DNA from: Longimicrobiales bacterium
Lineage (GTDB): Bacteria; Gemmatimonadota; Gemmatimonadetes; Longimicrobiales; RSA9
Reading direction: 5' to 3'
Length of the DNA stretch: 64,000 nt
NCBI GenBank assembly: GCA_050732635.1
Contig: JBOHRE010000001.1
Span: forward strand, 5,017 to 69,016
Position numbers and translations under genes: made by a program. The notes under the pieces were generated by a model. It was not told the origin of the DNA, did no database searches, and saw nothing but the letters and a program-made list of their open reading frames with translations. Shown here piece after piece: positions 1 to 64,000 of this stretch; the first letter of the stretch is position 1, and every line of letters begins with the position of its first letter.

Positions 1-36
1 TCGGACGTGGTCGAGCTCGTGCGCAAGGTGCTCTGA
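1..36 (+). CDS. 3-prime end of an unidentified CDS (partial, ...SDVVELVRKVL*)
   Basis: Open frame from the window edge to TGA at 34-36. It is too short to identify. Confidence 0.2.
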   Translation, partial: SDVVELVRKVL

Positions 37-56
37 GCGGCGCGCCTGGGCATCCC

Positions 57-941
57 ATGCAGCTTCGCGACCTGCTTCCGCTCGAGCACGTGGTTGTGCC
101 GCTCCACGCCCGAGATCTGCGCGCAGCGCTCGAGCGGCTCGCCGCCGCGCTGGATGCCGCCGGCCGCATCGCCGATCGCGACGCCCTCGCCGAATCGCTC
201 GAGCGGCCGTCCCTGCGCTCCGCCGTGGCGGTCGGTGACGACGTCGTGCTGCCGCACTTCCGGACCAACGCCGTGAGCGAGCTGGTCGTGGCTCTCGGTG
301 TATCGCCGCAGCCGATCGACGCGTTCCGCAGCGGCGTCGACACCGGGCCTCGCGTCGTCGCCCTCGTGCTCGCACCCCAGGACACCGCCACGCTGTACCT
401 GCAGACGCTGTCTACCCTGGCGCGCTTTTTTCGCGACGACGAGCGGCGTCGCCGCGTGCTCGAGGCCCGCGAGCCGGGCGACGTTGTGGCCGCGGCCGAA
501 GAGGCCGACCTGCGCATCCAGCCGCGTCTCACGGTACGCGACATCATGGTTCCCGTGGCCGCCCGCGTCACACCCGATACGTCGATCCGTGAGGCGATCG
601 ACCTCATGGTCCGTTACCGGATGATGGTGCTGCCTGTCGTCGGCGAGAACCACGAGGTGCTCGGCACCGTGACCGAGCGTGACATCCTGCGGCATTTACT
701 GCCGCAGATGCCTCGCGCAGGCGCGGACGCCGATCCCGGCGATCAGCCGGCACTCGAGGATCTGCACGTACGCGACGTCATGAGCCGCTCTGTCCTCTGC
801 ATCTCCGAGGACAGCAGCCTCGAGGAGGTCGCATCGATGCTCAGCAACAAGGACGTCTCCCAGCTCCCGGTCGTCCACGAGGGCGGACTGACCGGCATGC
901 TCAGCCGCGGCGATGTCATCCGCAAACTCTTCGGACGCTGA
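57..941 (+). CDS. PTS EIIA(Ntr)/PtsN-like domain fused to a CBS-pair domain
   Basis: The N-terminal half resembles PTS EIIA type-2, including a VLPHFR motif like the PtsN phospho-His site. The C-terminal half has two CBS repeats (VRDIMVP..., VRDVMSRSV...). Confidence 0.6.
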   Translation: MQLRDLLPLEHVVVPLHARDLRAALERLAAALDAAGRIADRDALAESLERPSLRSAVAVGDDVVLPHFRTNAVSELVVALGVSPQPIDAFRSGVDTGPRVVALVLAPQDTATLYLQTLSTLARFFRDDERRRRVLEAREPGDVVAAAEEADLRIQPRLTVRDIMVPVAARVTPDTSIREAIDLMVRYRMMVLPVVGENHEVLGTVTERDILRHLLPQMPRAGADADPGDQPALEDLHVRDVMSRSVLCISEDSSLEEVASMLSNKDVSQLPVVHEGGLTGMLSRGDVIRKLFGR

Positions 942-954
942 TTCCATTTCCTTC

Positions 955-1368
955 ATGACTACGACACTCGCAATCGTGAAGCCCGATGCGCTCGCCGCCG
1001 CCAAGGCCGGAAGGATCCTGGCCCACCTCGAGGAGCGGGGCTTTCGCATCCGCGCAATCCGTCTGCTGCACATGAGCGAGGCGCAGGCCCAGGAGTTTTA
1101 TGCGATTCACCGTGAACGGCCGTTTTATCCAGCGCTGGTCCGTTTCATGACCTCCGGGCCGTGCATGCCGGTGCTGCTCGAGCGCGATCAGGCCGTTGCC
1201 GCGCTGCGTGAGGCGATCGGCGCGACCGACCCCCAGGAAGCCGCGCCCGGCACGGTGCGCGCCCTGTACGCCGAGTCGAAGGAGCGCAACGCGATCCATG
1301 CCTCGGACTCCACCGAAAACGCGGCGCGCGAGGCCCACTTCTTCTTTGCCGGGGTGGATGTGCTCTGA
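955..1368 (+). CDS. ndk: nucleoside diphosphate kinase
   Basis: MTTTLAIVKPDA... and NAIHASDS motifs are typical of Ndk. I chose the ATG at 955 inside the longer ORF 913-1368. Confidence 0.9.
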   Translation: MTTTLAIVKPDALAAAKAGRILAHLEERGFRIRAIRLLHMSEAQAQEFYAIHRERPFYPALVRFMTSGPCMPVLLERDQAVAALREAIGATDPQEAAPGTVRALYAESKERNAIHASDSTENAAREAHFFFAGVDVL

Positions 1369-1448
1369 GTCCCCCACCCCGGGGGCGAGGCGGCTGCGCG
1401 GGCCGCAGGGGTGGACAGAAAGCCGCGCGGTGGCGACATTTACAGGCT

Positions 1449-1952
1449 ATGCTGCAAGTGGATTTGGCCCGGCTACGCGCTGCCCGGAAGCTGCTGTTGG
1501 AAGAGACGCTGCCGACCGAGGCGCTGGCTGGCGCTGACGTGAGGCTGGCGACGCCGGTGCAGGTGCGCCTCGAGGTGCAGCAGGCCGGCGGTGACGTGGT
1601 CGTCCGCGGTGAGATCGGCGGCCGCGTCGCACTGGAATGCCGGCGCTGCCTCAAGGCACTCGAGCTACCCGTACAGGAGCCGGTTTCGGCGCTCTTCACC
1701 GAGCAGGTGCAGGCGGCGGAAGCCGAGGGAGAGGGCGTGTACCCACTGCCGGTGCACGCCAGGATGCTGGAGTTGCAGGAGCTCGTGCGTGAGCAGCTGC
1801 TGCTCGGGGCACCGCAGTACGCGTTGTGCGATGATGCCTGCCGGGGTCTGTGCCTGCACTGCGGTGCGGACCTCAACCAGGTCGAGTGCGGCTGCACGAT
1901 CCAGGACGTCGACGAGCGCTGGGCGCCCCTGAGGCGACTCCGGCGCGACTGA
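1449..1952 (+). CDS. yceD: YceD/DUF177 family protein (23S rRNA accumulation protein)
   Basis: Two Cys pairs (CRRC ... CLHCG) are present. The position immediately upstream of rpmF-plsX is conserved for this family. Confidence 0.8.
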   Translation: MLQVDLARLRAARKLLLEETLPTEALAGADVRLATPVQVRLEVQQAGGDVVVRGEIGGRVALECRRCLKALELPVQEPVSALFTEQVQAAEAEGEGVYPLPVHARMLELQELVREQLLLGAPQYALCDDACRGLCLHCGADLNQVECGCTIQDVDERWAPLRRLRRD

Positions 1953-1965
1953 GGAGGGTCAAGCG

Positions 1966-2148
1966 ATGGCAGTACCGAAGAAGCGGATCTCCAAGCAGCG
2001 GAAACGCAAGCGGCGCGGCAATCACAAGGCGGCGGCTGCGCACACGATGGCCTGCCCGAAGTGCGGCGAGCCGAAGCTGGCCCATCGGGTGTGTCCCGTG
2101 TGCGGCACCTACCGCAACGAGCAGGTCGTCGAGGTCGAGGAGATCTGA
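1966..2148 (+). CDS. rpmF: 50S ribosomal protein L32
   Basis: MAVPKKRISKQRKRKRR N-terminus and a CPxC...CPVC zinc ribbon. Confidence 0.95.
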   Translation: MAVPKKRISKQRKRKRRGNHKAAAAHTMACPKCGEPKLAHRVCPVCGTYRNEQVVEVEEI

Positions 2149-2158
2149 GGCGGCGGCC

Positions 2159-3169
2159 GTGCGCATCGCGCTGGACGCCATGGGCACGGATGGGCACCCC
2201 GGAGTCGAGATCCAGGGTGCCCTAGCCGCGCTGCGCGATCTGACATCGGATCTGGAGGTCCTGCTGGTCGGGGACGCCGCCCGCGTAGAGGCGGAGCTCG
2301 CCCGGCAGCGTACGGTGCCGAGCAGCCGGCTGCGGGTCGTCCATGCGCCCGAGCGCATCGGGCCGGGCGAATCACCGGCGACGGCGATCCGGCGCAAGCC
2401 GGATTCATCGATCGTACGGGCAATCGCGCTGCAGCGCGAAGGCGAGGCGGATGCATCGGTCAGCGCCGGTTCGACGGGTGCGATGATGGCCGCCTCGTTG
2501 ATCATCCTGCGCCCGATCGCGGGCGTGGACCGCCCGACGGTTGCGCCCGTGCTGCCCACGGCCGCCGCGCCCGTCGTCATGCTGGACGGCGGCGCGAACG
2601 TCGACGCGAAGCCGCAGCACCTGGTGCAGTGGGCGCGTCTCGGCGTCGTCTATGCCGAGGACGTGCTGCGCCGACCGCGGCCGCGCGTGGGGCTGCTCAA
2701 CATTGGCGAGGAGCCCGAAAAGGGCGACGAGCGGTCGGTCGAGGCACATCGGCTGCTGGCCGCGAGCGATTTGAACTTCGTCGGCAACATCGAAGGTCGC
2801 GACATCATCCGCGGCGCCTGCGACGTGCTCGTGACCGATGGGTTCGCCGGCAACGTGCTGCTGAAGTTCTATGAGTCAGTGGCCGGGTTCCTGGTCGGGC
2901 TGCTCGAGAAGGAGTTCGAGACGCACGAGCCGAGTGGCGAGCTGCGGCGCGCGATGCGGGTGCTCGACTATACCGAGTACGGCGGCGCGCCGTTGCTCGG
3001 CGTGAACGGGATCTCGATCATCTGCCATGGCGGCTCGCCGCCTCGGGCCATCAGCAACGCGATCCGGGTTGCGGTGCAGGCGATCGAAACACGGATGCTG
3101 GGGCATGCGGCGCGCGCGATGGCGAGCGCACCGGCCGGTGCCGGAGCAGGCCGAACGGAGGCACTATGA
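2159..3169 (+). CDS. plsX: phosphate acyltransferase PlsX
   Basis: VRIALDAMGTDGHP... and SAGSTGA motifs. An in-frame GTG at 2159 lies just after the rpmF stop. Confidence 0.9.
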   Translation: MRIALDAMGTDGHPGVEIQGALAALRDLTSDLEVLLVGDAARVEAELARQRTVPSSRLRVVHAPERIGPGESPATAIRRKPDSSIVRAIALQREGEADASVSAGSTGAMMAASLIILRPIAGVDRPTVAPVLPTAAAPVVMLDGGANVDAKPQHLVQWARLGVVYAEDVLRRPRPRVGLLNIGEEPEKGDERSVEAHRLLAASDLNFVGNIEGRDIIRGACDVLVTDGFAGNVLLKFYESVAGFLVGLLEKEFETHEPSGELRRAMRVLDYTEYGGAPLLGVNGISIICHGGSPPRAISNAIRVAVQAIETRMLGHAARAMASAPAGAGAGRTEAL

Positions 3170-4164
3170 GATCGCCGAAACCGAAGGTGGAGATCGCGGC
3201 GATGGGCCGCTTTCTACCCGAGCGCGTGCTGACGAACGCCGAACTCGAGAAGATGGTGGATACCACCGACGAATGGATCACGGAGCGAACCGGCATCCGG
3301 GAGCGGCGCATCGCTGACGCGGACACGGGTGCGGCGGTGATGGGCACGGCGGCAGCGTGCACGGCGATGCAGCGGGCCGGCGTGCAGCCGGGTGAGGTCG
3401 ACCTGATCGTCGTCGCCACGGCGACGCCGGATCGATTGCTGCCGTCGACCGCTTGCGACATTCAAGCCATGCTCGGAGCGACGAATGCCGCCGCATTCGA
3501 CGTGTCGGCTGCCTGTACCGGGTTCATCTACGCGCTCGATGTCGCCGAGGCGCATCTGGCGGCGGGCCGGGGCGAGATTGCGCTGGTGATCTCGGCCGAG
3601 AAGATGAGTGCCATCACCGACTGGTCGGATCGCACGACCTGCGTGCTGTTCGGCGATGGCGCCGGCGCGGCGGTTCTGCGTCGAACGCAGAACGGTCAGG
3701 ATCGCGGCATTCTCTCCAGCTTCATCCGCTCCGATGGCACACTGGCAGAGCTGCTCTGGCGGCCGGCCGGCGGCGCGCGGATTCCGATGGACTACGCCGT
3801 GATCGACGAACGGTCACACCTCGTGCGCATGGCCGGCCGCGAAGTCTTCAAGGCCGCGGTCCGGTCGATGGCGGAAGCCGCCGACATGGCGCTGCAGCGT
3901 GCCGGCCTGACCGGTGACGACATCGACTTGCTCGTGCCGCATCAGGCGAACATGCGGATCATCGAGGCGACCGCCAAGTACGCGGGCATCCCCATGGAGA
4001 AGGTCTTCGTCAACATCCACAAGTACGGCAACATGAGCTCGGCCACGGTGCCGATCGCGCTGGACGAAGCGGTCGAAGAGGGCCGACTCGAGCCCGGCGA
4101 CCATGTGCTGATGGTGGCGTTCGGCGCCGGCTTCACCTGGGGCAGCTCGGTCGTCCGGTGGTAG
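3166..4164 (+). CDS. fabH: 3-oxoacyl-ACP synthase III
   Basis: AACTGF active-site Cys context plus HQAN and GNMSSAT motifs. ATGA overlap with plsX. Confidence 0.9.
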   Translation: MRSPKPKVEIAAMGRFLPERVLTNAELEKMVDTTDEWITERTGIRERRIADADTGAAVMGTAAACTAMQRAGVQPGEVDLIVVATATPDRLLPSTACDIQAMLGATNAAAFDVSAACTGFIYALDVAEAHLAAGRGEIALVISAEKMSAITDWSDRTTCVLFGDGAGAAVLRRTQNGQDRGILSSFIRSDGTLAELLWRPAGGARIPMDYAVIDERSHLVRMAGREVFKAAVRSMAEAADMALQRAGLTGDDIDLLVPHQANMRIIEATAKYAGIPMEKVFVNIHKYGNMSSATVPIALDEAVEEGRLEPGDHVLMVAFGAGFTWGSSVVRW

Positions 4165-5093
4165 GTCTGCTGTTCCCGGGGCAGGGCGCACAGTTCGTCG
4201 GCATGGGCCGTGATCTGGCGAGCCGGTTCCCCCTCGCGAAACAGGCCTTCGAGGAGGCCGATGAGTCGCTCGGCTTCGCCCTCTCGCGCACCGCGTGGGA
4301 TGGCTCCGAAACGGAGCTGACGGCTACTAGCAATGCGCAGCCAGCCATCCTCGTCCACTCCATTGCCGTCTGGCGCATCCTGCGCGAGCGCCTCGGCGAC
4401 GTCGTGCTGGCCGCGGGCCATTCGCTTGGCGAGTTCAGCGCGTACGTGGCGGCCGACGCGCTGTCGTTCGCGGATGCGGTTCGCACGGTTCGCCGGCGTG
4501 GCGAGCTGATGCTCGAGGCCGGGAACGCGCGGCCTGGCGCAATGGCCGCGGTGATCGGGCTCGAGGATGCCGCGGTCGAGCGCCTTTGTGCCGACGCTTC
4601 GGGCAGCACGGACGGCGTCTGTGTGGCGGCCAACTTCAATTCGCCCGCGCAGGTCGTGATCAGCGGTGATCACGCCGCCGTCGGCCGGGCCATGGCACTC
4701 GCGCGCGCAGCCGGCGCGAAGCGCGTCCTGCCGTTGAACGTGTCCGGTGCCTTCCATTCGCCTCTCATGGAGCCCGCGCAGGCCGGGCTGGGCGCGGCGC
4801 TCGGCACGGTGGCCCTCGCTGATCCGACATTCCCGGTCGTGTCGAACGTCACGGCCGAGCCGGTCGCGGATGCGACCAGGGCGCGCGCTCTGCTCCTCGA
4901 GCAGCTCACCTCGCCGGTGCGCTGGACGGCGTCCATGCGCACGATGCTCGGTGCCGGAATCACGCAGTTCGTCGAGATCGGGCCGGGCGCCGTGCTGTGC
5001 GGGCTGCTGAAGCGGACGGAGCGTGGTCGGACCTGCACCAGCGTCGGCACGGCCGCTCAGTTGGCCGGGTTCGCCGGTGTGGGGACAGTATGA
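4158..5093 (+). CDS. fabD: malonyl-CoA:ACP transacylase
   Basis: LFPGQGAQ, GHSLGEFSA and VSGAFHSPLM motifs. Confidence 0.9.
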   Translation: MVGLLFPGQGAQFVGMGRDLASRFPLAKQAFEEADESLGFALSRTAWDGSETELTATSNAQPAILVHSIAVWRILRERLGDVVLAAGHSLGEFSAYVAADALSFADAVRTVRRRGELMLEAGNARPGAMAAVIGLEDAAVERLCADASGSTDGVCVAANFNSPAQVVISGDHAAVGRAMALARAAGAKRVLPLNVSGAFHSPLMEPAQAGLGAALGTVALADPTFPVVSNVTAEPVADATRARALLLEQLTSPVRWTASMRTMLGAGITQFVEIGPGAVLCGLLKRTERGRTCTSVGTAAQLAGFAGVGTV

Positions 5094-5836
5094 TCGCGGA
5101 CCGCGAGCTGAGCGGCGGCGTCGCCGTGGTGACCGGCGGCTCGCGTGGCATCGGTCGCGGTATCGCCGATCATCTCGCTCGCGCCGGGGCGCGAGTCGCG
5201 ATCGTGGCCCGGGGCGCCGATCGGGCAGCGGCAGCCGCTACGGAGCTCGACGGTGACGGGCATCGGGGGTTCGGCTGCGATGTCGCCGATCCCGCTGCGT
5301 CTAACGCGTTGATCGAGACGGTCGAAGAGGAGCTCGGCCCGATCACGGTTCTGGTGAACAATGCCGGCGTGACCGAGGACAACCTGCTCGTCCGCATCAC
5401 CGACGAGGCATGGGATCGCGTGCTGGACACGAACCTGAAGGGCGCGTTCAACCTGATCCGGGCGGTCGCGCGAGGCATGATGCGCAGGCGGGGTGGACGG
5501 ATCATCAATATCACCAGTGTCGTCGGGTTGACGGGAAACAAGGGGCAGGCGAATTATGCGGCCTCGAAGGCCGGACTGATCGGTCTGACGAAGGCGGTCG
5601 CCAGGGAGCTGGCCAGTCGGGGTGTGCTGTGCAACGCGGTTGCGCCCGGCTACATCGAGACGGAGATGACGGCGTCGCTCGGCGAGGTGGCACGCGAAAC
5701 GCTACTGGGGCAGATCGCTCTGGGCCGGCTCGGCACAGCCGACGACGTGGCCAACGTGGTGCGTTTTTTGGCCGGCCCCGGCAGCGCCTACATCACCGGC
5801 CAGGTCATTGTCGTGGACGGCGGGATGGTCGTCTGA
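5090..5836 (+). CDS. fabG: 3-oxoacyl-ACP reductase
   Basis: SDR motifs TGGSRGIG, NNAG and YAASKAG. ATGA overlap with the fabD stop at 5090-5093. Confidence 0.9.
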   Translation: MIADRELSGGVAVVTGGSRGIGRGIADHLARAGARVAIVARGADRAAAAATELDGDGHRGFGCDVADPAASNALIETVEEELGPITVLVNNAGVTEDNLLVRITDEAWDRVLDTNLKGAFNLIRAVARGMMRRRGGRIINITSVVGLTGNKGQANYAASKAGLIGLTKAVARELASRGVLCNAVAPGYIETEMTASLGEVARETLLGQIALGRLGTADDVANVVRFLAGPGSAYITGQVIVVDGGMVV

Positions 5837-5860
5837 CACTTCACTGAGAGGAATACGGAC

Positions 5861-6106
5861 ATGGCGGGCAACGTGGAAGATCGGGTCAAGGAGATCATCG
5901 TGAACGAGCTCGGCGTCGAGCCGGAGAAGGTTACGTCCGAAGCGTCGTTCGTCGAGGACCTCGGCGCCGACTCGCTCGACACCGTGGAGCTGGTCATGGC
6001 CTTCGAGGAAGAATTCGGTATGGAGATCCCGGATGAGGACGCCGAGCAGCTCCAGACGGTCGGCGACGCCATCAAATACGTCCGGGAGCACGCCACCGAA
6101 GCTTGA
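5861..6106 (+). CDS. acpP: acyl carrier protein
   Basis: 81 aa with the [19 protein letters not shown] phosphopantetheine-attachment motif. Confidence 0.95.
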
Positions 6107-6139
6107 GCGGATCGTGAGCGCGGTGTACATGGAGGATCG

Positions 6140-7402
6140 ATGAATCGACGGACGCGTCGCGTCGTCGTCACCGGCGTCGGTATGCTGACGCCGGTGGGCA
6201 ACGATGTCGAATCGGCGTGGACTGCGCTGCTGGAGGGCAGGAGCGGCGCCGGTCCGATTACGCAATTCGAGGCGACCGACGAGTTCGCGGTCCGCTTCGC
6301 GGCCGAGGTGAAGGGCTTCCAGCCCGAGCAGTACCTCGATCGTAAGGAGGCGCGGCGCATGGATCGCTTCGCTCAATTCGCCATGGCGGTCGCCGAGCAG
6401 GCGATGCACAGTGCCGGCCTCACCGATGCGCTGGATTCCGTCGACCGCGATCGCTTCGGCGTGCTCATCGGCAGCGGCATCGGCGGCATCGCCACCTTCG
6501 AGCAGCAGACCCGCGTCATGATCGAGCGCGGCCCCGCACGCGTGAGCCCCTTCTTCGTGCCCATGTTCATACCGGACATCGCGGCCGGCCACGTGTCGAT
6601 GCGCTACGGCCTGCGAGGCCCGAATTACGCCACCGTCTCCGCCTGCGCATCCAGCGCACACGCCGTCGGCAACGCGTTCGATGCGATCCGCTACGGTATC
6701 GCCGACCTGATGCTCGCCGGTGGCACGGAAGCGACGGTGACGCCGCTGACGATCGCGGGCTTCGGCAACATGAAGGCGCTCTCCACGCGTAACGACTCGC
6801 CGGAAACCGCGAGCCGACCGTTCGACGCGACGCGTGACGGCTTCGTCCTAGGCGAAGGCGCCGGCGCGGTGATCCTCGAAGCGCTCGAGCACGCCATGGA
6901 CCGCGGCGCCGACATCCTGGCCGAAGTCGTCGGCTATGGCCAGACTGCAGACGCGTACCACATCACAGCGCCGGCTCCAGAGGGCGCTGGCGCACAGCTC
7001 GCCATGACGGCCGCGCTGCGCGATGCCGGCCTGGAGACCGGCGACATCGGTTACATCAATGCGCACGGCACGTCCACGCCTGCGAACGACCTGAACGAGA
7101 CGCTGGCAGTGAAGAAGGTCTTCGGGACCGACGTCGAGCGCGTCGTCATGGGATCAACCAAATCAATGACGGGTCACCTGCTCGGCGCCGCCGGTGCGGT
7201 GGAGACGGTGATCACGAGCCTGGCCTTGCGACACTGCAAGATTCCACCGACCATCAACTTCTCGACGCCCGACCCGGCCTGCGACCTGGACTACGCCCAC
7301 AATCGAATGGTGGAGCGAAAGGTCGATGCTGCGCTGACCAACTCGTTCGGCTTCGGCGGCCACAACGTCTGCCTCGCGTTGAAGCGCTGGAGCGGCGTCT
7401 GA
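6140..7402 (+). CDS. fabF: 3-oxoacyl-ACP synthase II
   Basis: KAS I/II family with ACASS active-site Cys, HGTSTP and GHLLGAAG motifs. Confidence 0.9.
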   Translation: MNRRTRRVVVTGVGMLTPVGNDVESAWTALLEGRSGAGPITQFEATDEFAVRFAAEVKGFQPEQYLDRKEARRMDRFAQFAMAVAEQAMHSAGLTDALDSVDRDRFGVLIGSGIGGIATFEQQTRVMIERGPARVSPFFVPMFIPDIAAGHVSMRYGLRGPNYATVSACASSAHAVGNAFDAIRYGIADLMLAGGTEATVTPLTIAGFGNMKALSTRNDSPETASRPFDATRDGFVLGEGAGAVILEALEHAMDRGADILAEVVGYGQTADAYHITAPAPEGAGAQLAMTAALRDAGLETGDIGYINAHGTSTPANDLNETLAVKKVFGTDVERVVMGSTKSMTGHLLGAAGAVETVITSLALRHCKIPPTINFSTPDPACDLDYAHNRMVERKVDAALTNSFGFGGHNVCLALKRWSGV

Positions 7403-8544
7403 TGGCAGCGTCGGTTGTCACCGAGGAGCTGCGCGCGTCGCCGACGGATCGCCGGCTGTGGCCGATCGCCGACAAGGTCCTGGCGGGCGAGCGTCTCGAC
7501 AGCGCCGACGGCGGCGCGCTCTTCGAGTCGCACGACCTGCTGGCGATCGGCGCGCTCGCGGACCTCGTCAACCGCCGCAGGAACGGCGACCGCGTTTTCA
7601 TTGTCGCGAACCAGCACATCAACCCGACGAATGTCTGTATCCTGCGGGCAACCTGTACCTTCTGCTCGTATGCTCGTCGGCCGAAGGAGGACGGCGCCTA
7701 CACGATGGAGCTGGAGGAAGCGTTCGCCGAGGCGGAGCCCGCGCGCGACAGCCGCATCCGCGAGTTCCACATCGTCGGCGGGCTGCATCCCAAGCTTCGG
7801 CTCGACTACTACGAGGATCTGCTGCGGGGGCTGAAGCAGCGACATCCCGACGTCGAGATCAAGGCACTGACCGCTGTCGAGATCGCGCACCTCGCCCGCA
7901 TCGAGAAGACGACCTACGAGGACGTGCTGCTCCGGCTGCGTGAGGCCGGGCTCGACTCGCTGCCGGGCGGCGGCGCGGAAGTGTTCTCCAAGGCGGTCCG
8001 CTCGAAGATCGCGGATCGCAAGCTGGTCGCCGAAGAGTGGATCGACGTGCACCGCACCGCGCACCGGCTCGGCATTCCGAGCAACTGCACCATGCTCTAC
8101 GGCCACGTCGAAACGGTCGCCGACCGCATGGAGCACCTGCACATGCTGCGCGACCTGCAGGACGAGACCGGCGGCTTCCTGACCTACATCCCGCTGGCGT
8201 ATCACCCGGACCACAACGAGCTGGGCGAGCAGCTCGGACGCGCTGGCACCGCCACGACCGGCTACGACGATCTGAAGAACCTGGCCGTGGGCCGGCTGTT
8301 CCTCGACAACTTCGATCACATCAAGACGCACTGGATCATGAACACGCCGAAGGTCAGTCAGATCGCGCTGCACTTCGGCGTCGACGATCTCGAGGGCACG
8401 GTCGTGCGCGAAAAGATCTATCACGAGGCCGGCGCCACCACGCCTCAGGGCCTCACCTTCGGCGAGATCGTGCGCCTGGTGAAGGACGCCGGAAAGACGC
8501 CCGTCGAGCGCGACGCGTTGTATAACGTGGTGGGGGAGTGGTGA
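7402..8544 (+). CDS. mqnE: radical SAM menaquinone (futalosine route) enzyme, MqnE-like (aminofutalosine synthase)
   Basis: HINPTNVC...C..C cluster motif, HIVGGLHP and KALTAVEI resemble my recollection of MqnE/CofH-family proteins. The assignment of MqnE versus MqnC comes from remembered motifs only. Confidence 0.65.
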   Translation: MAASVVTEELRASPTDRRLWPIADKVLAGERLDSADGGALFESHDLLAIGALADLVNRRRNGDRVFIVANQHINPTNVCILRATCTFCSYARRPKEDGAYTMELEEAFAEAEPARDSRIREFHIVGGLHPKLRLDYYEDLLRGLKQRHPDVEIKALTAVEIAHLARIEKTTYEDVLLRLREAGLDSLPGGGAEVFSKAVRSKIADRKLVAEEWIDVHRTAHRLGIPSNCTMLYGHVETVADRMEHLHMLRDLQDETGGFLTYIPLAYHPDHNELGEQLGRAGTATTGYDDLKNLAVGRLFLDNFDHIKTHWIMNTPKVSQIALHFGVDDLEGTVVREKIYHEAGATTPQGLTFGEIVRLVKDAGKTPVERDALYNVVGEW

Positions 8545-9830
8545 GGCAGGCGGGGGCGGGCGCGGGCGCGGGGGTTCAGCCATTGGCCGAGCAGCGCGCA
8601 CTGCCGATTCTCCGTACCACCGCCCCGCGCCGGCGCCCGCCGACGCCGGAGGGCTCGGAGGGGCTGCGTCGCTCGACGCAGCGCCCGGTGTACGTGCCGC
8701 AGCCGCTCGATGCGCGGCCGTACGCGGCGCAGATCGGTGAGTGGCTCGAGGTGCTGCGGGCGACGCCGCTGCTCGAGCTCGGCGCCCGTGCGCACGCGCT
8801 GCGCACCGCAAAGGTCGGCGGCGACGTCGTCACCTACATCGTCGATCGCAACATCAACTACACGAACGTCTGCGTGACCGACTGCCGCTTCTGCGCCTTC
8901 TACCGGCGGCCGAAGGACGATGAGGCGTACGTGCTGAGCTACGACGAGATCGGCCGCAAGATCGACGAGGCGAAGGCGCTCGGTGGCGTGCAGATCCTGA
9001 TGCAGGGCGGGCACAATCCATATCTACCGCTGGACTGGTACACCGGGCTGCTGCGCTACATCAAGGATCGGCATCCGATCCACGTGCACGGCTTCAGCGC
9101 GTCGGAGATCGAGACGATCGCGAAGGTGTCGAAGCTGCCGATCGATGTGGTTTTGCGCGAGCTGCACGACGCGGGACTCGACTCGATTCCGGGCGCCGGT
9201 GCGGAGATCCTGGTCGACCCGGTACGCGACTACATCGCGCCCAAGAAGATCGACTCGAATCGCTGGCTCGAGATCCACGAGGCGGCGCACGAGGTCGGCA
9301 TGCACACGACGGCCACCATGATGTACGGCGTGGGCGAGGCGTGGGAGGACCGGCTCCAGCACCTGCTCGAGCTGCGTGCCTCGCAGCAGCGCAGCCTCGA
9401 GGCGGGCCGGCGCGGGCGCTACACGGCCTTCATCGCCTGGTCGTTCCAGCCGCTGCACACGGAGATGGAGCCCTGGGCGCTCGAGCTCGGCACCGGCATG
9501 GACTACCTGCGCATCACGGCGCTCGGTCGGCTCGTGCTCGACAACTTCGACAACGTCCAGGTCTCATATGTGACGCAGGGCCCGAAGATGGCGCAGCTCG
9601 CGCTGACGTTCGGCGCGAACGACTTCGGCTCGCTGATGATCGAGGAGAATGTGGTGAGTGCGGCGGGGACGGATTACATCATGCCGGAGTCGGAGGTGCG
9701 CCGCATCATCGCCGACGGCGGCTTCGAGCCCAAGCGCCGCTACCAGGACTACACGCTCGTGGATGAGCATCCGCAGGGTTGTCCCTGCTGCGCCCGCCGT
9801 GACGTACCGATGGCGGCGCCAGCCCGCTAG
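8538..9830 (+). CDS. mqnC: radical SAM menaquinone enzyme, MqnC-like (cyclic dehypoxanthinyl futalosine synthase)
   Basis: DRNINYTNVCVTDCRFCAFY, LMQGGHNP and SLMIEENVVSAAG motifs. The true start may be the in-frame GTG at 8688, because the first ~50 codons are low-complexity. Confidence 0.65.
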   Translation: MVRQAGAGAGAGVQPLAEQRALPILRTTAPRRRPPTPEGSEGLRRSTQRPVYVPQPLDARPYAAQIGEWLEVLRATPLLELGARAHALRTAKVGGDVVTYIVDRNINYTNVCVTDCRFCAFYRRPKDDEAYVLSYDEIGRKIDEAKALGGVQILMQGGHNPYLPLDWYTGLLRYIKDRHPIHVHGFSASEIETIAKVSKLPIDVVLRELHDAGLDSIPGAGAEILVDPVRDYIAPKKIDSNRWLEIHEAAHEVGMHTTATMMYGVGEAWEDRLQHLLELRASQQRSLEAGRRGRYTAFIAWSFQPLHTEMEPWALELGTGMDYLRITALGRLVLDNFDNVQVSYVTQGPKMAQLALTFGANDFGSLMIEENVVSAAGTDYIMPESEVRRIIADGGFEPKRRYQDYTLVDEHPQGCPCCARRDVPMAAPAR

Positions 9831-9917
9831 CCGACGAGCGCGAGCCGCCCCTTGACCGTCAGGGCGCGTGCGGGGCGTCGCGCCCCGAATCGCTGGCCAC
9901 CCTCTGGCCGCTGACCC

Positions 9918-10466
9918 ATGCGAATCGGCCTCGGCTACGACTCCCACCGCTTCGAGCCCGGCCGGCGGCTCGTGCTGGGCGGTGTCGAGATTCCGCATGA
10001 GGCCGGGCTGGCCGGCCACTCCGACGCGGACGCCGTCGCGCACGCCGTCACCGACGCTGTTCTCGGTGCCTGCGCTCTGGGCGACATCGGCACGCATTTT
10101 CCACCCGACGATACCCGCTGGCGCGACGCCGACTCGCTCGAGCTGCTCGGGCAGGCCGTGCGACTCGCGGAGGCGGAGAACTACCAGGTCGTCAACGTCG
10201 ATGTCACGGTCGTCTGCGAGGCGCCCCCCATCGCGGCACATGCGCCGGCGATGTGCGAGCGGCTCGCCGGCGTGCTCGGCATCACGGCGTTGCACATCTC
10301 GATCAAGGCCAAATCGAACGAGGGCATGGGCTGGATCGGCCGCGGCGAGGGTATCGCGGTGCTCGCGGTCGTACTGGTCGACAGCATCGACGCGCGGCTG
10401 CGACGGACTCCACCGCCACCGGGGGAGTCAGGACCGCCAGCGGGCGTCGGGCCAGACGATGCCTGA
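9918..10466 (+). CDS. ispF: 2-C-methyl-D-erythritol 2,4-cyclodiphosphate synthase
   Basis: MRIGLGYDSHRF and GHSDADAVAHAVTDA motifs. It is monofunctional, with no IspD fusion. Confidence 0.9.
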   Translation: MRIGLGYDSHRFEPGRRLVLGGVEIPHEAGLAGHSDADAVAHAVTDAVLGACALGDIGTHFPPDDTRWRDADSLELLGQAVRLAEAENYQVVNVDVTVVCEAPPIAAHAPAMCERLAGVLGITALHISIKAKSNEGMGWIGRGEGIAVLAVVLVDSIDARLRRTPPPPGESGPPAGVGPDDA

Positions 10467-10484
10467 GTTGGCGGAGACGCGCCG

Positions 10485-11096
10485 GTGCTGAACGCCGCGC
10501 TGGACTGGCTCGCCGCATTACCGCCGCTCGTGCTCTATCTGCTGATCGGGGCCGGCGCCGCCGTGGAGAACATCGTGCCGCCGATCCCGGCCGACACCTT
10601 CGTGCTGTTTGGCGGCTTTCTGGCGGCGCGCGGTCGCGCGGATCCGTGGCTGGTGTTCCTCGCTACATGGGTCTTCAACGTCGGCAGTGCGCTGGCGGTC
10701 TACGGTGTGGCCCGGCGCCATGACGAGACGATCCGCGAGTCGCGTGTCGGCCAGTGGCTGCTCAACCCGCACCAGCTCGAGCGCATTGCGACCTTCTATC
10801 AGCGCTGGGGTACGCCCGCCATCTTCTTCTCCCGGTTCTTTCCGGCGCTGCGCGCCATCGTGCCGGTTTTCGCGGGGCTCAGCGACATCGGCTTCTTTCG
10901 GATGGCGCTGCCGACCGCGATCGCCTCCGGGCTCTGGTACGGCCTCGTCGTCTACCTGGGCGCTGCGGCTGGGCGGAACTGGGAGGCGATCCAGGAGCAG
11001 CTCGGCACCGTGAATATCTGGCTACTCGCCGTGGCGGTACTGATCATCGGCGGCGGCCTGGTCTGGTGGTGGCGCACGCGGGGTCACCATCCGTGA
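10485..11096 (+). CDS. DedA/SNARE-associated (VTT domain) membrane protein
   Basis: Multi-pass hydrophobic protein with an ENIVPPIPAD motif and the FFSRFFPALR loop typical of DedA. Confidence 0.75.
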   Translation: MLNAALDWLAALPPLVLYLLIGAGAAVENIVPPIPADTFVLFGGFLAARGRADPWLVFLATWVFNVGSALAVYGVARRHDETIRESRVGQWLLNPHQLERIATFYQRWGTPAIFFSRFFPALRAIVPVFAGLSDIGFFRMALPTAIASGLWYGLVVYLGAAAGRNWEAIQEQLGTVNIWLLAVAVLIIGGGLVWWWRTRGHHP

Positions 11097-11986
11097 ACGG
11101 GTTCCGACTCCAGACCTTCATCGATCATCTGGCCGTCGAGCGCGGCCTCTCGCCGCGCACGATCGATGCGTATCGTCGCGACCTCACCCGGCTGATCGAT
11201 TACCTCGAGGCGCGCGGAGTATCCAGGGCTGCCGCCGCTTCCGACGCGGATCTGCGCGAGTTCGTCTACTCGCTCAAGGACCGGGGGCTCCAGCCCACCT
11301 CGATTCGCCGCAGCATCTCGGCGATCCGCGGCTACTACGCCTTTCTGCTGGCCGAGGGCGCGGTCGTCGAGGACCCGACGGAGCGGATCGATACGCCCAA
11401 GGTTTGGCGCCGGCTGCCCGGCGTCCTGAGCCGCGAGGAGATCGGCACGCTGCTCGAGGCACCCGACCCCGATGACCACCTCTTCTGGCGCGACAAGGCC
11501 ATGCTCGAGCTCGGCTACGCCTCCGGCGTGCGAGTCAGCGAGCTGATCGGGCTGACCACGCGTGACCTCATTCTCGATGAAGGCTTTGCCCGCGTCTTCG
11601 GCAAGGGCTCGCGCGAGCGCCTCGTGCCCGTCGGCCGTGCCGCGCTGCACGCGCTCGAGGTGTACCTCCGCGAGCTGCGCCCGCGCCTCGAGCGCGACGG
11701 CAGCAGCCGCGGCCGCGTCTTCCTCAATGCCCGCGGCGGCCCGCTCAGCCGCATGGGCGTGTGGAAGATCCTGCAGAAGCACGTCCGCCGCGCCGGCATC
11801 CGCAAGCGCGTGACGCCGCATACACTCCGTCACTCCTTTGCCACCCACCTGCTCGAGGGCGGCGCCGACCTCGCCTCCGTCCAGGAGATGCTCGGTCACG
11901 CCGACATCTCGACTACCCAGATCTACACCCACGTCGACCGCGAGTACCTGCGCGAGGTGCACCGGAAGTATCATCCCCGGGCGTGA
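11093..11986 (+). CDS. xerD: tyrosine site-specific recombinase, XerD-like (XerC/D family)
   Basis: N-terminal SAM-like domain ([23 protein letters not shown]). The catalytic region has [17 protein letters not shown] and [19 protein letters not shown] overlap with the dedA stop. Confidence 0.8.
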
Positions 11987-11995
11987 CCGCCCGCG

Positions 11996-12027
11996 GGTTC
12001 GTGGTTGGTGGTTGGTGGTTCGTGGTT
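11996..12027 (+). repeat. tandem heptamer array GGTT-CGTGGTT-GGTGGTT-GGTGGTT-CGTGGTT
   Basis: Read directly from the sequence. It lies 10 nt after the xerD stop. The 20-mer GTTCGTGGTTGGTGGTTGGT recurs at about 13959. Confidence 0.85.
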
Positions 12028-12067
12028 ACTCAGCACAACGGTTCGACCCAACCCCACGCCAGCGCGC

Positions 12068-12096
12068 TTGCCTTACCCTCAGCATAATGGTACAAT
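12068..12096 (+). promoter_or_regulatory. sigma-70-like promoter for vapBC (TTGCCT-N17-TACAAT)
   Basis: The -35 TTGCCT is at 12068-12073, followed by a 17-nt spacer and the -10 TACAAT at 12091-12096. It sits 38 nt upstream of the vapB ATG in a locally AT-rich patch. Confidence 0.4.
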
Positions 12097-12133
12097 GAGT
12101 AAGGAATATCACATCTAGTAAGGAAACCCCGGC

Positions 12134-12379
12134 ATGGCGGCCGCGACGCTCACATCGAAGGGGCAGATCACGATCCCGAAAACCATCCGGGACCGGCTGG
12201 GGCTCGAGCCGGGCGACCGGATCGACTTCGTGCTGGAGGGGGAGGGCCAGGTCGTGCTACGGCCGCGGACGCGCGACTTTCGGGCGCTCGAGGGCATTCT
12301 GTACCGGCCGGGCAGGAAGCCTGTCAGCGTGGAGCAGATGCGGGCCGGACTGCAGAAGCGATTTCGCAGGTCGACGTGA
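12134..12379 (+). CDS. vapB: AbrB/MazE/SpoVT-family antitoxin (VapB-like)
   Basis: 81 aa with the LTSKGQITIPKTIRDRLGLEPGDRIDF swapped-hairpin motif. 4-nt overlap with the downstream PIN gene. Confidence 0.8.
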   Translation: MAAATLTSKGQITIPKTIRDRLGLEPGDRIDFVLEGEGQVVLRPRTRDFRALEGILYRPGRKPVSVEQMRAGLQKRFRRST

Positions 12380-12816
12380 TCGCGCTCGATACGAATGTCC
12401 TGGTGCGATATCTGACGCAGGACGATCCGGTGCAGGCGCGCCAGGTGCGGGCGCTGCTCGAGTCGGTGGAGGCGGCGGGGGAGTCGGCGTACATCGGGGC
12501 GGTCTGCCTGTGCGAGGTCGTATGGGTCCTGGACTCCGCCTACGACTATTCACGCGCGGAGATCGCCCGTGCACTGGAAGGCGTGCTGGCCACGGCGCTC
12601 TTCGAAGTGGAGGCCGAGGAGCGGCTATGGATTGCGCTGGCGGACTATCGCGAGAAGCGGGGCGACTTCGCCGATTACGTGATTGGCCGAACCGCCGCAG
12701 CTGCCGGATGCACGCGGACCATGACGCTGGATCGGACGCTCGTGGGCGATCCGCTCTTCGAAGTCGTTCGCCTGCCAGCTAACGCTCGGCGCGGCCGGCG
12801 GGATCGAGGTACTTGA
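12376..12816 (+). CDS. vapC: PIN-domain ribonuclease toxin (VapC-like)
   Basis: The MIALDTNVLVRYL N-terminus carries the first acidic PIN residue. The ~145 aa size and the pairing with an AbrB-type antitoxin fit VapC. Confidence 0.8.
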   Translation: MIALDTNVLVRYLTQDDPVQARQVRALLESVEAAGESAYIGAVCLCEVVWVLDSAYDYSRAEIARALEGVLATALFEVEAEERLWIALADYREKRGDFADYVIGRTAAAAGCTRTMTLDRTLVGDPLFEVVRLPANARRGRRDRGT

Positions 12817-12880
12817 GTCCGCTATACACCGCGATATCGTAGTGCACGAGTTGCGCGCGTGCTCTCTGAGCCGGTCGCGC

Positions 12881-13933
12881 TCATCCGCAGCTCCGCCCGG
12901 CCAGGAACCAACAGGCGGTGAACGGGGAGGTCTTGAAGAAGGCCAGCAGCTCGGCGGCGACCTTGGCCTCGCCGGTGCGGGCGGGGTGCGTGCCGTCGGC
13001 TTCGAATTCGGAGCGGACCCAGAAGAAGCCGTCGGCGCGAGGCGAGGAGGCGTCACCGGCCCAGAGGTAGGGACCCCAGGCGAGCCACGGGGCGACGTCG
13101 TCGTAGTCGAGGTCTCGGGCGCGAGGGTCGACGGCCCCCGTCCGCATCTGCTCAATCTGCGCGTCGATCAGCCATTTCACGGCAAAGCCGGTCTCGTACG
13201 CGTACGGCTCCGGATTGAGGGGGGTGGTGGCGAAGCCGGCATAGATGCGGCTGGATACGAAGAGCTGCTGGAGGTTCGGGTAGCGCGTCTTCACTGCGCG
13301 AGCGATGTCGCCCAGGCTCTCGAGCAGCGCGAGTGCATCCGCATCCTCGTCTGGGAGCGACGTCGACGGCTGAGCGTTCGCGTGTTTCATCCACGCGATC
13401 TGTACCTGGTCTTCGCTGAGTCCGAGCGGTCGAAGGCCCTCGTCCCGGACGCGATCATAGTTCGGGTCGCTGGGTGAGTCCCAGGTCTCGGCGACGCGCC
13501 CGCCTCGCGCGCCGTTGACGATCACGAGGCGGGTGCGGTCGACGGCGGGATCGGAGGCCGCGCGGCCCATGAAGGTCCAGCTCTCGCATTCCGTGTAGCC
13601 GCCGACGCCGCAGAACTCCTGGCTCACGTTCGACATGCCGATCGAGAGCATGACGTATTTGCCGGCCGGATCGGGTCGCCCGGCGGCATCCAGCGGCTGG
13701 ATGGCGGCCGCGCGGAGGAGCCCCTCGGCCACGTGATCAGCGGGCGGCTGGTTCGCGCCATCGCCGTACAGACCGCCGGTGTAGCCCAGATACGTGCGTG
13801 TGCCGAGGTCGGTCAGCGGCACGCCGATCGTGTCCGTTGGCGCCGGGCCGCGCTCGACCTGTGTCGGCGTGCCGCTGCAGCCGATGGCGACGACGAGCGC
13901 CTGGATTGTCGCACCGATGGTCCATCCGCGCAT
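12881..13933 (-). CDS. putative SGNH/GDSL-like hydrolase lipoprotein
   Basis: Lipobox VVAIGC at the N-terminus. IGMSN (Ser block), NGARGG and ADGTHP (DxxH block) are arranged as in SGNH esterases. This is a motif-level call only. Confidence 0.4.
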   Translation of the reverse strand: MRGWTIGATIQALVVAIGCSGTPTQVERGPAPTDTIGVPLTDLGTRTYLGYTGGLYGDGANQPPADHVAEGLLRAAAIQPLDAAGRPDPAGKYVMLSIGMSNVSQEFCGVGGYTECESWTFMGRAASDPAVDRTRLVIVNGARGGRVAETWDSPSDPNYDRVRDEGLRPLGLSEDQVQIAWMKHANAQPSTSLPDEDADALALLESLGDIARAVKTRYPNLQQLFVSSRIYAGFATTPLNPEPYAYETGFAVKWLIDAQIEQMRTGAVDPRARDLDYDDVAPWLAWGPYLWAGDASSPRADGFFWVRSEFEADGTHPARTGEAKVAAELLAFFKTSPFTACWFLAGRSCG

Positions 13934-13952
13934 GGAGTGCTCCTAGCCGCCG

Positions 13953-13978
13953 TTGGTGGTTCGTGGTTGGTGGTTGGT
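13953..13978 (+). repeat. tandem heptamer array (TTGGTGGTT-CGTGGTT-GGTGGTT-GGT), direct copy of the 11996 array
   Basis: Read directly. It lies 20 nt upstream of the start of the minus-strand lipoprotein gene. Confidence 0.85.
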
Positions 13979-13986
13979 CGACCCTA

Positions 13987-14026
13987 CCCACCACAAACCA
14001 CTAACTACCAACCACCAACTACCAAC
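13987..14026 (+). repeat. inverted, degenerate heptamer array (reverse complement reads GTTGGTA-GTTGGTG-GTTGGTA-GTTAGTG-GTTTGTG-GTGGG)
   Basis: Read directly. It forms an imperfect long hairpin or cruciform with 13953-13978 (8-nt loop). It is also inverted relative to the 11996 array. Confidence 0.8.
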
Positions 14027-14109
14027 GCCCCCCAGCAACTATGACGCCGTCGTGGCGGGAACGCAGAGAGCTTCCGCCCGTGGCGGCCGCCCTTTAGCTT
14101 CCGGGCCTC

Positions 14110-14688
14110 ATGGTCTTTGTCCTCGACAACTACGACTCCTTCACGTTCAACCTGGTCCAGTACCTGGGCGAGCTGGGCGCGGCGCCGGTGGTCCGGCGCA
14201 ACGACGAGGTGAGCGTGGAAGATGTGCGCGCGCTGGCGCCTGACCGGATCGTCATCTCGCCTGGGCCGTGCACGCCGGCAGAGGCCGGCATCAGCGTCGA
14301 GCTGATCCGTAGCCTCGGCCCGAGCACGCCGATTCTCGGCGTCTGCCTGGGCCACCAGGCCATCGGCGAGGCGTTCGGCGGCCGCGTCGTGCGTGCACGG
14401 CGCCAGATGCACGGCAAGTGCTCGCGCGTCGCACACAATGGAGCCGACATCTTCGCCGGGCTGCCGGCGCCGCTCACGGTGACGCGCTACCATTCGCTCA
14501 TCGTCGAACGCGAGTCGTTGCCGGGTGAGCTGGAGGTCACAGCGTGGACCGATGAGCCGGGCTGGCAGGATGAGATCCAGGGGCTGCGGCACCGTACGCT
14601 GCCCGTGTGGGGCGTGCAATTCCACCCGGAATCGATCGCCAGCGAGCACGGCAAGGAGCTGCTCGGCAACTTTCTGAGCCTGTCGTGA
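14110..14688 (+). CDS. trpG: anthranilate/aminodeoxychorismate synthase glutamine amidotransferase component
   Basis: [19 protein letters not shown], the GVCLGHQ catalytic Cys and WGVQFHPES motifs. TrpG cannot be distinguished from PabA from sequence alone. Confidence 0.85.
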
Positions 14689-16283
14689 GGCGACGCTCGC
14701 TCGAACCGGTCGCGGGCGCGTCCGGTCTCCTACTGCTCGTCGTCTTGCTGTCCTGGCCGCGTGTGCCCGCGGCGGCGCAGGATGTCAGGGTGCGCGGGCG
14801 CGGCGAGCTGGAGCTCGACGCGCGGCTCGACCGCGCGCTCGCCGACGACTACCTGCTGGTCACAGCCGACACCGTGATCAGCCGGGGCGACGACGCCCGC
14901 CGCACGATCCTCGTCCTCAATGCAATGCTCGCCGTGGAAGGTGAAGTCGCGGGCGACATCGTAGCCGTGGACGCGAACGTGTTCCTGCGGCCGCGCTCGC
15001 GGGTGCGGGGCGACGTCGTCAACCTCGGTGGCGGGCTGTACCGCTCCGAGCTGGCGACGATCGACGGCGAGATCATCGATCGACCGCTCGCGGACTATAC
15101 GGCACTCGGCGTCGGTGACCACTGGCTGATCTGGCGCCGCGCGGCGCGCAGCGGGCCGATCGTCTTCGACGGTCCCTTCGGCGTCGAGCTGCCGACCTAC
15201 GACCGGGTGAACGGCGTGCGACTCGGCTGGGGCGCGGGATATCGATTGCCGTTCGGCCGCGCGCTGCGGCCCGAGGTCCATGCGGGCGTACGCTACTTCT
15301 CGGAGCGAGGCGCGTGGGGTGGGCGCGGCGAGCTGCTGCTGCGCCTCGACACGGCCACCGTGCACGTCGGCTACGACCGCGATGCGCTGACCAACGAGCG
15401 CTGGATCAAGAGCGACCTCATGAACAGCGCGGTGCACCTGCTGAAAGGCAAGGACTACCGCGATTACTACGACGCCGAGCGCTGGTATGTCGGCATCGAC
15501 TGGCCGCTGCGCCTACGCGGCATTGCCGTTACGGCGACCGCCGCGCTGCGGCACGAGCGCGCGCGTACGCTGCGCGCCGACGAGCCGTGGAGCATCCTGA
15601 AGCCGGATTCGCTGCGCCCGAACCTGCCGGCCGGCGGCGACATCAACAGTGTTCTGCTCGGCGGTGCAGGGGAGTGGGAGGGCGTCAGCAGCCGCCTGCA
15701 GATGAGCGTCGGCGGCGAGCTCGGGTTGGATGCGCCCGTACCGAGCGGCTGTGTGCTCCCCGGCGACAGCTGCACCCCGCAGGCGCTGCCCGAGCGCAGC
15801 TACGGACTGCTCAGCGTCGACCTGGATTACGCCGCGAACACGTTTCGCGACCACTCGCTGCTCGTCGAGGCGCACGTCCAGGCGCCGGTCGGTGGTGGCA
15901 CGCTGCCGCTGCAGCGGTGGAGCTTCGTCGGCGGCTCGGGCACGCTCTGGACCTTCGAGATGGCCGAGTTCCGCGGCGACCGGATTCTCTTCGCCGACAC
16001 CCGATACCGGATCCCGCTGCCACTGATCGTGCCCGTGCTCGGCCGGCTCGAGCTCGACCTCAGGCACGCCGCCGGCATGGCGTGGGCGGAGGGCGTCAGC
16101 CGCGACATCGAGCAGAACATCGGTCTCGAGCTGCGCGGGCTCGCCGTCTACGCACGCATCGTCACCAACCCGGCCAGCTTCAGCGACGACGTCGAGCTTT
16201 CCGTCGGCCTCTTCAACCCCATCGGTGCGAACTTCCCATGGGCAAGCCGCGCACCTCAGCCCGAGCCCCAGCCCCAGCCCTAA
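14685..16283 (+). CDS. secreted hypothetical protein with bactofilin-like beta-helix repeats and a beta-rich C-terminal region
   Basis: GTGA overlap with trpG. Signal-like [19 protein letters not shown]. Repetitive V/G-rich segment ([33 protein letters not shown]). The PQPEPQPQP tail is encoded by a hexamer array. Confidence 0.45.
16241..16280 (+). repeat. GGCAAGCC + (CCTCAG-CCCGAG-CCCCAG-CCCCAG-CCC) hexamer array
   Basis: Read directly. It encodes the C-terminal PQPEPQPQP of the upstream CDS. A direct-repeat partner lies at 18076-18117. Confidence 0.8.
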
Positions 16284-16293
16284 ACCCTGATCC

Positions 16294-18000
16294 CTACTTC
16301 CGCACCGCCTCGCCGACGCTCGCCTCACGAATCGCCTTGAACTCCGTGCCCTCGTTCCATTCGGGCCAGCGATCGGCCTCGGAGACCTCATAGCCGACAC
16401 GGAAGAGCAGGCGCGCGTCCTCGACGGCTCCGGAAAGGTCCCAGTCGGGCTTCACCTCGTCCGAGGGCTTGTGGTAGTCGTTGGCCGTGTACTCCTCGCG
16501 CTTGCGATCGCCGTAGCCGGGCGGCCTGCCGATGTACTCCGTCCCGGAGTCCGTGTACAGTGCCGGCACACCCTGCTTGGCGAACTCGAAGTGGTCGGAC
16601 CGGTAGTAGAAGCCCTTTTCGGGCTCGGGGTCCGGCACCAGCCGCCGGCCCTGCGCGGCCGCGGCGGCGGCGAGCACCTCGTCCAGGGTCGAACTACCAT
16701 GACCGATCACGACGACGTCCTCCGTGCGGCCCCACTGGTTCACGCCGTCGATGTTGATGTTGGCGAGCGTCCGCTCGAGCGGGTACAGCGGCGCCTGTGC
16801 GTAGTACTTGGCACCCAACAGTCCCTGCTCCTCGGCGGTCACCGCCAGGAACAGGATGGAGCGCTGCGGCGCTGGATCGAGGCGCGTGAACGCTTCGGCG
16901 ATCTCGAGCAGCGCGGCGGTTCCGGACGCATTATCGAGCGCGCCGTTGTAGACCGAGTCATCCTCGAGCGCTGGATCGACGCCGAGGTGGTCCCAATGGG
17001 CCGTGTAGACGATGTACTCGTTCGGCAGCGTCCGTCCCGGGACGCTGGCCACGACGTTCTTCGACGCGAGCCGCCGGATCTGCTGCTCGATGGTGAACGA
17101 TGCCGTGGCCTCGAGCGGTACGGGCTGGAAGTCGCGTGACAGCGCACGCTGCTTCAGCTCGTCGAAGTCGTGCCCGGCCGCGCTGAACAGGCGCTGTGCC
17201 AGCTCGCGCGTGATCCACGACTCGACAGGAACGCGGCTCAGATTGTCGTCCTCGGCGACGATGTCGAAGTTCTCACGGCCCCAGCTGCCCGTGACCACGT
17301 CCCAGGGATAGCCCGCCGGTCCGGTTTCGTGCACGACGATCGCCGCCGCGGCGCCCTGTTCACCCGCGATCTCGTACTTGTACGACCACCGGCCGTAGTA
17401 CGTCATTGCCTCGCCCCGGAACATGGCCGTGTCCAGCTGCGTCGGGTCGGACGCGTCCGCGACCGCCGGATCGTTGACCAGCATGACCAGTGTCTTGCCA
17501 CGCACGTCCACGCCCTTGAAGTCATCCCAGCCGTACTCGGGCGCGACCACGCCATAGCCGACGAAAACCAGATCCGAGTCCTCGACGCGGACGTCCGGCG
17601 TCACGTGCTTCGACCAGGCCGTCAGGTTCTCCGGATGCGACAGCTCGATGCGCTCGCCGCCCACATCGAAATGCGCCTCGGTTCGGCTGCTGATCCCGAC
17701 CAACGGCACGTCCTGCGTGTACGTGCCGTCCGGATTGCCCGGCGCGAGCCCCAGCTCCTGGAACGCGTCCACCAGGTATCGAACCGCCCGTTCCTCGCCG
17801 ATGCCGCCCGGCGCCCGGCCGCGCATCGAGTCATCGGCCAGATCCTGTGTTCGAGCCAGCAGCGCTTCCGCCGTGATGCTCGACAGCGCCGGACCCAGCG
17901 CTGCCGCATCCGCCTGTGCCGCCAAGGGGACGACCATGGTGAACATCGAAACGCCGGCGGACAGACCTGCCCGCCGCAGATACCTGGGCATCGGACACAT
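16294..18000 (-). CDS. M28-family aminopeptidase with PA domain (secreted)
   Basis: [20 protein letters not shown] and [14 protein letters not shown] zinc-ligand motifs. The signal peptide follows [16 protein letters not shown]... The start is taken at the internal ATG (18000 or 17991) of ORF 16294-18150. Confidence 0.8.
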
Positions 18001-18075
18001 GAATCGACCTGGGGTTGAATGGAGTCCGCTGCAGCTCGTACGGCAGGCGTAGCCTGTAGCTCTCCGGCCCGTGCG

Positions 18076-18117
18076 GCAAGCCACCCCAGCCCCAGCCCGA
18101 GCCCCAGCCCGAGCCCG
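18076..18117 (+). repeat. GGCAAGCC + (CCCCAG-CCCCAG-CCCGAG-CCCCAG-CCCGAG-CCC) hexamer array
   Basis: Read directly. It is intergenic, between the divergent peptidase and kdsB starts. Confidence 0.8.
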
Positions 18118-18215
18118 TGCAGCACCCTGGTCCGCTCCAGCTGTTTCCATTACCTTGCAGGCGTGAAAATTGCATCGCCGCGCGTGCCTTTCCGGCCGTT
18201 TCTCCGCCCGACAAC

Positions 18216-20689
<2,474 letters not shown>

Positions 20690-20700
20690 TCGAATGGTGC

Positions 20701-21573
20701 ATGATGTTCGTGGGTGACTGGTTCCAGCCGGGCGGTCCGTTCTTCCTGATCGCAGGGCCCTGCGTGCTCGAGGACGACGCCCTCAACGTCCGCATCGGCG
20801 AGGCGCTCGCCGGCATTGCGGGTGAGCTGCGGCTGCCGGTCCTGTACAAGGCGTCCTTCGACAAGGCGAACCGGTCGAAGGCGGCGTCGCACCGGGGTCC
20901 CGGCCTCGCGCAGGGCCTCGACCGGCTGGCACGCGTCAAGCGCGAGACCGGGCTGCCGGTGATCACGGACGTGCACGAACCGGCTCAGGCCGCCGCCGCC
21001 GCCGAGGTCTGCGACGCGCTGCAGATCCCGGCGTTTCTGTGTCGCCAGACAGACCTGATCGTGGCGGCCGCCGCGACGGGCCGGCCGGTCAACATCAAGA
21101 AGGGACAGTGGTTGGCGCCGGAGGAGATGACGCATGCCGTGGCCAAGGCTCGCACGGCCGGCAGTGGCGGTGTGGCGGTGACGGAGCGCGGCACCTTCTT
21201 CGGCTATGGCGACCTGGTCGTGGACATGAGGTCGTTCAGTCGGATGCGCCGAGCGACCGAGGCGCCGGTCATCTTCGATGGCACGCACAGCGTGCAGCGT
21301 CCGGGCAGGGCGGACGGCACGAGCGGCGGCGAGCCGGAGTTCATTCCGGCGCTGGTGCGGGCTGCGGTGGCCGCAGGTTGCGATGCGCTGTTTCTCGAGA
21401 CGCACCCCGCACCGGCGCGCGCGCCGTCGGACCCGACGAACATGCTGCGGCTCGATCGGCTGCGCGACCTGCTGGCGGACGCCCTCGCGATCCGCGAGTC
21501 GATCGACAGAGGCAGCCGGCATGCCGATCGACTGAGCGACGCGCCCGCGACCATGCACGCCGAGCGGCCATGA
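20701..21573 (+). CDS. kdsA: 2-dehydro-3-deoxyphosphooctonate aldolase (Kdo8P synthase)
   Basis: LIAGPCVLE, YKASFDKANRS, QIPAFLCRQTDL and NIKKGQ motifs. Confidence 0.9.
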   Translation: MMFVGDWFQPGGPFFLIAGPCVLEDDALNVRIGEALAGIAGELRLPVLYKASFDKANRSKAASHRGPGLAQGLDRLARVKRETGLPVITDVHEPAQAAAAAEVCDALQIPAFLCRQTDLIVAAAATGRPVNIKKGQWLAPEEMTHAVAKARTAGSGGVAVTERGTFFGYGDLVVDMRSFSRMRRATEAPVIFDGTHSVQRPGRADGTSGGEPEFIPALVRAAVAAGCDALFLETHPAPARAPSDPTNMLRLDRLRDLLADALAIRESIDRGSRHADRLSDAPATMHAERP

Positions 21574-22127
21574 TCGACGCCGCGCTGGCAGGGCGCATCC
21601 GACTGGTGATCCTCGACGTCGATGGGGTCCTCACGGATGCCGCTGTGTACATCGGCACGGGAGCCGATGGCGAAGCGATCGAGCTGAAGCGATTCGATAT
21701 CCAGGACGGACTCGGCGTGAAGCTGTTGGAGCGAGCCGGCGTGCGCGTCGCTGTCGTGAGCGGCCGCGAATCGGCCGCGACGCGGCTGCGCATGGAGGAG
21801 CTGGGCCTGGAATGCCACCAGGCGCCGGAAGGCTTCAAGTTGCAGGGCTTCGAGCACGCGCTGGCAAGCGCCGGCTGCGGTTGGGACCAGGTCGCCGTGC
21901 TCGGTGACGACCTGCCGGACCTGCCGGCGCTGCGGCGGGCGGCGCTGCCCGTCGCCGTGGCCGATGCGGTGCCGGAGGTGCGCGCGCTGGCGCGCTGGGT
22001 GACGAGCCGGGCCGGTGGCTGTCGCGCCGTGCGCGAGTTCGCCGAAGCGCTGCTGGACGCGCGCGGGGAGTGGCGCCGGGTCGTGGCGGAGTATAGCGCC
22101 GAGCGGGACACCGAGTATGCGGGCTGA
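21570..22127 (+). CDS. kdsC: Kdo 8-phosphate phosphatase (HAD-IIIA)
   Basis: The LVILDVDGVLTD HAD motif I and FDIQDGLGVKLL are present. ATGA overlap with kdsA. Confidence 0.8.
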   Translation: MIDAALAGRIRLVILDVDGVLTDAAVYIGTGADGEAIELKRFDIQDGLGVKLLERAGVRVAVVSGRESAATRLRMEELGLECHQAPEGFKLQGFEHALASAGCGWDQVAVLGDDLPDLPALRRAALPVAVADAVPEVRALARWVTSRAGGCRAVREFAEALLDARGEWRRVVAEYSAERDTEYAG

Positions 22128-23100
22128 AGCCGCGCTCGGCTCGCAGAGCCTGGAACAGGCCCGCGCGGTCGTGCGCGCCGAGGCCGATGCATTACTGGCC
22201 CTGGAGCGGCGCCTCGGCGATGCCTTTCTCGACGCCGTCGAGCTGATCCTGTGCGCCAACGGCCGCGTCATCGTGAGCGGCATCGGCAAGAGCGGCATCA
22301 TCGGTCGCAAAATCGCTGCGACGCTGACATCAACCGGCACGCCGGCAATCTTCCTGCACCCCGTCGAAGGGCTGCATGGCGATCTGGGCGTCGTCGGCCG
22401 CGAGGATGTCGCGATCCTGATCTCGAAGAGCGGCGAATCCGATGAGCTTCGAGGGCTGCTCGAGTACCTGAGTCGCACCGGCGTCCCGATCCTGGCGCTC
22501 ACGGGTCGGCCCGAATCGACGCTGGCGCGCGCGGCAGCCGTCTGCCTGGACTGCTCGGTGGACGTGGAGGCCTGCCCCTTCGATCTGGCGCCAACCACAT
22601 CCACGACGGTGACCATGGCACTGGGCGACGCGCTCGCCGTCGCGCTGCTCGGCCGACGCGAGTTCACCCGCGAGGACTTCGCGCGCCTGCATCCCGGTGG
22701 CGCGCTCGGCCGCAAGCTGACGCTCCGCACTGCCGATGTCATGGTCACCGGCGAAGCCTGCCCGCGCCTGGCCGAAGCCGCCACGATGCGCGAAGCCATC
22801 GTGCTGCTCGCCGAAAAGCGCGGCACCGTGCCCATCGTCGACGACGCCGGCCACGTCGTCGGCGTGGTCACGGCCGGTGACCTCACGCGGCTCATGGAGC
22901 GCGAGGAGAGCGTTTTCCAGGTGCCGGTCGCCGAGGTCATGAATCGCAGCCCGAAGGTGTGTGGCCCGGACGAGCTCGGTGCTGCCGTGGTTTACCGCAT
23001 GGAGACCCACGGCATCATGGCAATGCCGGTCGTCGATGACGACCACCGCCTGGTCGGCATCGTGCACCTGCACGACCTGATGCGCGCCGGCGCGGTTTAG
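22117..23100 (+). CDS. kdsD: arabinose-5-phosphate isomerase (SIS + CBS pair), KdsD/KpsF
   Basis: SIS motif GIGKSGIIGRKIAATLTSTGTPA and C-terminal CBS repeats. The start is the internal ATG at 22117. Confidence 0.85.
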   Translation: MRAEAALGSQSLEQARAVVRAEADALLALERRLGDAFLDAVELILCANGRVIVSGIGKSGIIGRKIAATLTSTGTPAIFLHPVEGLHGDLGVVGREDVAILISKSGESDELRGLLEYLSRTGVPILALTGRPESTLARAAAVCLDCSVDVEACPFDLAPTTSTTVTMALGDALAVALLGRREFTREDFARLHPGGALGRKLTLRTADVMVTGEACPRLAEAATMREAIVLLAEKRGTVPIVDDAGHVVGVVTAGDLTRLMEREESVFQVPVAEVMNRSPKVCGPDELGAAVVYRMETHGIMAMPVVDDDHRLVGIVHLHDLMRAGAV

Positions 23101-23139
23101 AAACGATGCGGATCGAAGGGTGTAACTAGGCCTGGGATC

Positions 23140-23739
23140 ATGACTTTGCTCGGCTCATATAATGCAACTTCGCAGCCCGCTTCGGGTCGGGTCCTGCGCC
23201 GGCTGGCCCGCACGCTGACCTGCGTCGTGCTGCTGGGTGCGTGCGCTCAGCAGGGCGGTACCGAGCCGGAGGCGCTCGCGCTGTTCGACGGCGTGGATGC
23301 CGACCAGGTCATCATCGGGCTCGATCAGTGGTTGACCCGCGAAGGGGTTCGACGCGCGCAGATCCAGGGCGATACCGCGTATGTGTTCACCGATTCCTCA
23401 CGCGTGCAGCTACGCGGCGTCAACGTGCTGATGTACGACGAGGGGGGTCGGCAGAATGCCAATCTGACCTCGCTCAGCGGCGTGCTGGATACGCGGACCG
23501 AGGCGATGGTGGCTCGCGGCGAGGTCGTCCTGACGACGGCTGCGGGCAACCGCCGCATCATGACGGAGGAGCTGCACTATGATCCGCAGTCGGGACGCAT
23601 CTGGAGCGAAGTCGAGACCACGATGGTCGAGGATGGCAGCCGCATCACCGGCACGGGCTTTACGTCGGACACCGAGTTCCGCAACGTGCAGGTGACGAAT
23701 CCTCGGGGTCAGACACAGAACCTGCGGATCGAATTCTGA
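23140..23739 (+). CDS. lptC: LptC-like LPS export protein
   Basis: ~200 aa with an N-terminal anchor or lipobox (LLGAC) and beta-jellyroll-like repeats. It occupies the conserved position between kdsD and lptA. Confidence 0.6.
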   Translation: MTLLGSYNATSQPASGRVLRRLARTLTCVVLLGACAQQGGTEPEALALFDGVDADQVIIGLDQWLTREGVRRAQIQGDTAYVFTDSSRVQLRGVNVLMYDEGGRQNANLTSLSGVLDTRTEAMVARGEVVLTTAAGNRRIMTEELHYDPQSGRIWSEVETTMVEDGSRITGTGFTSDTEFRNVQVTNPRGQTQNLRIEF

Positions 23740-25163
23740 TGGGCCTGCCATCCGTCGGGGCTCGTCGGCCGTGCTGGCTGGCCTCTGCTGGTCTGCTCGC
23801 AGCGCTCACCGTTGCTGCGTACTCGCCGGTGGCGGCTCAACAGCAAAGCTGCGACCTGGGCGGTAATCCCCGGTTGCTCAATCAACAGGGTTCGCTGCTC
23901 TTCATCAGCGGCCGATTTCGCGTGACCTGCACCGACGGCGTGGTCGTCGAGGCGGACAGCGCGGTCAATCTGCAGGATCTCCGGGAGTGGTACCTCATCG
24001 GAGATGTTCATTACATGGATCAGGAGAAGACACTGACTGCGGGCTGGGTGCACTACCAGACGGCACAACGGTACCTGCAGGGGCGCGACGACGTCGTCGT
24101 GAGCGACCAGCAGACCGGCTCGCTGGTGCGCGGCGAGCAGCTCCAGTACTTCCGGCAGAGTCCGGAGCGCGACACGGCGCGCGTGCTGGTCGGGGGCGGG
24201 CGCCCGCACGCCGAGCTGCGCGACCGGACCGAGCCCGGCGCGCTGCCCGACACCAGCGCGCCCACCCTCGTCGACGCCAACGTCATCGAGCTGATCGGGG
24301 ACGACGCCTTTCGCGCCTTCGGCGACGTCGAGCTGACTCGAGGCGAGATCCACGGCACCGGCGCTGAGGCCCACTACGACGGCGTCACGAACCGGCTCGT
24401 GCTCATTCGTGACGCCGCGGTCGAGGGGGAAGGCTATGACCTCTCGGCCGACCAGATCGAAGCCGAGCTCACCGATGCGGATCGGATCGAGCAGGTCCGG
24501 GCGCTGGGGCACGGCCATCTCATCTCGGGTGAGGCCGACCTGCGCGCACCCGAGCTGCGCGTGTTCTTCGCCGATGGTGTCGCGCAGCGGCTGATCGCAC
24601 TCGGCGCCGCCCGAACGACGGCGGCCGCCGATTCGATCGGACAGGCGATTCTGACTAGCCAGGCACTGCGCCTGGTCGGCGACTCGATCGACGCGACTGC
24701 GGCCGACCAGCGCCTCGACTCGCTCTACGCCGTCGGCGCTGCCTACGGCGAGCAGCTCGCCGACTCGGTGCCCGCCGACCTGCCCGCCGTCCTGCACCGC
24801 GACTGGGCGCGCGGCGACACGATCCGGGCGTACTTCACGGCCGTGGTCGATTCGATCGCCAGCGCAGCGGCCGACTCGGTGGTCACGCGCACCACGGTAG
24901 AGCGCATGATCGTGGCCGCAGCGACCGAGGACGAGCCGGCGCAGACCGTGTATCGGGCACGAGAGGCGGACAGCCCCGCCGCCGAGCCGCCCAGCATCAA
25001 TTACATGCTCGCGATGCGTATCGAGATCCTGCTCCGCGACGGACAGGTCAGCTCTGTGCGCGCGGAGGGGCCCGTCCAGGGGCTGCAGCTGCAGCCGATG
25101 ACCACGGGAAACGGCGTGCCTGCGGATACGACGTCCCGACGACCGGGCCGGGGCAGCCGATGA
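23739..25163 (+). CDS. lptA: OstA/LptA-like periplasmic protein (long form, 474 aa)
   Basis: Signal peptide, OstA-like repeats, and a position upstream of lptB. It is much longer than canonical LptA. Confidence 0.55.
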
Positions 25164-26377
25164 GCGCCGCTCGCGTCCTCGACTACGCGCAGGGGCTGCG
25201 CTCTCACGACGCCTCTGTCGCGGTCGCGTTGCTCGAGCTCATCCGGCACGCCGGACCCGACGGCGCGATCGACCGGGGTGACTGGATCGCTGCGGTTCGC
25301 GCCGCCGTGCAGCACCACGCCGAAGCCGAGGGCGCCGCGCTCGCCGGCGAGGCGCCCGGTATGGCGCCCGTCGATCAGCTCGCGCAATACCTCGAGGAGC
25401 ACGTGCTGCGCCCGCTCGCCCAGGAAGACATCGTCCACCTCGAGCCGGAAGAAGGACCGTGGGAACGCGTTTGCCTGGCCGACGACCTGCGCACTGAGCC
25501 GGCCCAACGCGCGGCGCTGGCCGTCGAATTGGAGCAGATCGTACACTCATTGCATAGGCGTGATGCCGGGCGACCGCTGGGCGAGCGCCGCGCCGCGCCG
25601 CGCAAGGGCGGCAGCCGGCTCGAAGCGCACGGACTGGTGAAGACCTACCGCCGCCGCAAGGTGGTGAACGAGGTCGACATCCGGGTGGAGCAGGGCGAGA
25701 TCGTGGGATTGCTCGGACCGAATGGGGCAGGCAAGACGACCACCTTCTACATGATCGTGGGCCTGATCCCGCCGACCCACGGCCACGTGCAGCTGGACGG
25801 CGCCGAGCTGACGGCGGTGCCAATGTACCGCCGGGCGCGCGCCGGTATCGGTTACCTTGCGCAGGAGCCGTCGGTGTTCCGCAAGCTCACGGTCGAGGAG
25901 AATATCATGGCGATCCTCGAGACGCTCGGGCTGCCTCGCGCCGAACGGAAGCGCCGGCTCGAGACGCTACTCGATGAGCTGTCGATCAAGCACCTGCGGA
26001 AGAACCGGGCGTATTCGCTCTCGGGCGGCGAGCGACGCCGGCTCGAGATCACGCGCGCGCTCGTCAGCGAGCCAAAGTTCATGCTGCTCGACGAGCCATT
26101 CGCCGGCGTCGACCCGATCGCGGTCCACGACATCCAGCAGATCGTGGCCGGCCTGAGGCACCGCGGCATCGGCGTCATCATCAGCGACCACAATGTGGAG
26201 CAGACGCTCGATATCGTGGATCGGGCATACATCATGTACGATGGCCGGGTGCGCGTCTCGGGCACTGTCGCCGAGCTGGTCTGGAGCGATGAGGTCGCTG
26301 AAATCTACTTCGGACCCACCCTGACCGCGCGCATGCGCGAGCGTTACCGGAGACCGGAAGCGGTGGCATACGCATGA
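25160..26377 (+). CDS. lptB: LPS export ABC transporter ATP-binding protein LptB with a ~150-aa N-terminal extension
   Basis: The C-terminal 250 aa carry [24 protein letters not shown] and [11 protein letters not shown]. The ORF starts with an ATGA overlap on the lptA stop, and no in-frame stop precedes the ABC domain. Confidence 0.85.
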
Positions 26378-27831
26378 AGACGGGACTGTATCAGGGCACG
26401 CAGCTCAAGCAGGAGATGAAGATCAATCCACGCCTGTACCAGGCGATGGATCTGCTCTACATGCCCCTGCTCGATCTGCAGGCCCACATCAATCAGGAGC
26501 TGCTGAACAATCCCTTCCTCGAGCTCGAAGCGCCCGCGCCGGAAACCGAGACGGAGCCGACCGACAAGGAGAAGGAAAAGGAGAAGGACAAGGAAAAGGA
26601 CGACGAGATCGACTGGGAAGAGATCCTGCTCGATGGCTTCGAAGCCGGCGGTCGCAAGGCAGAGTACGAGGAAAAGGAGTACTACGAGGCCGTACCGGTC
26701 GAGACACGGGACCTGTCGGATCATCTGCGCGACCAGCTCGTGCTGCTGCGCCACTCGGATCGCGAGATCCTCCTCGGCGAGGAGCTGATTGGCAACATCG
26801 ATGACGATGGCTATCTGACCTGTCCGCTGGAGGAGGTGGTCAACCCGCTCAACGACTGGCTGGCCGACAGCGGCGCGGAATGGGCCGAGTCCGCAGCCGA
26901 GATGCAGCCGTTCATGGTCGAGGAAGCCGAAGCCATGCTCAAGACCATTCAGACGTTCGACCCCGCTGGCGTCGGCGCACGTAACCTGCGCGAGTGCCTG
27001 CGGCTCCAGCTCGAGGACGCGGCTCACGAGGACACGCTCGCCTTTCGCATTGTCCGTGATTACTTCGATCAGCTCATCAACCACCGTTGGTCGGAGATCT
27101 CCAAGGAGCTGGGCGTCACGCCGCGCGATGTACAGACCGCAGCGGATGACATTGCGAAGCTCGACCCGAAGCCGGGTCTGAAGTATGCCGTGCCGAAGGA
27201 CAACTACATCACGCCGGATCTGATCGTCGAAAAGATCGATGGCGAGTATATTGTCTTCCTCAATGACACGAACATGCCGCGGCTGCGGCTGTCGCGTGCC
27301 TACCGTGAGATCGCCAGGGACAAGAACCAGTTCAAGGGGGAGAACAAGGAATTCATCTCCAATAAGCTGAACAGCGCCAACTGGATGATTCAGGCGATCG
27401 AGCAGCGGCGGCAAACGATGCTCAAGGTGATGAACTTCATTGTGGACCGGCAGCGCGAGTTCTTCGAAAAGGGCGTGCAGTACCTGAAGCCGCTGACGCT
27501 GCGCGAGGTCGCCGAGGTCATCGACATGCACGAGTCGACCGTGTCGCGAGTGACGAACGAGAAGTTCGTGCAAACTCCGCGAGGCGTGCTGCCGCTCAAA
27601 TTCTTCTTCTCGAGCGGCCTGTCGACCACGTCCGGTGAGGATGTCAGCGCGCGCGGCATCAAGGACAAGATCGAGAAGCTGGTGTCGGAGGAGAACCCGA
27701 AGAAGCCGCTGACCGACCAGGCGATCGTCAATATCCTGAAGGAGGAGGGCATCCAGATCGCGCGGCGCACGGTTGCCAAGTACCGCGACCAGCTCGGCAT
27801 CCTGTCGGCACGGATGCGGAAGCGGGTCTAG
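26374..27831 (+). CDS. rpoN: RNA polymerase sigma-54 factor
   Basis: The region [17 protein letters not shown], an acidic linker and the C-terminal RpoN box ARRTVAKYR are present. Confidence 0.95.
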
Positions 27832-27845
27832 CGGCGCGGGAGCAG

Positions 27846-28889
27846 ATGGGCATCGGGGTCGAGGGTTCCGGCGTGGGCGTCGAACGCGGCGTTACCCTGC
27901 GCACCGAGGACCCGCGGATTCACGATCTGCCCGACGCGGCGCGCCGTGATTTTGCGGTCGTCGTGCCTGCCTATGACGAGGTCGAGAATGTGCCGGACCT
28001 CGTTCGCGAGCTGCGTGAGACCTTTCGCCGGTTTCGGCTGGACGGAGAGGTTCTCCTGGTCGATGATGGCTCCTCCGACGGCACGGCCTCGTGCGCCGAG
28101 GAGCTGACGCAGGATTGGCCGCGGTTCCGCGTGCTGCGCCACCGCCGCAACTTCGGCAAGACCGAGGCGCTGCTGACTGCCGCCGCGGCGACGGATGCGA
28201 CCTGGCTGATCCTCTTCGACGCGGACCTGCAGCACACCACGGACGAGATTCCCCGCTTCCTCGCCCAGCTCGCGGCAGGCAGCGACATCGTGACCGGCCG
28301 CAAGGTCGGGCATTACCAGAAGGCAGCGGTCTCGCGTTTGTACAACGTACTGAATCGCTGGATCTTCAAGGTTCCGGTCAGCGATCTGAACTCCATGAAG
28401 GGCTTCCGCCGTGAGGTGCTGGACGAGGTGCATCTGCGGCACGACTGGCACCGCTTCTTCGTGGTTCTAGCTTACGCCCGCGGCTTCTCGATGGATGAGA
28501 TCGACATCGAGCTGCGGCCGCGCCGGCACGGCAGCGCGAAGTACAGCAGCGGCTCGCGGATCATGGTCGGCCTACTCGACCTGATCTCCGTCGCCTTCTT
28601 TCTGCTCTTCTCGCGGAAGCCGCTGCTGCTGTTCGGCCTCAGCGGCCTGAGCCTCGCCGCGCTGGGCATGATCATCGGGCTGGTCACCATCGTACTGCGC
28701 GTGCAGCACATCGTCCTGCCGTTCGGCTACCGACCACTGCTGTACCTGGTGATCCTCCTCGAAACGCTCGGTTTCCTGCTCTTTGGTTTTGGCTTCGTGG
28801 CGGAGCTGATCGCGCAGCAGCAGGCGGACCTGGATGCCTTGCAGCGCAAGCTCGCAAGACGCCCGGAGGCATCCGAGGGCCGACGGTAG
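27846..28889 (+). CDS. GT2 polyprenyl-phosphate glycosyltransferase (GtrB/CsbB/DPM-synthase-like) with C-terminal TM helices
   Basis: VVVPAYDEVENV, LVDDGSSDGT and the FDADLQH DxD region, followed by two C-terminal hydrophobic helices. Confidence 0.7.
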   Translation: MGIGVEGSGVGVERGVTLRTEDPRIHDLPDAARRDFAVVVPAYDEVENVPDLVRELRETFRRFRLDGEVLLVDDGSSDGTASCAEELTQDWPRFRVLRHRRNFGKTEALLTAAAATDATWLILFDADLQHTTDEIPRFLAQLAAGSDIVTGRKVGHYQKAAVSRLYNVLNRWIFKVPVSDLNSMKGFRREVLDEVHLRHDWHRFFVVLAYARGFSMDEIDIELRPRRHGSAKYSSGSRIMVGLLDLISVAFFLLFSRKPLLLFGLSGLSLAALGMIIGLVTIVLRVQHIVLPFGYRPLLYLVILLETLGFLLFGFGFVAELIAQQQADLDALQRKLARRPEASEGRR

Positions 28890-28949
28890 TCATCCATTCG
28901 GCTCCGCGGGCTCGGAGACCACAGCCTCCGGGGCGGCCCGGAGACCCCG

Positions 28950-29957
28950 TCATGTCTTCGTTGCCCTGGCTCGCGTGGCGAGCAGCATGGCTGCGGCGCC
29001 CGCCAGCTCGGCCGCGATCACCCACAGGCGTGACGCAATGGCGACGACTGCCGCGACACTCGCGACCGGCAGCAGCGGCGCCAGCAGCGCAGTCATCGAC
29101 AGCTCCCGGGCACCGAGACCTGCCGGCGCGATGAAGACCAGGTAGCCGACCAGGAAGGCCAGTGCATTGATGCCGGTCAGCGCGGCCAGTGCCTCACCGG
29201 GTAACGGCGTGATCGAGGAAACGAAGAGCCACAAGGCGAAGCCGTACGCCAGCCAGTCGATCGCGGCGAGAACGAGCAGCCAGATTCCTTCCTTCCAGGT
29301 GCCCTGCCAGACCAGCGTCGAGCGGTGTACCCAGCGCGGGATGAGGCGCAGGCCGAAATTGAGCGCGGCCGGATGCACGCAGGCGGTGGCGAGCCCGAGT
29401 GCGCCGAGTAGCAGCGTTGGCCGTACGGAGGCGTCCAACCATGCGTCGGCGGGGGCCGTGCCGATCCCGACCACCGCTGCTGCGAGTACGACGATGCCGG
29501 TCTGGATGAAGAGGGACGTGAGCAATCGTGCTGGCTCGAGACCGGCGCGGCGCGCCAGCTCCGCGATGCCCACGAACTGCCACACCTTGCCGGGGATGTA
29601 GCGGACCAGATTCGCCAGGAACCAGATCCGCAGCAGAGCGCGCCAGCGGACGGGCTCGCCGGCGAAACAGCGCAGAGTCCGTGACCAGACATAGACGCCG
29701 AACACAAAGGTCGCCTCGATTGCCACCAGGCTGGCGACCAGTCGCAACGGCTGGACGGACCAGGCGAAGGGGCGCAGCCGATCCCAGTCGCGCGCGATCG
29801 TCAGGCCCAGAAAGACGAACGCGGTGGCGACGATCGCGAGCCCGAGTGTGCGGCGCAGCAGGCGCAGCCCGCGGCGGGCTGGATCCGGATCGCTCGCCGC
29901 GATGTCGCCGGGACCGGCGTCGCTCACGAGGCTGCTGCGCGTGGCCGACGCCGCCAC
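28950..29957 (-). CDS. LPG-synthase-TM / flippase-like (UPF0104) integral membrane protein
   Basis: About 8 predicted TM helices. RYIPGKVWQF and the general architecture are typical of this family. It overlaps the yfhO-like gene by 34 nt. Confidence 0.55.
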   Translation of the reverse strand: MAASATRSSLVSDAGPGDIAASDPDPARRGLRLLRRTLGLAIVATAFVFLGLTIARDWDRLRPFAWSVQPLRLVASLVAIEATFVFGVYVWSRTLRCFAGEPVRWRALLRIWFLANLVRYIPGKVWQFVGIAELARRAGLEPARLLTSLFIQTGIVVLAAAVVGIGTAPADAWLDASVRPTLLLGALGLATACVHPAALNFGLRLIPRWVHRSTLVWQGTWKEGIWLLVLAAIDWLAYGFALWLFVSSITPLPGEALAALTGINALAFLVGYLVFIAPAGLGARELSMTALLAPLLPVASVAAVVAIASRLWVIAAELAGAAAMLLATRARATKT

Positions 29958-32314
29958 GCCCCGTGGAGCAGCGCGCCGCCATATCCAGCGAGCAGAAGCA
30001 GGCCGAGCACGTGGATCCAGAAGCCGAGCCGCAGCTCGGCAGGCCCGAACTCCAGCTCGACAGTGTGCGTGCCGGATGGCACGACCACGCCCCGTAACGC
30101 ATGGTTGGCCTGCAGGACGGGCGTTTCATCCGTGTCGACATGCGCGGTCCAGCCATCGTACCACGGATCGGCAATGATGAGCAGCGCCGGCCGGTTCGAG
30201 GAGGTCTCGACGACGATACGGTCGGGCTCCGCCCGGCTCACATGCGCGCTGCCCTGAAAGTCACCGCCCTCGGGCGGGAGTCCCGGATCGTCGTATACGA
30301 ACGCGCGCTCGCGTGGATTCCAGCCTGGCTGCGTCATGGCGGCGAGCGCGCCCTGCGGCGGGTCGACCACTTCGACCGCCGGCACCAGGTAGGCGCGCGG
30401 CAGCGCCGTCAGGTTCTCGTACACGATGCCCAGCGGTCCACGGTTCGCTTCACGCAGCGCGGGCGAGTCGAGCTCTGCAGCGAGTACTAGCCAGCGGATG
30501 TTCGCGGCATCGAGGAAGACCGGGTGCTGGATGAGGTTGTGCCAGTCGACGTACCTCTCCTGCCCGGCGCCGACATACTCGTTCCAGCGCTGGAGCTGAT
30601 TGCCATGCTCGCCTCCCGCCTGTCGCACATCCCAGTGCATGAGATAGTTCGTGGCCGCGCGTGGATACGCTGCCTCGGGCGGGACGACGCCCGGAGGAAT
30701 CGCCCAGATGCGGTCATCCGCCGGCTGCGAGCGCAGGTGCTGCACGACGTGGTCTGCCGCGTACAGGCGCTCCGGCGGGTCCGTGGTCTGGAAGAAGGGC
30801 CGGCCGACGACCCACAGATCGATGACCGTGAGTGCGGCGAGCGCGATGGCAAAGACGCGCGTCGGGATGCGCGCGCCGAGCCACAGCCAGAGCAGCCCGG
30901 CGCCGGCGGCAGCGAAGAAGGCGAAGCGAAGCCAGCCGGCGGCGCGGCCGGCGTCGCCCGTCCGCGCATCCGCTCCCGCCAGGGCGGCGCCGAGCACCGC
31001 GAGTAGCGCGAGGCCCAGGAGCGCGATCCACGCGACGCCGGGCGCGGTGGTGACCTCGCGGTTCCGGGCACTCGCCGAGCGCAGCGCGTGCCGCGCCCGA
31101 GCGATCCGTTCCAGGGTCAGCGCCGCCATGATCGGGAGTGAGAAGCTGACCAGAAAGAATGCGATGTTCGGTGCGCGGAACCGCCTCGTGCCGGGCAGAA
31201 CCTCGTAGTACAGGCGGTAGAGCGGCGTAAAATCGCCGAACGAGATCGTGAGCGTGAAGAAACCGAGTCCGGCGAAGAAGAGCCAGTAACGGTCCCGCCG
31301 GGCGTACAGGATACCGAGCAGCGCGAGGCCCAGAACGGCGGCGCCGGCGTACTCGGTGTGCAGCTTGAACGGGCTATCGCCCTGGTAGGTGGGCAGGGCG
31401 GGCCGCCCCTGCTCATCCGCGATGGAAGCGCCGGCCTGTTCGGGCACAGCCAGGCCCAGCAGCTCACCGGGCGGCATCGACCATTCCGTGGCATAGTCCC
31501 AGCCGCGCCCTTCCTCACCGCCGCGCGGCGAAGCGTCGACGTAGCCGAGGAAGGGCAGGAAGTTCACCGCCGCGAGCGCAAAGCCGAAGGCGACCGCGCC
31601 GAGACCGAGGGCAAGGCGCCCGATCAGCGCGCGCGGCTGGCGCAGCAGGCCGTGACTCCAGAGCGCGAACACGGCCCACAGACCAGCGGCGAGCAGCAGG
31701 TAATACGCACTCTGGATCTGGAACGAGAGCAGCGCGAAGCCGAGGGTTGCGGCGGCCCCGAGGAATGGGCCGAACGAGCCGGTGCGCACGCCGCGGTGCA
31801 GGAAGAAGAAGAACAGCGGCGTCGACGCCGCCACGATGATGCGTCCGTCGTGCCCCGCATAGACGTAGGACAGCAGGAGCCCGGTGAACTCGAAGGCGAG
31901 TCCGGCGACGAACGCGATCCAGGGCCGCACGCCGAGCTCGCGCGCCAGCAGGTACATGCCCAGCCCGCCGAGGAAGAACGACAGCACGAAGATCGCGGGC
32001 AGGATCAACGCGACAGGGAAGAGCAGGTCCGCCAGGTGACGGAACGGATGGAATGCGCTGCCCGGATTCGCGAACAGCGGCAGCCCACCATACACGTAGG
32101 GCACCCATTTCGGCAGCGCCCCTGCAGCGAAGCGCTCCGACACGAACTCATGGAAGAAGTAGCCGCCCGCGAGGTAGTCCGTACCGAAGATATGGCGGCC
32201 CGGCAGGAACGCGGGCAGGAAATAGAGTGCTGACAACGCGAAGAACACCGCCGCCGCCCGCCCCGTCGTGATCCAGTCTGCCTCCTCCACCAGCACGTCA
32301 GCGCGTTTCGCCAA
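29924..32314 (-). CDS. YfhO-family polytopic membrane protein (putative GT-C-type extracytoplasmic glycosyltransferase)
   Basis: 796 aa with many N-terminal TM helices plus a large C-terminal soluble domain. The YfhO-like N-terminus reads FLPGRHIFGTDYLAGGYFFHEF. Confidence 0.6.
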   Translation of the reverse strand: MAKRADVLVEEADWITTGRAAAVFFALSALYFLPAFLPGRHIFGTDYLAGGYFFHEFVSERFAAGALPKWVPYVYGGLPLFANPGSAFHPFRHLADLLFPVALILPAIFVLSFFLGGLGMYLLARELGVRPWIAFVAGLAFEFTGLLLSYVYAGHDGRIIVAASTPLFFFFLHRGVRTGSFGPFLGAAATLGFALLSFQIQSAYYLLLAAGLWAVFALWSHGLLRQPRALIGRLALGLGAVAFGFALAAVNFLPFLGYVDASPRGGEEGRGWDYATEWSMPPGELLGLAVPEQAGASIADEQGRPALPTYQGDSPFKLHTEYAGAAVLGLALLGILYARRDRYWLFFAGLGFFTLTISFGDFTPLYRLYYEVLPGTRRFRAPNIAFFLVSFSLPIMAALTLERIARARHALRSASARNREVTTAPGVAWIALLGLALLAVLGAALAGADARTGDAGRAAGWLRFAFFAAAGAGLLWLWLGARIPTRVFAIALAALTVIDLWVVGRPFFQTTDPPERLYAADHVVQHLRSQPADDRIWAIPPGVVPPEAAYPRAATNYLMHWDVRQAGGEHGNQLQRWNEYVGAGQERYVDWHNLIQHPVFLDAANIRWLVLAAELDSPALREANRGPLGIVYENLTALPRAYLVPAVEVVDPPQGALAAMTQPGWNPRERAFVYDDPGLPPEGGDFQGSAHVSRAEPDRIVVETSSNRPALLIIADPWYDGWTAHVDTDETPVLQANHALRGVVVPSGTHTVELEFGPAELRLGFWIHVLGLLLLAGYGGALLHGAWRRRPRAAAS

Positions 32315-32329
32315 CCCTCCTCCTCGTTC

Positions 32330-33448
32330 TCAGCCAGGACTGTCGCCGCCGGCGATCGCCTCCAGAAATTCATAGTGGCGTTCGGCCACGACCGCCCAAC
32401 GGAAACGGCCGGCCGACGCGCGGGCACGCTCACTCAGCGCGCGCCGCCTGCCCTCATCGGCGAGCAGTGAGGTCAGCACCGTGGCGAGCCCGGCGACGTC
32501 GCCCGGCTCGACCAGCACTCCCACGTCCGGCGGCACGACCTCGGCCAGCGCCCCGGCGTGCGAGGCGACCACGGGCACGCCCGCAGCCAGCGCCTCGGCC
32601 GCGACCAACCCAAAGCCTTCGAAGCGTGAGGGCATCACCAGGATCTCGGCGCCCGCCAGCAACTCGGTCCGCTCACGATCGCTCACCGGCCCCAGCAGCC
32701 GCACCGCGTTCGTTAGCCCGAGTCGCCCGACCATCTCCCGCAGCCGGTCGGCGTCCCGACCGCGACCGGCTACCTTGAGCTCGATACCCGCTCTCGCTTC
32801 GCGCACCCGCGCAAGCGCGGCCAGCAGCGTATCCAGTCCCTTCTGAAAGACATCGAGGCGGCCAAAGTATAACAGGTATCCCTGAGGCCGACGACGCACC
32901 TCGAAGAACGAATCGTCGACGCCCGCGCCGACCATGAACAGCCCCGTGCCGGCGCTGGCGATCGACCGCACTCGCGCCAGCGTCCACTGTGATGGTGTGC
33001 TGATCCAGCGCGCCCGTCGGATCAGCCGCCGCTCCAGCGCCGCCAGCCCGCCCCCCAGGATGCGACCCCACCGCTCGGCCGCGGTCACACCAGTCAGGTG
33101 GTGTACGACCAAGCCGACGGGCATACCATGCGGCACCCGCACCGGTGCGTAGACCGAAAAATCGAGCACCGCCGCGTCGTACCCACCCGACCGCGCACCA
33201 CGGATGAGCTTCGCTGCCGCCCGCGCGTAGCTCGCCCGGCTCAGAACGTAAGGCCGCGGTGCGCCGACGCGCAGGTACGAGACTCCCGCGATCGTCTCTT
33301 CCCGCGCGCCTGGGTAATTTCCGGTGACGACCAGGACCGATACGCGATCGGTCAGTCGCCGATAGATCTCGTGCGCCCGGGCAGCGCCTCCGCCACCCAC
33401 CCACGGATTTGCCCGATCATCATAGATGCAGTGCAATATGCGCAGCAC
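32330..33448 (-). CDS. GT4 (GT-B fold) glycosyltransferase
   Basis: The C-terminal EGFGLVAAEALAAGVPVVAS motif is typical of glycosyltransferase group 1. Confidence 0.8.
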   Translation of the reverse strand: MLRILHCIYDDRANPWVGGGGAARAHEIYRRLTDRVSVLVVTGNYPGAREETIAGVSYLRVGAPRPYVLSRASYARAAAKLIRGARSGGYDAAVLDFSVYAPVRVPHGMPVGLVVHHLTGVTAAERWGRILGGGLAALERRLIRRARWISTPSQWTLARVRSIASAGTGLFMVGAGVDDSFFEVRRRPQGYLLYFGRLDVFQKGLDTLLAALARVREARAGIELKVAGRGRDADRLREMVGRLGLTNAVRLLGPVSDRERTELLAGAEILVMPSRFEGFGLVAAEALAAGVPVVASHAGALAEVVPPDVGVLVEPGDVAGLATVLTSLLADEGRRRALSERARASAGRFRWAVVAERHYEFLEAIAGGDSPG

Positions 33449-33486
33449 TTAACTCACTGTCTTTCGGTGTTTTATGTGTCGCGATC

Positions 33487-34725
33487 TCATGTGTCTTCGA
33501 GGGAAGCGCTGGCGCGCGAGTGGCGGTCGTGCCAGGCCGAAACGACATCCCGATACAGCAGGATCAGCCGATCGGTGATCGCCGGCCAGGCAAACTCTCG
33601 GCTCACGTGCAGGCGGCCCTCTTTGCCGAGCCGGTGCGCGAGTGCGGGGTCGTCGGCGAGGCGAAGAATCGAGCGGCGCAGCGCCTCGCTGTCGCCCGGC
33701 GGCACCAGCAGGCCGGTCCGCTCGTGCCGAACGACGTCTGGAATGCCGCCGACGTCGCTGGCGATGGCGGGAACGCCATGGCCGAGCGCTTCGACGAGGA
33801 CCACGCCGAGACCCTCGGTATCGCCCTTCTCGTCAAAGACGGCCGGTAGCACGAAGACATCAGCGGCACCGAGGTGCGCAGCGAGCGTGTCGGGGGGGAC
33901 GAAGCCGTGGAATGCGACATCGCCCGTCAGCGCCAATGCCCGACTCTGCGTCTCCAGCTCAGCACGCAGCGGTCCTTCGCCGACGATGTGCAGGTGCGGC
34001 CGCCGGGCGGGCTCGATGCGCGCGAGCGCGTCCAGCAGGTGACGGACCCCCTTGCGCTCGACGAGGCGCCCGACGAAGAGCAGGTTCAGCCGGCCCGCCT
34101 GCGGTGCCGCCTCGCGGGCGTGCTCGGCCGGCGGCTCGATCGTGGCACCGAACGGGATCCGCGCGATCGGGCGGTCGTGGATCATGCGTATCAACCGGAC
34201 GGTGTACGACGAATTCGCGGTGACGCCGTCGGCCGTGCGGATCATGCGGCGGAGCAGGGGGCGTAGCGGCCGAAGCTGGCCACGGGTCCAGGTCAGCTCG
34301 ACGCCATGGAAGGAGAGAATGAGTGGAATGCGGCCCGCGGTGCGGGCGGCCATGCCGATGAGCGCGTGCGGGATGGGCCAGTGCACGTGCACGAGGTCGA
34401 AGCGACGCGAGCGGGCGAGGCGGACCGCGGCGGCTGCGCCGGCCGCGACGTACCCGGGCACGAGACCGAGATAGGCCGGGCGCTCGCGCACCCGGTCCGG
34501 CGCTGTCTGATCATGCGTCAGATCCTCGAAGCGCGCGGGTGCATAGCGGAAGCGGTGGACCGGGATGCCGTCGATCTCCTGATCGGCGAGCCCGCGGTAG
34601 GCGGGAGCGAGCACCTCGGCGTCGACGCCCCGGGCGCGCAACCGGGCGAGGCTCTGTGCGAGCCAGGGCGTGATCACGTCGTGCTCGTCGCGCGCGAAAG
34701 CCGAGACGACGTACAGGACCCTCAC
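33487..34725 (-). CDS. GT4 (GT-B fold) glycosyltransferase
   Basis: EGLGVVLVEALGHGVPAIASDVGGIPDVV motif. GTGA overlap with the upstream methyltransferase. Confidence 0.8.
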   Translation of the reverse strand: MRVLYVVSAFARDEHDVITPWLAQSLARLRARGVDAEVLAPAYRGLADQEIDGIPVHRFRYAPARFEDLTHDQTAPDRVRERPAYLGLVPGYVAAGAAAAVRLARSRRFDLVHVHWPIPHALIGMAARTAGRIPLILSFHGVELTWTRGQLRPLRPLLRRMIRTADGVTANSSYTVRLIRMIHDRPIARIPFGATIEPPAEHAREAAPQAGRLNLLFVGRLVERKGVRHLLDALARIEPARRPHLHIVGEGPLRAELETQSRALALTGDVAFHGFVPPDTLAAHLGAADVFVLPAVFDEKGDTEGLGVVLVEALGHGVPAIASDVGGIPDVVRHERTGLLVPPGDSEALRRSILRLADDPALAHRLGKEGRLHVSREFAWPAITDRLILLYRDVVSAWHDRHSRASASLEDT

Positions 34726-35609
34726 GCGGGCGGTCCGCTCGCGCGCCGCAACGCGAGGCAGGCGATGGCCGTGGCCATGGTCGCGACGGCGGCGCGGCCC
34801 TCCTTGCCGCGCACCCAGAGGAAGCGCGCGTCCGCCGAGGCCGCCGCGCTCGAGCGCTGCCAGCCCGACGTTGGATCGTGCCGGAAATAGTCCTCGGCTT
34901 CGAGCTGTCCGGCGAATGCGGATCTCAGCGCGGCGACTTGCTCCGCGTCGAACTGCTGCAGCCAGCCCAGGTTCTCCGGCTGACCGTAGGGCACGGTCAC
35001 GAGCAGCAGGCCGCCCGGTCGCAGCAGCCGACGGAACTCGCGCACGACCTCCACGAAGCTGCCGGGCTGCATTGCGGCATCCCGGTCCTCGCCGGTGTAC
35101 GCCGTATTGTCCAGGCCGACGTGCTCCAGGGTCGAGATGCAGACGACGGCGTCCATACAGGCATCGCGCAGAATCGTATCGCGGAGGTCGCCATAGATGT
35201 AGGAGAAGTTGCGGGCGCCCAGGACACCCTCGGGTGCCAGCGTGTACACGACCACCTCGGCCGATCGCACGCTCGGGTGGCGCGAGACCCAGCGGTGGTT
35301 CAGCGTCGATCCGGCATCGAGGATGCGCTGCCGGGCAGGCTCCAGCCGCGCCAGCACCCAGGCGTACTCGACCAACCGCTCGTCCATGCCGCGGCCGAAG
35401 CCGGCCGGTAGCGGCGCGCGGTCCAGTAACGCGCGCCGCAACGCCGCATCCCGTGTCGCCGCGACCAGACGCTGCTCCCGGAACCGGGCGTAGGCGCGCT
35501 TGGCCGCCCGATCCAACGGCGGCACGGCGCTACGAACGCGCCGCTCGAGCTCCAGAATCCTCGGATTCTGACGCGCACCCAGCGCCCTGCGAATCACCGA
35601 CCCGATCAT
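34722..35609 (-). CDS. class I SAM-dependent methyltransferase
   Basis: ILDAGS (motif I-like) and RLLRPGGLLLVTVPYG are present. The start is taken at the ATG at 35609; the alternative is the GTG at 35639. Confidence 0.6.
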   Translation of the reverse strand: MIGSVIRRALGARQNPRILELERRVRSAVPPLDRAAKRAYARFREQRLVAATRDAALRRALLDRAPLPAGFGRGMDERLVEYAWVLARLEPARQRILDAGSTLNHRWVSRHPSVRSAEVVVYTLAPEGVLGARNFSYIYGDLRDTILRDACMDAVVCISTLEHVGLDNTAYTGEDRDAAMQPGSFVEVVREFRRLLRPGGLLLVTVPYGQPENLGWLQQFDAEQVAALRSAFAGQLEAEDYFRHDPTSGWQRSSAAASADARFLWVRGKEGRAAVATMATAIACLALRRASGPPA

Positions 35610-35672
35610 TGTCGCTCGAAGGCGCCGCCGGCCGCACACGACTTGTCATGAAACGGGCGGTACGGCTAGGTT

Positions 35673-36452
35673 TTGCGAACTTTTCAACCTAATCCCGCAA
35701 AGAAACTGCCTCAAGCCGGAGTGGGGGACGGCCGGTCCCGTGCCCTCGTCATTGTCCCGACGTTCAACGAACGGGACAACCTGGAGCGGCTCACCGCCGA
35801 TGTCCTGAAGCAGGACGCGCGGATCGACATCCTCATTGTCGACGACGCTTCACCGGACGGTACCGGTCAGCTCGCCGACCAGCTTGCCGCCCAGAACCCG
35901 CGTATCATCGCGCTGCATCGTGTGGGCAAGCGCGGTCTCGGGACTGCCTATATCGAGGGCTTCCACTGGGGACTCGAGCGCGGCTACGCCTACCTCCTCG
36001 AGATGGATGCCGACTTCTCCCACGATCCCGCACACCTTCCTGAGTTCCTCGACGCCGCCGAGCAGTACGATCTCGTGCTCGGCTCGCGCTACCTGCACGG
36101 CCGCGTTACCGTCATCAACTGGCCGATTACCCGGCTGCTCCTCTCCTACTTCGCCAACGTCTACGCCCGGCTCGTCACAGGCCTGCCCGTGGCCGACGCT
36201 ACGGGAGGCTATAAGTGCTTCCGGCGTAACGTCTTGGAGACCATCCAGCTGGACGCCGTGCGCTCCGAGGGCTATGCCTTCCAGATCGAGATGAGCCTGC
36301 GCGCGTGGCGAGCCGGCTTCCGGCTCGGCGAGATCCCGATCGTTTTCGTGGATCGCGATGCCGGCGAGTCGAAGATGTCGAAGAAGATCATCCGCGAGGC
36401 GGTCTGGCGCGTCTGGCACCTCCGGCTGCTCGACCTCATGGGCCGGCTCTGA
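35673..36452 (+). CDS. ppm1: polyprenol-monophosphomannose (dolichyl-P-mannose) synthase-like GT2
   Basis: VIVPTFNERDNL, IVDDASPDGT, MDADFSHDP and GYKCFRR motifs, with no TM tail. The start may be the GTG at 35721. Confidence 0.75.
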   Translation: MRTFQPNPAKKLPQAGVGDGRSRALVIVPTFNERDNLERLTADVLKQDARIDILIVDDASPDGTGQLADQLAAQNPRIIALHRVGKRGLGTAYIEGFHWGLERGYAYLLEMDADFSHDPAHLPEFLDAAEQYDLVLGSRYLHGRVTVINWPITRLLLSYFANVYARLVTGLPVADATGGYKCFRRNVLETIQLDAVRSEGYAFQIEMSLRAWRAGFRLGEIPIVFVDRDAGESKMSKKIIREAVWRVWHLRLLDLMGRL

Positions 36453-36472
36453 TGGCGTAGGCGCCCGCGACC

Positions 36473-37072
36473 ATGGCGATCAAGGACCTCTTCTGGGCAT
36501 GCCCGTTGTGCTCCTCGCCGCAGGCTGTGCAGCGCGTTGGCCGGCACCACGCCTGCCGTGCCTGCAACGCTCGCTTCGTGCGGGGTCGGGCCGACCTGAT
36601 TCGCGCCATCCGCCGCGGCACCGAGCCGGAGGAACGGACTGCCGGCGAGTGGCTTCGGCGACTGCGCCCGATCCACCTCGACGGCGGGGAGCCGATCCTG
36701 CGCAGCCGCGTCCGCATCCGCGTCGCCGATCATGATCGGCCGGTGCACGGTGCCGGCGGCGAGTATTTGGGCCGCCACGAGGTCTTTGGGCCTACCATCA
36801 AAGGGCACCTGATACTGACCGCCGACGCGCTGACGTTCGAGCCCGACGGAACGGACGCGCCCCGCCGCTGGCCCCTCGACACCCTGACCGCCGTCGGCGC
36901 CTCGTCCTCGCTTCTACAGGCCCGCACCCGACAGGGTCGGCTCCACGAGATCCGCTTTCCCATCGCCTCTCTCCGCGTCTGGGATGAGCTGCTTCGACAG
37001 GCGCTGCGCGAACACCATCGCCGGCGCGGACGCGAGATCGTCGAGTTCCTGCCTCGCATCATCACCCGATGA
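36473..37072 (+). CDS. hypothetical zinc-ribbon protein with a PH/GRAM-like C-terminal domain
   Basis: CPLCSS...CRAC four-Cys ribbon. The later segment GHLILTADALTFEPDG...IRFPIASLRVWDELL resembles bacterial PH/GRAM folds. ATGA overlap with plsC. Confidence 0.4.
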   Translation: MAIKDLFWACPLCSSPQAVQRVGRHHACRACNARFVRGRADLIRAIRRGTEPEERTAGEWLRRLRPIHLDGGEPILRSRVRIRVADHDRPVHGAGGEYLGRHEVFGPTIKGHLILTADALTFEPDGTDAPRRWPLDTLTAVGASSSLLQARTRQGRLHEIRFPIASLRVWDELLRQALREHHRRRGREIVEFLPRIITR

Positions 37073-37755
37073 CGCTCTATCGAGCAGTCCAGGCCCTCGC
37101 CCGTCTCCTGACCCGCACCATCACCGCGGGGGATTTCCGCATGATCGGCCTCGAGAACGTGCCGCCGAGCGGGCCCTTCATCCTCGTCGCCAACCACCAG
37201 AGCTTCCTCGACCCGATCATCATTCAGGGCTTCTGTCCGCGCGTCCTCCATAGCATGGCCAAGAGCACCCAGTTCGCCTCGCCTCTTACCGGGCCCCTCA
37301 TGAAACGGCTTCGCGCCTTTCCGGCTCGGCGCTTCCAGATCGACCCGCAGTCCGTGCGCATTGCCCTGCGCCGGCTGCACCAGGGCGAGGCCGTCTCCAT
37401 CTATATCGAGGGCGAGCGGAGCTGGGACGGACGCCTCCAGGAGCCCCGCCTCGGCACCATCCGCCTCATTCTCAAGGCCGGCGTGCCTGTGGTGCCCTGC
37501 GCCATCGCTGGCTCCTACCACGTCCTGCCGCGCTGGGACAGCCGTCTGCGACGGCACCCGATTCGGGTCATCTTCGGCCCAGCGTTCCAGCTGCCCCAGT
37601 CCGACGACCGGTCCGTCCGCGAGCGCCTCGTCGAGCCCATCGGACGCCAGCTCATGGCCACGATCGGCACGCTCCTGAGCGCGATCGAGGCCGATCTCCC
37701 GCGCCAACCACTCCCTCCGGCGACAGAACCCGCGCCGAGCGCGGAGACGCGTTGA
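37069..37755 (+). CDS. plsC: 1-acyl-sn-glycerol-3-phosphate acyltransferase family (PlsC-like)
   Basis: The VANHQSFLDP (HX4D) and IYIEGERS motifs are present. Confidence 0.8.
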   Translation: MTLYRAVQALARLLTRTITAGDFRMIGLENVPPSGPFILVANHQSFLDPIIIQGFCPRVLHSMAKSTQFASPLTGPLMKRLRAFPARRFQIDPQSVRIALRRLHQGEAVSIYIEGERSWDGRLQEPRLGTIRLILKAGVPVVPCAIAGSYHVLPRWDSRLRRHPIRVIFGPAFQLPQSDDRSVRERLVEPIGRQLMATIGTLLSAIEADLPRQPLPPATEPAPSAETR

Positions 37756-37798
37756 TCCGAGGGGCGCTCCTGCGCTTGGGAGACCCCGGGAGAACTGG

Positions 37799-37865
37799 GG
37801 CAGGTCCGGAGAGAGGACGGCAGGTCCGTTGGGGGCAGGTCCGGTGGAGGCCGGGTCCGGTGGAG
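37799..37865 (+). repeat. degenerate tandem repeats GGCAGGTCCG(G) x3 plus GGTCCGGTGGAG x2
   Basis: Read directly. Copies start at 37799, 37819, 37834 and 37849 (period 15-20 nt), in the intergenic spacer just upstream of the dif-like site. Confidence 0.7.
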
Positions 37866-37922
37866 CCCAGCGCCAACGGCAAGTCCATGGGGTGGCGGCA
37901 CCATCGCGGCGCGGACCGTGTA

Positions 37923-37950
37923 AGTTGACATAATGTCTATTATGCGAAGT
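37923..37950 (+). other. dif: candidate dif (XerC/XerD chromosome dimer resolution) site: AGTTGACATAA-TGTCTA-TTATGCGAAGT
   Basis: 20 of 28 positions are identical to E. coli dif (GGTGCGCATAA-TGTATA-TTATGTTAAAT), including the inner CATAA/TTATG palindrome and an 11-6-11 layout. It sits in an AT-rich intergenic patch. Confidence 0.6.
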
Positions 37951-38041
37951 ACTTCGGGGAGGCGTGCCATGGCGCATCGATTGCGACCGGCGCGGAGCGG
38001 CCCGCGGTAGTTTAGCAGGCAGCACCGAGCACGGAACGCGA

Positions 38042-40627
38042 ATGGGCCTGGATACCTATCGACAGAAGCGGCGCTTCGACCGAACGCCGGAGCCTGCCGG
38101 CAGACTCGGCCGTACCGCGGGTGCCTTGCAGTTCGTGGTGCAGAAGCATGCCGCGCGGCGGCTGCACTATGATTTTCGGCTGGAGCTGAATGGCGTGCTG
38201 CTGAGCTGGGCGGTGCCGAAGGGGCCGAGTTACGACCCTGGGGAGAAGCGTCTGGCGGTTCACGTCGAAGACCACCCGCTCGAGTACGGGGACTTCGAGG
38301 GTGTGATTCCGCAGCGCGAGTATGGGGGCGGAACGGTCGTGTTGTGGGATCGCGGGGTTTGGGTGCCAAAGGGGGATCCGTCCGAGCAGTACGAGAAGGG
38401 GCGTCTGAAGTTCGAGCTGGCCGGCGAAAAGCTGATCGGCGGGTGGACGCTCGTGCGCATGGGCCGGCAGAACGCTGGTGAGAAGGAGAACTGGCTGCTG
38501 ATCAAGGAGCGGGACGGGACCGAACGCTCGCCCACTGAGGCGGACATCGTCGAAACGCGGCCGGAGAGCGTGGCAACCGGTCGTACGTTGGAGGAGATCG
38601 CCAGCCAGAAGGATCGGGTGTGGCGCTCGAAGGAGACGGTGACGGTAATCCCGAAGGGGCTTCCCGCGGCGAAGAAGGCCAGGCTGCCAGCGAAGACCGC
38701 GGTGAAGGCGCAGCTGGCCACCCTGGTCGATGCGGTACCCGAAGGTGACGACTGGTTGCACGAGATCAAGTTCGACGGCTATCGGCTGCTGTGCAGGCTG
38801 GAAAAGGGCGAAGCCGCGCTGGTCACGCGGAACGGCAAGGATTGGACGGAGCGCTTCGCGCCTCTGGCGCGCGCGGCGACCTCATTGGCGGCGAACGCTG
38901 CCCTGCTCGATGGTGAGGCGGTGGCGTTGAATGACAGTGGGCGCAGCGACTTCCAGCTCTTGCAGAACGCCCTCGGCGGCGGCGCGTCGCCGCTCGTGTA
39001 CTACGCGTTCGATTTGCTGCATCTCGAGGGCCACGACCTGCGTTCGGTGGGGCTGCTGGAACGCAAGCAGCTGTTGCGGGAGCTGCTCGAGCGCTCGGGC
39101 GTCGCCGGCGGGACGCTGCGCTACAGCGATCACGTGGTGGGCAACGGGCCGGCGTTTTTCGGGCAGGCCTGCGAGCTACAGCTCGAAGGCGTGATCAGTA
39201 AGCGTACGGATGCGCCCTACATCGAGGCGCGCAGCCGCACCTGGCTGAAGACGAAGTGCACACGCGAGCAGGAGTTCGTGATCGTCGGTTACACGGATCC
39301 GAAAGGCTCGCGCACCGGATTCGGCGCCCTGGCCGTGGGCTACCACGACGCGGAGGGCGAGCTCCGCTATGCCGGCAAGGTCGGAACTGGCTACGACGAG
39401 GCCACGCTGAAGGCGCTGCTGAGGCGGCTGAAGAAGCTCGAGCGGGAGGAGGCTCCGGTCGTGAACCCACCACGCGGTGGCGAAGCGCGCGGGCTCCACT
39501 GGGTCGAGCCGACACTGGTAGCCCAAGTCGCGTTCACGGAATGGACGCAGGACGACATTCTTCGGCACCCGGTGTTCAAGGGCCTGCGGGAGGACAAGGC
39601 GCCGAGCGAAGTCATTCGGGAGGCGCGGACCCCGCACCGGCGTGCGGAGCAGCAGGCGGCCGCCGAGTCGAATTCGCCACCGGCGCCCGGGCAGCAAGCA
39701 GGCCCGGAGGTCAGCCCGGAGGAGCTGACCGCGCTATTGAAGGATTTGCCGGCGATCCGGCTGACCAACCCGCAGCGCGTGCTCTTCCCTGCCGACGGTA
39801 TCACGAAGCAAGATCTGGCCGGCTATTATGCGCTGGTCGCGCGCTGGATGCTACCGCTGGTGCGCGATCGAGCGCTGACGCTGGTCCGCTGTCCCGAAGG
39901 CATCGATGGGCCCTGCTTCTATCAGAAGCACGTCGGCGAGGCAGTGCCCAAGAGCATCAAGCGCGTGCCAGTCGAGGAGGCCCGGAAGACGGGCATCTAT
40001 CTGTACGTCGATTCCGTCGAGGCCCTCGTCTCACTCGTACAGATCGGCGTGCTGGAGATCCATTTCTGGGGCTCGCGCATCGACAAGATCGAGAAGCCTG
40101 ACCTGCTGGTTCTGGACCTCGATCCGGACCCTGCTGTGTCCTGGTCACGGGTGGTCGAGGCCGCGCTCGAGCTGCGCGACCGGCTGGCTGAGCTCGGCCT
40201 GCAGTCCTTTGCTAAGACCACCGGAGGCAAGGGACTGCACGTCGTGGTTCCATTGACTCGCCGGACCGACTGGGAGGACGCCAAGGAGTTCGCCCGCGCA
40301 CTCGCCGAGGAGCGTGTGCGCCTCCACCCGAGGTCGTACACCGCAGCCGTCTCGAAGGCCAAGCGCAAGGGCAAGATCTACATCGATTACCTGCGCAACG
40401 CACGCGGCTCGACCGCGATCGCGCCGTACTCGACGCGCGCCCGCCCAGGCGCGCCGGTGGCTACACCAATCGCCTGGGACGAGCTGTCGACGCAGCTCGA
40501 CCCGGGGGCCCTTACGGTGCGGACCCTGCCCTCGCGCCTGCTCTCGCTGCGGCGCGATCCCTGGTCGGAGTACGCGACCGTGCGCCAGTCCATCACAGCC
40601 GCCGCACGAAAGGCGGTAGGTATGTAG
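38042..40627 (+). CDS. ligD: multidomain ATP-dependent DNA ligase LigD (phosphoesterase - ligase - polymerase/primase)
   Basis: The N-terminal 3-prime-phosphoesterase region has FVVQKHAARRLHYDFRLE. The ligase core has EIKFDGYR. The C-terminal LigD polymerase domain has FAKTTGGKGLHVVVP. The start is the internal ATG at 38042. Confidence 0.9.
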   Translation: MGLDTYRQKRRFDRTPEPAGRLGRTAGALQFVVQKHAARRLHYDFRLELNGVLLSWAVPKGPSYDPGEKRLAVHVEDHPLEYGDFEGVIPQREYGGGTVVLWDRGVWVPKGDPSEQYEKGRLKFELAGEKLIGGWTLVRMGRQNAGEKENWLLIKERDGTERSPTEADIVETRPESVATGRTLEEIASQKDRVWRSKETVTVIPKGLPAAKKARLPAKTAVKAQLATLVDAVPEGDDWLHEIKFDGYRLLCRLEKGEAALVTRNGKDWTERFAPLARAATSLAANAALLDGEAVALNDSGRSDFQLLQNALGGGASPLVYYAFDLLHLEGHDLRSVGLLERKQLLRELLERSGVAGGTLRYSDHVVGNGPAFFGQACELQLEGVISKRTDAPYIEARSRTWLKTKCTREQEFVIVGYTDPKGSRTGFGALAVGYHDAEGELRYAGKVGTGYDEATLKALLRRLKKLEREEAPVVNPPRGGEARGLHWVEPTLVAQVAFTEWTQDDILRHPVFKGLREDKAPSEVIREARTPHRRAEQQAAAESNSPPAPGQQAGPEVSPEELTALLKDLPAIRLTNPQRVLFPADGITKQDLAGYYALVARWMLPLVRDRALTLVRCPEGIDGPCFYQKHVGEAVPKSIKRVPVEEARKTGIYLYVDSVEALVSLVQIGVLEIHFWGSRIDKIEKPDLLVLDLDPDPAVSWSRVVEAALELRDRLAELGLQSFAKTTGGKGLHVVVPLTRRTDWEDAKEFARALAEERVRLHPRSYTAAVSKAKRKGKIYIDYLRNARGSTAIAPYSTRARPGAPVATPIAWDELSTQLDPGALTVRTLPSRLLSLRRDPWSEYATVRQSITAAARKAVGM

Positions 40628-40639
40628 CGTGGATTCGTT

Positions 40640-41386
40640 TCAGTCGCCGGTCGATTCAGCGCTGTCATCCCCGACCGACGCCGGCGCGGCTGCCGCACCG
40701 GACGCCGCCGCGGCGTCAGCCTCGCCCAGCCGCATCTCGTAGACGTCGCGCTGCGGGTTGTCGGCCTCGGTCATCTCGATGAGCCGCTGGTACAGCTGTG
40801 CGGCTCCGGCCGCATCACCTCGGGCCAGACTCAGGCGCGCGGCCGCCGCCAGTCCCTCGCGCCGCTGGTACTCGTACTCGGCGTCGTCGCCGACCGCGCG
40901 GTACAGCTCTTCCGCGCGATCCAGGTTGCCGCTCTGCTCATACGCCGCGGCACGAAGCAGGCGCGCCGTCGCCGCCAGCAACGCGTCGCCGCCGGCATCG
41001 AAATCCTCGAGTACCTCGATTGCCGCCGTCGGCTGACCCTGCTGCAGCTGGAGCTGGGCGAGCAGAATCCCCGCCTCACCAGCCGCCTGTGTGCCACCGA
41101 ACCGGTCGAGGAACGTCTGCAGGTCGCGGATCGCCAGCGCCGAGTTGCCACTCGCAGCCGTCTGCCGGATCTCCAACAGCTGGGTGACCGCCAGCTCGTC
41201 GAGTCGCGCCTGGCGGTTCAGGTAGTAGACTCCGCTGATTGCGACCACTGCGACAACGACAGCGGTAATGATGACGATACGCGCGTTGCGCCGCGCCCAT
41301 TCCGTGAGATGGACCAGCCGGGCGATGAATGCGTCATCGGCCGCTTCAGGGCGGCGCCCGCGTGCGGCCGTCGGGTGTCGTGCCAT
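40640..41386 (-). CDS. membrane-anchored TPR-like protein (YfgM-like)
   Basis: One N-terminal TM helix (IVIITAVVVAVVAISGVYY), then Ala/Leu-rich TPR-like repeats. Confidence 0.5.
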   Translation of the reverse strand: MARHPTAARGRRPEAADDAFIARLVHLTEWARRNARIVIITAVVVAVVAISGVYYLNRQARLDELAVTQLLEIRQTAASGNSALAIRDLQTFLDRFGGTQAAGEAGILLAQLQLQQGQPTAAIEVLEDFDAGGDALLAATARLLRAAAYEQSGNLDRAEELYRAVGDDAEYEYQRREGLAAAARLSLARGDAAGAAQLYQRLIEMTEADNPQRDVYEMRLGEADAAAASGAAAAPASVGDDSAESTGD

Positions 41387-41585
41387 GAAGTCTTCGGTTG
41401 CGCGGGCGACGTCTCGGCGACGCCCCGCGACGTTTGGAGGTTTTGCCAGAATCGACTATGATAGCGCGTTTTTGGCATTGCGCGCAATCTGTGCAGCGCC
41501 GGCTACTAGCGGTTTCGCCGCCTCGCCGCACCGGCGATGGGAGCCGCCTGGGAGGCTTGGCGTATCGCTTGCAGCCGCGGACCGG

Positions 41586-43796
41586 ATGGTGACGGGCAAC
41601 CGGCCAGAGCACGAGGACGTGAACAGACCGAGGAGAGGCATCCAGCGCCTGCTGGCGATGGTCAGCGGATTGGTCGTGGTGCTCGGCGGCTGCACGCGCC
41701 TGCCCACGCCGGCGACCGGTCCATTGGCGGAGTACGGGGAGTACGAAGGCCGCGAGATCGCGGATGTTGAGTTCATCAACACGGATCCGTTCGCGGCCGA
41801 CACGCTCGAGCAGCTGATCGAAACGGAGGCGACGCACTGCTCGCTGTTCGGCCTGCCCTTCTGCGTTCCCTTCACCGACTGGGGCCGGGAGGAGCGGTTC
41901 CTCGACCTGGGCACCCTTGCCAGCGATGCGGTGCGGCTGGCGGTGTTTTACCGGCAGAGCGGATACTTTGGCACGCGTGTCCGACCGGGCGTGCAAGCTC
42001 GTGGCGACCTGGTTGCGGTGAGCTTCGCGGTGTTGAGCGGCGACCCCATCCTGCTCGACTCGCTGACTGTCGTCGGCACCGAAGGCATCCTCGATCCCGA
42101 CTCGCTGGTTGCGACGCTGCCCTTGCAGCCTGGCGCGATCTTTCACATCGGTGAGTTCTTCGCTTCGGCCGACACGGTGCTGAGCGCCCTGCGCGAGCGT
42201 GGGTACGCCTACGCGGAGCTGCTGCGCAACTACGGCGTGGACACGCTGCGCGACCGTGCGAGCGCCGAGCTGGTCGCGTTACCCGGGCCGCGCGTGATCG
42301 TGGACTCGATCATGGTCGTGGGCGCGAACAGCCTCGGTCGGAAGGCGACGCTGCGGCAGCTGGAGTTCAGGGAGGGCGATGTGCTGCGCGCGAACCGGCT
42401 CGTATCGAGCCAGCGCAACCTGTACCTCGTTGATCTCGTGCAGTTCGCGACGGTCGAGGTGGCGCCCGACTCACTGCAGGCGCAGCCAGGCGACAGCACA
42501 CGAGCCACGGTTCTGGTCACCGTTTCTGAAGGTCCCGTACACGTGGTGGAAGCGTCGGCGGGGTTCGGCAAGATCGAGTGCTTCCGTGTGGAGTCCGATT
42601 GGGTCAGCCGCAGTCTTCGAGGTGGCGGTCGACGGCTCGCCATCCACGGCGAGATGTCGAAGATCGGTCTGGGTGAGCCGACGCATCTCGGCAGCGTCGA
42701 GTCGTTCTGCAACGCGTTCGAGGGTGATGAGTTTGGCCGCGATCTCGATCACCGGTTGGCGGCGGATTACACGCAGCCGGGCTTTCTGAGCCCGCGCAAC
42801 GAGCTGGTCGCGACGATCTTCGACGAACGGCTTTCCGAGCCGGGACTGTTCCAGCGAGAGGCAACTGGTGGCCGCCTGGGCGTGGTCAGGCGGCTGCGCA
42901 CAGAGGATGTGATCAGCGGCGGCGTGAACGTGGAGCGAGGCAGGACCGGGGCCAAGCCCGCCTTTTTCTGCCTGGCGCTCGCGGTCTGTCAGCCCAGCGA
43001 TATCCTGCAGCTGTCCGGAGATCGCTGGCGCAACTCGCTCAATGCGACAATCGTGCGCGATCGCACGGACTCGCAGCTGAACCCGACACGCGGCTACCAG
43101 GTGCGCATGGACGCCGGCTGGGCGGCGCCCTGGCTGCGCTCCGACGTGCAGTTTGTCCGTTGGACCGGTGATATGGCCCGCTACACCAGGGTGCGCCGCA
43201 ACTGGATCGGCGCCGGGTATCTGCGGCTCGGCAGCTTCTTCGGCACGGCAACGGTCGTATCGGATCCGGGCGACCCGGACTTCCTGCCGCCCGAAGAGCG
43301 CTTCTTTGCCGGTGGACCGACCAGCGTACGGGGCTACGATCGCAACCAGCTCGGGCCCGGCGTGTGGATCGTGCCGCAGGCGCCGGATTCCGCGGCGCCG
43401 GTCCCTGACCCCGAGGCCGAGCCAGTGTTCGTCCCGGTCGGCGGAACCTCGGTGCTGGTGGGCAGCGTTGAGCTGCGCTTCCCTTCCCCCTGGCTCCGGC
43501 GTTATCTGAGCATGGCCACGTTCATCGATGCGGGTGCCGTCGGTACAGGCGAGCTCTGGGACATCGGGCTGGGCGAGCTGCGCGTGACACCGGGCTTCGG
43601 GATTCGCATCGCGACCCCGGTCGGTCCTGCCCGGCTCGATATGGCCTACAACCCTCACCGCCTGACCGCGGGACCGTTGCTGGTCACGAATCAGGAAACC
43701 GGCTCACTCTTCCGCGTGCGCGACAGCTTCCGGCCTGAAGGCGTGAGTTTCTTCGAACGCCTCAAGCTCCACGTTGCCGTGGGGCACGCTTTCTAG
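41586..43796 (+). CDS. tamA: Omp85-family outer-membrane protein, TamA/BamA-like
   Basis: Lipobox-like LGGC, POTRA-like repeats and a C-terminal surface-antigen barrel (FFAGGPTSVRGY...). It lies immediately upstream of tamB. The start is uncertain (41586 or about 41659). Confidence 0.75.
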   Translation: MVTGNRPEHEDVNRPRRGIQRLLAMVSGLVVVLGGCTRLPTPATGPLAEYGEYEGREIADVEFINTDPFAADTLEQLIETEATHCSLFGLPFCVPFTDWGREERFLDLGTLASDAVRLAVFYRQSGYFGTRVRPGVQARGDLVAVSFAVLSGDPILLDSLTVVGTEGILDPDSLVATLPLQPGAIFHIGEFFASADTVLSALRERGYAYAELLRNYGVDTLRDRASAELVALPGPRVIVDSIMVVGANSLGRKATLRQLEFREGDVLRANRLVSSQRNLYLVDLVQFATVEVAPDSLQAQPGDSTRATVLVTVSEGPVHVVEASAGFGKIECFRVESDWVSRSLRGGGRRLAIHGEMSKIGLGEPTHLGSVESFCNAFEGDEFGRDLDHRLAADYTQPGFLSPRNELVATIFDERLSEPGLFQREATGGRLGVVRRLRTEDVISGGVNVERGRTGAKPAFFCLALAVCQPSDILQLSGDRWRNSLNATIVRDRTDSQLNPTRGYQVRMDAGWAAPWLRSDVQFVRWTGDMARYTRVRRNWIGAGYLRLGSFFGTATVVSDPGDPDFLPPEERFFAGGPTSVRGYDRNQLGPGVWIVPQAPDSAAPVPDPEAEPVFVPVGGTSVLVGSVELRFPSPWLRRYLSMATFIDAGAVGTGELWDIGLGELRVTPGFGIRIATPVGPARLDMAYNPHRLTAGPLLVTNQETGSLFRVRDSFRPEGVSFFERLKLHVAVGHAF

Positions 43797-43798
43797 CG

Positions 43799-46700
43799 AT
43801 GCCGGTCAAACGCTTTCGCCGGTGGGTCACTGCATCGCAGGGTCGCGCGATCGCCGCGGGCATCGCCGCGATCGTGGTGGCGGTCGTGCTCATCATCGCC
43901 GTGGCCGTGACTCGCGACGACGCCGATCCAGCCATCCCTGAAGACGCTCTGGAGGCGGACTCGCTGCTGATGGACCAGCCGGCACTCGAGCTGGAGGCGA
44001 CGCGCGACGAGGTGGGTGGCTTCGAGCAACGCATCGCCGAGCGGCTCGCAGCCCGGCCGGCGCCGACCGGCGAGCTCGGCCCGGTGCTACGCGTGCGTCT
44101 GGCCGACGTCGATTGGCGCGACCGGGCGGGCCGGCCGTTCCTGCTCGCCGATGTCGCCGTTGCGCGCATGGACCATGACGCGTTCAAGGCCGGCCGCGTG
44201 GTGTTGTCCGACGTGACGCTCGAGGCACCACGAGTCCTGCTCGTTCGCGAGACGCCGAACGCTCAGTGGAACTACATACCGGTGCTTGGCTTCGACAGGC
44301 CGCCTCGAGCGCCGCGCGCCGCCGATGAGTTGCGCGGCTCTGCCGAGACCGGCGTATTCGTGCGCGCGCTGACCATGCGCAATGGCCGGGTCGAGATCCG
44401 GCTGCCGACCGAACGCTATGTGTTCACGGATCTCGCTGGCCGGGTCCCCGCGATCGACCTGCCCTCGGGCAATCGGGCTGCCGAGATCCGCATAGCAGCG
44501 CTCGAGTCCACGCTGGAGGTGCCGGCGGAGGATCGCGTGCTGCCCTTTGCCATCGCTGACGCCCGCTTGCTGCTCCCGGGCGGACGCGTCGACTTCACGA
44601 TCGGCGACGCCCGGCTCGCCGATACGCGCCTCGCCGCGCTCGAGGGCACCTGGGATCCGGATCTGCCGGGGCTCGGCCTGCGTGCAAGCGGCTTCGTCGA
44701 GCGCGTCGAGCTGGCCGACATCCGCTTCCTGTACGCCGATCTCCCCGAAGAAGGCACGGCCAGCTTCGCCTGGCGCATCGAGCCCACGGCCGCAGGCAAC
44801 GAGGTGACGGTCCGGGATCTGGCGTTGAGCTCCGGTCCGAACAGCGTTGCAGGCACCTTGGCATTCCGCTTCGGGGATGCTGGCTTCGCACTCGGGTCGC
44901 TCGATCTGCAGCTCGAGCCGCTGTCATTGGAGCTCGTCGAACGATTCCTCGATGAGCCGCTACCGTACACTGGCACGTTGCGCGGACGCGTCTATGGGGA
45001 CGCGGCCGCGCTGCGCTTCGACCTGGCCGCCGCCGTGCGTGCGCGGGGCACGGATCAGGACCTACGCACCGACGTGACCGGCCTGGCCGCGCTGGACAAC
45101 GGGGGGTTTCAGCTTCGCCGGCTGGAAGCGGATCTGCGGGACGCGCCGCTGGTTGCGCTGCGAGGGTTCCTGCCCGGCCTCCCCGTCGCCGGCACCATCA
45201 CGGGTCGGGTGACGCTGCTCGGACCGCCTGGCGAGACGCCGCTGGATGTCGACGTCAGCCTCGAACTGGCCGGTGGCACCGCGGCTGTGCGTGGTACGCT
45301 CGATCTCACGGGTGCCGTCATCGTGTATGATTTGACCGGCAGCCTCCTCGCGGTCGATCTGCAGCAGCTGGTGGAGCCGAGCGTGCCCCCGATCCTGCTC
45401 ACCGCCGAGTTTGCGCTGGCGGGAAGCGGAACCGATCCCGAGACCGCTGACGCGAGTCTTTCGCTCCGCGGCGATTTCGCCGGCTGGCAGACGGCGCCCG
45501 CTGACCATGTCGATCTGCGCGTTCGCCTCGCGGGCGGAATGCTGAACGTCGATACGCTGGACGCCGTCGTGGGCCCGCTCGCAGCCGAAGTGAACGGGGT
45601 TTGGGCGACGCGCGCCGATCGTGACGCCCCGGGACTCTCCTACCGCGTTGCAGTGACGACCCTGGCGCCGCTGGCTCCGTATCTGCCCTTCATCCCGGAG
45701 GACGCGACGGCCGGTGGTGCCGTCGATCTCGCAGGCCAGCTCCGTGGCAGTCTACAGCGGCCACAGTTCGTCGGTGACATGCAGCTCCGCGAAGTGCGCT
45801 ACGGTGATTGGGCGGTGGGTGCCGCCGAAGGGAGCTACGATGTCGCCCTCGGCGATAGCATCCCCGTGATTCATGTCGCGCTCGGCGCTCGCGGCATCGA
45901 GACGCCCACTGCCGGTGCCTTCGAGGCAGCATCGCTCGATGTGGCAGTGAGTCGCCCAACATTCAGCCTGGTGGGCCGCTTCGACAGAGTCATCGGCGGC
46001 GTCGGTGAAATCGAGCTCGAAGGACGCTTCCTTGATGCCGGTGCGAACGAAGCCGTCGTGCGCCACCTGCTCGTCGACCTGGGCGAGGACCGTTGGTCGC
46101 TTGCCGAGCCGGCACTCGTCACTTGGGGTGGTGTGCCTGGCGTGGTGGTCGAGGATCTGTTGGTCGAGTCCACGACCGGCGATGGTGAGCTGGCTCTCGG
46201 CGGCACTGTTTGGCCACTCGCCGATGCGGACGTTCGCTTCCGCCTCCGCGACCTGCCTGCTGGCGAGCTGCAGCAGATGCTCGGGCAGGAGCCCGTGCTG
46301 AGCGGTCGCATCTGGGCGGAGGGGTCGATCGTCGGCGGCGAGGCTCCCGTTGTGCTCGCCGATTTCCGCGTCGCGAACGGCAGTCTGCAGACGGTCGCAT
46401 TCGAGCTGCTCGAGGGCGCTGTCGAGTACCGTGACACGCGCGCCGACCTCACGCTCGATGCTGTGCTGGCGCCGGGCGGCCGGCTCGTCGCGGACCTCCA
46501 GCTGCCCGTCCTGTTCCGACTCACCGACGATCCCTCTTTCGGCTGGGCCGAAGCCGGAGCCCTCGCTGGAACGATCGAGGCCGACTCGCTGCCGCTTCAG
46601 CTTCTGTCCAATCTGCTGCCGCAGGTGCGCGATCCGGAAGGTTCGGCCGCGGGACGTGTGGTCCTGGCCGGCAGCGCTGCCGCCCCCGAGTTCCAGGGTG

Positions 46701-48013
46701 CCCTGCAGCTGACCGGCGGCGCATTCACGTTGCCGGCGCTGCGCCAGCGCTATACCGGCATCGAGGGGACGCTCAGCCTTGCCGACGAACGCGTAAGTGT
46801 CGATGACATCGTGATCCGGAGCGACGGCACGGCTCGCCTCAGCGGATCGATCGTTTTCGAGCAGCTCGATCGACCCATCGCGGACCTCGAGGTCGTGCTC
46901 GAAGGCTTCCGGCCGCTGGGAGTCGGGGATGTGGACCCGGCCGCAGTTTGGGGCACGCTGAGTGTGGACGGGCCGTTCAGCGCGCTCGTTCTCGGCGGCG
47001 ACCTGCGCGTCGATGACGGCACCATCGAGGTGCCCGACTTCGGATCGGACCCGTTCAGTCAGGAGATGCGCGACTTCGTTGAGGCCGGCGGCGACGCGAC
47101 CGCGGGGCTCGACGAGCCGGAGGGAGGCCTCGATTACGACATCCGTGGCATGACCGTGCGTTTTGGCAGCGCGACCTGGTTCGTCGTCAACACGCCGGAG
47201 ACCAGCGATGCGCGCGTTCAGCTAGGCGGTGAGCTGACGTTGTTCGGCTCCGGCGACGACCTGCGGATCTTCGGCACGCTCAGCGGCGAGCGCGGCACGT
47301 TCACGCTGACCGCCGGCCTGCTCGTGCGCCGGTTCGAGGTGCGCGAGGCGCAGATCCGCTTCTTTGGCGAGGCGGATCCCAACCCGCAGATCGATATCAT
47401 CGCCTCGCGCACGATCTACACGGCCGCGGGCGAGGAGATCGAGGTGCTCGCCAACGTGACGGGCACGGCCAGTCGGCCGCGCCTCTCGCTGGCGACCGCT
47501 CAGGGCACACAGATCCCGGAGTCCGAGCTGCTCAGCTTCCTCCTGTTCGGCCAGCCGAGTGGCGCATTGGGTGGCGGCCTGACCGGCACCGAGCAGCTGC
47601 TCGAGAGCACTCTGCTCGGTGGTCTCGCCGACTGGTTCACACTCGGTCTGGAGGAAGCCTTCATCGAGGAGCTCGGGCTCGACTACTTCCAGCTTCGCTT
47701 CGCCCAACCCACGCTCGGCGGCATCGGCGGCATCTTCGAGCAGCCCATGCTCGTCTTTGGCAAGGAAGTGAGCAGCGACGTTTTCCTGCGTGTGACGACG
47801 GGACTCGGCGGGCTTCTCGGCGCCTCCGCATCCTTCGAGGACGCATTCGGCATCGCCATCGAGTGGCGCATTGATCGGGAATGGCGTCTCGAGGGCGGCA
47901 TCGAGCCGACAGTGCGGCGGCGCCTCAGCCCTTTCGGTATCCGCCTCAACACGCCACTCTCCAATCCGGACATCCAGTGGTTCGTCGACCTGCGCCGGCG
48001 CTGGACGTATTGA
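43799..48013 (+). CDS. tamB: translocation and assembly module protein TamB (DUF490)
   Basis: 1404 aa with an N-terminal TM anchor, a long beta-rich body and a C-terminal DUF490-like segment (ESELLSFLLFGQP...). Confidence 0.8.
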   Translation: MPVKRFRRWVTASQGRAIAAGIAAIVVAVVLIIAVAVTRDDADPAIPEDALEADSLLMDQPALELEATRDEVGGFEQRIAERLAARPAPTGELGPVLRVRLADVDWRDRAGRPFLLADVAVARMDHDAFKAGRVVLSDVTLEAPRVLLVRETPNAQWNYIPVLGFDRPPRAPRAADELRGSAETGVFVRALTMRNGRVEIRLPTERYVFTDLAGRVPAIDLPSGNRAAEIRIAALESTLEVPAEDRVLPFAIADARLLLPGGRVDFTIGDARLADTRLAALEGTWDPDLPGLGLRASGFVERVELADIRFLYADLPEEGTASFAWRIEPTAAGNEVTVRDLALSSGPNSVAGTLAFRFGDAGFALGSLDLQLEPLSLELVERFLDEPLPYTGTLRGRVYGDAAALRFDLAAAVRARGTDQDLRTDVTGLAALDNGGFQLRRLEADLRDAPLVALRGFLPGLPVAGTITGRVTLLGPPGETPLDVDVSLELAGGTAAVRGTLDLTGAVIVYDLTGSLLAVDLQQLVEPSVPPILLTAEFALAGSGTDPETADASLSLRGDFAGWQTAPADHVDLRVRLAGGMLNVDTLDAVVGPLAAEVNGVWATRADRDAPGLSYRVAVTTLAPLAPYLPFIPEDATAGGAVDLAGQLRGSLQRPQFVGDMQLREVRYGDWAVGAAEGSYDVALGDSIPVIHVALGARGIETPTAGAFEAASLDVAVSRPTFSLVGRFDRVIGGVGEIELEGRFLDAGANEAVVRHLLVDLGEDRWSLAEPALVTWGGVPGVVVEDLLVESTTGDGELALGGTVWPLADADVRFRLRDLPAGELQQMLGQEPVLSGRIWAEGSIVGGEAPVVLADFRVANGSLQTVAFELLEGAVEYRDTRADLTLDAVLAPGGRLVADLQLPVLFRLTDDPSFGWAEAGALAGTIEADSLPLQLLSNLLPQVRDPEGSAAGRVVLAGSAAAPEFQGALQLTGGAFTLPALRQRYTGIEGTLSLADERVSVDDIVIRSDGTARLSGSIVFEQLDRPIADLEVVLEGFRPLGVGDVDPAAVWGTLSVDGPFSALVLGGDLRVDDGTIEVPDFGSDPFSQEMRDFVEAGGDATAGLDEPEGGLDYDIRGMTVRFGSATWFVVNTPETSDARVQLGGELTLFGSGDDLRIFGTLSGERGTFTLTAGLLVRRFEVREAQIRFFGEADPNPQIDIIASRTIYTAAGEEIEVLANVTGTASRPRLSLATAQGTQIPESELLSFLLFGQPSGALGGGLTGTEQLLESTLLGGLADWFTLGLEEAFIEELGLDYFQLRFAQPTLGGIGGIFEQPMLVFGKEVSSDVFLRVTTGLGGLLGASASFEDAFGIAIEWRIDREWRLEGGIEPTVRRRLSPFGIRLNTPLSNPDIQWFVDLRRRWTY

Positions 48014-48031
48014 CCCTTCGGCAGGGCCCGC

Positions 48032-49774
48032 ATGATCGTCGCACTCGCTTCGCTGCTCCTCCAGACCGCCGCCATGGCGGGGCCACACGCCGACTCGCTC
48101 GTGCGCGAAGCACGCCGCTTCGAGCGCGTGTACGAGCGCAGCGTCCGTTGGCACGCCCCACTCAGCCGACGCGGCGTCGCGCGCGACGGGTGCGATGAGA
48201 TCGTCGGCCGCTTCTGTTTGTTCTTCGATGGCGACGATGACGAATCCCCGATCCAGCCCGAGCCCATCGCGATCACCGGTGCTCGCCGCGCCGCCGTGAA
48301 TGCGCTGCGGCGAGCCTTCGGCGCCGCACCGGAGCACTCCGCCGTGGCGGCAGCACTCGTCCGCTACCTCGTCGAGGACCAGCGCGGCGCAGAGGCCGCC
48401 GCGGCGGCCCGCGCCTACATCTGGGCCAGCGCCGACACCGCATTCGGATCGATGCTGCTCGGCTTCGCGCTGCACGCGGCGGGTGACATTGTGGCAGCCG
48501 ACTCGGCGTTTACTCGTGCACTCGCGCTCATGCCACCGGACACAGTCCGGGCGATTGACGATGTGTCCTACCTGCTCGAACGTGACGAGCGCAGCCGCTA
48601 TCGCGCCCTGAGCGACGCCGATCGCGCCGCCTATGAACGGCGACTGTGGCACCTCGCCGACCCACTCCAGATGCTGCCGGGCAACGCCGCACGCACCGAG
48701 CACTACGCGCGGGCCGTATGGATCCGCCTGCTGCCCGAGGCGCCCTGGGTGCGCGGTATGATCTCCTGGCGCGCCGATCTCGCCGAGCTCACCGTGCGCT
48801 ACGGCGTGCCGATCTCCAGAGAACGCATCGCCGGCAGCTTTCGGGCCGACCTCGATCTGCTGGAACGCTACGACACGGCGCAGGTGACGCTGGTGCCGGC
48901 CGCCTTGCTTGGCGGCCAGGCGCTGAGCACGCCGGATCCCGGTGAACCGAGCCCGCTCGATCCGCCGCACCCGCGATCCGGACAGTCCCCCACCGACGTG
49001 CGTCGCCTGCTCTGGCTGCCGCACCAGCTCACTCGCTTCCCTGGTGCGCGCGGCGATCGTACCGTCGTGCGCGTCGATGCGGCGATGGCCCTCGATTCGC
49101 TCGCGCGCGATGCCGATAGCATCCGCGTGGCCCTCTTTGTCCTCGACTCCGCCTCACTCCGCATCGTTGCCGAGTCCCAACGAGGAGTCGCAGTCCGGGC
49201 GGACACGACGGCTTTTGCCCTCGAAGCAGAGGTCGGCCCCGGGAGCTACGTCTATCGCGTCGAAGCCTTCGAGCCCGAAAGCCGCCTCGCGACTCGTGCG
49301 CTGCATTCTCTGGCGATCGTATCGCCGCTCCCGCCGATCGCGCTTTCCGATCCGCTGATCGCACGACCCTTCGCTGGCTCCGCCGTGCCTGCGCAGCGAC
49401 GCGATCCAGCGTTGCGGCCGCGCGTGGAGTTGATCCTCGAAGCCGGCGCGTCGATCGGACTGTATGCCGAGCTCGTGAACCGGAGTGTACCGGCAGCCCA
49501 CGCGATCGAGCTCTCCATCGCACGCGAATCGGCCCACAGCCTGCCCGGCCGCGCCGTGCGTTGGATCGGTCGAGCCCTCGGCCTGGGCGCTGCCGACGCC
49601 GCACCGATCATCCGCTGGGAGGCCGCCGTGGACCGCCCACGCATGCCGCTCGCCGTGGATCTGGCCTTGCGCGATCTGGACGCCGGCCTCTACCGCATCA
49701 CCCTGCGCGTCGGCGACGGGACGAGCACGCTGGCCGAAACCTCGCGCATCGTTCGCATTGCGCAACGGCGCTGA
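48032..49774 (+). CDS. secreted hypothetical protein, possible GWxTD-domain family
   Basis: Signal peptide. RRLWHLADPL...NARTEHYARAVWI...ISWRADLAELTVRYGVP resembles the GWxTD motif context. This is a memory-based call. Confidence 0.35.
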   Translation: MIVALASLLLQTAAMAGPHADSLVREARRFERVYERSVRWHAPLSRRGVARDGCDEIVGRFCLFFDGDDDESPIQPEPIAITGARRAAVNALRRAFGAAPEHSAVAAALVRYLVEDQRGAEAAAAARAYIWASADTAFGSMLLGFALHAAGDIVAADSAFTRALALMPPDTVRAIDDVSYLLERDERSRYRALSDADRAAYERRLWHLADPLQMLPGNAARTEHYARAVWIRLLPEAPWVRGMISWRADLAELTVRYGVPISRERIAGSFRADLDLLERYDTAQVTLVPAALLGGQALSTPDPGEPSPLDPPHPRSGQSPTDVRRLLWLPHQLTRFPGARGDRTVVRVDAAMALDSLARDADSIRVALFVLDSASLRIVAESQRGVAVRADTTAFALEAEVGPGSYVYRVEAFEPESRLATRALHSLAIVSPLPPIALSDPLIARPFAGSAVPAQRRDPALRPRVELILEAGASIGLYAELVNRSVPAAHAIELSIARESAHSLPGRAVRWIGRALGLGAADAAPIIRWEAAVDRPRMPLAVDLALRDLDAGLYRITLRVGDGTSTLAETSRIVRIAQRR

Positions 49775-49787
49775 ACCGATCCCTCGA

Positions 49788-50582
49788 TCAGCGTCCGAGG
49801 TGCAGCGTGAAGCCAGCAACCAACCTGACGATGTTGGTATACGCCATCGGCTCGAGCCGGGTCGGGTCGGTGCTCGGCCGCATGCCTGTGAGCTGCACCA
49901 CGATGAGGTCCGACTCGATCGTCTCATCGGCGACCGGCCGGAGCGGTGTCCTCGACAGGTGGTCGCTCAGCTCGAAGAAGAGCGATACGCCCGCTGCCTC
50001 GAGCGGAACCGTCGCGCCGACACCGAACACGGCCGCCGGTTCCGTCTGCCGGCCTTGCTCGAGCCCGCCGCGCCCGCCGTTCTGCGGCTGCGGTGCATTC
50101 CCGAACGAATAGGACGCCACGCCTGCGCCCAGGAGCGCATAGGCGCGAACGCGGCTCCGTTGCAGTGGCAGGCTGAAGACGGCCGCGAGGTCGGCCACCA
50201 CGATGTCGAGATCGTTGAACGCGCCGGCCGAGGCATGGTGATCCGAGCCGTCGATCTCGCGCCAGTCGGCCGGATCCATGCGCACTTCGAGGCGGGATGG
50301 CGCATAGCCGAGCTGAACGCGCGCGCCCCAGGCCTCGTTCAGCCAGAATGCTGCGGCACCGCCGAAGACCGCCGTGGCCTCAGCGGCCAGCCTGCCACCG
50401 TAACGGCGTGCATCCGGCGCTGCCGCATCGGACCCGGCCGGCAGGATCCAGACGCCCTGGAAGCCACTCGACAGCAGCCCGCCGGAATACAGGGTGAGCG
50501 CAGGCGCCGGCCGTTGGGCCGCCAACGGACCGGCCACCAGAGCACTGCCCAGCAGCCAGGCGATCGCCAGCCTGCTCATCAT
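49788..50582 (-). CDS. putative outer-membrane beta-barrel protein
   Basis: Signal peptide MMSRLAIAWLLGSALVAGPLAAQ, then alternating hydrophobic beta-strand pattern with Gly/Ala-rich turns. The start is taken at the internal ATG. Confidence 0.4.
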   Translation of the reverse strand: MMSRLAIAWLLGSALVAGPLAAQRPAPALTLYSGGLLSSGFQGVWILPAGSDAAAPDARRYGGRLAAEATAVFGGAAAFWLNEAWGARVQLGYAPSRLEVRMDPADWREIDGSDHHASAGAFNDLDIVVADLAAVFSLPLQRSRVRAYALLGAGVASYSFGNAPQPQNGGRGGLEQGRQTEPAAVFGVGATVPLEAAGVSLFFELSDHLSRTPLRPVADETIESDLIVVQLTGMRPSTDPTRLEPMAYTNIVRLVAGFTLHLGR

Positions 50583-50643
50583 GACGGCCTCTCTTTCGCA
50601 GAGGCAGCCCAGCGCAATTGACGTTCCAGCCACCGACGGAGCG

Positions 50644-51300
50644 ATGCCCGTGGCGAAGCCTGTACCAAACGAGCGCGACTGCTGGCGTGGCCGGGACTCC
50701 ACGGCACCCTACGTCCCGGGGATACCGGAGTCGGTCCCACGGGTGCGCTCGCTGCCTGCGTTGTTCGCGGAGATGGCCTGCTGCACGCGGTGTGAGCTGG
50801 CACGCGGCCGCACTCGGGTCGTGCCTGGCGTCGGGCCCGTCCCGGCCGATCTCATGTTGATCGGCGAGGCTCCCGGCGCCCGCGAGGACCGCGAGGGTCA
50901 GCCGTTCGTCGGAGCCGCGGGGCGTTTGCTCGACGGATTGTTGGAACACGCCGGCCTCGAGCGCCCCGACGTCTTCATCACCAACATCGTCGCCTGCCGT
51001 CCTCCGGGTAACCGGACGCCTCGCGCGAAGGAGGCGGCCGCCCATGCGCCCTGGCTGGAGGCGCAGATTCGCCTGGTAAGACCGCGCGCCCTATGCGCGC
51101 TGGGCCGCATCGCGCTGACCTATTTCCTGCCGAAGGCGAAGATCACCGAGCTGCGAGGTCGCCCGTTGGGCATCGAACGAGACAGTGTGACGCTTCCGCT
51201 CCTCGCCACGTTCCACCCTGCCGCTGCCTTGCGCCGACGCGAGCTACTACCCTTGCTGGAGCAGGATTTCGCCGCACTCGCTGAACTGCTGGCGCGCTGA
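50644..51300 (+). CDS. uracil-DNA glycosylase, family 4
   Basis: CTRCELA, LMLIGEAPGAREDREGQPFVGAAGRLL and FITNIVACRPPGNR motifs. The start is the internal ATG at 50644. Confidence 0.85.
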   Translation: MPVAKPVPNERDCWRGRDSTAPYVPGIPESVPRVRSLPALFAEMACCTRCELARGRTRVVPGVGPVPADLMLIGEAPGAREDREGQPFVGAAGRLLDGLLEHAGLERPDVFITNIVACRPPGNRTPRAKEAAAHAPWLEAQIRLVRPRALCALGRIALTYFLPKAKITELRGRPLGIERDSVTLPLLATFHPAAALRRRELLPLLEQDFAALAELLAR

Positions 51301-51331
51301 GCGCGCCGCGACCGCAGTGCCGGCTGCGTCG

Positions 51332-52165
51332 TCAGCCTGTGGCCGTGGCCGCGGCCGGAAGCGGCCGGCGACGTGCCGCCCAGCGCCAGAGCCAGATGCC
51401 CGCGACGACCACGAGCACGCTCATGATCTGCGATGTCGACAGGCCCAGGCCGATGCGGTCGGTCTTCGCCCGGACGATCTCCACGAAGAAGCGTAACGTT
51501 CCCGCACCGATCATGTAGAGCGCGAACAGGCGCCCGGCTGCCAGCGGCCGACTGGAGATCCGCCACAGCACGGTGAACAGCAGGAGCGCACCAGCGGCCT
51601 CGTAGAGTTGCGTCGGATGCACGGCCAGAATCGCGGAGTCCGGAACGTCCGGCGGGATGTCGGCGCCGGCCTGCCGCAGGTAGCCCGCCGTGCTGGGCGG
51701 GGCACCGTTCGGAAATGCCACGCCGACGGCGCTATCGGTTGGCAGGCCGTAGTCATCACCGACGAGGAAGCAACCGATCCGCCCGAGCGCTTGCGCCAGC
51801 GCCAGACCGGGGGCCACCGCATCGAACGCGGTCGGTCTCGACAGCTGATGTCGGCGAACCTGCCACAGGTAGGCCAGGGCCCCGCCAATGAATCCGCCGT
51901 ACCATACCAGCCCGGCCCGGCTCGTCAGCTCGCCCACCGGGTCGGCGATCACGTCGGACCAGTGCAGGCCCAGGTAGTAGAGCTTCGCGCCGACCACGCC
52001 GCCCAGCGCCACCCAGCCGACACAATCCCACGCGAATTCCGCCGGCAACCCGTGCCGGCGTAGCTGAATCGAGAGCGTCCATGCGGCGGCGATGAACGCG
52101 AGGAACATCATCGCGCCGAAGCTGGTTACGGCGACGCCGCCGATCTCGAACAGAACTGGATACAC
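51332..52165 (-). CDS. lgt: prolipoprotein diacylglyceryl transferase
   Basis: The polytopic sequence MYPVLFEIGGVAVTSFG..., YGGFIGG and GRIGCFLVGDDYG are Lgt signatures. Confidence 0.9.
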   Translation of the reverse strand: MYPVLFEIGGVAVTSFGAMMFLAFIAAAWTLSIQLRRHGLPAEFAWDCVGWVALGGVVGAKLYYLGLHWSDVIADPVGELTSRAGLVWYGGFIGGALAYLWQVRRHQLSRPTAFDAVAPGLALAQALGRIGCFLVGDDYGLPTDSAVGVAFPNGAPPSTAGYLRQAGADIPPDVPDSAILAVHPTQLYEAAGALLLFTVLWRISSRPLAAGRLFALYMIGAGTLRFFVEIVRAKTDRIGLGLSTSQIMSVLVVVAGIWLWRWAARRRPLPAAATATG

Positions 52166-52166
52166 G

Positions 52167-52622
52167 TCAATCTCCGTGCGGGTGAGCAGCTCGACGTGCG
52201 GGGTCCGTAGTGGTTGGCCCGGTCCAACGGCGCACGGCTGCCACGATCACGACCGCGCCAAACAGCAGCGCCGCGATCGGCGCCAGGTATACCGTGAGAT
52301 TGAAGCCGCGCGGCTGTGGCTCCAGCAGCACCCACTCACCGTACCTCTCGACGAAGTACGATTTCACCTCGTCCTCGCTGCGTCCGGCCGCGAGCTGATT
52401 GCGCACCACGTCGCGCATCTGCTGCGCCAGCTCGGTCGGTGAGTCCTCGATCGACAAGCCCTGGCAAACCGGGCAGCGGAGCTGCGACGCCACCTCGGCG
52501 GTGCGCGCCTCGAGGCGCCCGTTCGCGGGCGACGTCGCCCCGGCACCGCCTTGGCCTGCCACTGGCGCCGCGGCGACCGCCATGATCATGAGCGCCGCAA
52601 GACCGAGGCGGGCGCTCCTCAC
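52167..52622 (-). CDS. ccmH: cytochrome c-type biogenesis protein CcmH
   Basis: LRCPVCQGLSIEDS motif, then a C-terminal TM helix. The GTG start at 52622 overlaps the ccmG stop. Confidence 0.8.
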   Translation of the reverse strand: MRSARLGLAALMIMAVAAAPVAGQGGAGATSPANGRLEARTAEVASQLRCPVCQGLSIEDSPTELAQQMRDVVRNQLAAGRSEDEVKSYFVERYGEWVLLEPQPRGFNLTVYLAPIAALLFGAVVIVAAVRRWTGPTTTDPARRAAHPHGD

Positions 52623-53233
52623 CGCTGCGCCTCTGACAGTCCGCTCGCCGGCCCCGCCGGCCGGCCCCCTACGGCGTTGCGCCGTTCGACGAGCAACGAG
52701 TCCACGATGCTGACGATCAGGCGCGCACTGACCGGTCCCCACTGGTGATGTGCGACCCGGCCATCCGCGCCGATGAAGAAGGTTTCGGGTACGCCCGTCA
52801 GCCCATACTCGATCGCCGTGCGTCCACCCGGATCCAGCAGTGTGGGATACGTCTGCCCGCCCATCGCTTCGATCCACGCCCGCGCCTTCTCCGGCGTATC
52901 GTTGTACAGAATGCCATAGAAGCGAACCGGACGCTCGCGGTAGGCCAGCGCAGCATCGGACAGCGGCCGATGCTCGTAGCGGCACTCCGCGCACCAGGAC
53001 GCCCAGTAGTTGATGACCACGACGTCACCGCCGTGCCCGGCGAGCCGCACCGTATCGCCGCCGTTCCCCGATCCGCTCGGACCGGAATCCATGATCTCCA
53101 ACGCGAAGGCAGGAGCTACCCGGCCCGGCAGCGTCGAGGGCACGCGTCGCGGGTCGCGCCCCATGCCGAACCACAGCAGGAGCAGCAGCGGCACCGAGAC
53201 CGCCACAGCGACGACCGACCGCCCCCAGTTCAT
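52619..53233 (-). CDS. ccmG: thiol:disulfide interchange protein CcmG/DsbE
   Basis: N-terminal anchor, thioredoxin WASWCAEC motif and GVPETFFI. Only the last 205 codons of ORF 52619-54433 are used. Confidence 0.85.
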   Translation of the reverse strand: MNWGRSVVAVAVSVPLLLLLWFGMGRDPRRVPSTLPGRVAPAFALEIMDSGPSGSGNGGDTVRLAGHGGDVVVINYWASWCAECRYEHRPLSDAALAYRERPVRFYGILYNDTPEKARAWIEAMGGQTYPTLLDPGGRTAIEYGLTGVPETFFIGADGRVAHHQWGPVSARLIVSIVDSLLVERRNAVGGRPAGPASGLSEAQR

Positions 53234-55254
53234 GTAGGATCTCCTGCCCCGACCGTCTCCAAGGCGGAGGGCGACACCGCCCGCGGCGTCCGCACCGCCG
53301 CCGTGCGCCGGCGTCCCGAGCCTGGCAGCGCCGCGATCAGCGCGCCCAGCGCAATGATGAACCCTCCCACCCAGATCCACGCGACCAGCGGTTCGATCAC
53401 GACCCGGATCGTGGCGCTGGAGCCGTCCCGCTCGAACGCCATGAGCGTCGTGTAAAGATCCTCGACTGCGCCGCTGCGTATCGCTGGCGTCGCGATCGGC
53501 TGATCCGACGTGGGATAGAAGTTCATCCGCGGGCTCAGCTCGCCGGTGGTCCGTCCGTCCTCCAACGTGCTCAACGACGCTCCGACCACGAACCGCTGCG
53601 GCTCGTCGCGCGCGAACAGCCGGTCGAAGCGCAGCGTGTAGCCCTCGACCTGCATCGCTTCGCCGACAGCCAGCGTCTGCTCGCGTTCGACCCGGAACGC
53701 CGAGGATGCCGCGATCCCGACCGCCATGATCAGCACGCCGATGTGCGCGACATAGCCGCCATAGCGGCGCCGGTTCGCCGCGACGGCTCGCGTGAGCGCG
53801 ATCGGCCACGCCTCGCGCTGGGCACGACGGCGTGCTGCGGCGGCGGCGCGGAACTCCTCCAGGTTCGATACCAGTGCGAATGCAGCGAAGCCAAACGCCA
53901 GCACCGCGTAGATCGACGGCGTGCCCACGATGATCGAGATCGACACCGCCACGGCGAACGCCGCCGCCGGCGCGACGAACCGGTGGCGCAGGCTGCCGGG
54001 CGCGGCGCGTCGCCAGGGGAGCGCCGGCCCGACACCGACCAGGAACAGCAGCGCCATGATCAACGGCAGCGTCATGCGATTGAAGAATGGGGCGCCCACG
54101 CTGACCTTCACACCCCGTACCGCATCGGCAGCCAGCGGAAAGAGCGTCCCCAGCAACACCGTGAACGTGAACGCGACCAGCAGCAGGTTGTTGACCAGGA
54201 ACACGGCCTCGCGCGAGGCGGGACTGTCGAGGCTGCCGGTCGTGCGTAACCGATCCGAACGGCCGGCAAGCAGAACCAGCGACCCGACCAGAGTCAGAGC
54301 GATGAACGCAAGGAAGTACATGCCGATCGTTCCCTGCGTGAACGCATGGACGGACGAGAGCACGCCGCTGCGCGTCAGAAACGTGCCGAGAATCGTCAGG
54401 AGAAACGTCGCCACGATCAACGTCAGGTTCCACACCTTCAGCATCTCACGCCGCTCCTGCACCATGGACGAGTGCAGGAATGCGGTCGCCGTCAGCCAGG
54501 GCATGAACGACGCGTTCTCGACCGGATCCCAGGCCCAGTAACCGCCCCAGCCGAGCACCTCGTACGACCACCACATGCCAAACATGATCGCGACCGACAG
54601 GAAGCCCCAGGCCGTGACCGTCCAGCGCCGCGTCACTCGGATCCAGCGATCGTCCAGCCGCCCCGACAACAGCGCGCCGATGGCGAACGCGAACGGCACC
54701 GTCATACCCACATACCCGAGGTAGAGAAACGGTGGGTGGATCGCCATCAGGATGTGGTTCTGGAGCAGCGGGTTGGGCCCCGGTCCATCGGCCGGCACCG
54801 GCCAGACCCGGCCGAACGGGTTGGCCGGCCCGACCAGCAATAGCAGGAAGAACGCCTGCACGATCAGCAGCGCCGCCGCGGCGTATGCGAACAGATCACT
54901 GCGCTCGCGACGGTACAGCCAGACTGCGGCCGCGGAGTAGCCGGCCAGCACCAGGCCCCAGAACAGAATCGAGCCTTCCAGCGCGCTCCACAACGAGATC
55001 ACGGTGAACAGCATTGGCGTCGCCCGGCTCCCCACCTGGGCGACGTAGTCGATACTGAAGTCCCGTGCCACGAGCGCGTAAACCATGGCAGCGTTGGCCA
55101 GTGAGAGCAGCGCGAAATTCGTGTACGTCACGAGCTTCGCGCTTTCCACAAGGTCGCGCCGGCCGGCTCGCACGCCGGCCACTACCGCGATCGCACCATA
55201 AATGGCGAGTGCCAGTGCCACCGCCGTCGCCGAATAGCCCAGCGCCCGCGTCAT
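53230..55254 (-). CDS. ccmF: cytochrome c-type biogenesis heme lyase subunit CcmF
   Basis: 674-aa polytopic protein with the WWD-type motif WGGYWAWDPVEN. Confidence 0.9.
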   Translation of the reverse strand: MTRALGYSATAVALALAIYGAIAVVAGVRAGRRDLVESAKLVTYTNFALLSLANAAMVYALVARDFSIDYVAQVGSRATPMLFTVISLWSALEGSILFWGLVLAGYSAAAVWLYRRERSDLFAYAAAALLIVQAFFLLLLVGPANPFGRVWPVPADGPGPNPLLQNHILMAIHPPFLYLGYVGMTVPFAFAIGALLSGRLDDRWIRVTRRWTVTAWGFLSVAIMFGMWWSYEVLGWGGYWAWDPVENASFMPWLTATAFLHSSMVQERREMLKVWNLTLIVATFLLTILGTFLTRSGVLSSVHAFTQGTIGMYFLAFIALTLVGSLVLLAGRSDRLRTTGSLDSPASREAVFLVNNLLLVAFTFTVLLGTLFPLAADAVRGVKVSVGAPFFNRMTLPLIMALLFLVGVGPALPWRRAAPGSLRHRFVAPAAAFAVAVSISIIVGTPSIYAVLAFGFAAFALVSNLEEFRAAAAARRRAQREAWPIALTRAVAANRRRYGGYVAHIGVLIMAVGIAASSAFRVEREQTLAVGEAMQVEGYTLRFDRLFARDEPQRFVVGASLSTLEDGRTTGELSPRMNFYPTSDQPIATPAIRSGAVEDLYTTLMAFERDGSSATIRVVIEPLVAWIWVGGFIIALGALIAALPGSGRRRTAAVRTPRAVSPSALETVGAGDPT

Positions 55255-55724
55255 GCCTCACCATCCCGCAGCAGGCTCCGATACAGCTCCTGCGGCTCCT
55301 GGCCTTCGTGTGGTGGGCGGTACTCGTTCGAGTGCTTCACCATCAGATTCGTAGACTCGAAGACATCAGCCCGCGTGAACCGGCCCTCGACGACCACGCC
55401 GATCCCATCACGGAACATGGCCGGAGGTGCGCCCCGCGCATGCACATCCAGCGTGCGCGTACCATCGGTGATGCGGAACTGTAGCCGCAGCGCTTCCGCA
55501 TCCCAGCTCACACTTCCCGGCGCGACCTGCCCACCGAGCCGCACCGGCGTCTCGTATGCCGAGGGCCCCTTGGCGAGCAGCTCCGTAGGCGTCAGAAAGT
55601 AGACCAGATTCTCGCCGATGCCGCTATAGAGCAGGTACGCGAACGCCGCCGCGATCACCGTGATTCCGCCGGCAATCCCGAACCTTCTCGTCCCGACACG
55701 CGCGGCTGTCGGTCCAGCCATCAT
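55251..55724 (-). CDS. ccmE: heme chaperone CcmE
   Basis: N-terminal anchor, OB-fold region and a C-terminal MVKHSNEYRPP heme-binding His context. Confidence 0.85.
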   Translation of the reverse strand: MMAGPTAARVGTRRFGIAGGITVIAAAFAYLLYSGIGENLVYFLTPTELLAKGPSAYETPVRLGGQVAPGSVSWDAEALRLQFRITDGTRTLDVHARGAPPAMFRDGIGVVVEGRFTRADVFESTNLMVKHSNEYRPPHEGQEPQELYRSLLRDGEA

Positions 55725-55861
55725 TTACCCGGTCGCCCTTCGTCGAAGGTTCGCAATTCGGCCGCCACGCGCCGTGCCCGCACTGCGAGGTATACGCCAT
55801 ACGCGACCAGGACGATCCACGTCACGCTGTAGGCGGCGACGACGAACCCCCACTCAGACAC
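55721..55861 (-). CDS. ccmD: heme exporter protein CcmD (46 aa, below the ORF-track size cutoff)
   Basis: Hand translation of the minus strand gives VSEWGFVVAAYSVTWIVLVAYGVYLAVRARRVAAELRTFDEGRPGK*. It has a single TM helix and a basic tail. It overlaps the ccmC stop and the ccmE start. Confidence 0.7.
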   Translation of the reverse strand: MSEWGFVVAAYSVTWIVLVAYGVYLAVRARRVAAELRTFDEGRPGK

Positions 55862-56567
55862 CGGCCCCCTCCTCGCTCAGCGCCCGCTCCTCCTCGTACT
55901 GTTCCACGACGCGCTCAAGCCGCGCAATCTGATAGCGTCGACCGATGAAGTAGATCAGCACCAGAACGAATGCGAGCCCGTTCGCGTCCAGTGCCGTCAC
56001 GTATTCCGTAGCCACCGTGCTCGGACTCGATTGCACCTGGTGAATCGTTCGCCACCACTGCACGGAATAGTACACGATGATGACGTTGAGGAAACCGAGG
56101 ATGCCCACGGCGGCGCTCCACGTCGCTCGCCGCTCAGCGTCGTCCACGAAGGAGCGCAGCGCCAGGTAACCTGCGAAAACCAGCAGCAGCACCGCAGTGG
56201 TCGTGAGGCGCGGGTCCCAGGTCCACCAGACCCCCCACGTCGGGCGCGCCCAGATCGAGCCAAGCGCCAGCGTCAGCGCGGTCAGCACAGTGCCGCTTTC
56301 CGCGGCGGCCGCTGCCAGCAGGTCGTAGTTGCTCCGCCGCCGCCACAGGAATGCTACGCTCATCACGAAGACGATGCCGAACGCGAGGAACGCACTCCAT
56401 GCCGCAGGCACATGGACGTACATGATCTTCTGCAGGTGCCCCATGTCGCGCTCCGGCGGCGACTGCGTCAGGCCGAACAGCTGCGCCCCGACCAGCGCGA
56501 ACAGCGCCAGCCCGCCGCAGATCCGTAGCCAACGCGACTCGCTCATCACCCCCGAACGTCGATTCAT
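55854..56567 (-). CDS. ccmC: heme exporter protein CcmC
   Basis: The WWD motif WGVWWTWDPRLT is present in a polytopic protein. Confidence 0.9.
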   Translation of the reverse strand: MNRRSGVMSESRWLRICGGLALFALVGAQLFGLTQSPPERDMGHLQKIMYVHVPAAWSAFLAFGIVFVMSVAFLWRRRSNYDLLAAAAAESGTVLTALTLALGSIWARPTWGVWWTWDPRLTTTAVLLLVFAGYLALRSFVDDAERRATWSAAVGILGFLNVIIVYYSVQWWRTIHQVQSSPSTVATEYVTALDANGLAFVLVLIYFIGRRYQIARLERVVEQYEEERALSEEGAGV

Positions 56568-57281
56568 CTAGGCCTCGATCACTGCGTCGAAGAGCAGAAA
56601 GCTGCCTGCCAGACAGATCACATCGAATGCGGCCAGCACGCGCAGCCAGACGCGGCTGTCGCCCATGACATCCCCGGCCAGCAGTGCCGAGGTGGCTTCG
56701 ACCGAGGCGATCAGTACGGGTACGAGCACCGGGAACAGAAGCAGCGGCAGCAGCACCTCCCGCGCCCGGACCTGGCTCGCGATCGCGGCGTAAAAGGTTC
56801 CCAGCGTCACGAAGCCGATCGTGCCCAGCGCCAGCACGGCCAGCAGACCCGGTAACGGCCGGATCAGCGGTAGATCGAACAGCACGCCGGCGACCGGCAC
56901 GACCAGGACTTCGATCAACGCGACGAAAGCCAGGTTTGCCAGGAGCTTGCCGGCGAACAGCGATCGTCGCCCACCAGGGTACGACAGCAGGGTGTCCAGC
57001 GCGCCGTTTTCCAGCTCGAGTTGATAGGAGCGGTTGAATGCCAGCACCCCACTGAATAGCACGGTCAGCCAGAGCACGCCGGCAGCGGCAGCTCTCAGGG
57101 CCTCCACATCCGGTCCGAGCGCGAAGCCGAAAAGCAGCAGCATGAGGACCGCAAGCGCGACAACCGCATTGAAATTCGCCTTGCTGCGCCCTTCGCTGAC
57201 GAGGTCCTTCCACGCGACGGCGAGCATCCGTTCGCTCGCCGCCCGCAAGCCTTGCCTCGCCGCCGGGGTCGCGGCCGTCAT
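56568..57281 (-). CDS. ccmB: heme exporter permease CcmB
   Basis: Six-TM protein in the conserved position between ccmA and ccmC. Confidence 0.8.
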   Translation of the reverse strand: MTAATPAARQGLRAASERMLAVAWKDLVSEGRSKANFNAVVALAVLMLLLFGFALGPDVEALRAAAAGVLWLTVLFSGVLAFNRSYQLELENGALDTLLSYPGGRRSLFAGKLLANLAFVALIEVLVVPVAGVLFDLPLIRPLPGLLAVLALGTIGFVTLGTFYAAIASQVRAREVLLPLLLFPVLVPVLIASVEATSALLAGDVMGDSRVWLRVLAAFDVICLAGSFLLFDAVIEA

Positions 57282-57976
57282 TCGATCGCGACCAGCCGCC
57301 CCGCCTCGAGCCGCAGCCTGCGGGTGACGAGGTCCGCCGCACGATCCACGTCGTGGGTGGCGATGAGCGTGGCGCCAGGGTGGTCGCCGACCTCGCGCAC
57401 CAGCTCGTGCACGAGTCGGATGCCGTCGCTGTCGAACGCGGCATGCGGTTCATCGAGCAGCAGCAGCCGCGGCGGCCGCAACCAGAGTCGGGCCAGCGCC
57501 AGGCGCCGTTGCATGCCGACGGAGTAGTCGCGCGCGCGGAGGTCGGCATCGTCGAGCAGACCGACCCGCTCCAGCAGCGCATCGATGCGGGTCTTCTCGA
57601 CGATCAGACCGAGCATGCGCATTGCGAAGCGCAAGTTCTCACGCGCCGTGAGATCGGGATACACACCACTCGCGTGGCCGAGCATTCCCGTGCTCGCACG
57701 CACGGCATTGCCCTCCTGGGCGAGGTCATGACCGAAAATCCGGCCGCCTCCGCGCGTGGGCCGCGTCAGAGTCGCGAGCACCCGCAGCAGCGTGGTCTTG
57801 CCACTACCGTTGCGGCCGAAGAGCGCCACCACCTCGCCGACGCCGATCTGCAGATCGACACCGCGCAACACCCAGCGGCGACCGAATCGCTTCGCAACTC
57901 CCTCGAGAACGGCCGGCAGCGCTCCGCCCCGCGGGCTCTGCGCTGCCGGGACCGGCTCACTGAGGTCCACGCTCAC
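57278..57976 (-). CDS. ccmA: heme exporter ABC ATP-binding protein CcmA
   Basis: Walker A GRNGSGKTT, LLLDEP Walker B, and operon context. Confidence 0.85.
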   Translation of the reverse strand: MSVDLSEPVPAAQSPRGGALPAVLEGVAKRFGRRWVLRGVDLQIGVGEVVALFGRNGSGKTTLLRVLATLTRPTRGGGRIFGHDLAQEGNAVRASTGMLGHASGVYPDLTARENLRFAMRMLGLIVEKTRIDALLERVGLLDDADLRARDYSVGMQRRLALARLWLRPPRLLLLDEPHAAFDSDGIRLVHELVREVGDHPGATLIATHDVDRAADLVTRRLRLEAGRLVAIE

Positions 57977-58553
57977 GGTCGAACTCGACAGCCGGCGCCG
58001 TCGTCGCTTCCTCGGACGCCTCGACTGGATCGCGCCGCTCGGCGCCGATGACGCGCGCTGTCAGAGCCTGCGGGAATTGCCGGATGTAAGTGTTGTAGGT
58101 TCGCACGGTCTCGTTGTAGTCGTGGCGTGTGACCGCGATCCGATTCTCCGTCTCGGTCAACTCATCCTGTAGCGCAATGAAGCTGTCATTGGCCCGAAGC
58201 GTCGGATAGGCTTCCACAGCGACATTCAGGAAGAGTCGAAGATTCTCCGAGACGGCCGCGCTGGCCCGCCCGAGCTCGTCGCCCTCCGCGCCCTGCTCGA
58301 CCGCGCGCGCGACCTCCTGCCTGGCGCTGTTCAGGCCTGCCCGCGCACGCGCCACCTCGGTGAACGTCTCCTGCTCGAACGCTGCCGCCTCGTCCACCGT
58401 CGCGACCAGATTCGGAATCAGATCGTTTCGCCGCATCAATTCCGCTTCGATGTTGGCGCGCGCCGCGGTCGTTGCCTCGTCCAGCTCCTGGATCCGATTG
58501 TACCCACAGCCAGATACCAGTACCACCAAGCAGAGTCCTAGCGCTCGGCTCAT
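57957..58553 (-). CDS. lemA: LemA family protein
   Basis: Lipobox LVSGC. NRIQELDE...RRNDLIPNLV...RHDYNETVRTYNTYIRQFP are typical LemA motifs. Confidence 0.85.
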   Translation of the reverse strand: MSRALGLCLVVLVSGCGYNRIQELDEATTAARANIEAELMRRNDLIPNLVATVDEAAAFEQETFTEVARARAGLNSARQEVARAVEQGAEGDELGRASAAVSENLRLFLNVAVEAYPTLRANDSFIALQDELTETENRIAVTRHDYNETVRTYNTYIRQFPQALTARVIGAERRDPVEASEEATTAPAVEFDRERGPQ

Positions 58554-59281
58554 GAGCCTGTCTCCTCGGGTGACGCGTCGATATGGTCGGCGAGCCGTTC
58601 CATGGCTTGGAAGTAGCCGCCGACCACGGGTTCGTCCAGACTCCAGGCCGGAGGCCGCCGCCGCCCGCGCGCTTCACGGGCGCGCTGCAGCGGGGCATCG
58701 TCGCAGCCCAGCAATTCGCAACCCTGACGCAGCACGCTTTCGTCGCGGGCCGGCACGACTCGACCCGCCAGACGCAACGCGGCGCGCATGTAGGTCATGA
58801 ATGATGGCAGGGCGCGCAGCAGCAGGCTGCCGATCTCTGATGGCTTTGCCGCCGCCACCATGAGCCCCTCGCGAAGCTGTATGATTTTGCCGCGCAGCTC
58901 GCGCTCGGCTTGCAGCCGGAGTGCCCGCCGCTGCACCTCGAGGCCTTCGAGCGGATCCGCACCGTACAGCATTCGGTGCGCCTCGATCATGTCGGCGAGC
59001 TCGATCGCGAACGCGTCGGCCGCCCGCCGCCATTCGCTCCAGGCGAGCAGCAACGGTGCCGTGTTCCCTGCCCGGCTCCAGCGCCGGGCCAGCGGAGCCG
59101 CAGCGCGCAGCTCGGCCGTCGTGATCCGCTCCAGCACGACGAGCACGTTGATGTCGCTCACGCCGGGAATCGCCTCGCCGCGCGCCACCGATCCGTAGAG
59201 CAGGACACTGCGGAGCTGCTGCCCCAGCGCCTGCTCGAGGCCCGCGCTCAACTCCTGCGCCGTTTGCACGCTGTCCTTCAT
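58550..59281 (-). CDS. nucleotidyltransferase-domain protein (Pol-beta superfamily) with helical C-terminal domain
   Basis: The LLYGSVARGEAIPGVSDINVLVVL (GS...D.D) NTase motif is followed by an all-helical region. Confidence 0.6.
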   Translation of the reverse strand: MKDSVQTAQELSAGLEQALGQQLRSVLLYGSVARGEAIPGVSDINVLVVLERITTAELRAAAPLARRWSRAGNTAPLLLAWSEWRRAADAFAIELADMIEAHRMLYGADPLEGLEVQRRALRLQAERELRGKIIQLREGLMVAAAKPSEIGSLLLRALPSFMTYMRAALRLAGRVVPARDESVLRQGCELLGCDDAPLQRAREARGRRRPPAWSLDEPVVGGYFQAMERLADHIDASPEETGS

Positions 59282-59290
59282 CGATCGCCT

Positions 59291-60133
59291 CTACCAGCTC
59301 CGCCCTGCACCGCCACCACCGAAGCCGCCACCGCCACCGAAGCCACCAAAGCCACCCCCGAAGCCGCCACCCCCGAAGCCCCCGCCTCCGAAGCCGCCCC
59401 ACCCTCCGCGATGACGGCCACCCATCGGGAAGGGCAGGAAGAGCGGCAGCACGCCGCGCCGGCGTCTGCGGCCGCCTCTTGTGAGCGCGAGCAACAGGAT
59501 GACCAAGATCAACAGCCGCCACCCGCCGAACCGGTTGGGCCCACCATCATCGGACTCCGCCTGCAGCTCGCGCGGCACGTCGCCGGTGAGCTGAAAATCG
59601 AAGAACTCCGCGTACTCGGCGGCGAGCGCGATGACGCCACTCAATGTTCCCGACCCATAATCGCTCTGGCGGAACGCGGGCAACATGTAGCGGTCGGCGA
59701 TCCGGCCGGCTTCGGCCGCGGTGATGAATTGCGTGGTGCCGATCCCCGTCTCGATCTTCACGTGACCCCGGCCATCCGGAGACTGCTCCTTCGGCACGAC
59801 CAGGATCACCGCGCCGGTGTTGCGCCCGCGGTCACCCGGATCGCCGGCCCGACCGATCCCCCACTCGCGGCCGAGTCGCAACGCCACCTCGTCGATCGGC
59901 CGGCCGTTCAGCGACGGCAGCGTCACCACCACGATCTCACCGCCCGACTTCGTACGCACCTCGTCGATCACCGCGGTGATCGACTGCTCGTAGGCCGGTG
60001 TCAGCACGTTCGCGAAGTCGTTCACGTAGCCGACCGGTTGCGGCAGCGAAGATTGCGCTGCCGCCGCTGCCGGCCCACACGCACTCAACGCCCAGACGAC
60101 TGCGAACCCGCCGCGTTCAGGCCGCCGCATCAT
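59291..60133 (-). CDS. TPM-domain (YgcG-like) protein with TM helix and Gly-rich tail
   Basis: Signal peptide. VNDFANVLTP...EIVVVTLPSL...REWGIG match TPM motifs. The C-terminus is GGGFGGGGFGGGFGGFGGGGGFGGGG. The start is the ATG-ATG at 60133. Confidence 0.8.
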   Translation of the reverse strand: MMRRPERGGFAVVWALSACGPAAAAAQSSLPQPVGYVNDFANVLTPAYEQSITAVIDEVRTKSGGEIVVVTLPSLNGRPIDEVALRLGREWGIGRAGDPGDRGRNTGAVILVVPKEQSPDGRGHVKIETGIGTTQFITAAEAGRIADRYMLPAFRQSDYGSGTLSGVIALAAEYAEFFDFQLTGDVPRELQAESDDGGPNRFGGWRLLILVILLLALTRGGRRRRRGVLPLFLPFPMGGRHRGGWGGFGGGGFGGGGFGGGFGGFGGGGGFGGGGAGRSW

Positions 60134-60157
60134 TTCTGCTGTCGTAACCTCGCAATG

Positions 60158-60189
60158 AAAAAGCTCCGGCACCGCGCAAGCGCCGGAGC
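60158..60189 (-). terminator. intrinsic-terminator-like hairpin on the minus strand, inside the leader of the TPM/LemA/ccm operon
   Basis: The minus strand reads GCTCCGGC-(11 nt loop)-GCCGGAGC-TTTTT. The U-tract ends 25 nt before the ATG at 60133. Confidence 0.45.
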
Positions 60190-60435
60190 GTCCGCTCCGC
60201 AGGTGTAGCGTCCCGCCGCCCCGCCCCAATCTACGTCCGCGACGGTCGCGGACAACCAGGCCGGCCTGCCTTCCGACTGTCCTTCCGCCAGCGACGATTC
60301 GGTCTTTCTTCGGGATCGACGGTGCGCGCCGCGCGCGGGTTTTGAGGCCGGGAGTACGACTAGCCCGCATCTTGCACACGTCCAATTGGCCATAAGGCAT
60401 ATTGCGACTCCGACTTAGCGGATACGGAGGCGAGG

Positions 60436-60969
60436 TTGGCGCTGGCTCTACTGGACCCATACGACACGTTGACGCCCGCGCCGCGGCAGGATCCGGCCGT
60501 GGTGCGGTCCGAGCCGTTCTCCCCAGGGAAAAACCGTTCCGGGGACCGCCAGCTCGTCCTCGTGATCGAGGACAACCCGCACGATTGGGAGATTTACGGC
60601 AAGATCCTGTGGTATAACGGCTACGACGTCCTTTACGCTTCGGAGGGACCGCGGGGCCTGAGTCTGGCACACGACAGCCGCCCCGATCTTGTCCTGCTCG
60701 ATCTGGCGCTGCCGGGTCTGGACGGTCTGGAGCTATGCCGGCAGCTGAAGGCGGACGAAGAAACGTCGCACGCTCATGTCGTCGCTCTCACGGCACGCGC
60801 GAAGCGCGAGTGCGAGAATGAGGCGATCGCGGCCGGCGTGGAGTACTACCTCGAGAAACCGATTGGCCCGATCGAGGTCCTGCGGGTCGTGGCTGATCTC
60901 ATCGGTCGCCCACCGCTTCCCGGAGAGGGCCGCCTGCCGAAGCTGGGGCCGCACATTCCGGAAAACTGA
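60436..60969 (+). CDS. stand-alone response regulator receiver (CheY-like) protein
   Basis: LVLVIEDNPHD, the LVLLDLALPGLDG phospho-acceptor Asp context and VVALTARA. The real start may be the GTG near 60499. Confidence 0.75.
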   Translation: MALALLDPYDTLTPAPRQDPAVVRSEPFSPGKNRSGDRQLVLVIEDNPHDWEIYGKILWYNGYDVLYASEGPRGLSLAHDSRPDLVLLDLALPGLDGLELCRQLKADEETSHAHVVALTARAKRECENEAIAAGVEYYLEKPIGPIEVLRVVADLIGRPPLPGEGRLPKLGPHIPEN

Positions 60970-61057
60970 GCATCGCTACATCCCATCCGCCGACCCGCTA
61001 CTCGGCGGGGGGGACTTGAAGCGGCGGGCCGCCACATTCGGCGGTCGCGCTCGGGAA

Positions 61058-61131
61058 TGCGCCCGGCAGGATTCGAACCTGCGGCCCCGAGTTTAGGAAA
61101 CTCGTGCTCTATCCGACTGAGCTACGGGCGC
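61058..61131 (-). tRNA. tRNA-Arg (anticodon CCU)
   Basis: Hand-folded cloverleaf. Acceptor stem GCGCCCG/CGGGCGC and D arm GCUC-AGUCGGAUA-GAGC. Anticodon arm CGAGU-UUCCUAA-ACUCG and T arm GCAGG-UUCGAAU-CCUGC. No CCA is encoded. Confidence 0.9.
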
Positions 61132-61244
61132 GACGTACGAGACGGCTCCGCACTCACCTGAGCTGCGGGGGTGTAACGCCTTAAGATAACGGACTTTGGC
61201 CCTGGCGCTCAAGGCGCCGCGACAGCCTGTCACGGAACCTCTTC

Positions 61245-61805
61245 TCAGTCATACACGAGGAGCGAGCGCACCGAGCGGCCCGTCAGCCGCTGCCGTCCAT
61301 TGAGGAAGCCTAGCTCCAGCAGGAACGCGAAACCAGCGACCGCTCCACCGAGCCGCTCGATCAGGCGCGCCGCGGCCTCCGCGGTGCCACCGGTGGCGAG
61401 TACATCATCGACGATCAGGACGCGATGCGACGATGCGATCGCGTCCACGTGCGCTTCGAGAAAGTCCTCCCCGTACTCCAGCGCATAGGCCTCGCGCATC
61501 GCTGTGAACGGCAGCTTACCGGGCTTGCGGATGGGAACGAAACCGAGCCCGAGTCGAAGCGCCACCGGCGCGCCGATGATGAAGCCGCGCGACTCGATGC
61601 CCACCACAATGTCGGGAGTGACGTCTGCCGCTGTGTCGGCCAGTGCATCGATGGCTGCGGCGAAGAGCATCGAATCCGCGAGCACGGGCGTGATGTCCTT
61701 GAAGAGGACGCCCGGCCGTGGGAAGTCCGGCACGTCGCGCACCGCCGCTCGCAGGCGATCGGCCACGGGCGCACCGGGCACCGACGTCGCTTCGGGGTCA
61801 GGCAC
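61245..61805 (-). CDS. apt: adenine phosphoribosyltransferase
   Basis: FPRPGVLFKDITP and the VLIVDDVLATGGTA PRPP motif are present. The start is the GTG at 61805 (187 aa); the longest ORF starts at 61841. Confidence 0.85.
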   Translation of the reverse strand: MPDPEATSVPGAPVADRLRAAVRDVPDFPRPGVLFKDITPVLADSMLFAAAIDALADTAADVTPDIVVGIESRGFIIGAPVALRLGLGFVPIRKPGKLPFTAMREAYALEYGEDFLEAHVDAIASSHRVLIVDDVLATGGTAEAAARLIERLGGAVAGFAFLLELGFLNGRQRLTGRSVRSLLVYD

Positions 61806-62343
61806 CCGAGTGCATGCGGCCGGCAAGGTATCCCGCCACAACGCCGGCGAGGATTGCCTCCAGGCGGTCGCTGCTCACCACCCGCTCGGCGAGCCCGTCC
61901 GCCCCCTGCTCGCGTACGACCCGTGCGAGCTCCTCGAGCTGTTTGGCCGCACGCTGCGCATCCGCGGCGGCCTCCTTGCCAGCCGCCGCCGCGCGACCCG
62001 CGTCGCCAGCCGCCGAGCCCCGAGCCTCGTCCGGAATGAAAAAGGCATCTTCGGGAAAGGTCGCGGCTTCGGCCTCGACCGCCTTCCCTCCGGCGGGTTC
62101 TGACGGCAGCTGAACGATGTCGTCGAGAAGCAGTTCTTCGACCTGCGTCGCCCCGCCCGCGGCGTCCCACGGAAAGTCGCCGTCCTCGCCAGGCGTGGGC
62201 CCACCAGCCTGCCCGCTGCCAGGACCTGAGCCGGACGTGCCGCCGGGTGTCGACTGATGTGCCCCGCTACTGCCTTTTTGAACCGACCGCCCGCTGCCGG
62301 GGAAGAACGGTGGCGCGATCGGTTCCCGCGGCTCACCCGCCAT
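61798..62343 (-). CDS. hypothetical protein: Gly/Pro-rich N-terminus, acidic middle, amphipathic C-terminal helix
   Basis: The ORF has codon usage like its neighbours and overlaps the apt start by 8 nt. I recognise no family. Confidence 0.35.
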   Translation of the reverse strand: MAGEPREPIAPPFFPGSGRSVQKGSSGAHQSTPGGTSGSGPGSGQAGGPTPGEDGDFPWDAAGGATQVEELLLDDIVQLPSEPAGGKAVEAEAATFPEDAFFIPDEARGSAAGDAGRAAAAGKEAAADAQRAAKQLEELARVVREQGADGLAERVVSSDRLEAILAGVVAGYLAGRMHSGA

Positions 62344-62428
62344 ACGATGCTCCTTCGCCAGTGACGACTCGGGGATCATCAGTGTCCGGAAAATAGGCCG
62401 CCCGCACCGCCTGCGGAAGGGCGACCAC

Positions 62429-63064
62429 TCAGAGGAACAACTTGATCGCGGCGAAGCCGAGGACGATCAGGATCAGAAACGTCCAGGCGAGCCGATCGAA
62501 GTAGCGGTCGATGAACGCCTGGATACCGGCTCCAAAGAAGCGGATCAATGCGCCCACGAGGAAGAATCGGGCACTGCGACTGGTGATACTGGCCACCAGG
62601 AAGACTAGGAACGGGACTTGGAACACGCCGGCGGAGAGCGTGAACACCTTGTAGGGCAGAGGCGTGAAGCCTGCGAGGAAGACGGCCAGGAACTCGTAGC
62701 GCTCGTAGAGCTGCTGCACGTGCTCGAAGCTTGCCGGTGTCACACCGGGCACGTAGGCGAAGAAGAAGGTGTCGACTGCGGACCAGAAGCCCCAGCCGAT
62801 GAGGTAGCCCACGGCGCCGCCGATCACCGACCCGGCACTGCAGATCAACGCGAATCGGAACGCCTTGAGTGGGTTACCGATCGCCAGCGCGATCAGCAGC
62901 GGGTCCGGCGGAATCGGGAAGAATGACGACTCGGCAAAGGCGAGCAGGAAGAGCGCAAGCGCTCCGTACGGCGTGTAAGCCCAGGAGAGCACCCAGTCGT
63001 AAAGCCGCCGTAGGACGCCGGGCCGCGCGTGCTGTTGCGGTTCGGATGACTCCACGAGATTCAC
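62429..63064 (-). CDS. YqaA/DedA-type (VTT domain) membrane protein
   Basis: Polytopic protein with ESSFFPIPPDPLL and PYKVFTLSAG motifs typical of YqaA. Confidence 0.7.
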   Translation of the reverse strand: MNLVESSEPQQHARPGVLRRLYDWVLSWAYTPYGALALFLLAFAESSFFPIPPDPLLIALAIGNPLKAFRFALICSAGSVIGGAVGYLIGWGFWSAVDTFFFAYVPGVTPASFEHVQQLYERYEFLAVFLAGFTPLPYKVFTLSAGVFQVPFLVFLVASITSRSARFFLVGALIRFFGAGIQAFIDRYFDRLAWTFLILIVLGFAAIKLFL

Positions 63065-63711
63065 TCACTCCATCCATAGCGTCCGAGTAGCGGCACGAAT
63101 GTGCAGCGGGTCACCACCTCATGCACATAGTCGTCGGCCGTGCGACGGATCAGCGTCAACTCCTGTTCCTGCCGCGAGCCCAGCGGGATCAGCAGGCGGC
63201 CGCCCGGGGCGAGCTGATGCAGCAGCGCCGGCGGCACGTTCGGTGCCCCGGCCGCGACCAGAATCGCGTCGTAGGGCGCATACCGCGACCAGCCGATGGT
63301 GCCATCGCCGACGAGCAACGCCGCGTTCGCGATCCGCAGGACGTCCAGCGCCGACCGCGCGGCGCTGGAAAGCGCGCGGATCCGCTCAACGGAATACACC
63401 TGATGCGCGGCCGTCGCGAGCAAAGCCGTCTGGTACCCTGTGCCGGTGCCGATCTCGAGCACGCGGTCGGTTGGCCGCAGCTCGAGGTGCTTCAGATACA
63501 GCGCCTGCAGCGATGGCTGGGAGGCCGTCTGCCCCAGGCCGATCGGCAGGGCCGCGTCTTCATAGGCACGATGATGCACGGCCGCCGGCAGGAAAACATG
63601 ACGAGGAACCTGATCGAACAGATTGAGGATCGCGAGATCGTCGATCCCCTTGTCTCGGATCGTCTCGATCAATTGCCGGCGCTGAGCCTCGAAATACCGA
63701 TCCCTCACCAC
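63061..63711 (-). CDS. pcm: protein-L-isoaspartate O-methyltransferase
   Basis: GQTASQPS, VLEIGTGTGYQTALLA and GGRLLIPLG motifs. The GTG start overlaps the surE stop. Confidence 0.9.
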   Translation of the reverse strand: MVRDRYFEAQRRQLIETIRDKGIDDLAILNLFDQVPRHVFLPAAVHHRAYEDAALPIGLGQTASQPSLQALYLKHLELRPTDRVLEIGTGTGYQTALLATAAHQVYSVERIRALSSAARSALDVLRIANAALLVGDGTIGWSRYAPYDAILVAAGAPNVPPALLHQLAPGGRLLIPLGSRQEQELTLIRRTADDYVHEVVTRCTFVPLLGRYGWSE

Positions 63712-64000
63712 CCGAGTTCCCAGCCCTGTAGGTCGCGGATCAACCCGTAGTTCGTCAGGTCCAGGTGCAGAGGTGTGACCGAGACGTAGCCCTCCTCGAT
63801 CGCGCGAAAGTCCGAGCTCTCAGCGCCCCACCAGCGGCTTTCGCCGCCGCCGATCCAGAAATACTCGCGGCCGCTCGGGTCCATCGCGCGCGTGAGGGAG
63901 TCGATGTACGCGCGCCGACCCAGCGTCGTGACCCTTACGCCCTGCGACTGCGTCGGCGGCAGCGGCGGTAGGTTGATATTGATCAGTGTATCCGGCGGGA
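63705..64000 (-). CDS. surE: 5-prime/3-prime-nucleotidase SurE (C-terminal part; the start lies beyond the window)
   Basis: Hand translation gives ...LININLPP...DPSGREYFWIGG...SDFRAIEEGYVSVTPLHLDLT... The surE-pcm order is conserved. Confidence 0.8.
   Translation of the reverse strand, partial: PPDTLININLPPLPPTQSQGVRVTTLGRRAYIDSLTRAMDPSGREYFWIGGGESRWWGAESSDFRAIEEGYVSVTPLHLDLTNYGLIRDLQGWELGW

Follow-up and report, generated by a model that had tools for sequence, protein, structure and literature searches.

Tandem repeats of a seven-nucleotide unit are in excess in bacterial intergenic DNA, which has reportedly been noted since 1990, first for the cyanobacterial STRR sequences, and to our knowledge no mechanism has so far been given for this excess. 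The S23p proteins of rRNA intervening sequences (IVSs) are akin to the Avd proteins of DGRs; their structure has been solved, but we know of no function for them. In Xanthomonas, about 185 intergenic GGGAATC arrays have been described, 70-75 of them as convergent inverted pairs, and Nostoc carries the intergenic heptamer GGGGAYT genome-wide (Rehm et al. 2015, PMC4692102). Further examples are the STRR heptamers of cyanobacteria and the TAACTGA repeats of Beggiatoaceae (PMC4679880), as well as the GGGACCG elements of Geobacter metallireducens (PMC2700814). In the IVS of Coxiella, an S23p ORF goes together with a stem of 28 bp and with tandem heptamers that vary in number between strains, and ORF-bearing IVSs are regarded as selfish elements whose mechanism of mobility is not known (PMC4990558).

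Here, we analysed a window of 64,000 nucleotides from a Gemmatimonadales metagenome-assembled genome (G000, the source genome; 242 contigs, 95.5% complete), whose genes were called with a crude GC3-based caller. In the window, heptamer arrays flank a vapBC and lipoprotein gene block. The reading that we favour, with a probability of roughly 0.6, is that these gene-less arrays belong to a lineage-specific, genome-wide heptamer family, and that the block is a separate gene gain that was not moved by the arrays.

Heptamer arrays and genes in the window

Period-7 arrays of a (G/C)(G/A)TGGTT unit were found at three places in the window by reading of the sequence and with Tandem Repeats Finder (Table 1). 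A first-pass annotation had described these arrays, and they proved to be real: when up to two mismatches were allowed, GGTGGTTGGTGGTT had eight matches in the window, every one at the two array sites, against 0.15 per window expected by chance from shuffled sequences. Shuffles were used because GGTGGTT is a rotation of its own reverse, which makes the reversed sequence an invalid control. The same annotation correctly placed the left array 10 nt after the xerD stop codon (TGA, 11984-11986) and correctly gave the 20-mer GTTCGTGGTTGGTGGTTGGT as common to the left and right array sites. The long imperfect hairpin that it had proposed for the right end was borne out by folding, in which 13952-14026 forms a centre-spanning stem of about 26-27 bp (-20.9 kcal/mol as DNA, z -3.5; -38.3 kcal/mol as RNA). 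The left array alone gave no significant fold (z 0.08), and the idea that it is a degenerate hairpin was rejected on this ground. A search of 11500-14500 against Rfam returned only sub-threshold miRNA look-alikes on the hairpin and matched no known RNA family.

Table 1. Features of the xerD-trpG interval and its flanking genes (positions in the window)
Feature	Position	Strand	Evidence
xerD, tyrosine recombinase; conserved backbone gene left of the insertion	11066-11986	+	PF00589, PF02899
Solo G-rich heptamer array, (C/G)GTGGTT, no partner arm	11996-12027	+	4.6 copies, 92% matches (Tandem Repeats Finder)
vapBC promoter-like site, TTGCCT-17-TACAAT	12068-12096	+	Consensus scan only
vapB-type antitoxin, MazE/AbrB fold	12134-12379	+	PF04014, E 2.7e-14
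vapC-type PIN-domain toxin	12376-12816	+	PF01850, E 6.4e-11
Lipoprotein-like accessory gene, 350 aa, no assigned family	12881-13933	-	No Pfam match
G-rich arm of the gene-less heptamer hairpin	13952-13978	+	3.9 copies, 90% matches (Tandem Repeats Finder)
C-rich arm of the same hairpin, degenerate AACCACC/AACTACC units	13984-14026	-	5.9 copies, 79% matches over 13986-14026 (Tandem Repeats Finder)
trpG/pabA, glutamine amidotransferase; conserved backbone gene right of the insertion	14110-14688	+	PF00117

The left flanking gene, xerD, is orthologous in more than 40 Gemmatimonadota loci with conserved ispF-dedA-xerD synteny. Between the arrays, the vapC start overlaps the vapB stop, and the ORF list and Pfam revealed no recombinase among the enclosed genes, in line with the earlier statement that neither a transposase nor an integrase lies inside. 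The lipoprotein had been labelled SGNH-like, which was not confirmed by Pfam. Within the same family, 5 of 18 genomes have a homologue of it (39-61% identity), and two other families have none among 12 genomes.

The gene block is a lineage-specific insertion

In 21 Gemmatimonadota loci, trpG directly follows xerD with a gap of 0-91 nt, just as expected from the proposal that the two genes are neighbours where the cassette is absent. Moreover, homologues of vapB, vapC and the lipoprotein gene were found at the xerD-trpG junction in none of 80 relatives' loci, and in the nearest relatives everything from the xerD stop to the trpG start is missing. Because xerD abuts trpG in the 21 loci and the block genes are absent there, the 2.1-kb block is an insertion; it is specific to this lineage and is not a conserved unit. 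Nor is it a travelling unit, since neither of two lipoprotein homologue loci examined has vapBC, xerD or trpG beside the homologue.

The same junction holds other inserts in six relatives. No arrays were found at the insert edges in five of them (L011, L028, L031, L033 and L056). The sixth, L042, is an independent lineage with a 4.2-kb insert, at the edge of which a heptamer hairpin of a different unit stops 17 nt before trpG; the xerD side of this insert has no array.

A dispersed heptamer family in the source genome

The arrays are not particular to the vapBC block. In the source genome, about 80-85 arrays of at least three units were counted at 66 loci on at least 45 contigs, 63 of 80 arrays being intergenic by the crude gene call, and many begin 0-30 nt from a stop or start codon. 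Among its period-7 arrays, AACCATC, AACCACC and AACCACG predominate. Five family loci lie inside the universally conserved S10/spc ribosomal-protein operon, in the spacers rpsJ-rplC, rplC-rplD, rplW-rplB, rpsC-rplP and rplF-rplR. The sites are also clustered, for example with nine loci on a 29-kb contig (C38), and are therefore not independent of one another.

Eighteen loci are hairpins made of convergent inverted pairs, with stems of 21-41 bp and a median dG of -62 kcal/mol. The G-rich arm lies 5' of the C-rich arm in every case (18:0), a polarity that the hairpin at 13952-14026 shares. Three subfamilies of hairpin centres, 85-97% identical within a subfamily, recur at unrelated loci. In the flanks of the 18 filled hairpin sites, no direct repeat was recognised as a target-site duplication, and many of these flanks are themselves inverted, of the form (CCCCG)n...(CGGGG)n. 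Among candidate enzymes, RAYT (PF01797) had no match in the source genome while control profiles matched, and no reverse transcriptase gene was found there. A GxxExxY nuclease (PF13366) was rejected as the enzyme of the family, as it occurs only once and the inverted repeat around it is of another kind than GRTGGTT.

The family is lineage-specific. The string (GRTGGTT)3 has 76 matches in the source genome and none in 60 relatives, and it is present in just 2 of 400 other Gemmatimonadota genomes; other Gemmatimonadales have 7-nt units of their own, such as ATAGCTA, GCGGATA and GACCGAA. In metagenomes, (GATGGTT)3GRTGGTT was found at 80 loci with a GC content of 32-70%, none from a close relative of the source genome, which tells us no more than that many organisms sporadically acquire the bare microsatellite.

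Unit composition also bears on the resemblance, pointed out in the first-pass annotation, of the arrays to two-tetrad G-quadruplex formers such as the thrombin-binding aptamer, and on a reading of them as G-quadruplex regulatory DNA comparable to the GGGAATC repeats of Xanthomonas. In GGTGGTT arrays, GG tracts do alternate with loops of 1 and 2 nt, and the Xanthomonas and Nostoc heptamers form G-quadruplexes in vitro (PMC4692102). However, the commonest unit of the source genome is GATGGTT (147 vs 98 for GGTGGTT), which has one GG per 7 nt, no unit contains a G3 tract, and the ATAGCTA, GCGGATA and GACCGAA units cannot form G-quadruplexes at all. Two-tetrad G-quadruplexes are, moreover, only marginally stable. 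We consider this explanation scarcely credible.

PF05635 genes and inverted tandem-repeat arms

One copy of the GRTGGTT family carries a gene. At C8:55928-56574, an ORF for a PF05635 (S23p) four-helix-bundle protein occupies the loop, the arms on either side of it, about 75 bp long, are made of GGTGGTT and GATGGTT units, and the protein matches the Xanthomonas S23p structure (PDB 2GSC, E 1.4e-19). All four PF05635 ORFs of the source genome lie between inverted tandem-repeat arms, the units of which match the dispersed families GRTGGTT, GGGGCT and AAGTGT, and each of these families comprises 20-100 gene-less arrays and just one copy that bears a gene. Inverted arms also flank every PF05635 ORF examined in G438 (9 of 9) and G439 (3 of 3), which brings the three Gemmatimonadales genomes to 16 of 16, and the arm units of G438 and G439 are likewise dispersed without genes (454 and 83 matches, respectively). 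Among 16 PF05635 ORFs examined in Ignavibacteria, Caldithrix and Armatimonadota, 10 have clear arms, 5 partial arms and 1 none. No cargo other than one PF05635 ORF, about 0.3-0.5 kb long, was seen between arms in the genomes examined. The closest relatives among these proteins tend to share arm cores (CCTCTCA in L218 and L225, CAGAAGT in L231 and L235, an ATAGC-core group, and L219 with L221), and GATGGTT also flanks an unrelated PF05635 protein in Armatimonadota. PF05635 had no match on contig C1 or in the window. The possibility that the hairpin centres are remnants of the C8 element interior was rejected, as the two share no similarity.

Given the one gene-bearing copy in each of the three families, a PF05635 gene may be the master copy of its own heptamer-armed hairpin family, its protein recognising the cognate unit and promoting or protecting the copying of gene-less arms into further intergenic sites. 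We offer this tentatively, as a possibility at clearly less than even odds. Were it true, the intergenic heptamer excess, including STRR, the Xanthomonas GGGAATC and Beggiatoaceae TAACTGA repeats and the families described here, would be the footprint of S23p elements, and arrays might render junctions such as xerD-trpG prone to gene gain. In relatives, the unit sequence is replaced while the 7-nt period and the polarity are kept, which would provide natural specificity variants, and cognate pairing of protein and repeat is offered as a testable hypothesis. The source genome joins intergenic heptamer repeats and S23p genes unusually cleanly.

Alternatively, the arrays could serve as RNA or DNA sites bound by the cognate S23p pentamer or by a different protein, or as mRNA stabilisers or processing sites, which in the window would tune the divergent lipoprotein and trpG promoters and the 3' end of xerD. 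The sharing of arm cores among close PF05635 proteins fits such a role, as do the short distances of arrays from stop and start codons, the transcription of the Xanthomonas arrays (PMC4692102) and the toroidal homopentamer formed by S23p (PMC4990558). Yet the arrays show no orientation bias relative to transcription (about 20 vs 15), divergent regions have the share of hairpins expected by chance (5 of 16), and the genes beside arrays have no common function. Furthermore, the absence of the family from all 60 relatives searched means that there is no conserved regulon, GATGGTT surrounds an unrelated protein in Armatimonadota, and an RNase III gene was not found, either with PF14622 and PF00636 in the source genome or with PF14622 in 20 relatives. 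A cis-acting role thus seems improbable to us. The reading of the hairpins as terminators was rejected, since T-tract terminators are lacking and divergent regions contain no fewer hairpins than chance predicts.

Relation of the arrays to the gene block

According to the first-pass annotation, the arrays might delimit a mobile cassette, in which the left array and the C-rich arm would be the terminal inverted repeats of a non-autonomous element with vapBC and the lipoprotein gene as cargo. The outer pair does have the invariant polarity of the family and the layout of the gene-bearing C8 element, and the block is missing from relatives. Against this stand the uniform small cargo of armed elements elsewhere, an additional G-arm inside the putative cassette, the lack of a second copy of the block, lipoprotein homologues that occur elsewhere without vapBC in the two loci examined, and a promoter-like site (by consensus scan) of vapBC's own. 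Of kilobase-scale pairs, 4 are in G...C order, which is no excess over the 2 in C...G order or the roughly 7 with both arrays on the same strand. The cassette reading is therefore not supported, as the arrays are dispersed genome-wide, G...C pairs are not enriched and the block is not a travelling unit; we found no evidence that the arrays mobilise the block, and hold this explanation to be very unlikely. Of the two observations that the annotation had named as refuting its cassette, arrays as common REP-like intergenic filler are borne out in part, in that they do occur at plainly conserved gene junctions; conservation of the cassette in relatives is not borne out. An integron cassette with attC sites was rejected because the GTTGGTG and GTTGATG units do not fit the GTTRRRY core, because vapBC has the promoter-like site and because the neighbouring recombinase is the syntenic XerD orthologue; an IMEX was rejected on grounds of sequence and synteny.

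A weaker form of involvement starts from a heptamer hairpin that stood between the two backbone genes before the gain. Incoming DNA would have joined in or beside its G-arm through hairpin-induced breakage or array recombination, so that a piece of the arm stayed next to xerD and the remainder of the hairpin next to trpG. Both insert junctions carry direct-orientation arrays with the identical 20-mer, the whole interval is missing in the nearest relatives, and about 2% of intergenic regions carry an array, so that arrays at both junctions would arise by chance with a probability of about 5e-4 if sites were independent. The clustering of sites violates that independence, however, and the shared 20-mer is the plain look of any two arrays of the CGTGGTT/GGTGGTT subtype. 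Arrays are also present at ancient unbroken junctions such as those of the ribosomal-protein operon, and the insert edges of five relatives, together with the xerD side in L042, are array-free. The 5e-4 co-occurrence and the L042 hairpin beside its own insert keep it conceivable that arrays and gene gain are causally connected, although we think this unlikely.

In our preferred reading, the window sites are two gene-less members of the family, one a solo array and the other a complete hairpin, and the architecture of the family matches that of ORF-bearing 23S rRNA IVSs. Such elements would be selfish or near-neutral palindromic DNA that is probably copied whole into new intergenic sites, as the 85-97% identical centres of the multi-copy subfamilies suggest, and their arms may lengthen and shorten through slippage. 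They would be tolerated wherever reading frames stay unbroken, operons included. The vapBC and lipoprotein block was probably gained separately, at a junction where several lineages of Gemmatimonadales have taken up inserts that differ from one another, and the arrays would simply occupy the two new intergenic regions rather than being ends that moved the block. For annotation, heptamer arrays next to accessory genes should not count as cassette ends.

Comparison with known repeat systems

The family shares with MITEs its terminal inverted repeats, lengths of 70-150 nt and multi-copy subfamilies with a conserved interior at unrelated loci. It differs from them in that no target-site duplication was recognised in the 18 hairpin flanks, no cognate transposase was found and arm length varies by unit number. 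Like REP/REPIN sequences, these are short extragenic palindromic repeats in dozens of copies, with inverted doublets that form hairpins, often right after stop codons and also inside operons. Different from REP/REPIN-RAYT systems, the genome has no PF01797, the arms are tandem heptamers rather than a fixed 20-40-nt palindrome, and the associated gene encodes a four-helix-bundle protein with no known catalytic activity.

The ORF-bearing 23S rRNA IVSs of Coxiella burnetii and Leptospira (PMC4990558) have exactly the layout of the C8 copy, with a PF05635 ORF in a long inverted-repeat stem loop and heptamers in the arms. An IVS-type stem of at least 20 bp with tandem heptamers is present at 13952-14026 but not at the solo array. 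Unlike these IVSs, both window sites are gene-less and lie between protein genes, the arms here are much longer arrays, and no copy was seen in an rRNA gene. IVSs are, in addition, excised by RNase III, which was not found in the source genome or the 20 relatives.

The Xanthomonas, Nostoc and STRR-type repeats agree with the present family in their period of 7 with 2 to more than 10 units per array, in dispersed sites that number tens to hundreds, are mostly intergenic and often lie less than 50 nt from a stop or start codon, in many convergent inverted pairs able to form stem-loops (here 18), in the lack of association with IS elements and in a lineage-specific unit. In contrast to the G3-4-tract units of Xanthomonas and Nostoc, GATGGTT, GGTGGTT and CGTGGTT have GG only, and because GRTGGTT lacks a G3 tract, the G-quadruplex rationale of those genera does not carry over. 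The host here is a Gemmatimonadales genome, and, unlike in the Xanthomonas and Nostoc case, its hairpins are not depleted from divergent intergenic regions. A tie of heptamer arrays to S23p genes was not found in print, neither in the text of PMC4692102 nor in the heptamer literature cited here. The dispersed heptamer repeats themselves are of the kind published for Xanthomonas and Nostoc, and the source-genome family is a further member of that kind.

A gene block inserted between xerD and trpG

Period-7 arrays occur at three sites at the xerD-trpG junction in the window, the third of them inverted, as the first-pass annotation had described. With a two-unit 14-mer as the query (≤2 mismatches), eight matches were found in the window against a shuffle expectation of 0.15, none of them outside these array sites. 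The left array starts 10 nt past the xerD stop codon, a gap confirmed here, and trpG starts 84 nt beyond the end of the right-hand array pair. This pair (13952-14026) is predicted to fold into a hairpin with a stem of ~26-27 bp, both as DNA (-20.9 kcal/mol; z -3.5 against shuffles) and as RNA (-38.3 kcal/mol), in agreement with the earlier suggestion that the right end can form a long hairpin. The left array folded alone was no better than shuffles.

The order ispF-dedA-xerD-trpG was found in 21 Gemmatimonadota loci, in which xerD lies directly next to trpG (0-91 nt), the xerD stop and trpG start overlapping in the two closest relatives. No homologue of vapB, vapC or the lipoprotein gene was present in any of the 80 loci compared. 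On the evidence of gene order, these comparisons show that the vapBC-lipoprotein block is an insertion. Other inserts of 0.8-4.5 kb lie at the same junction in six lineages (L011, L028, L056, L031, L033 and L042), with a ~4-kb insert common to L031, L033 and L042. Since these lineages carry different inserts, the junction is a recurrent site of gene gain. At the L031 junction, a small GxxExxY-type (PDDEXK_3-like) ORF lies just past xerD (L031:8913-9164), and the stretch coding for its N-terminus resembles a repeat (...HHEGTKSTKGTK...).

Lipoprotein homologues were found in 5 of 18 same-family genomes and in none from two other families, and the two homologue loci examined had no adjoining vapBC, xerD or trpG. 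Because the homologues are sparse and have different neighbours, the block is not a conserved unit. Together with the lack of enrichment of kilobase-scale G-arm...C-arm pairs (4, versus 2 in the opposite orientation and ~7 same-strand neighbours), this speaks against the proposal that the arrays bound a mobile cassette. The arrays might also render junctions prone to gene gain: they stand at both edges of the vapBC-lipoprotein insert, and the insert of the independent lineage L042 is bordered on the trpG side by a (GGTGAGA)3...(CCTCTCA)7 hairpin, from the end of which trpG lies 17 nt downstream.

Array sites, genes and repeat-flanked ORFs in the window and elsewhere in the source genome (C, contig)
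Feature	Location	Description	Evidence
Period-7 array	11996-12027	4.6 units, G-rich on +	Sequence reading, Tandem Repeats Finder
Period-7 array	13952-13978	3.9 units, G-rich on +	Sequence reading, Tandem Repeats Finder
Period-7 array	13984-14026	5.9 degenerate units, inverted	Sequence reading, Tandem Repeats Finder
Promoter-like site (predicted)	12068-12096	Of the antitoxin/toxin genes (vapBC)
MazE/AbrB antitoxin gene	Between arrays		Pfam PF04014
PIN toxin gene	Between arrays		Pfam PF01850
Lipoprotein-like ORF	Between arrays	350 aa; opposite strand to antitoxin/toxin genes	No Pfam match
Array	C90, rpsJ-rplC spacer	Tight hairpin, 7-nt loop
Array	C90, rplC-rplD spacer
Array	C90, rplW-rplB spacer	11 units
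Array	C90, rpsC-rplP spacer
Array	C90, rplF-rplR spacer
Longest element	C8:55928-56574	12-unit G-arm, ~490 nt interior, C-arm
PF05635 ORF	C8	Arm unit GRTGGTT
PF05635 ORF	C17:41516-41824	Arm units GGGCTG/CCCCAG; gene-bearing copy of the GGGGCT family
PF05635 ORF	C56:7782-8075	Arm units AAGTGT/ACACTT
PF05635 ORF	C17:4022-4249	Tandem arm unit ~48 nt
Heptamer GRTGGTT family		80 arrays; inverted pairs, 18:0 (ratio of G-arm leading to C-arm leading)
GGGGCT family		103 arrays; inverted pairs, 13:1
AAGTGT family		21 arrays; inverted pairs, 3:0
(CCCCAG)n arrays of the GGGGCT family	16257-16280, 18084-18116 (window)	Either side of M28 peptidase gene

The arrays belong to a dispersed heptamer family

The source genome is a draft MAG (3.59 Mb, 242 contigs, 68.7% GC), with the window on contig C1; XerD similarity places it in Gemmatimonadales or Longimicrobiales. 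A genome-wide search for arrays, as proposed in the first-pass annotation, was run with at least three consecutive NNTGGTT units as the criterion and returned 85 arrays at 66 loci, with GATGGTT (147), GGTGGTT (98) and CGTGGTT (25) units. This is essentially the sole period-7 tandem-repeat family of the genome, and both window sites are gene-less members of it, the right-hand one being a canonical hairpin of the family. A crude, home-made GC3-based gene caller places 63 of 80 arrays between genes, and arrays often abut a start codon or begin 0-30 nt past a stop codon. At C36:1875, C97:6389 and C153:180, for example, the C-rich strand runs straight into the start codon without a Shine-Dalgarno sequence (...AACCACC-ATG), and (GATGGTT)n holds UGA in each frame and overlapping AUG-GUU-GAU-GGU-UGA mini-ORFs.

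Five spacers of the tuf-S10-spc ribosomal-protein region (C90:3079-10859) carry arrays. Such occupation of conserved spacers is what would be expected of common intergenic repeats unrelated to variable gene content; the block itself, however, is not conserved. Nor is there a marked link to transcription direction: the 16 hairpins with both neighbours called are divergent (5), co-directional (8) or convergent (3), near chance, and solo arrays between co-directional genes have the G-rich strand (~20) or the C-rich strand (~15) in sense. These observations go a long way towards the refutation that the first-pass annotation had set out for the arrays as cassette ends. The arrays would have colonised, or already occupied, the xerD-trpG junction, and probably did not carry the block genes.

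Hairpins of fixed polarity are probably copied as whole elements

Inverted pairs are present at 18 loci, all in the order G-arm, spacer (7-82 nt, mostly 40-60), C-arm, with no case of the reverse polarity. The asymmetry is real because the G-arm...C-arm geometry reads identically on either strand. As RNA, the centre-spanning stems are 21-41 bp (median, 27.5 bp; median dG, -62 kcal/mol), and many hairpins extend outwards with (CCCCG)n at the left and (CGGGG)n at the right. About 70 dispersed (CCCCGC)n arrays (e.g., C90:6758, C98:2332 and C3:54089) also occur in the genome and frequently adjoin heptamer elements, lengthening their palindromes; neither a PF05635-bearing copy nor inverted pairs were found for this (CCCCGC)n family.

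Among the hairpin spacers, three or more multi-copy subfamilies can be told apart, with 85-97% identity across unrelated loci, suggesting that whole elements were copied, beyond slippage alone. Unit variants are arranged block-wise within arrays (e.g., GGTGGTT x8 then GATGGTT x4 on C8), a pattern that slippage would be expected to leave. The elements probably spread via copying, change in length through slippage and are tolerated as near-neutral DNA.

Candidate enzymes were sought by Pfam family. Neither RAYT (PF01797) nor reverse transcriptase (PF00078) was found in the genome. The sole GxxExxY nuclease gene (PF13366; C67:17517-17864) is framed by inverted ACGCAGAGG-like units, and it was rejected as an array-linked enzyme, the framing repeat being unrelated to the heptamer family. 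RNase III (PF14622, PF00636) was likewise not found in the genome, and PF14622 was found in none of 20 same-order relatives, including five single-contig genomes 97-100% complete, while the same search gave matches in 8 control genomes. Canonical RNase III may be missing from the order as a whole; if so, this would bear on the tolerance of long dsRNA stems.

PF05635 ORFs lie between inverted repeat arms

The interior of the longest heptamer element encodes a four-helix-bundle protein matching PDB 2GSC (Xanthomonas S23p; E 1.4e-19), so that the family has one PF05635-bearing copy. All four PF05635 ORFs of the genome lie between inverted short-tandem-repeat arms, the G-rich arm preceding each ORF when read in its coding sense, and three of the four arm units (all but the ~48-nt unit) are the main dispersed short-repeat families of the genome. 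Arms were also seen around all PF05635 ORFs examined in two other Gemmatimonadales genomes (G438, 9/9; G439, 3/3), mostly with period 7. Among 16 such ORFs from Ignavibacteria, Caldithrix and Armatimonadota, 10 have clear arms, 5 partial arms and 1 none; the Caldithrix locus L233 (genome G445) was scored on one side only, its 5' flank being a run of N.

Arm cores tend to be common to mutually closest PF05635 proteins. As an exception, GATGGTT also flanks an unrelated Armatimonadota copy (L237; G443, C1:3610583-3610891), where the ORF lies between (GATGGTT)4 and degenerate AACCATC arms. The two proteins are not close relatives despite the common arm unit, which looks like convergence on one unit.

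Period and polarity persist while the unit changes

The (GRTGGTT)3 motif has 76 matches in the source genome and none in 60 relatives, all from other genera; it was found in 2 of 400 other Gemmatimonadota genomes (3 and 10 matches) and was absent from 0.97 Mb of XerD loci. A metagenome scan with the bare-repeat pattern found no relatives of the source genome. Other Gemmatimonadales carry period-7 families of their own, including GGTGAGA, GACCGAA and GGGAGAT; (GCGGATA)n has 454 matches in G438 (three units, ≤2 mismatches), with the TATCCGC arm first in all the pairs listed, and (ATAGCTA)n has 83 in G439. As judged from these repeats, what stays constant across Gemmatimonadales families is the period of 7 nt together with the polarity, while the sequence varies.

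Heptamer families have been described elsewhere: TAACTGA in Beggiatoaceae, cyanobacteria and Bacteroidetes (MacGregor 2015, PMC4679880) and 49 GGGACCG-type elements in the Geobacter metallireducens genome (PMC2700814). Xanthomonas genomes each hold ~185 intergenic GGGAATC arrays near stop/start codons (Rehm et al. 2015, PMC4692102), with 70-75 convergent inverted pairs; the arrays are transcribed and show no association with IS elements. Searched as text, that paper mentions neither S23p nor 'intervening' nor 'four-helix'. A full-text literature search returned no paper tying PF05635 genes to dispersed heptamer families. As RNase III was not found, the excision step of rRNA intervening sequences (IVS) is not transferable to the lineage studied here. 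In the Coxiella IVS, which is excised by RNase III and is of unknown origin, an S23p ORF lies within the loop of a 28-bp stem, and tandem GACAGAT heptamers differ in number between strains (Warrier et al. 2016, PMC4990558).

Follow-up and report, generated by a model that had tools for sequence, protein, structure and literature searches.

A probable chromosomal dif site and replication terminus region in a Longimicrobiales (Gemmatimonadota) genome

Introduction

The locus described here raises the question of whether a short AT-rich patch, in the intergenic DNA that separates a plsC-type acyltransferase gene from the NHEJ ligase D gene ligD, is the place at which a Longimicrobiales bacterium resolves its chromosome dimers, and whether the terminus of replication lies nearby. 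A preliminary description of the 64-kb stretch of DNA that was analysed (hereafter the window) had proposed the patch as a candidate dif site, citing its likeness to E. coli dif and an apparent flip in the polarity of the octamer GGGNAGGG, the KOPS of E. coli, and had suggested that the replication terminus may lie in the window. We conclude, with a probability of roughly 0.9, that this member of the Gemmatimonadota has its chromosomal dif in the 28-mer at 37923-37950 and that the replication terminus region falls within the window. The patch itself is almost certainly a dif site. The real support for this reading comes from comparative data, that is, from other genomes, rather than from the count of motifs in the window.

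In the accessible literature, the earlier record for the phylum Gemmatimonadota consists only of a predicted dif in Gemmatimonas aurantiaca. The present analysis extends, computationally, both the E. coli-type KOPS and the classical XerCD-type dif to the order Longimicrobiales. It also fixes the replichore boundary of an uncultured Longimicrobiales genome, which aids the checking of MAG assemblies, the orienting of contigs and the reading of strand bias.

Materials and methods

Related loci were retrieved through homologues of the GT2 polyprenol monophosphomannose synthase encoded at 35673-36452 of the window, yielding ten 20-kb loci (L173-L182) that represent seven non-redundant lineages. For the wider family of sites, the arm pattern TTCGCATAA-N6-TTATGTCAA was scanned against one genome per species (185,579 species), giving at least 120 loci. 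Motif polarity was ranked for every octamer, with or without a single internal N, in 217 kb of sequence pooled from the relatives and the window.

Results

Position and sequence of the site

The site and its immediate neighbours are as follows.

37923..37950, minus strand: probable dif site, 28 bp, reading ACTTCGCATAA-TAGACA-TTATGTCAACT (XerC arm, centre, XerD arm); single locus in the window, position weight matrix (PWM) score 46.9 bits, conserved in relatives
37923..37933, minus strand: predicted XerD-binding arm TTATGTCAACT, on the plsC side; 9/11 identical to the E. coli XerD arm TTATGTTAAAT and assigned by analogy to E. coli dif
37934..37939, minus strand: predicted 6-bp central (strand-exchange) region TAGACA; 3/6 identical to the E. 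coli centre, with the first two and the last positions invariant in relatives
37940..37950, minus strand: predicted XerC-binding arm ACTTCGCATAA, on the ligD side; 8/11 identical to the E. coli XerC arm and likewise assigned by analogy
37069..37755, plus strand: plsC-type acyltransferase gene, the conserved left neighbour of the site
38042..40627, plus strand: ligD (NHEJ ligase D), the variable right neighbour of the site

The 28-mer had been reported with the correct sequence and coordinates, and it is the sole match to itself in the window even when three mismatches are allowed. It has the 11-6-11 layout of a dif site, with imperfectly inverted arms and the inner palindrome CATAA/TTATG. Its plus strand, AGTTGACATAATGTCTATTATGCGAAGT, is identical to E. 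coli dif at 20 of 28 positions, as had been counted, but the reverse complement also scores 20/28, and as judged from its sequence the minus strand is the biologically meaningful orientation. The site lies 92 nt upstream of the ligD start codon in a spacer of 286 bp (37756-38041), one base pair shorter than the 287 bp first given, and ligD begins at 38042. In a window whose G+C content is 68%, and in which a 28-mer contains on average 9.0 A/T (sd 2.4), the site has 19/28 and its best overlapping frame 20/28, a tie for the most AT-rich 28-mer of the window. The patch had also been called the only strongly AT-rich one in its neighbourhood, a slight overstatement, since patches of 18/28 occur at 33448 and 35666. 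Rfam and tRNA scans returned nothing at the site.

A family of related sites in other bacteria

The arm pattern matched at least 120 genomes, mostly with one site in each. Among the matches listed, sites from beta- and gamma-proteobacteria have a centre close to TGTATA and an arm ending in AAAT, while those from Myxococcota, Binataceae and similar lineages have an arm ending in CAACT like that of the window site; one further site lies on a complete Longimicrobiales chromosome. We regard the pattern-matching sites as genuine dif because, among the matches listed, GGGNAGGG points toward them in 210 of its occurrences and away in 14 when 8-kb blocks are counted (64:6 for the Myxococcota-like sites and 146:8 for the others). 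A PWM built from 120 pattern sites, scanned across the window, places the site as the unique top locus at 46.9 bits, the next unrelated locus scoring 8.6, and the extended region of 78 kb likewise has no second site.

At the level of genes, comparison of the window with the 120 pattern loci by blastn and tblastx revealed a gene shared with only one of them, the GT2 polyprenol monophosphomannose synthase of the complete Longimicrobiales chromosome (OZ251497.1). There the gene is 54% identical to that of the window and lies 2.7 kb from a dif-type site, TGTTCGCATAATATATATTATGTCAAGT, in the same relative orientation. This site is at 1,658,302 of 3,332,892 bp, or 49.8% of the record as counted from the record start, which need not be the origin; GGGNAGGG is absent from the 8 kb around it. 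We rejected the record positions of pattern sites in complete genomes as a test for an antipodal location because record starts are not tied to the origin. Janthinobacterium lividum PAMC 25724 was matched twice, on separate contigs, one match being on a 12-kb contig and having a divergent centre and end (TTAACA...CAATT); this second site may mark an IMEX junction or belong to a plasmid. Scanning metagenomes with TTCGCATAATANNNATTATGTCAA gave 50 loci of varied origin, and in their proteins none of these was related to the window.

Two published predictions bear directly on the assignment. The dif predicted by Kono et al. (2011, Table S1; PMC3025954) for Gemmatimonas aurantiaca T-27, AATGCGTATAATACATGTTATGTAAACT, comes from the same phylum and is identical to the window site at 21 of 28 positions, including CG.ATAAT and TTATGT.AACT, and the Longimicrobiales relatives share with it the arm TTATGTAAACT; it differs in belonging to the Gemmatimonadales rather than the Longimicrobiales, and in a centre and outer XerC-arm positions unlike those of the window. 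The same table (PMC3025954) predicts GGATCGCATAAGAAACATTATGTCAACT for Sorangium cellulosum. This Polyangiaceae type of site is identical to that of the window at 23 of 28 positions and at all 11 of the XerD arm, and the Myxococcota-like pattern sites share the convergence of GGGNAGGG noted above, but it belongs to another phylum and its centre starts with G (GAAACA, GATGCA) where that of the window starts with TA.

Conservation in Longimicrobiales relatives

All ten of the related loci carry exactly one dif-like site, in the same (minus) orientation, 38-517 nt past the stop codon of plsC. Between 17 and 21 of the 22 arm positions match the window site. In an alignment of these spacers the 28-mer is the only conserved block, the flanking sequence being unalignable, and the invariant positions read CG.ATAATA...ATTATGT.AA; the XerD arm contributes an invariant TTATGT.AA and the XerC arm an invariant CG.ATAA, with outer positions of the latter varying among relatives. 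Their central regions are TATACA, TACACA, TATGCA or TATATA.

The site is kept after plsC whether ligD, ku and ligD, or neither lies downstream, within a gene order that is itself kept: a glycosyltransferase cluster, the GT2 gene, a hypothetical gene, plsC, the spacer, the variable NHEJ genes, a TPR gene, tamA and tamB. Core genes of the region (the fab/acpP cluster, rpmF, ndk, sucCD, rpoN, tamAB, der, plsY and gpsA) also hold their order across genera, and the contigs that bear the locus in the relatives measure 1.7-5.4 Mb. The terminus neighbourhood of this clade is thus unusually syntenic, running from xerD through some 22-26 kb that end in plsC to dif, the optional ku/ligD and tamAB.

Seven of the related loci (L173-L177, L181 and L182) also share, on the plsC side of the site and some 24 nt away from its XerD arm, the inverted repeat GTGGAGAAC...GTTCTCCAC (alignment columns 101-135, between plsC and dif). 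It is absent from the window and is probably the hairpin of a plsC terminator.

Polarity of GGGNAGGG around the site

A recount of the octamer in the window returned the eleven matches of the preliminary description, with coordinates and strands exactly as given there.

4179..31398, plus strand: left-arm GGGNAGGG matches pointing toward the site, starting at 4179, 12239, 19067, 20657, 21303 and 31391
40524..59073, minus strand: right-arm GGGNAGGG matches pointing toward the site, starting at 40524, 43481 and 59066
13982..13989, minus strand: off-polarity match GGGTAGGG, inside what looks like a window-specific 2.1-kb insertion
59427..59434, plus strand: off-polarity match GGGAAGGG, on the right arm

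Nine of these matches point toward the site and two away, so that the reported flip is real as a count, but by itself the count is only suggestive (p ~0.07; two-sided binomial p 0.065, Fisher p 0.088), and the eleven occurrences are no excess over the 9.2 expected by chance. The variant GGGCAGGG taken alone is distributed 6:0 toward the site. Extending the same genome by 14 kb (78 kb in total) gives 10:2 for GGGNAGGG, with one further match, toward the site, 2.1 kb left of the window start. Gene calls bear out the earlier remark that the matches at 31391, 40524 (in ligD) and 43481 (in tamA) lie on the non-coding strand of their own genes. A de novo search for polar octamers confined to the window proved powerless, its top motifs being codon-driven and GGGNAGGG ranking 854 of 13,805.

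It is in the relatives that the polarity becomes decisive. The seven non-redundant lineages give 52:3 toward the site, and four single loci are fully polar (7:0, 8:0, 9:0 and 11:0). When the window is added to the pool, GGGNAGGG heads the polarity ranking of 27,705 octamer patterns (61:5, p 2.6e-13, skew 0.92), while permutations of the same composition stay near 1:1. The signal persists when adjacent clusters are collapsed (54:5 pooled) and is found on both arms (42:2 on the left and 19:3 on the right, window and seven relatives together). It reflects an excess of about threefold on the strand pointing toward the site (61 observed against 17-22 expected) together with depletion on the other (5 against 11-23). 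The best polarity split includes the site in seven of the eight genomes, and the split intervals of these seven intersect between -46 and +1296 nt from it; the exception is L179, whose best split lies 4-5 kb to the right.

Neither base skew nor coding strand explains this polarity. On the right flank of the relatives, the GGGNAGGG matches lie on the C-rich strand, and local GC skew favours the opposite one, which is G-rich because ligD, tamA and tamB are plus-strand genes; matches that run against the local base skew cannot be produced by it. Since the relatives are syntenic, some KOPS matches may be inherited rather than independent; the offsets of GGGNAGGG differ between loci, and individual loci are significant alone.

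A second polar motif, GGAGAAGG (29:1), which resembles the B. subtilis SRS GAGAAGGG, was rejected as an artefact, its matches clustering at 6-nt spacing some 9-12 kb left of dif in several relatives. In the window they sit at about 26570-26597, where the coding sequence of gene 26374-27831 has a low-complexity AAGGAGAAGG repeat, and they occupy homologous positions in the relatives. The spurious signal is thus due to a low-complexity repeat in a conserved gene, which by synteny we take to be rpoN.

Close to the site, several relatives have an exact GGGNAGGG 46-66 nt from the XerD arm (at -46, -61 and -66), pointing at the arm. In the corresponding plsC-dif spacer of the window, the plus strand of 37797-37863 contains three to four direct repeats of GGCAGGTCCG, twice in the form GGGGCAGGTCCGG, 15-17 nt apart. 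These GGGGCAGGT-type repeats match KOPS at seven of eight positions and point at the XerD arm; they might serve FtsK as a loading site near dif, or be there by coincidence. We regard as improbable the reading that FtsK of the Gemmatimonadota recognises the exact gamma-proteobacterial KOPS and has dedicated loading sites within about 70 nt of the XerD arm. We also observed an overlapping triple KOPS, GGGCAGGGCAGGGGAGGG, in an intergenic position of L181 (about 3481-3510), directed toward its dif 8.6 kb away to the right, and similar doublets in L174, L176, L177 and L179.

GC skew and gene orientation

From the left edge of the window the cumulative G-C curve climbs to a plateau at 31-47 kb, where it peaks near 47 kb; after this it declines over at least 25 kb, past the right edge and 9 kb further. 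The sign of the skew therefore changes inside the window, as would be expected of a terminus there, but the apex is a plateau and there is no sharp switch at 37.9 kb. Gene orientation behaves similarly: it does change from mostly plus to mostly minus, as had been described, with nearly every gene left of 28.9 kb on the plus strand and every gene from 49.8 kb onwards on the minus strand, but the change occupies a mixed zone (28.9-49.8 kb) and not a point at 37.9 kb.

Both the skew apex (about 47 kb) and the strand switch (49.8 kb) thus lie some 9-12 kb to the right of the site, an offset that we attribute to ligD, tamA and tamB, plus-strand genes that would be transcribed head-on to replication. 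A gene-level regression returned equal coefficients of 0.022 for replication and for coding strand, its fit being flat over about 30-47 kb, so that the skew switch is placed no finer than that interval. Kono et al. (PMC3025954) found distances of 0-1.39% of genome length between dif and the skew shift point, and the 9 kb between site and apex falls inside this range. As the site marks the convergence of the replichores, the replication terminus region is placed in the window. The sole RNA gene detected in the window is a tRNA-Arg (CCT) at 61058-61131 on the minus strand.

A XerD recombinase in the same region

11093..11986, plus strand: gene of the tyrosine recombinase XerD (TIGR02225 equivalog), 25.9 kb from the site

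The XerC/D-family recombinase of the preliminary description is real and can be assigned more closely. Its product scores 372.9 bits against TIGR02225 (XerD; cutoff 329.6) and 323.7 against the XerC model, below the cutoff of 335.15. It has a Phage_integrase and a SAM-like N-terminal domain in Pfam, its translation ends in the active-site tyrosine segment QIYTHV, and at 100% identity it matches the NCBI entry XerD [Longimicrobiales bacterium]. On this ground the window is assigned to the chromosome of an uncultured member of the Longimicrobiales. Neither XerC nor FtsK was seen among the window genes examined. In E. coli XerD, whose tail we take to be LRQLHQQ, the reported contacts with FtsK-gamma are presumably RQ..QQ, and these positions read RE..RK in the XerD of the window.

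Discussion

We suggest that the site is a well-supported, ordinary example of a known system, and one that leaves the understanding of chromosome dimer resolution unchanged. The dif reading draws support from resemblance to a family of sites across bacteria, conservation in relatives and the convergence of GGGNAGGG, and also from the nearby xerD and the change of skew sign. In the paradigm established in E. coli and V. cholerae (PMC5357621), the system would work here as follows. Homologous recombination would fuse sister chromosomes into a dimer; XerC and XerD, by analogy with E. coli and Vibrio cholerae, would bind the ACTTCGCATAA and TTATGTCAACT arms that flank the 6-bp crossover region; and the septal DNA pump FtsK would load on GGGNAGGG, oriented toward dif on both chromosome arms, translocate to the XerCD-dif complex and activate XerD to begin strand exchange. 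Two sequential strand exchanges across the 6-bp centre would then resolve the dimer. Binding of the arms and dependence on FtsK are ascribed to this organism by the same analogy, as is the expectation that XerC and FtsK are encoded in its genome.

The likeness to the E. coli system extends to the common 28-bp, 11-6-11 layout, to the inner CATAA/TTATG palindrome and to an encoded XerD equivalog. The differences are the phylum, a centre of TAGACA where E. coli has TGTATA, and an XerD arm ending in CAACT and not TAAAT. The KOPS of E. coli is the same octamer, and in the clade, too, it points toward the site on both arms; on the strand pointing toward the site its pooled density is about 1 per 3.5 kb, higher than that of E. 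coli (about 1 per 12 kb), and its pooled skew of 0.92 compares with E. coli values of 0.91 genome-wide and 1.0 near dif (PMC3384302).

Could the site resemble dif by chance and be in truth an operator or promoter of ligD, or of plsC? It is intergenic, close to the ligD start, AT-rich and partly palindromic as many operators are. Yet it is kept at the same position in the relatives (L177-L182) that lack ligD and in which the next gene is a convergent TPR gene, which rules out a ligD operator. Identical arms recur in unrelated phyla and gene contexts, neither a sigma-70-like promoter nor an intrinsic terminator was found in the plsC-ligD spacer, and an operator would leave the convergence of KOPS unexplained. 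We consider such a reading largely refuted and exceedingly improbable. Mobile elements of the IMEX type insert beside dif, and Xer-type sites also occur on plasmids. The site might therefore be the attachment or junction site of such an element, or the place where a plasmid or secondary replicon resolves its dimers, and not the main chromosomal dif; the content on the XerC-arm side does vary among relatives (ligD, ku and ligD, or nothing), and attachment sites such as those of CTX-phi, VGJ-phi and the gonococcal genetic island (difGGI) likewise combine a common dif-type sequence with variable adjoining genes. Unlike those sites, however, the one in the window has no paired degenerate copy, either in the window or in its extensions (a 78-kb region), and no phage or conjugation genes; the gap between the ligD stop and the gene that follows is a mere 12 bp. 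Its neighbours are housekeeping genes in an order kept across genera, the megabase-sized contigs of the relatives do not suggest a plasmid, and KOPS polarity and GC skew are those expected at a chromosome terminus. We hold this origin to be very improbable.

A subtler possibility grants that the site is a true dif and supposes that the forks normally meet elsewhere, so that the terminus here is one of segregation (KOPS/dif) polarity only. The displacement of the skew apex by about 9 kb, to 47 kb, and of the strand-bias switch to 49.8 kb would fit such a case, and how the position of dif relates to the place where forks really fuse is a standing question in the literature, which Kono et al. examined explicitly (PMC3025954). 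Against it, coding strand and replication affect the skew equally, the three large plus-strand genes that follow the site on the right can alone displace the apex, and the offset is well within published dif-to-skew distances (PMC3025954). A fusion point away from the dif site is, in our judgement, improbable, and we retain the reading in which the chromosomal dif and the terminus region coincide in the window.

The variable genes next to the XerC arm deserve a comment of their own. Four lineages have ligD alone (the window, L173, L174 and L176), one has ku and ligD (L175), and three have neither (L177-L182); the insertion point is exactly between dif and the convergent TPR gene. The ku/ligD cassette might have been gained or lost through Xer-mediated events at dif, or might be functionally coupled to the repair of terminus DNA broken at septum closure, both of which we regard as doubtful; no second dif-like half-site was found at the variable ku/ligD loci.

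The position of xerD is another feature of the clade. Kono et al. (PMC3025954) reported that xerD is usually origin-proximal and xerC dif-proximal. In this clade, by contrast, xerD is found 22-26 kb away from dif: the distance is 22 kb in two relatives (L186/L173 and L187/L174) and 25.9 kb in the window, with the gene context shared by all three. Directly after xerD in the window comes a segment of about 2.1 kb (11987-14100), delimited by (GGTTGGT/GGTTCGT)n repeats in inverted orientation (11997-12028 and 13941-14044). It contains an orphan ORF (12881-13933, minus strand) with no Pfam or NCBIfam match. In the two relatives the segment is absent and a GATase gene directly follows xerD, so that the segment looks like an insertion specific to the window.
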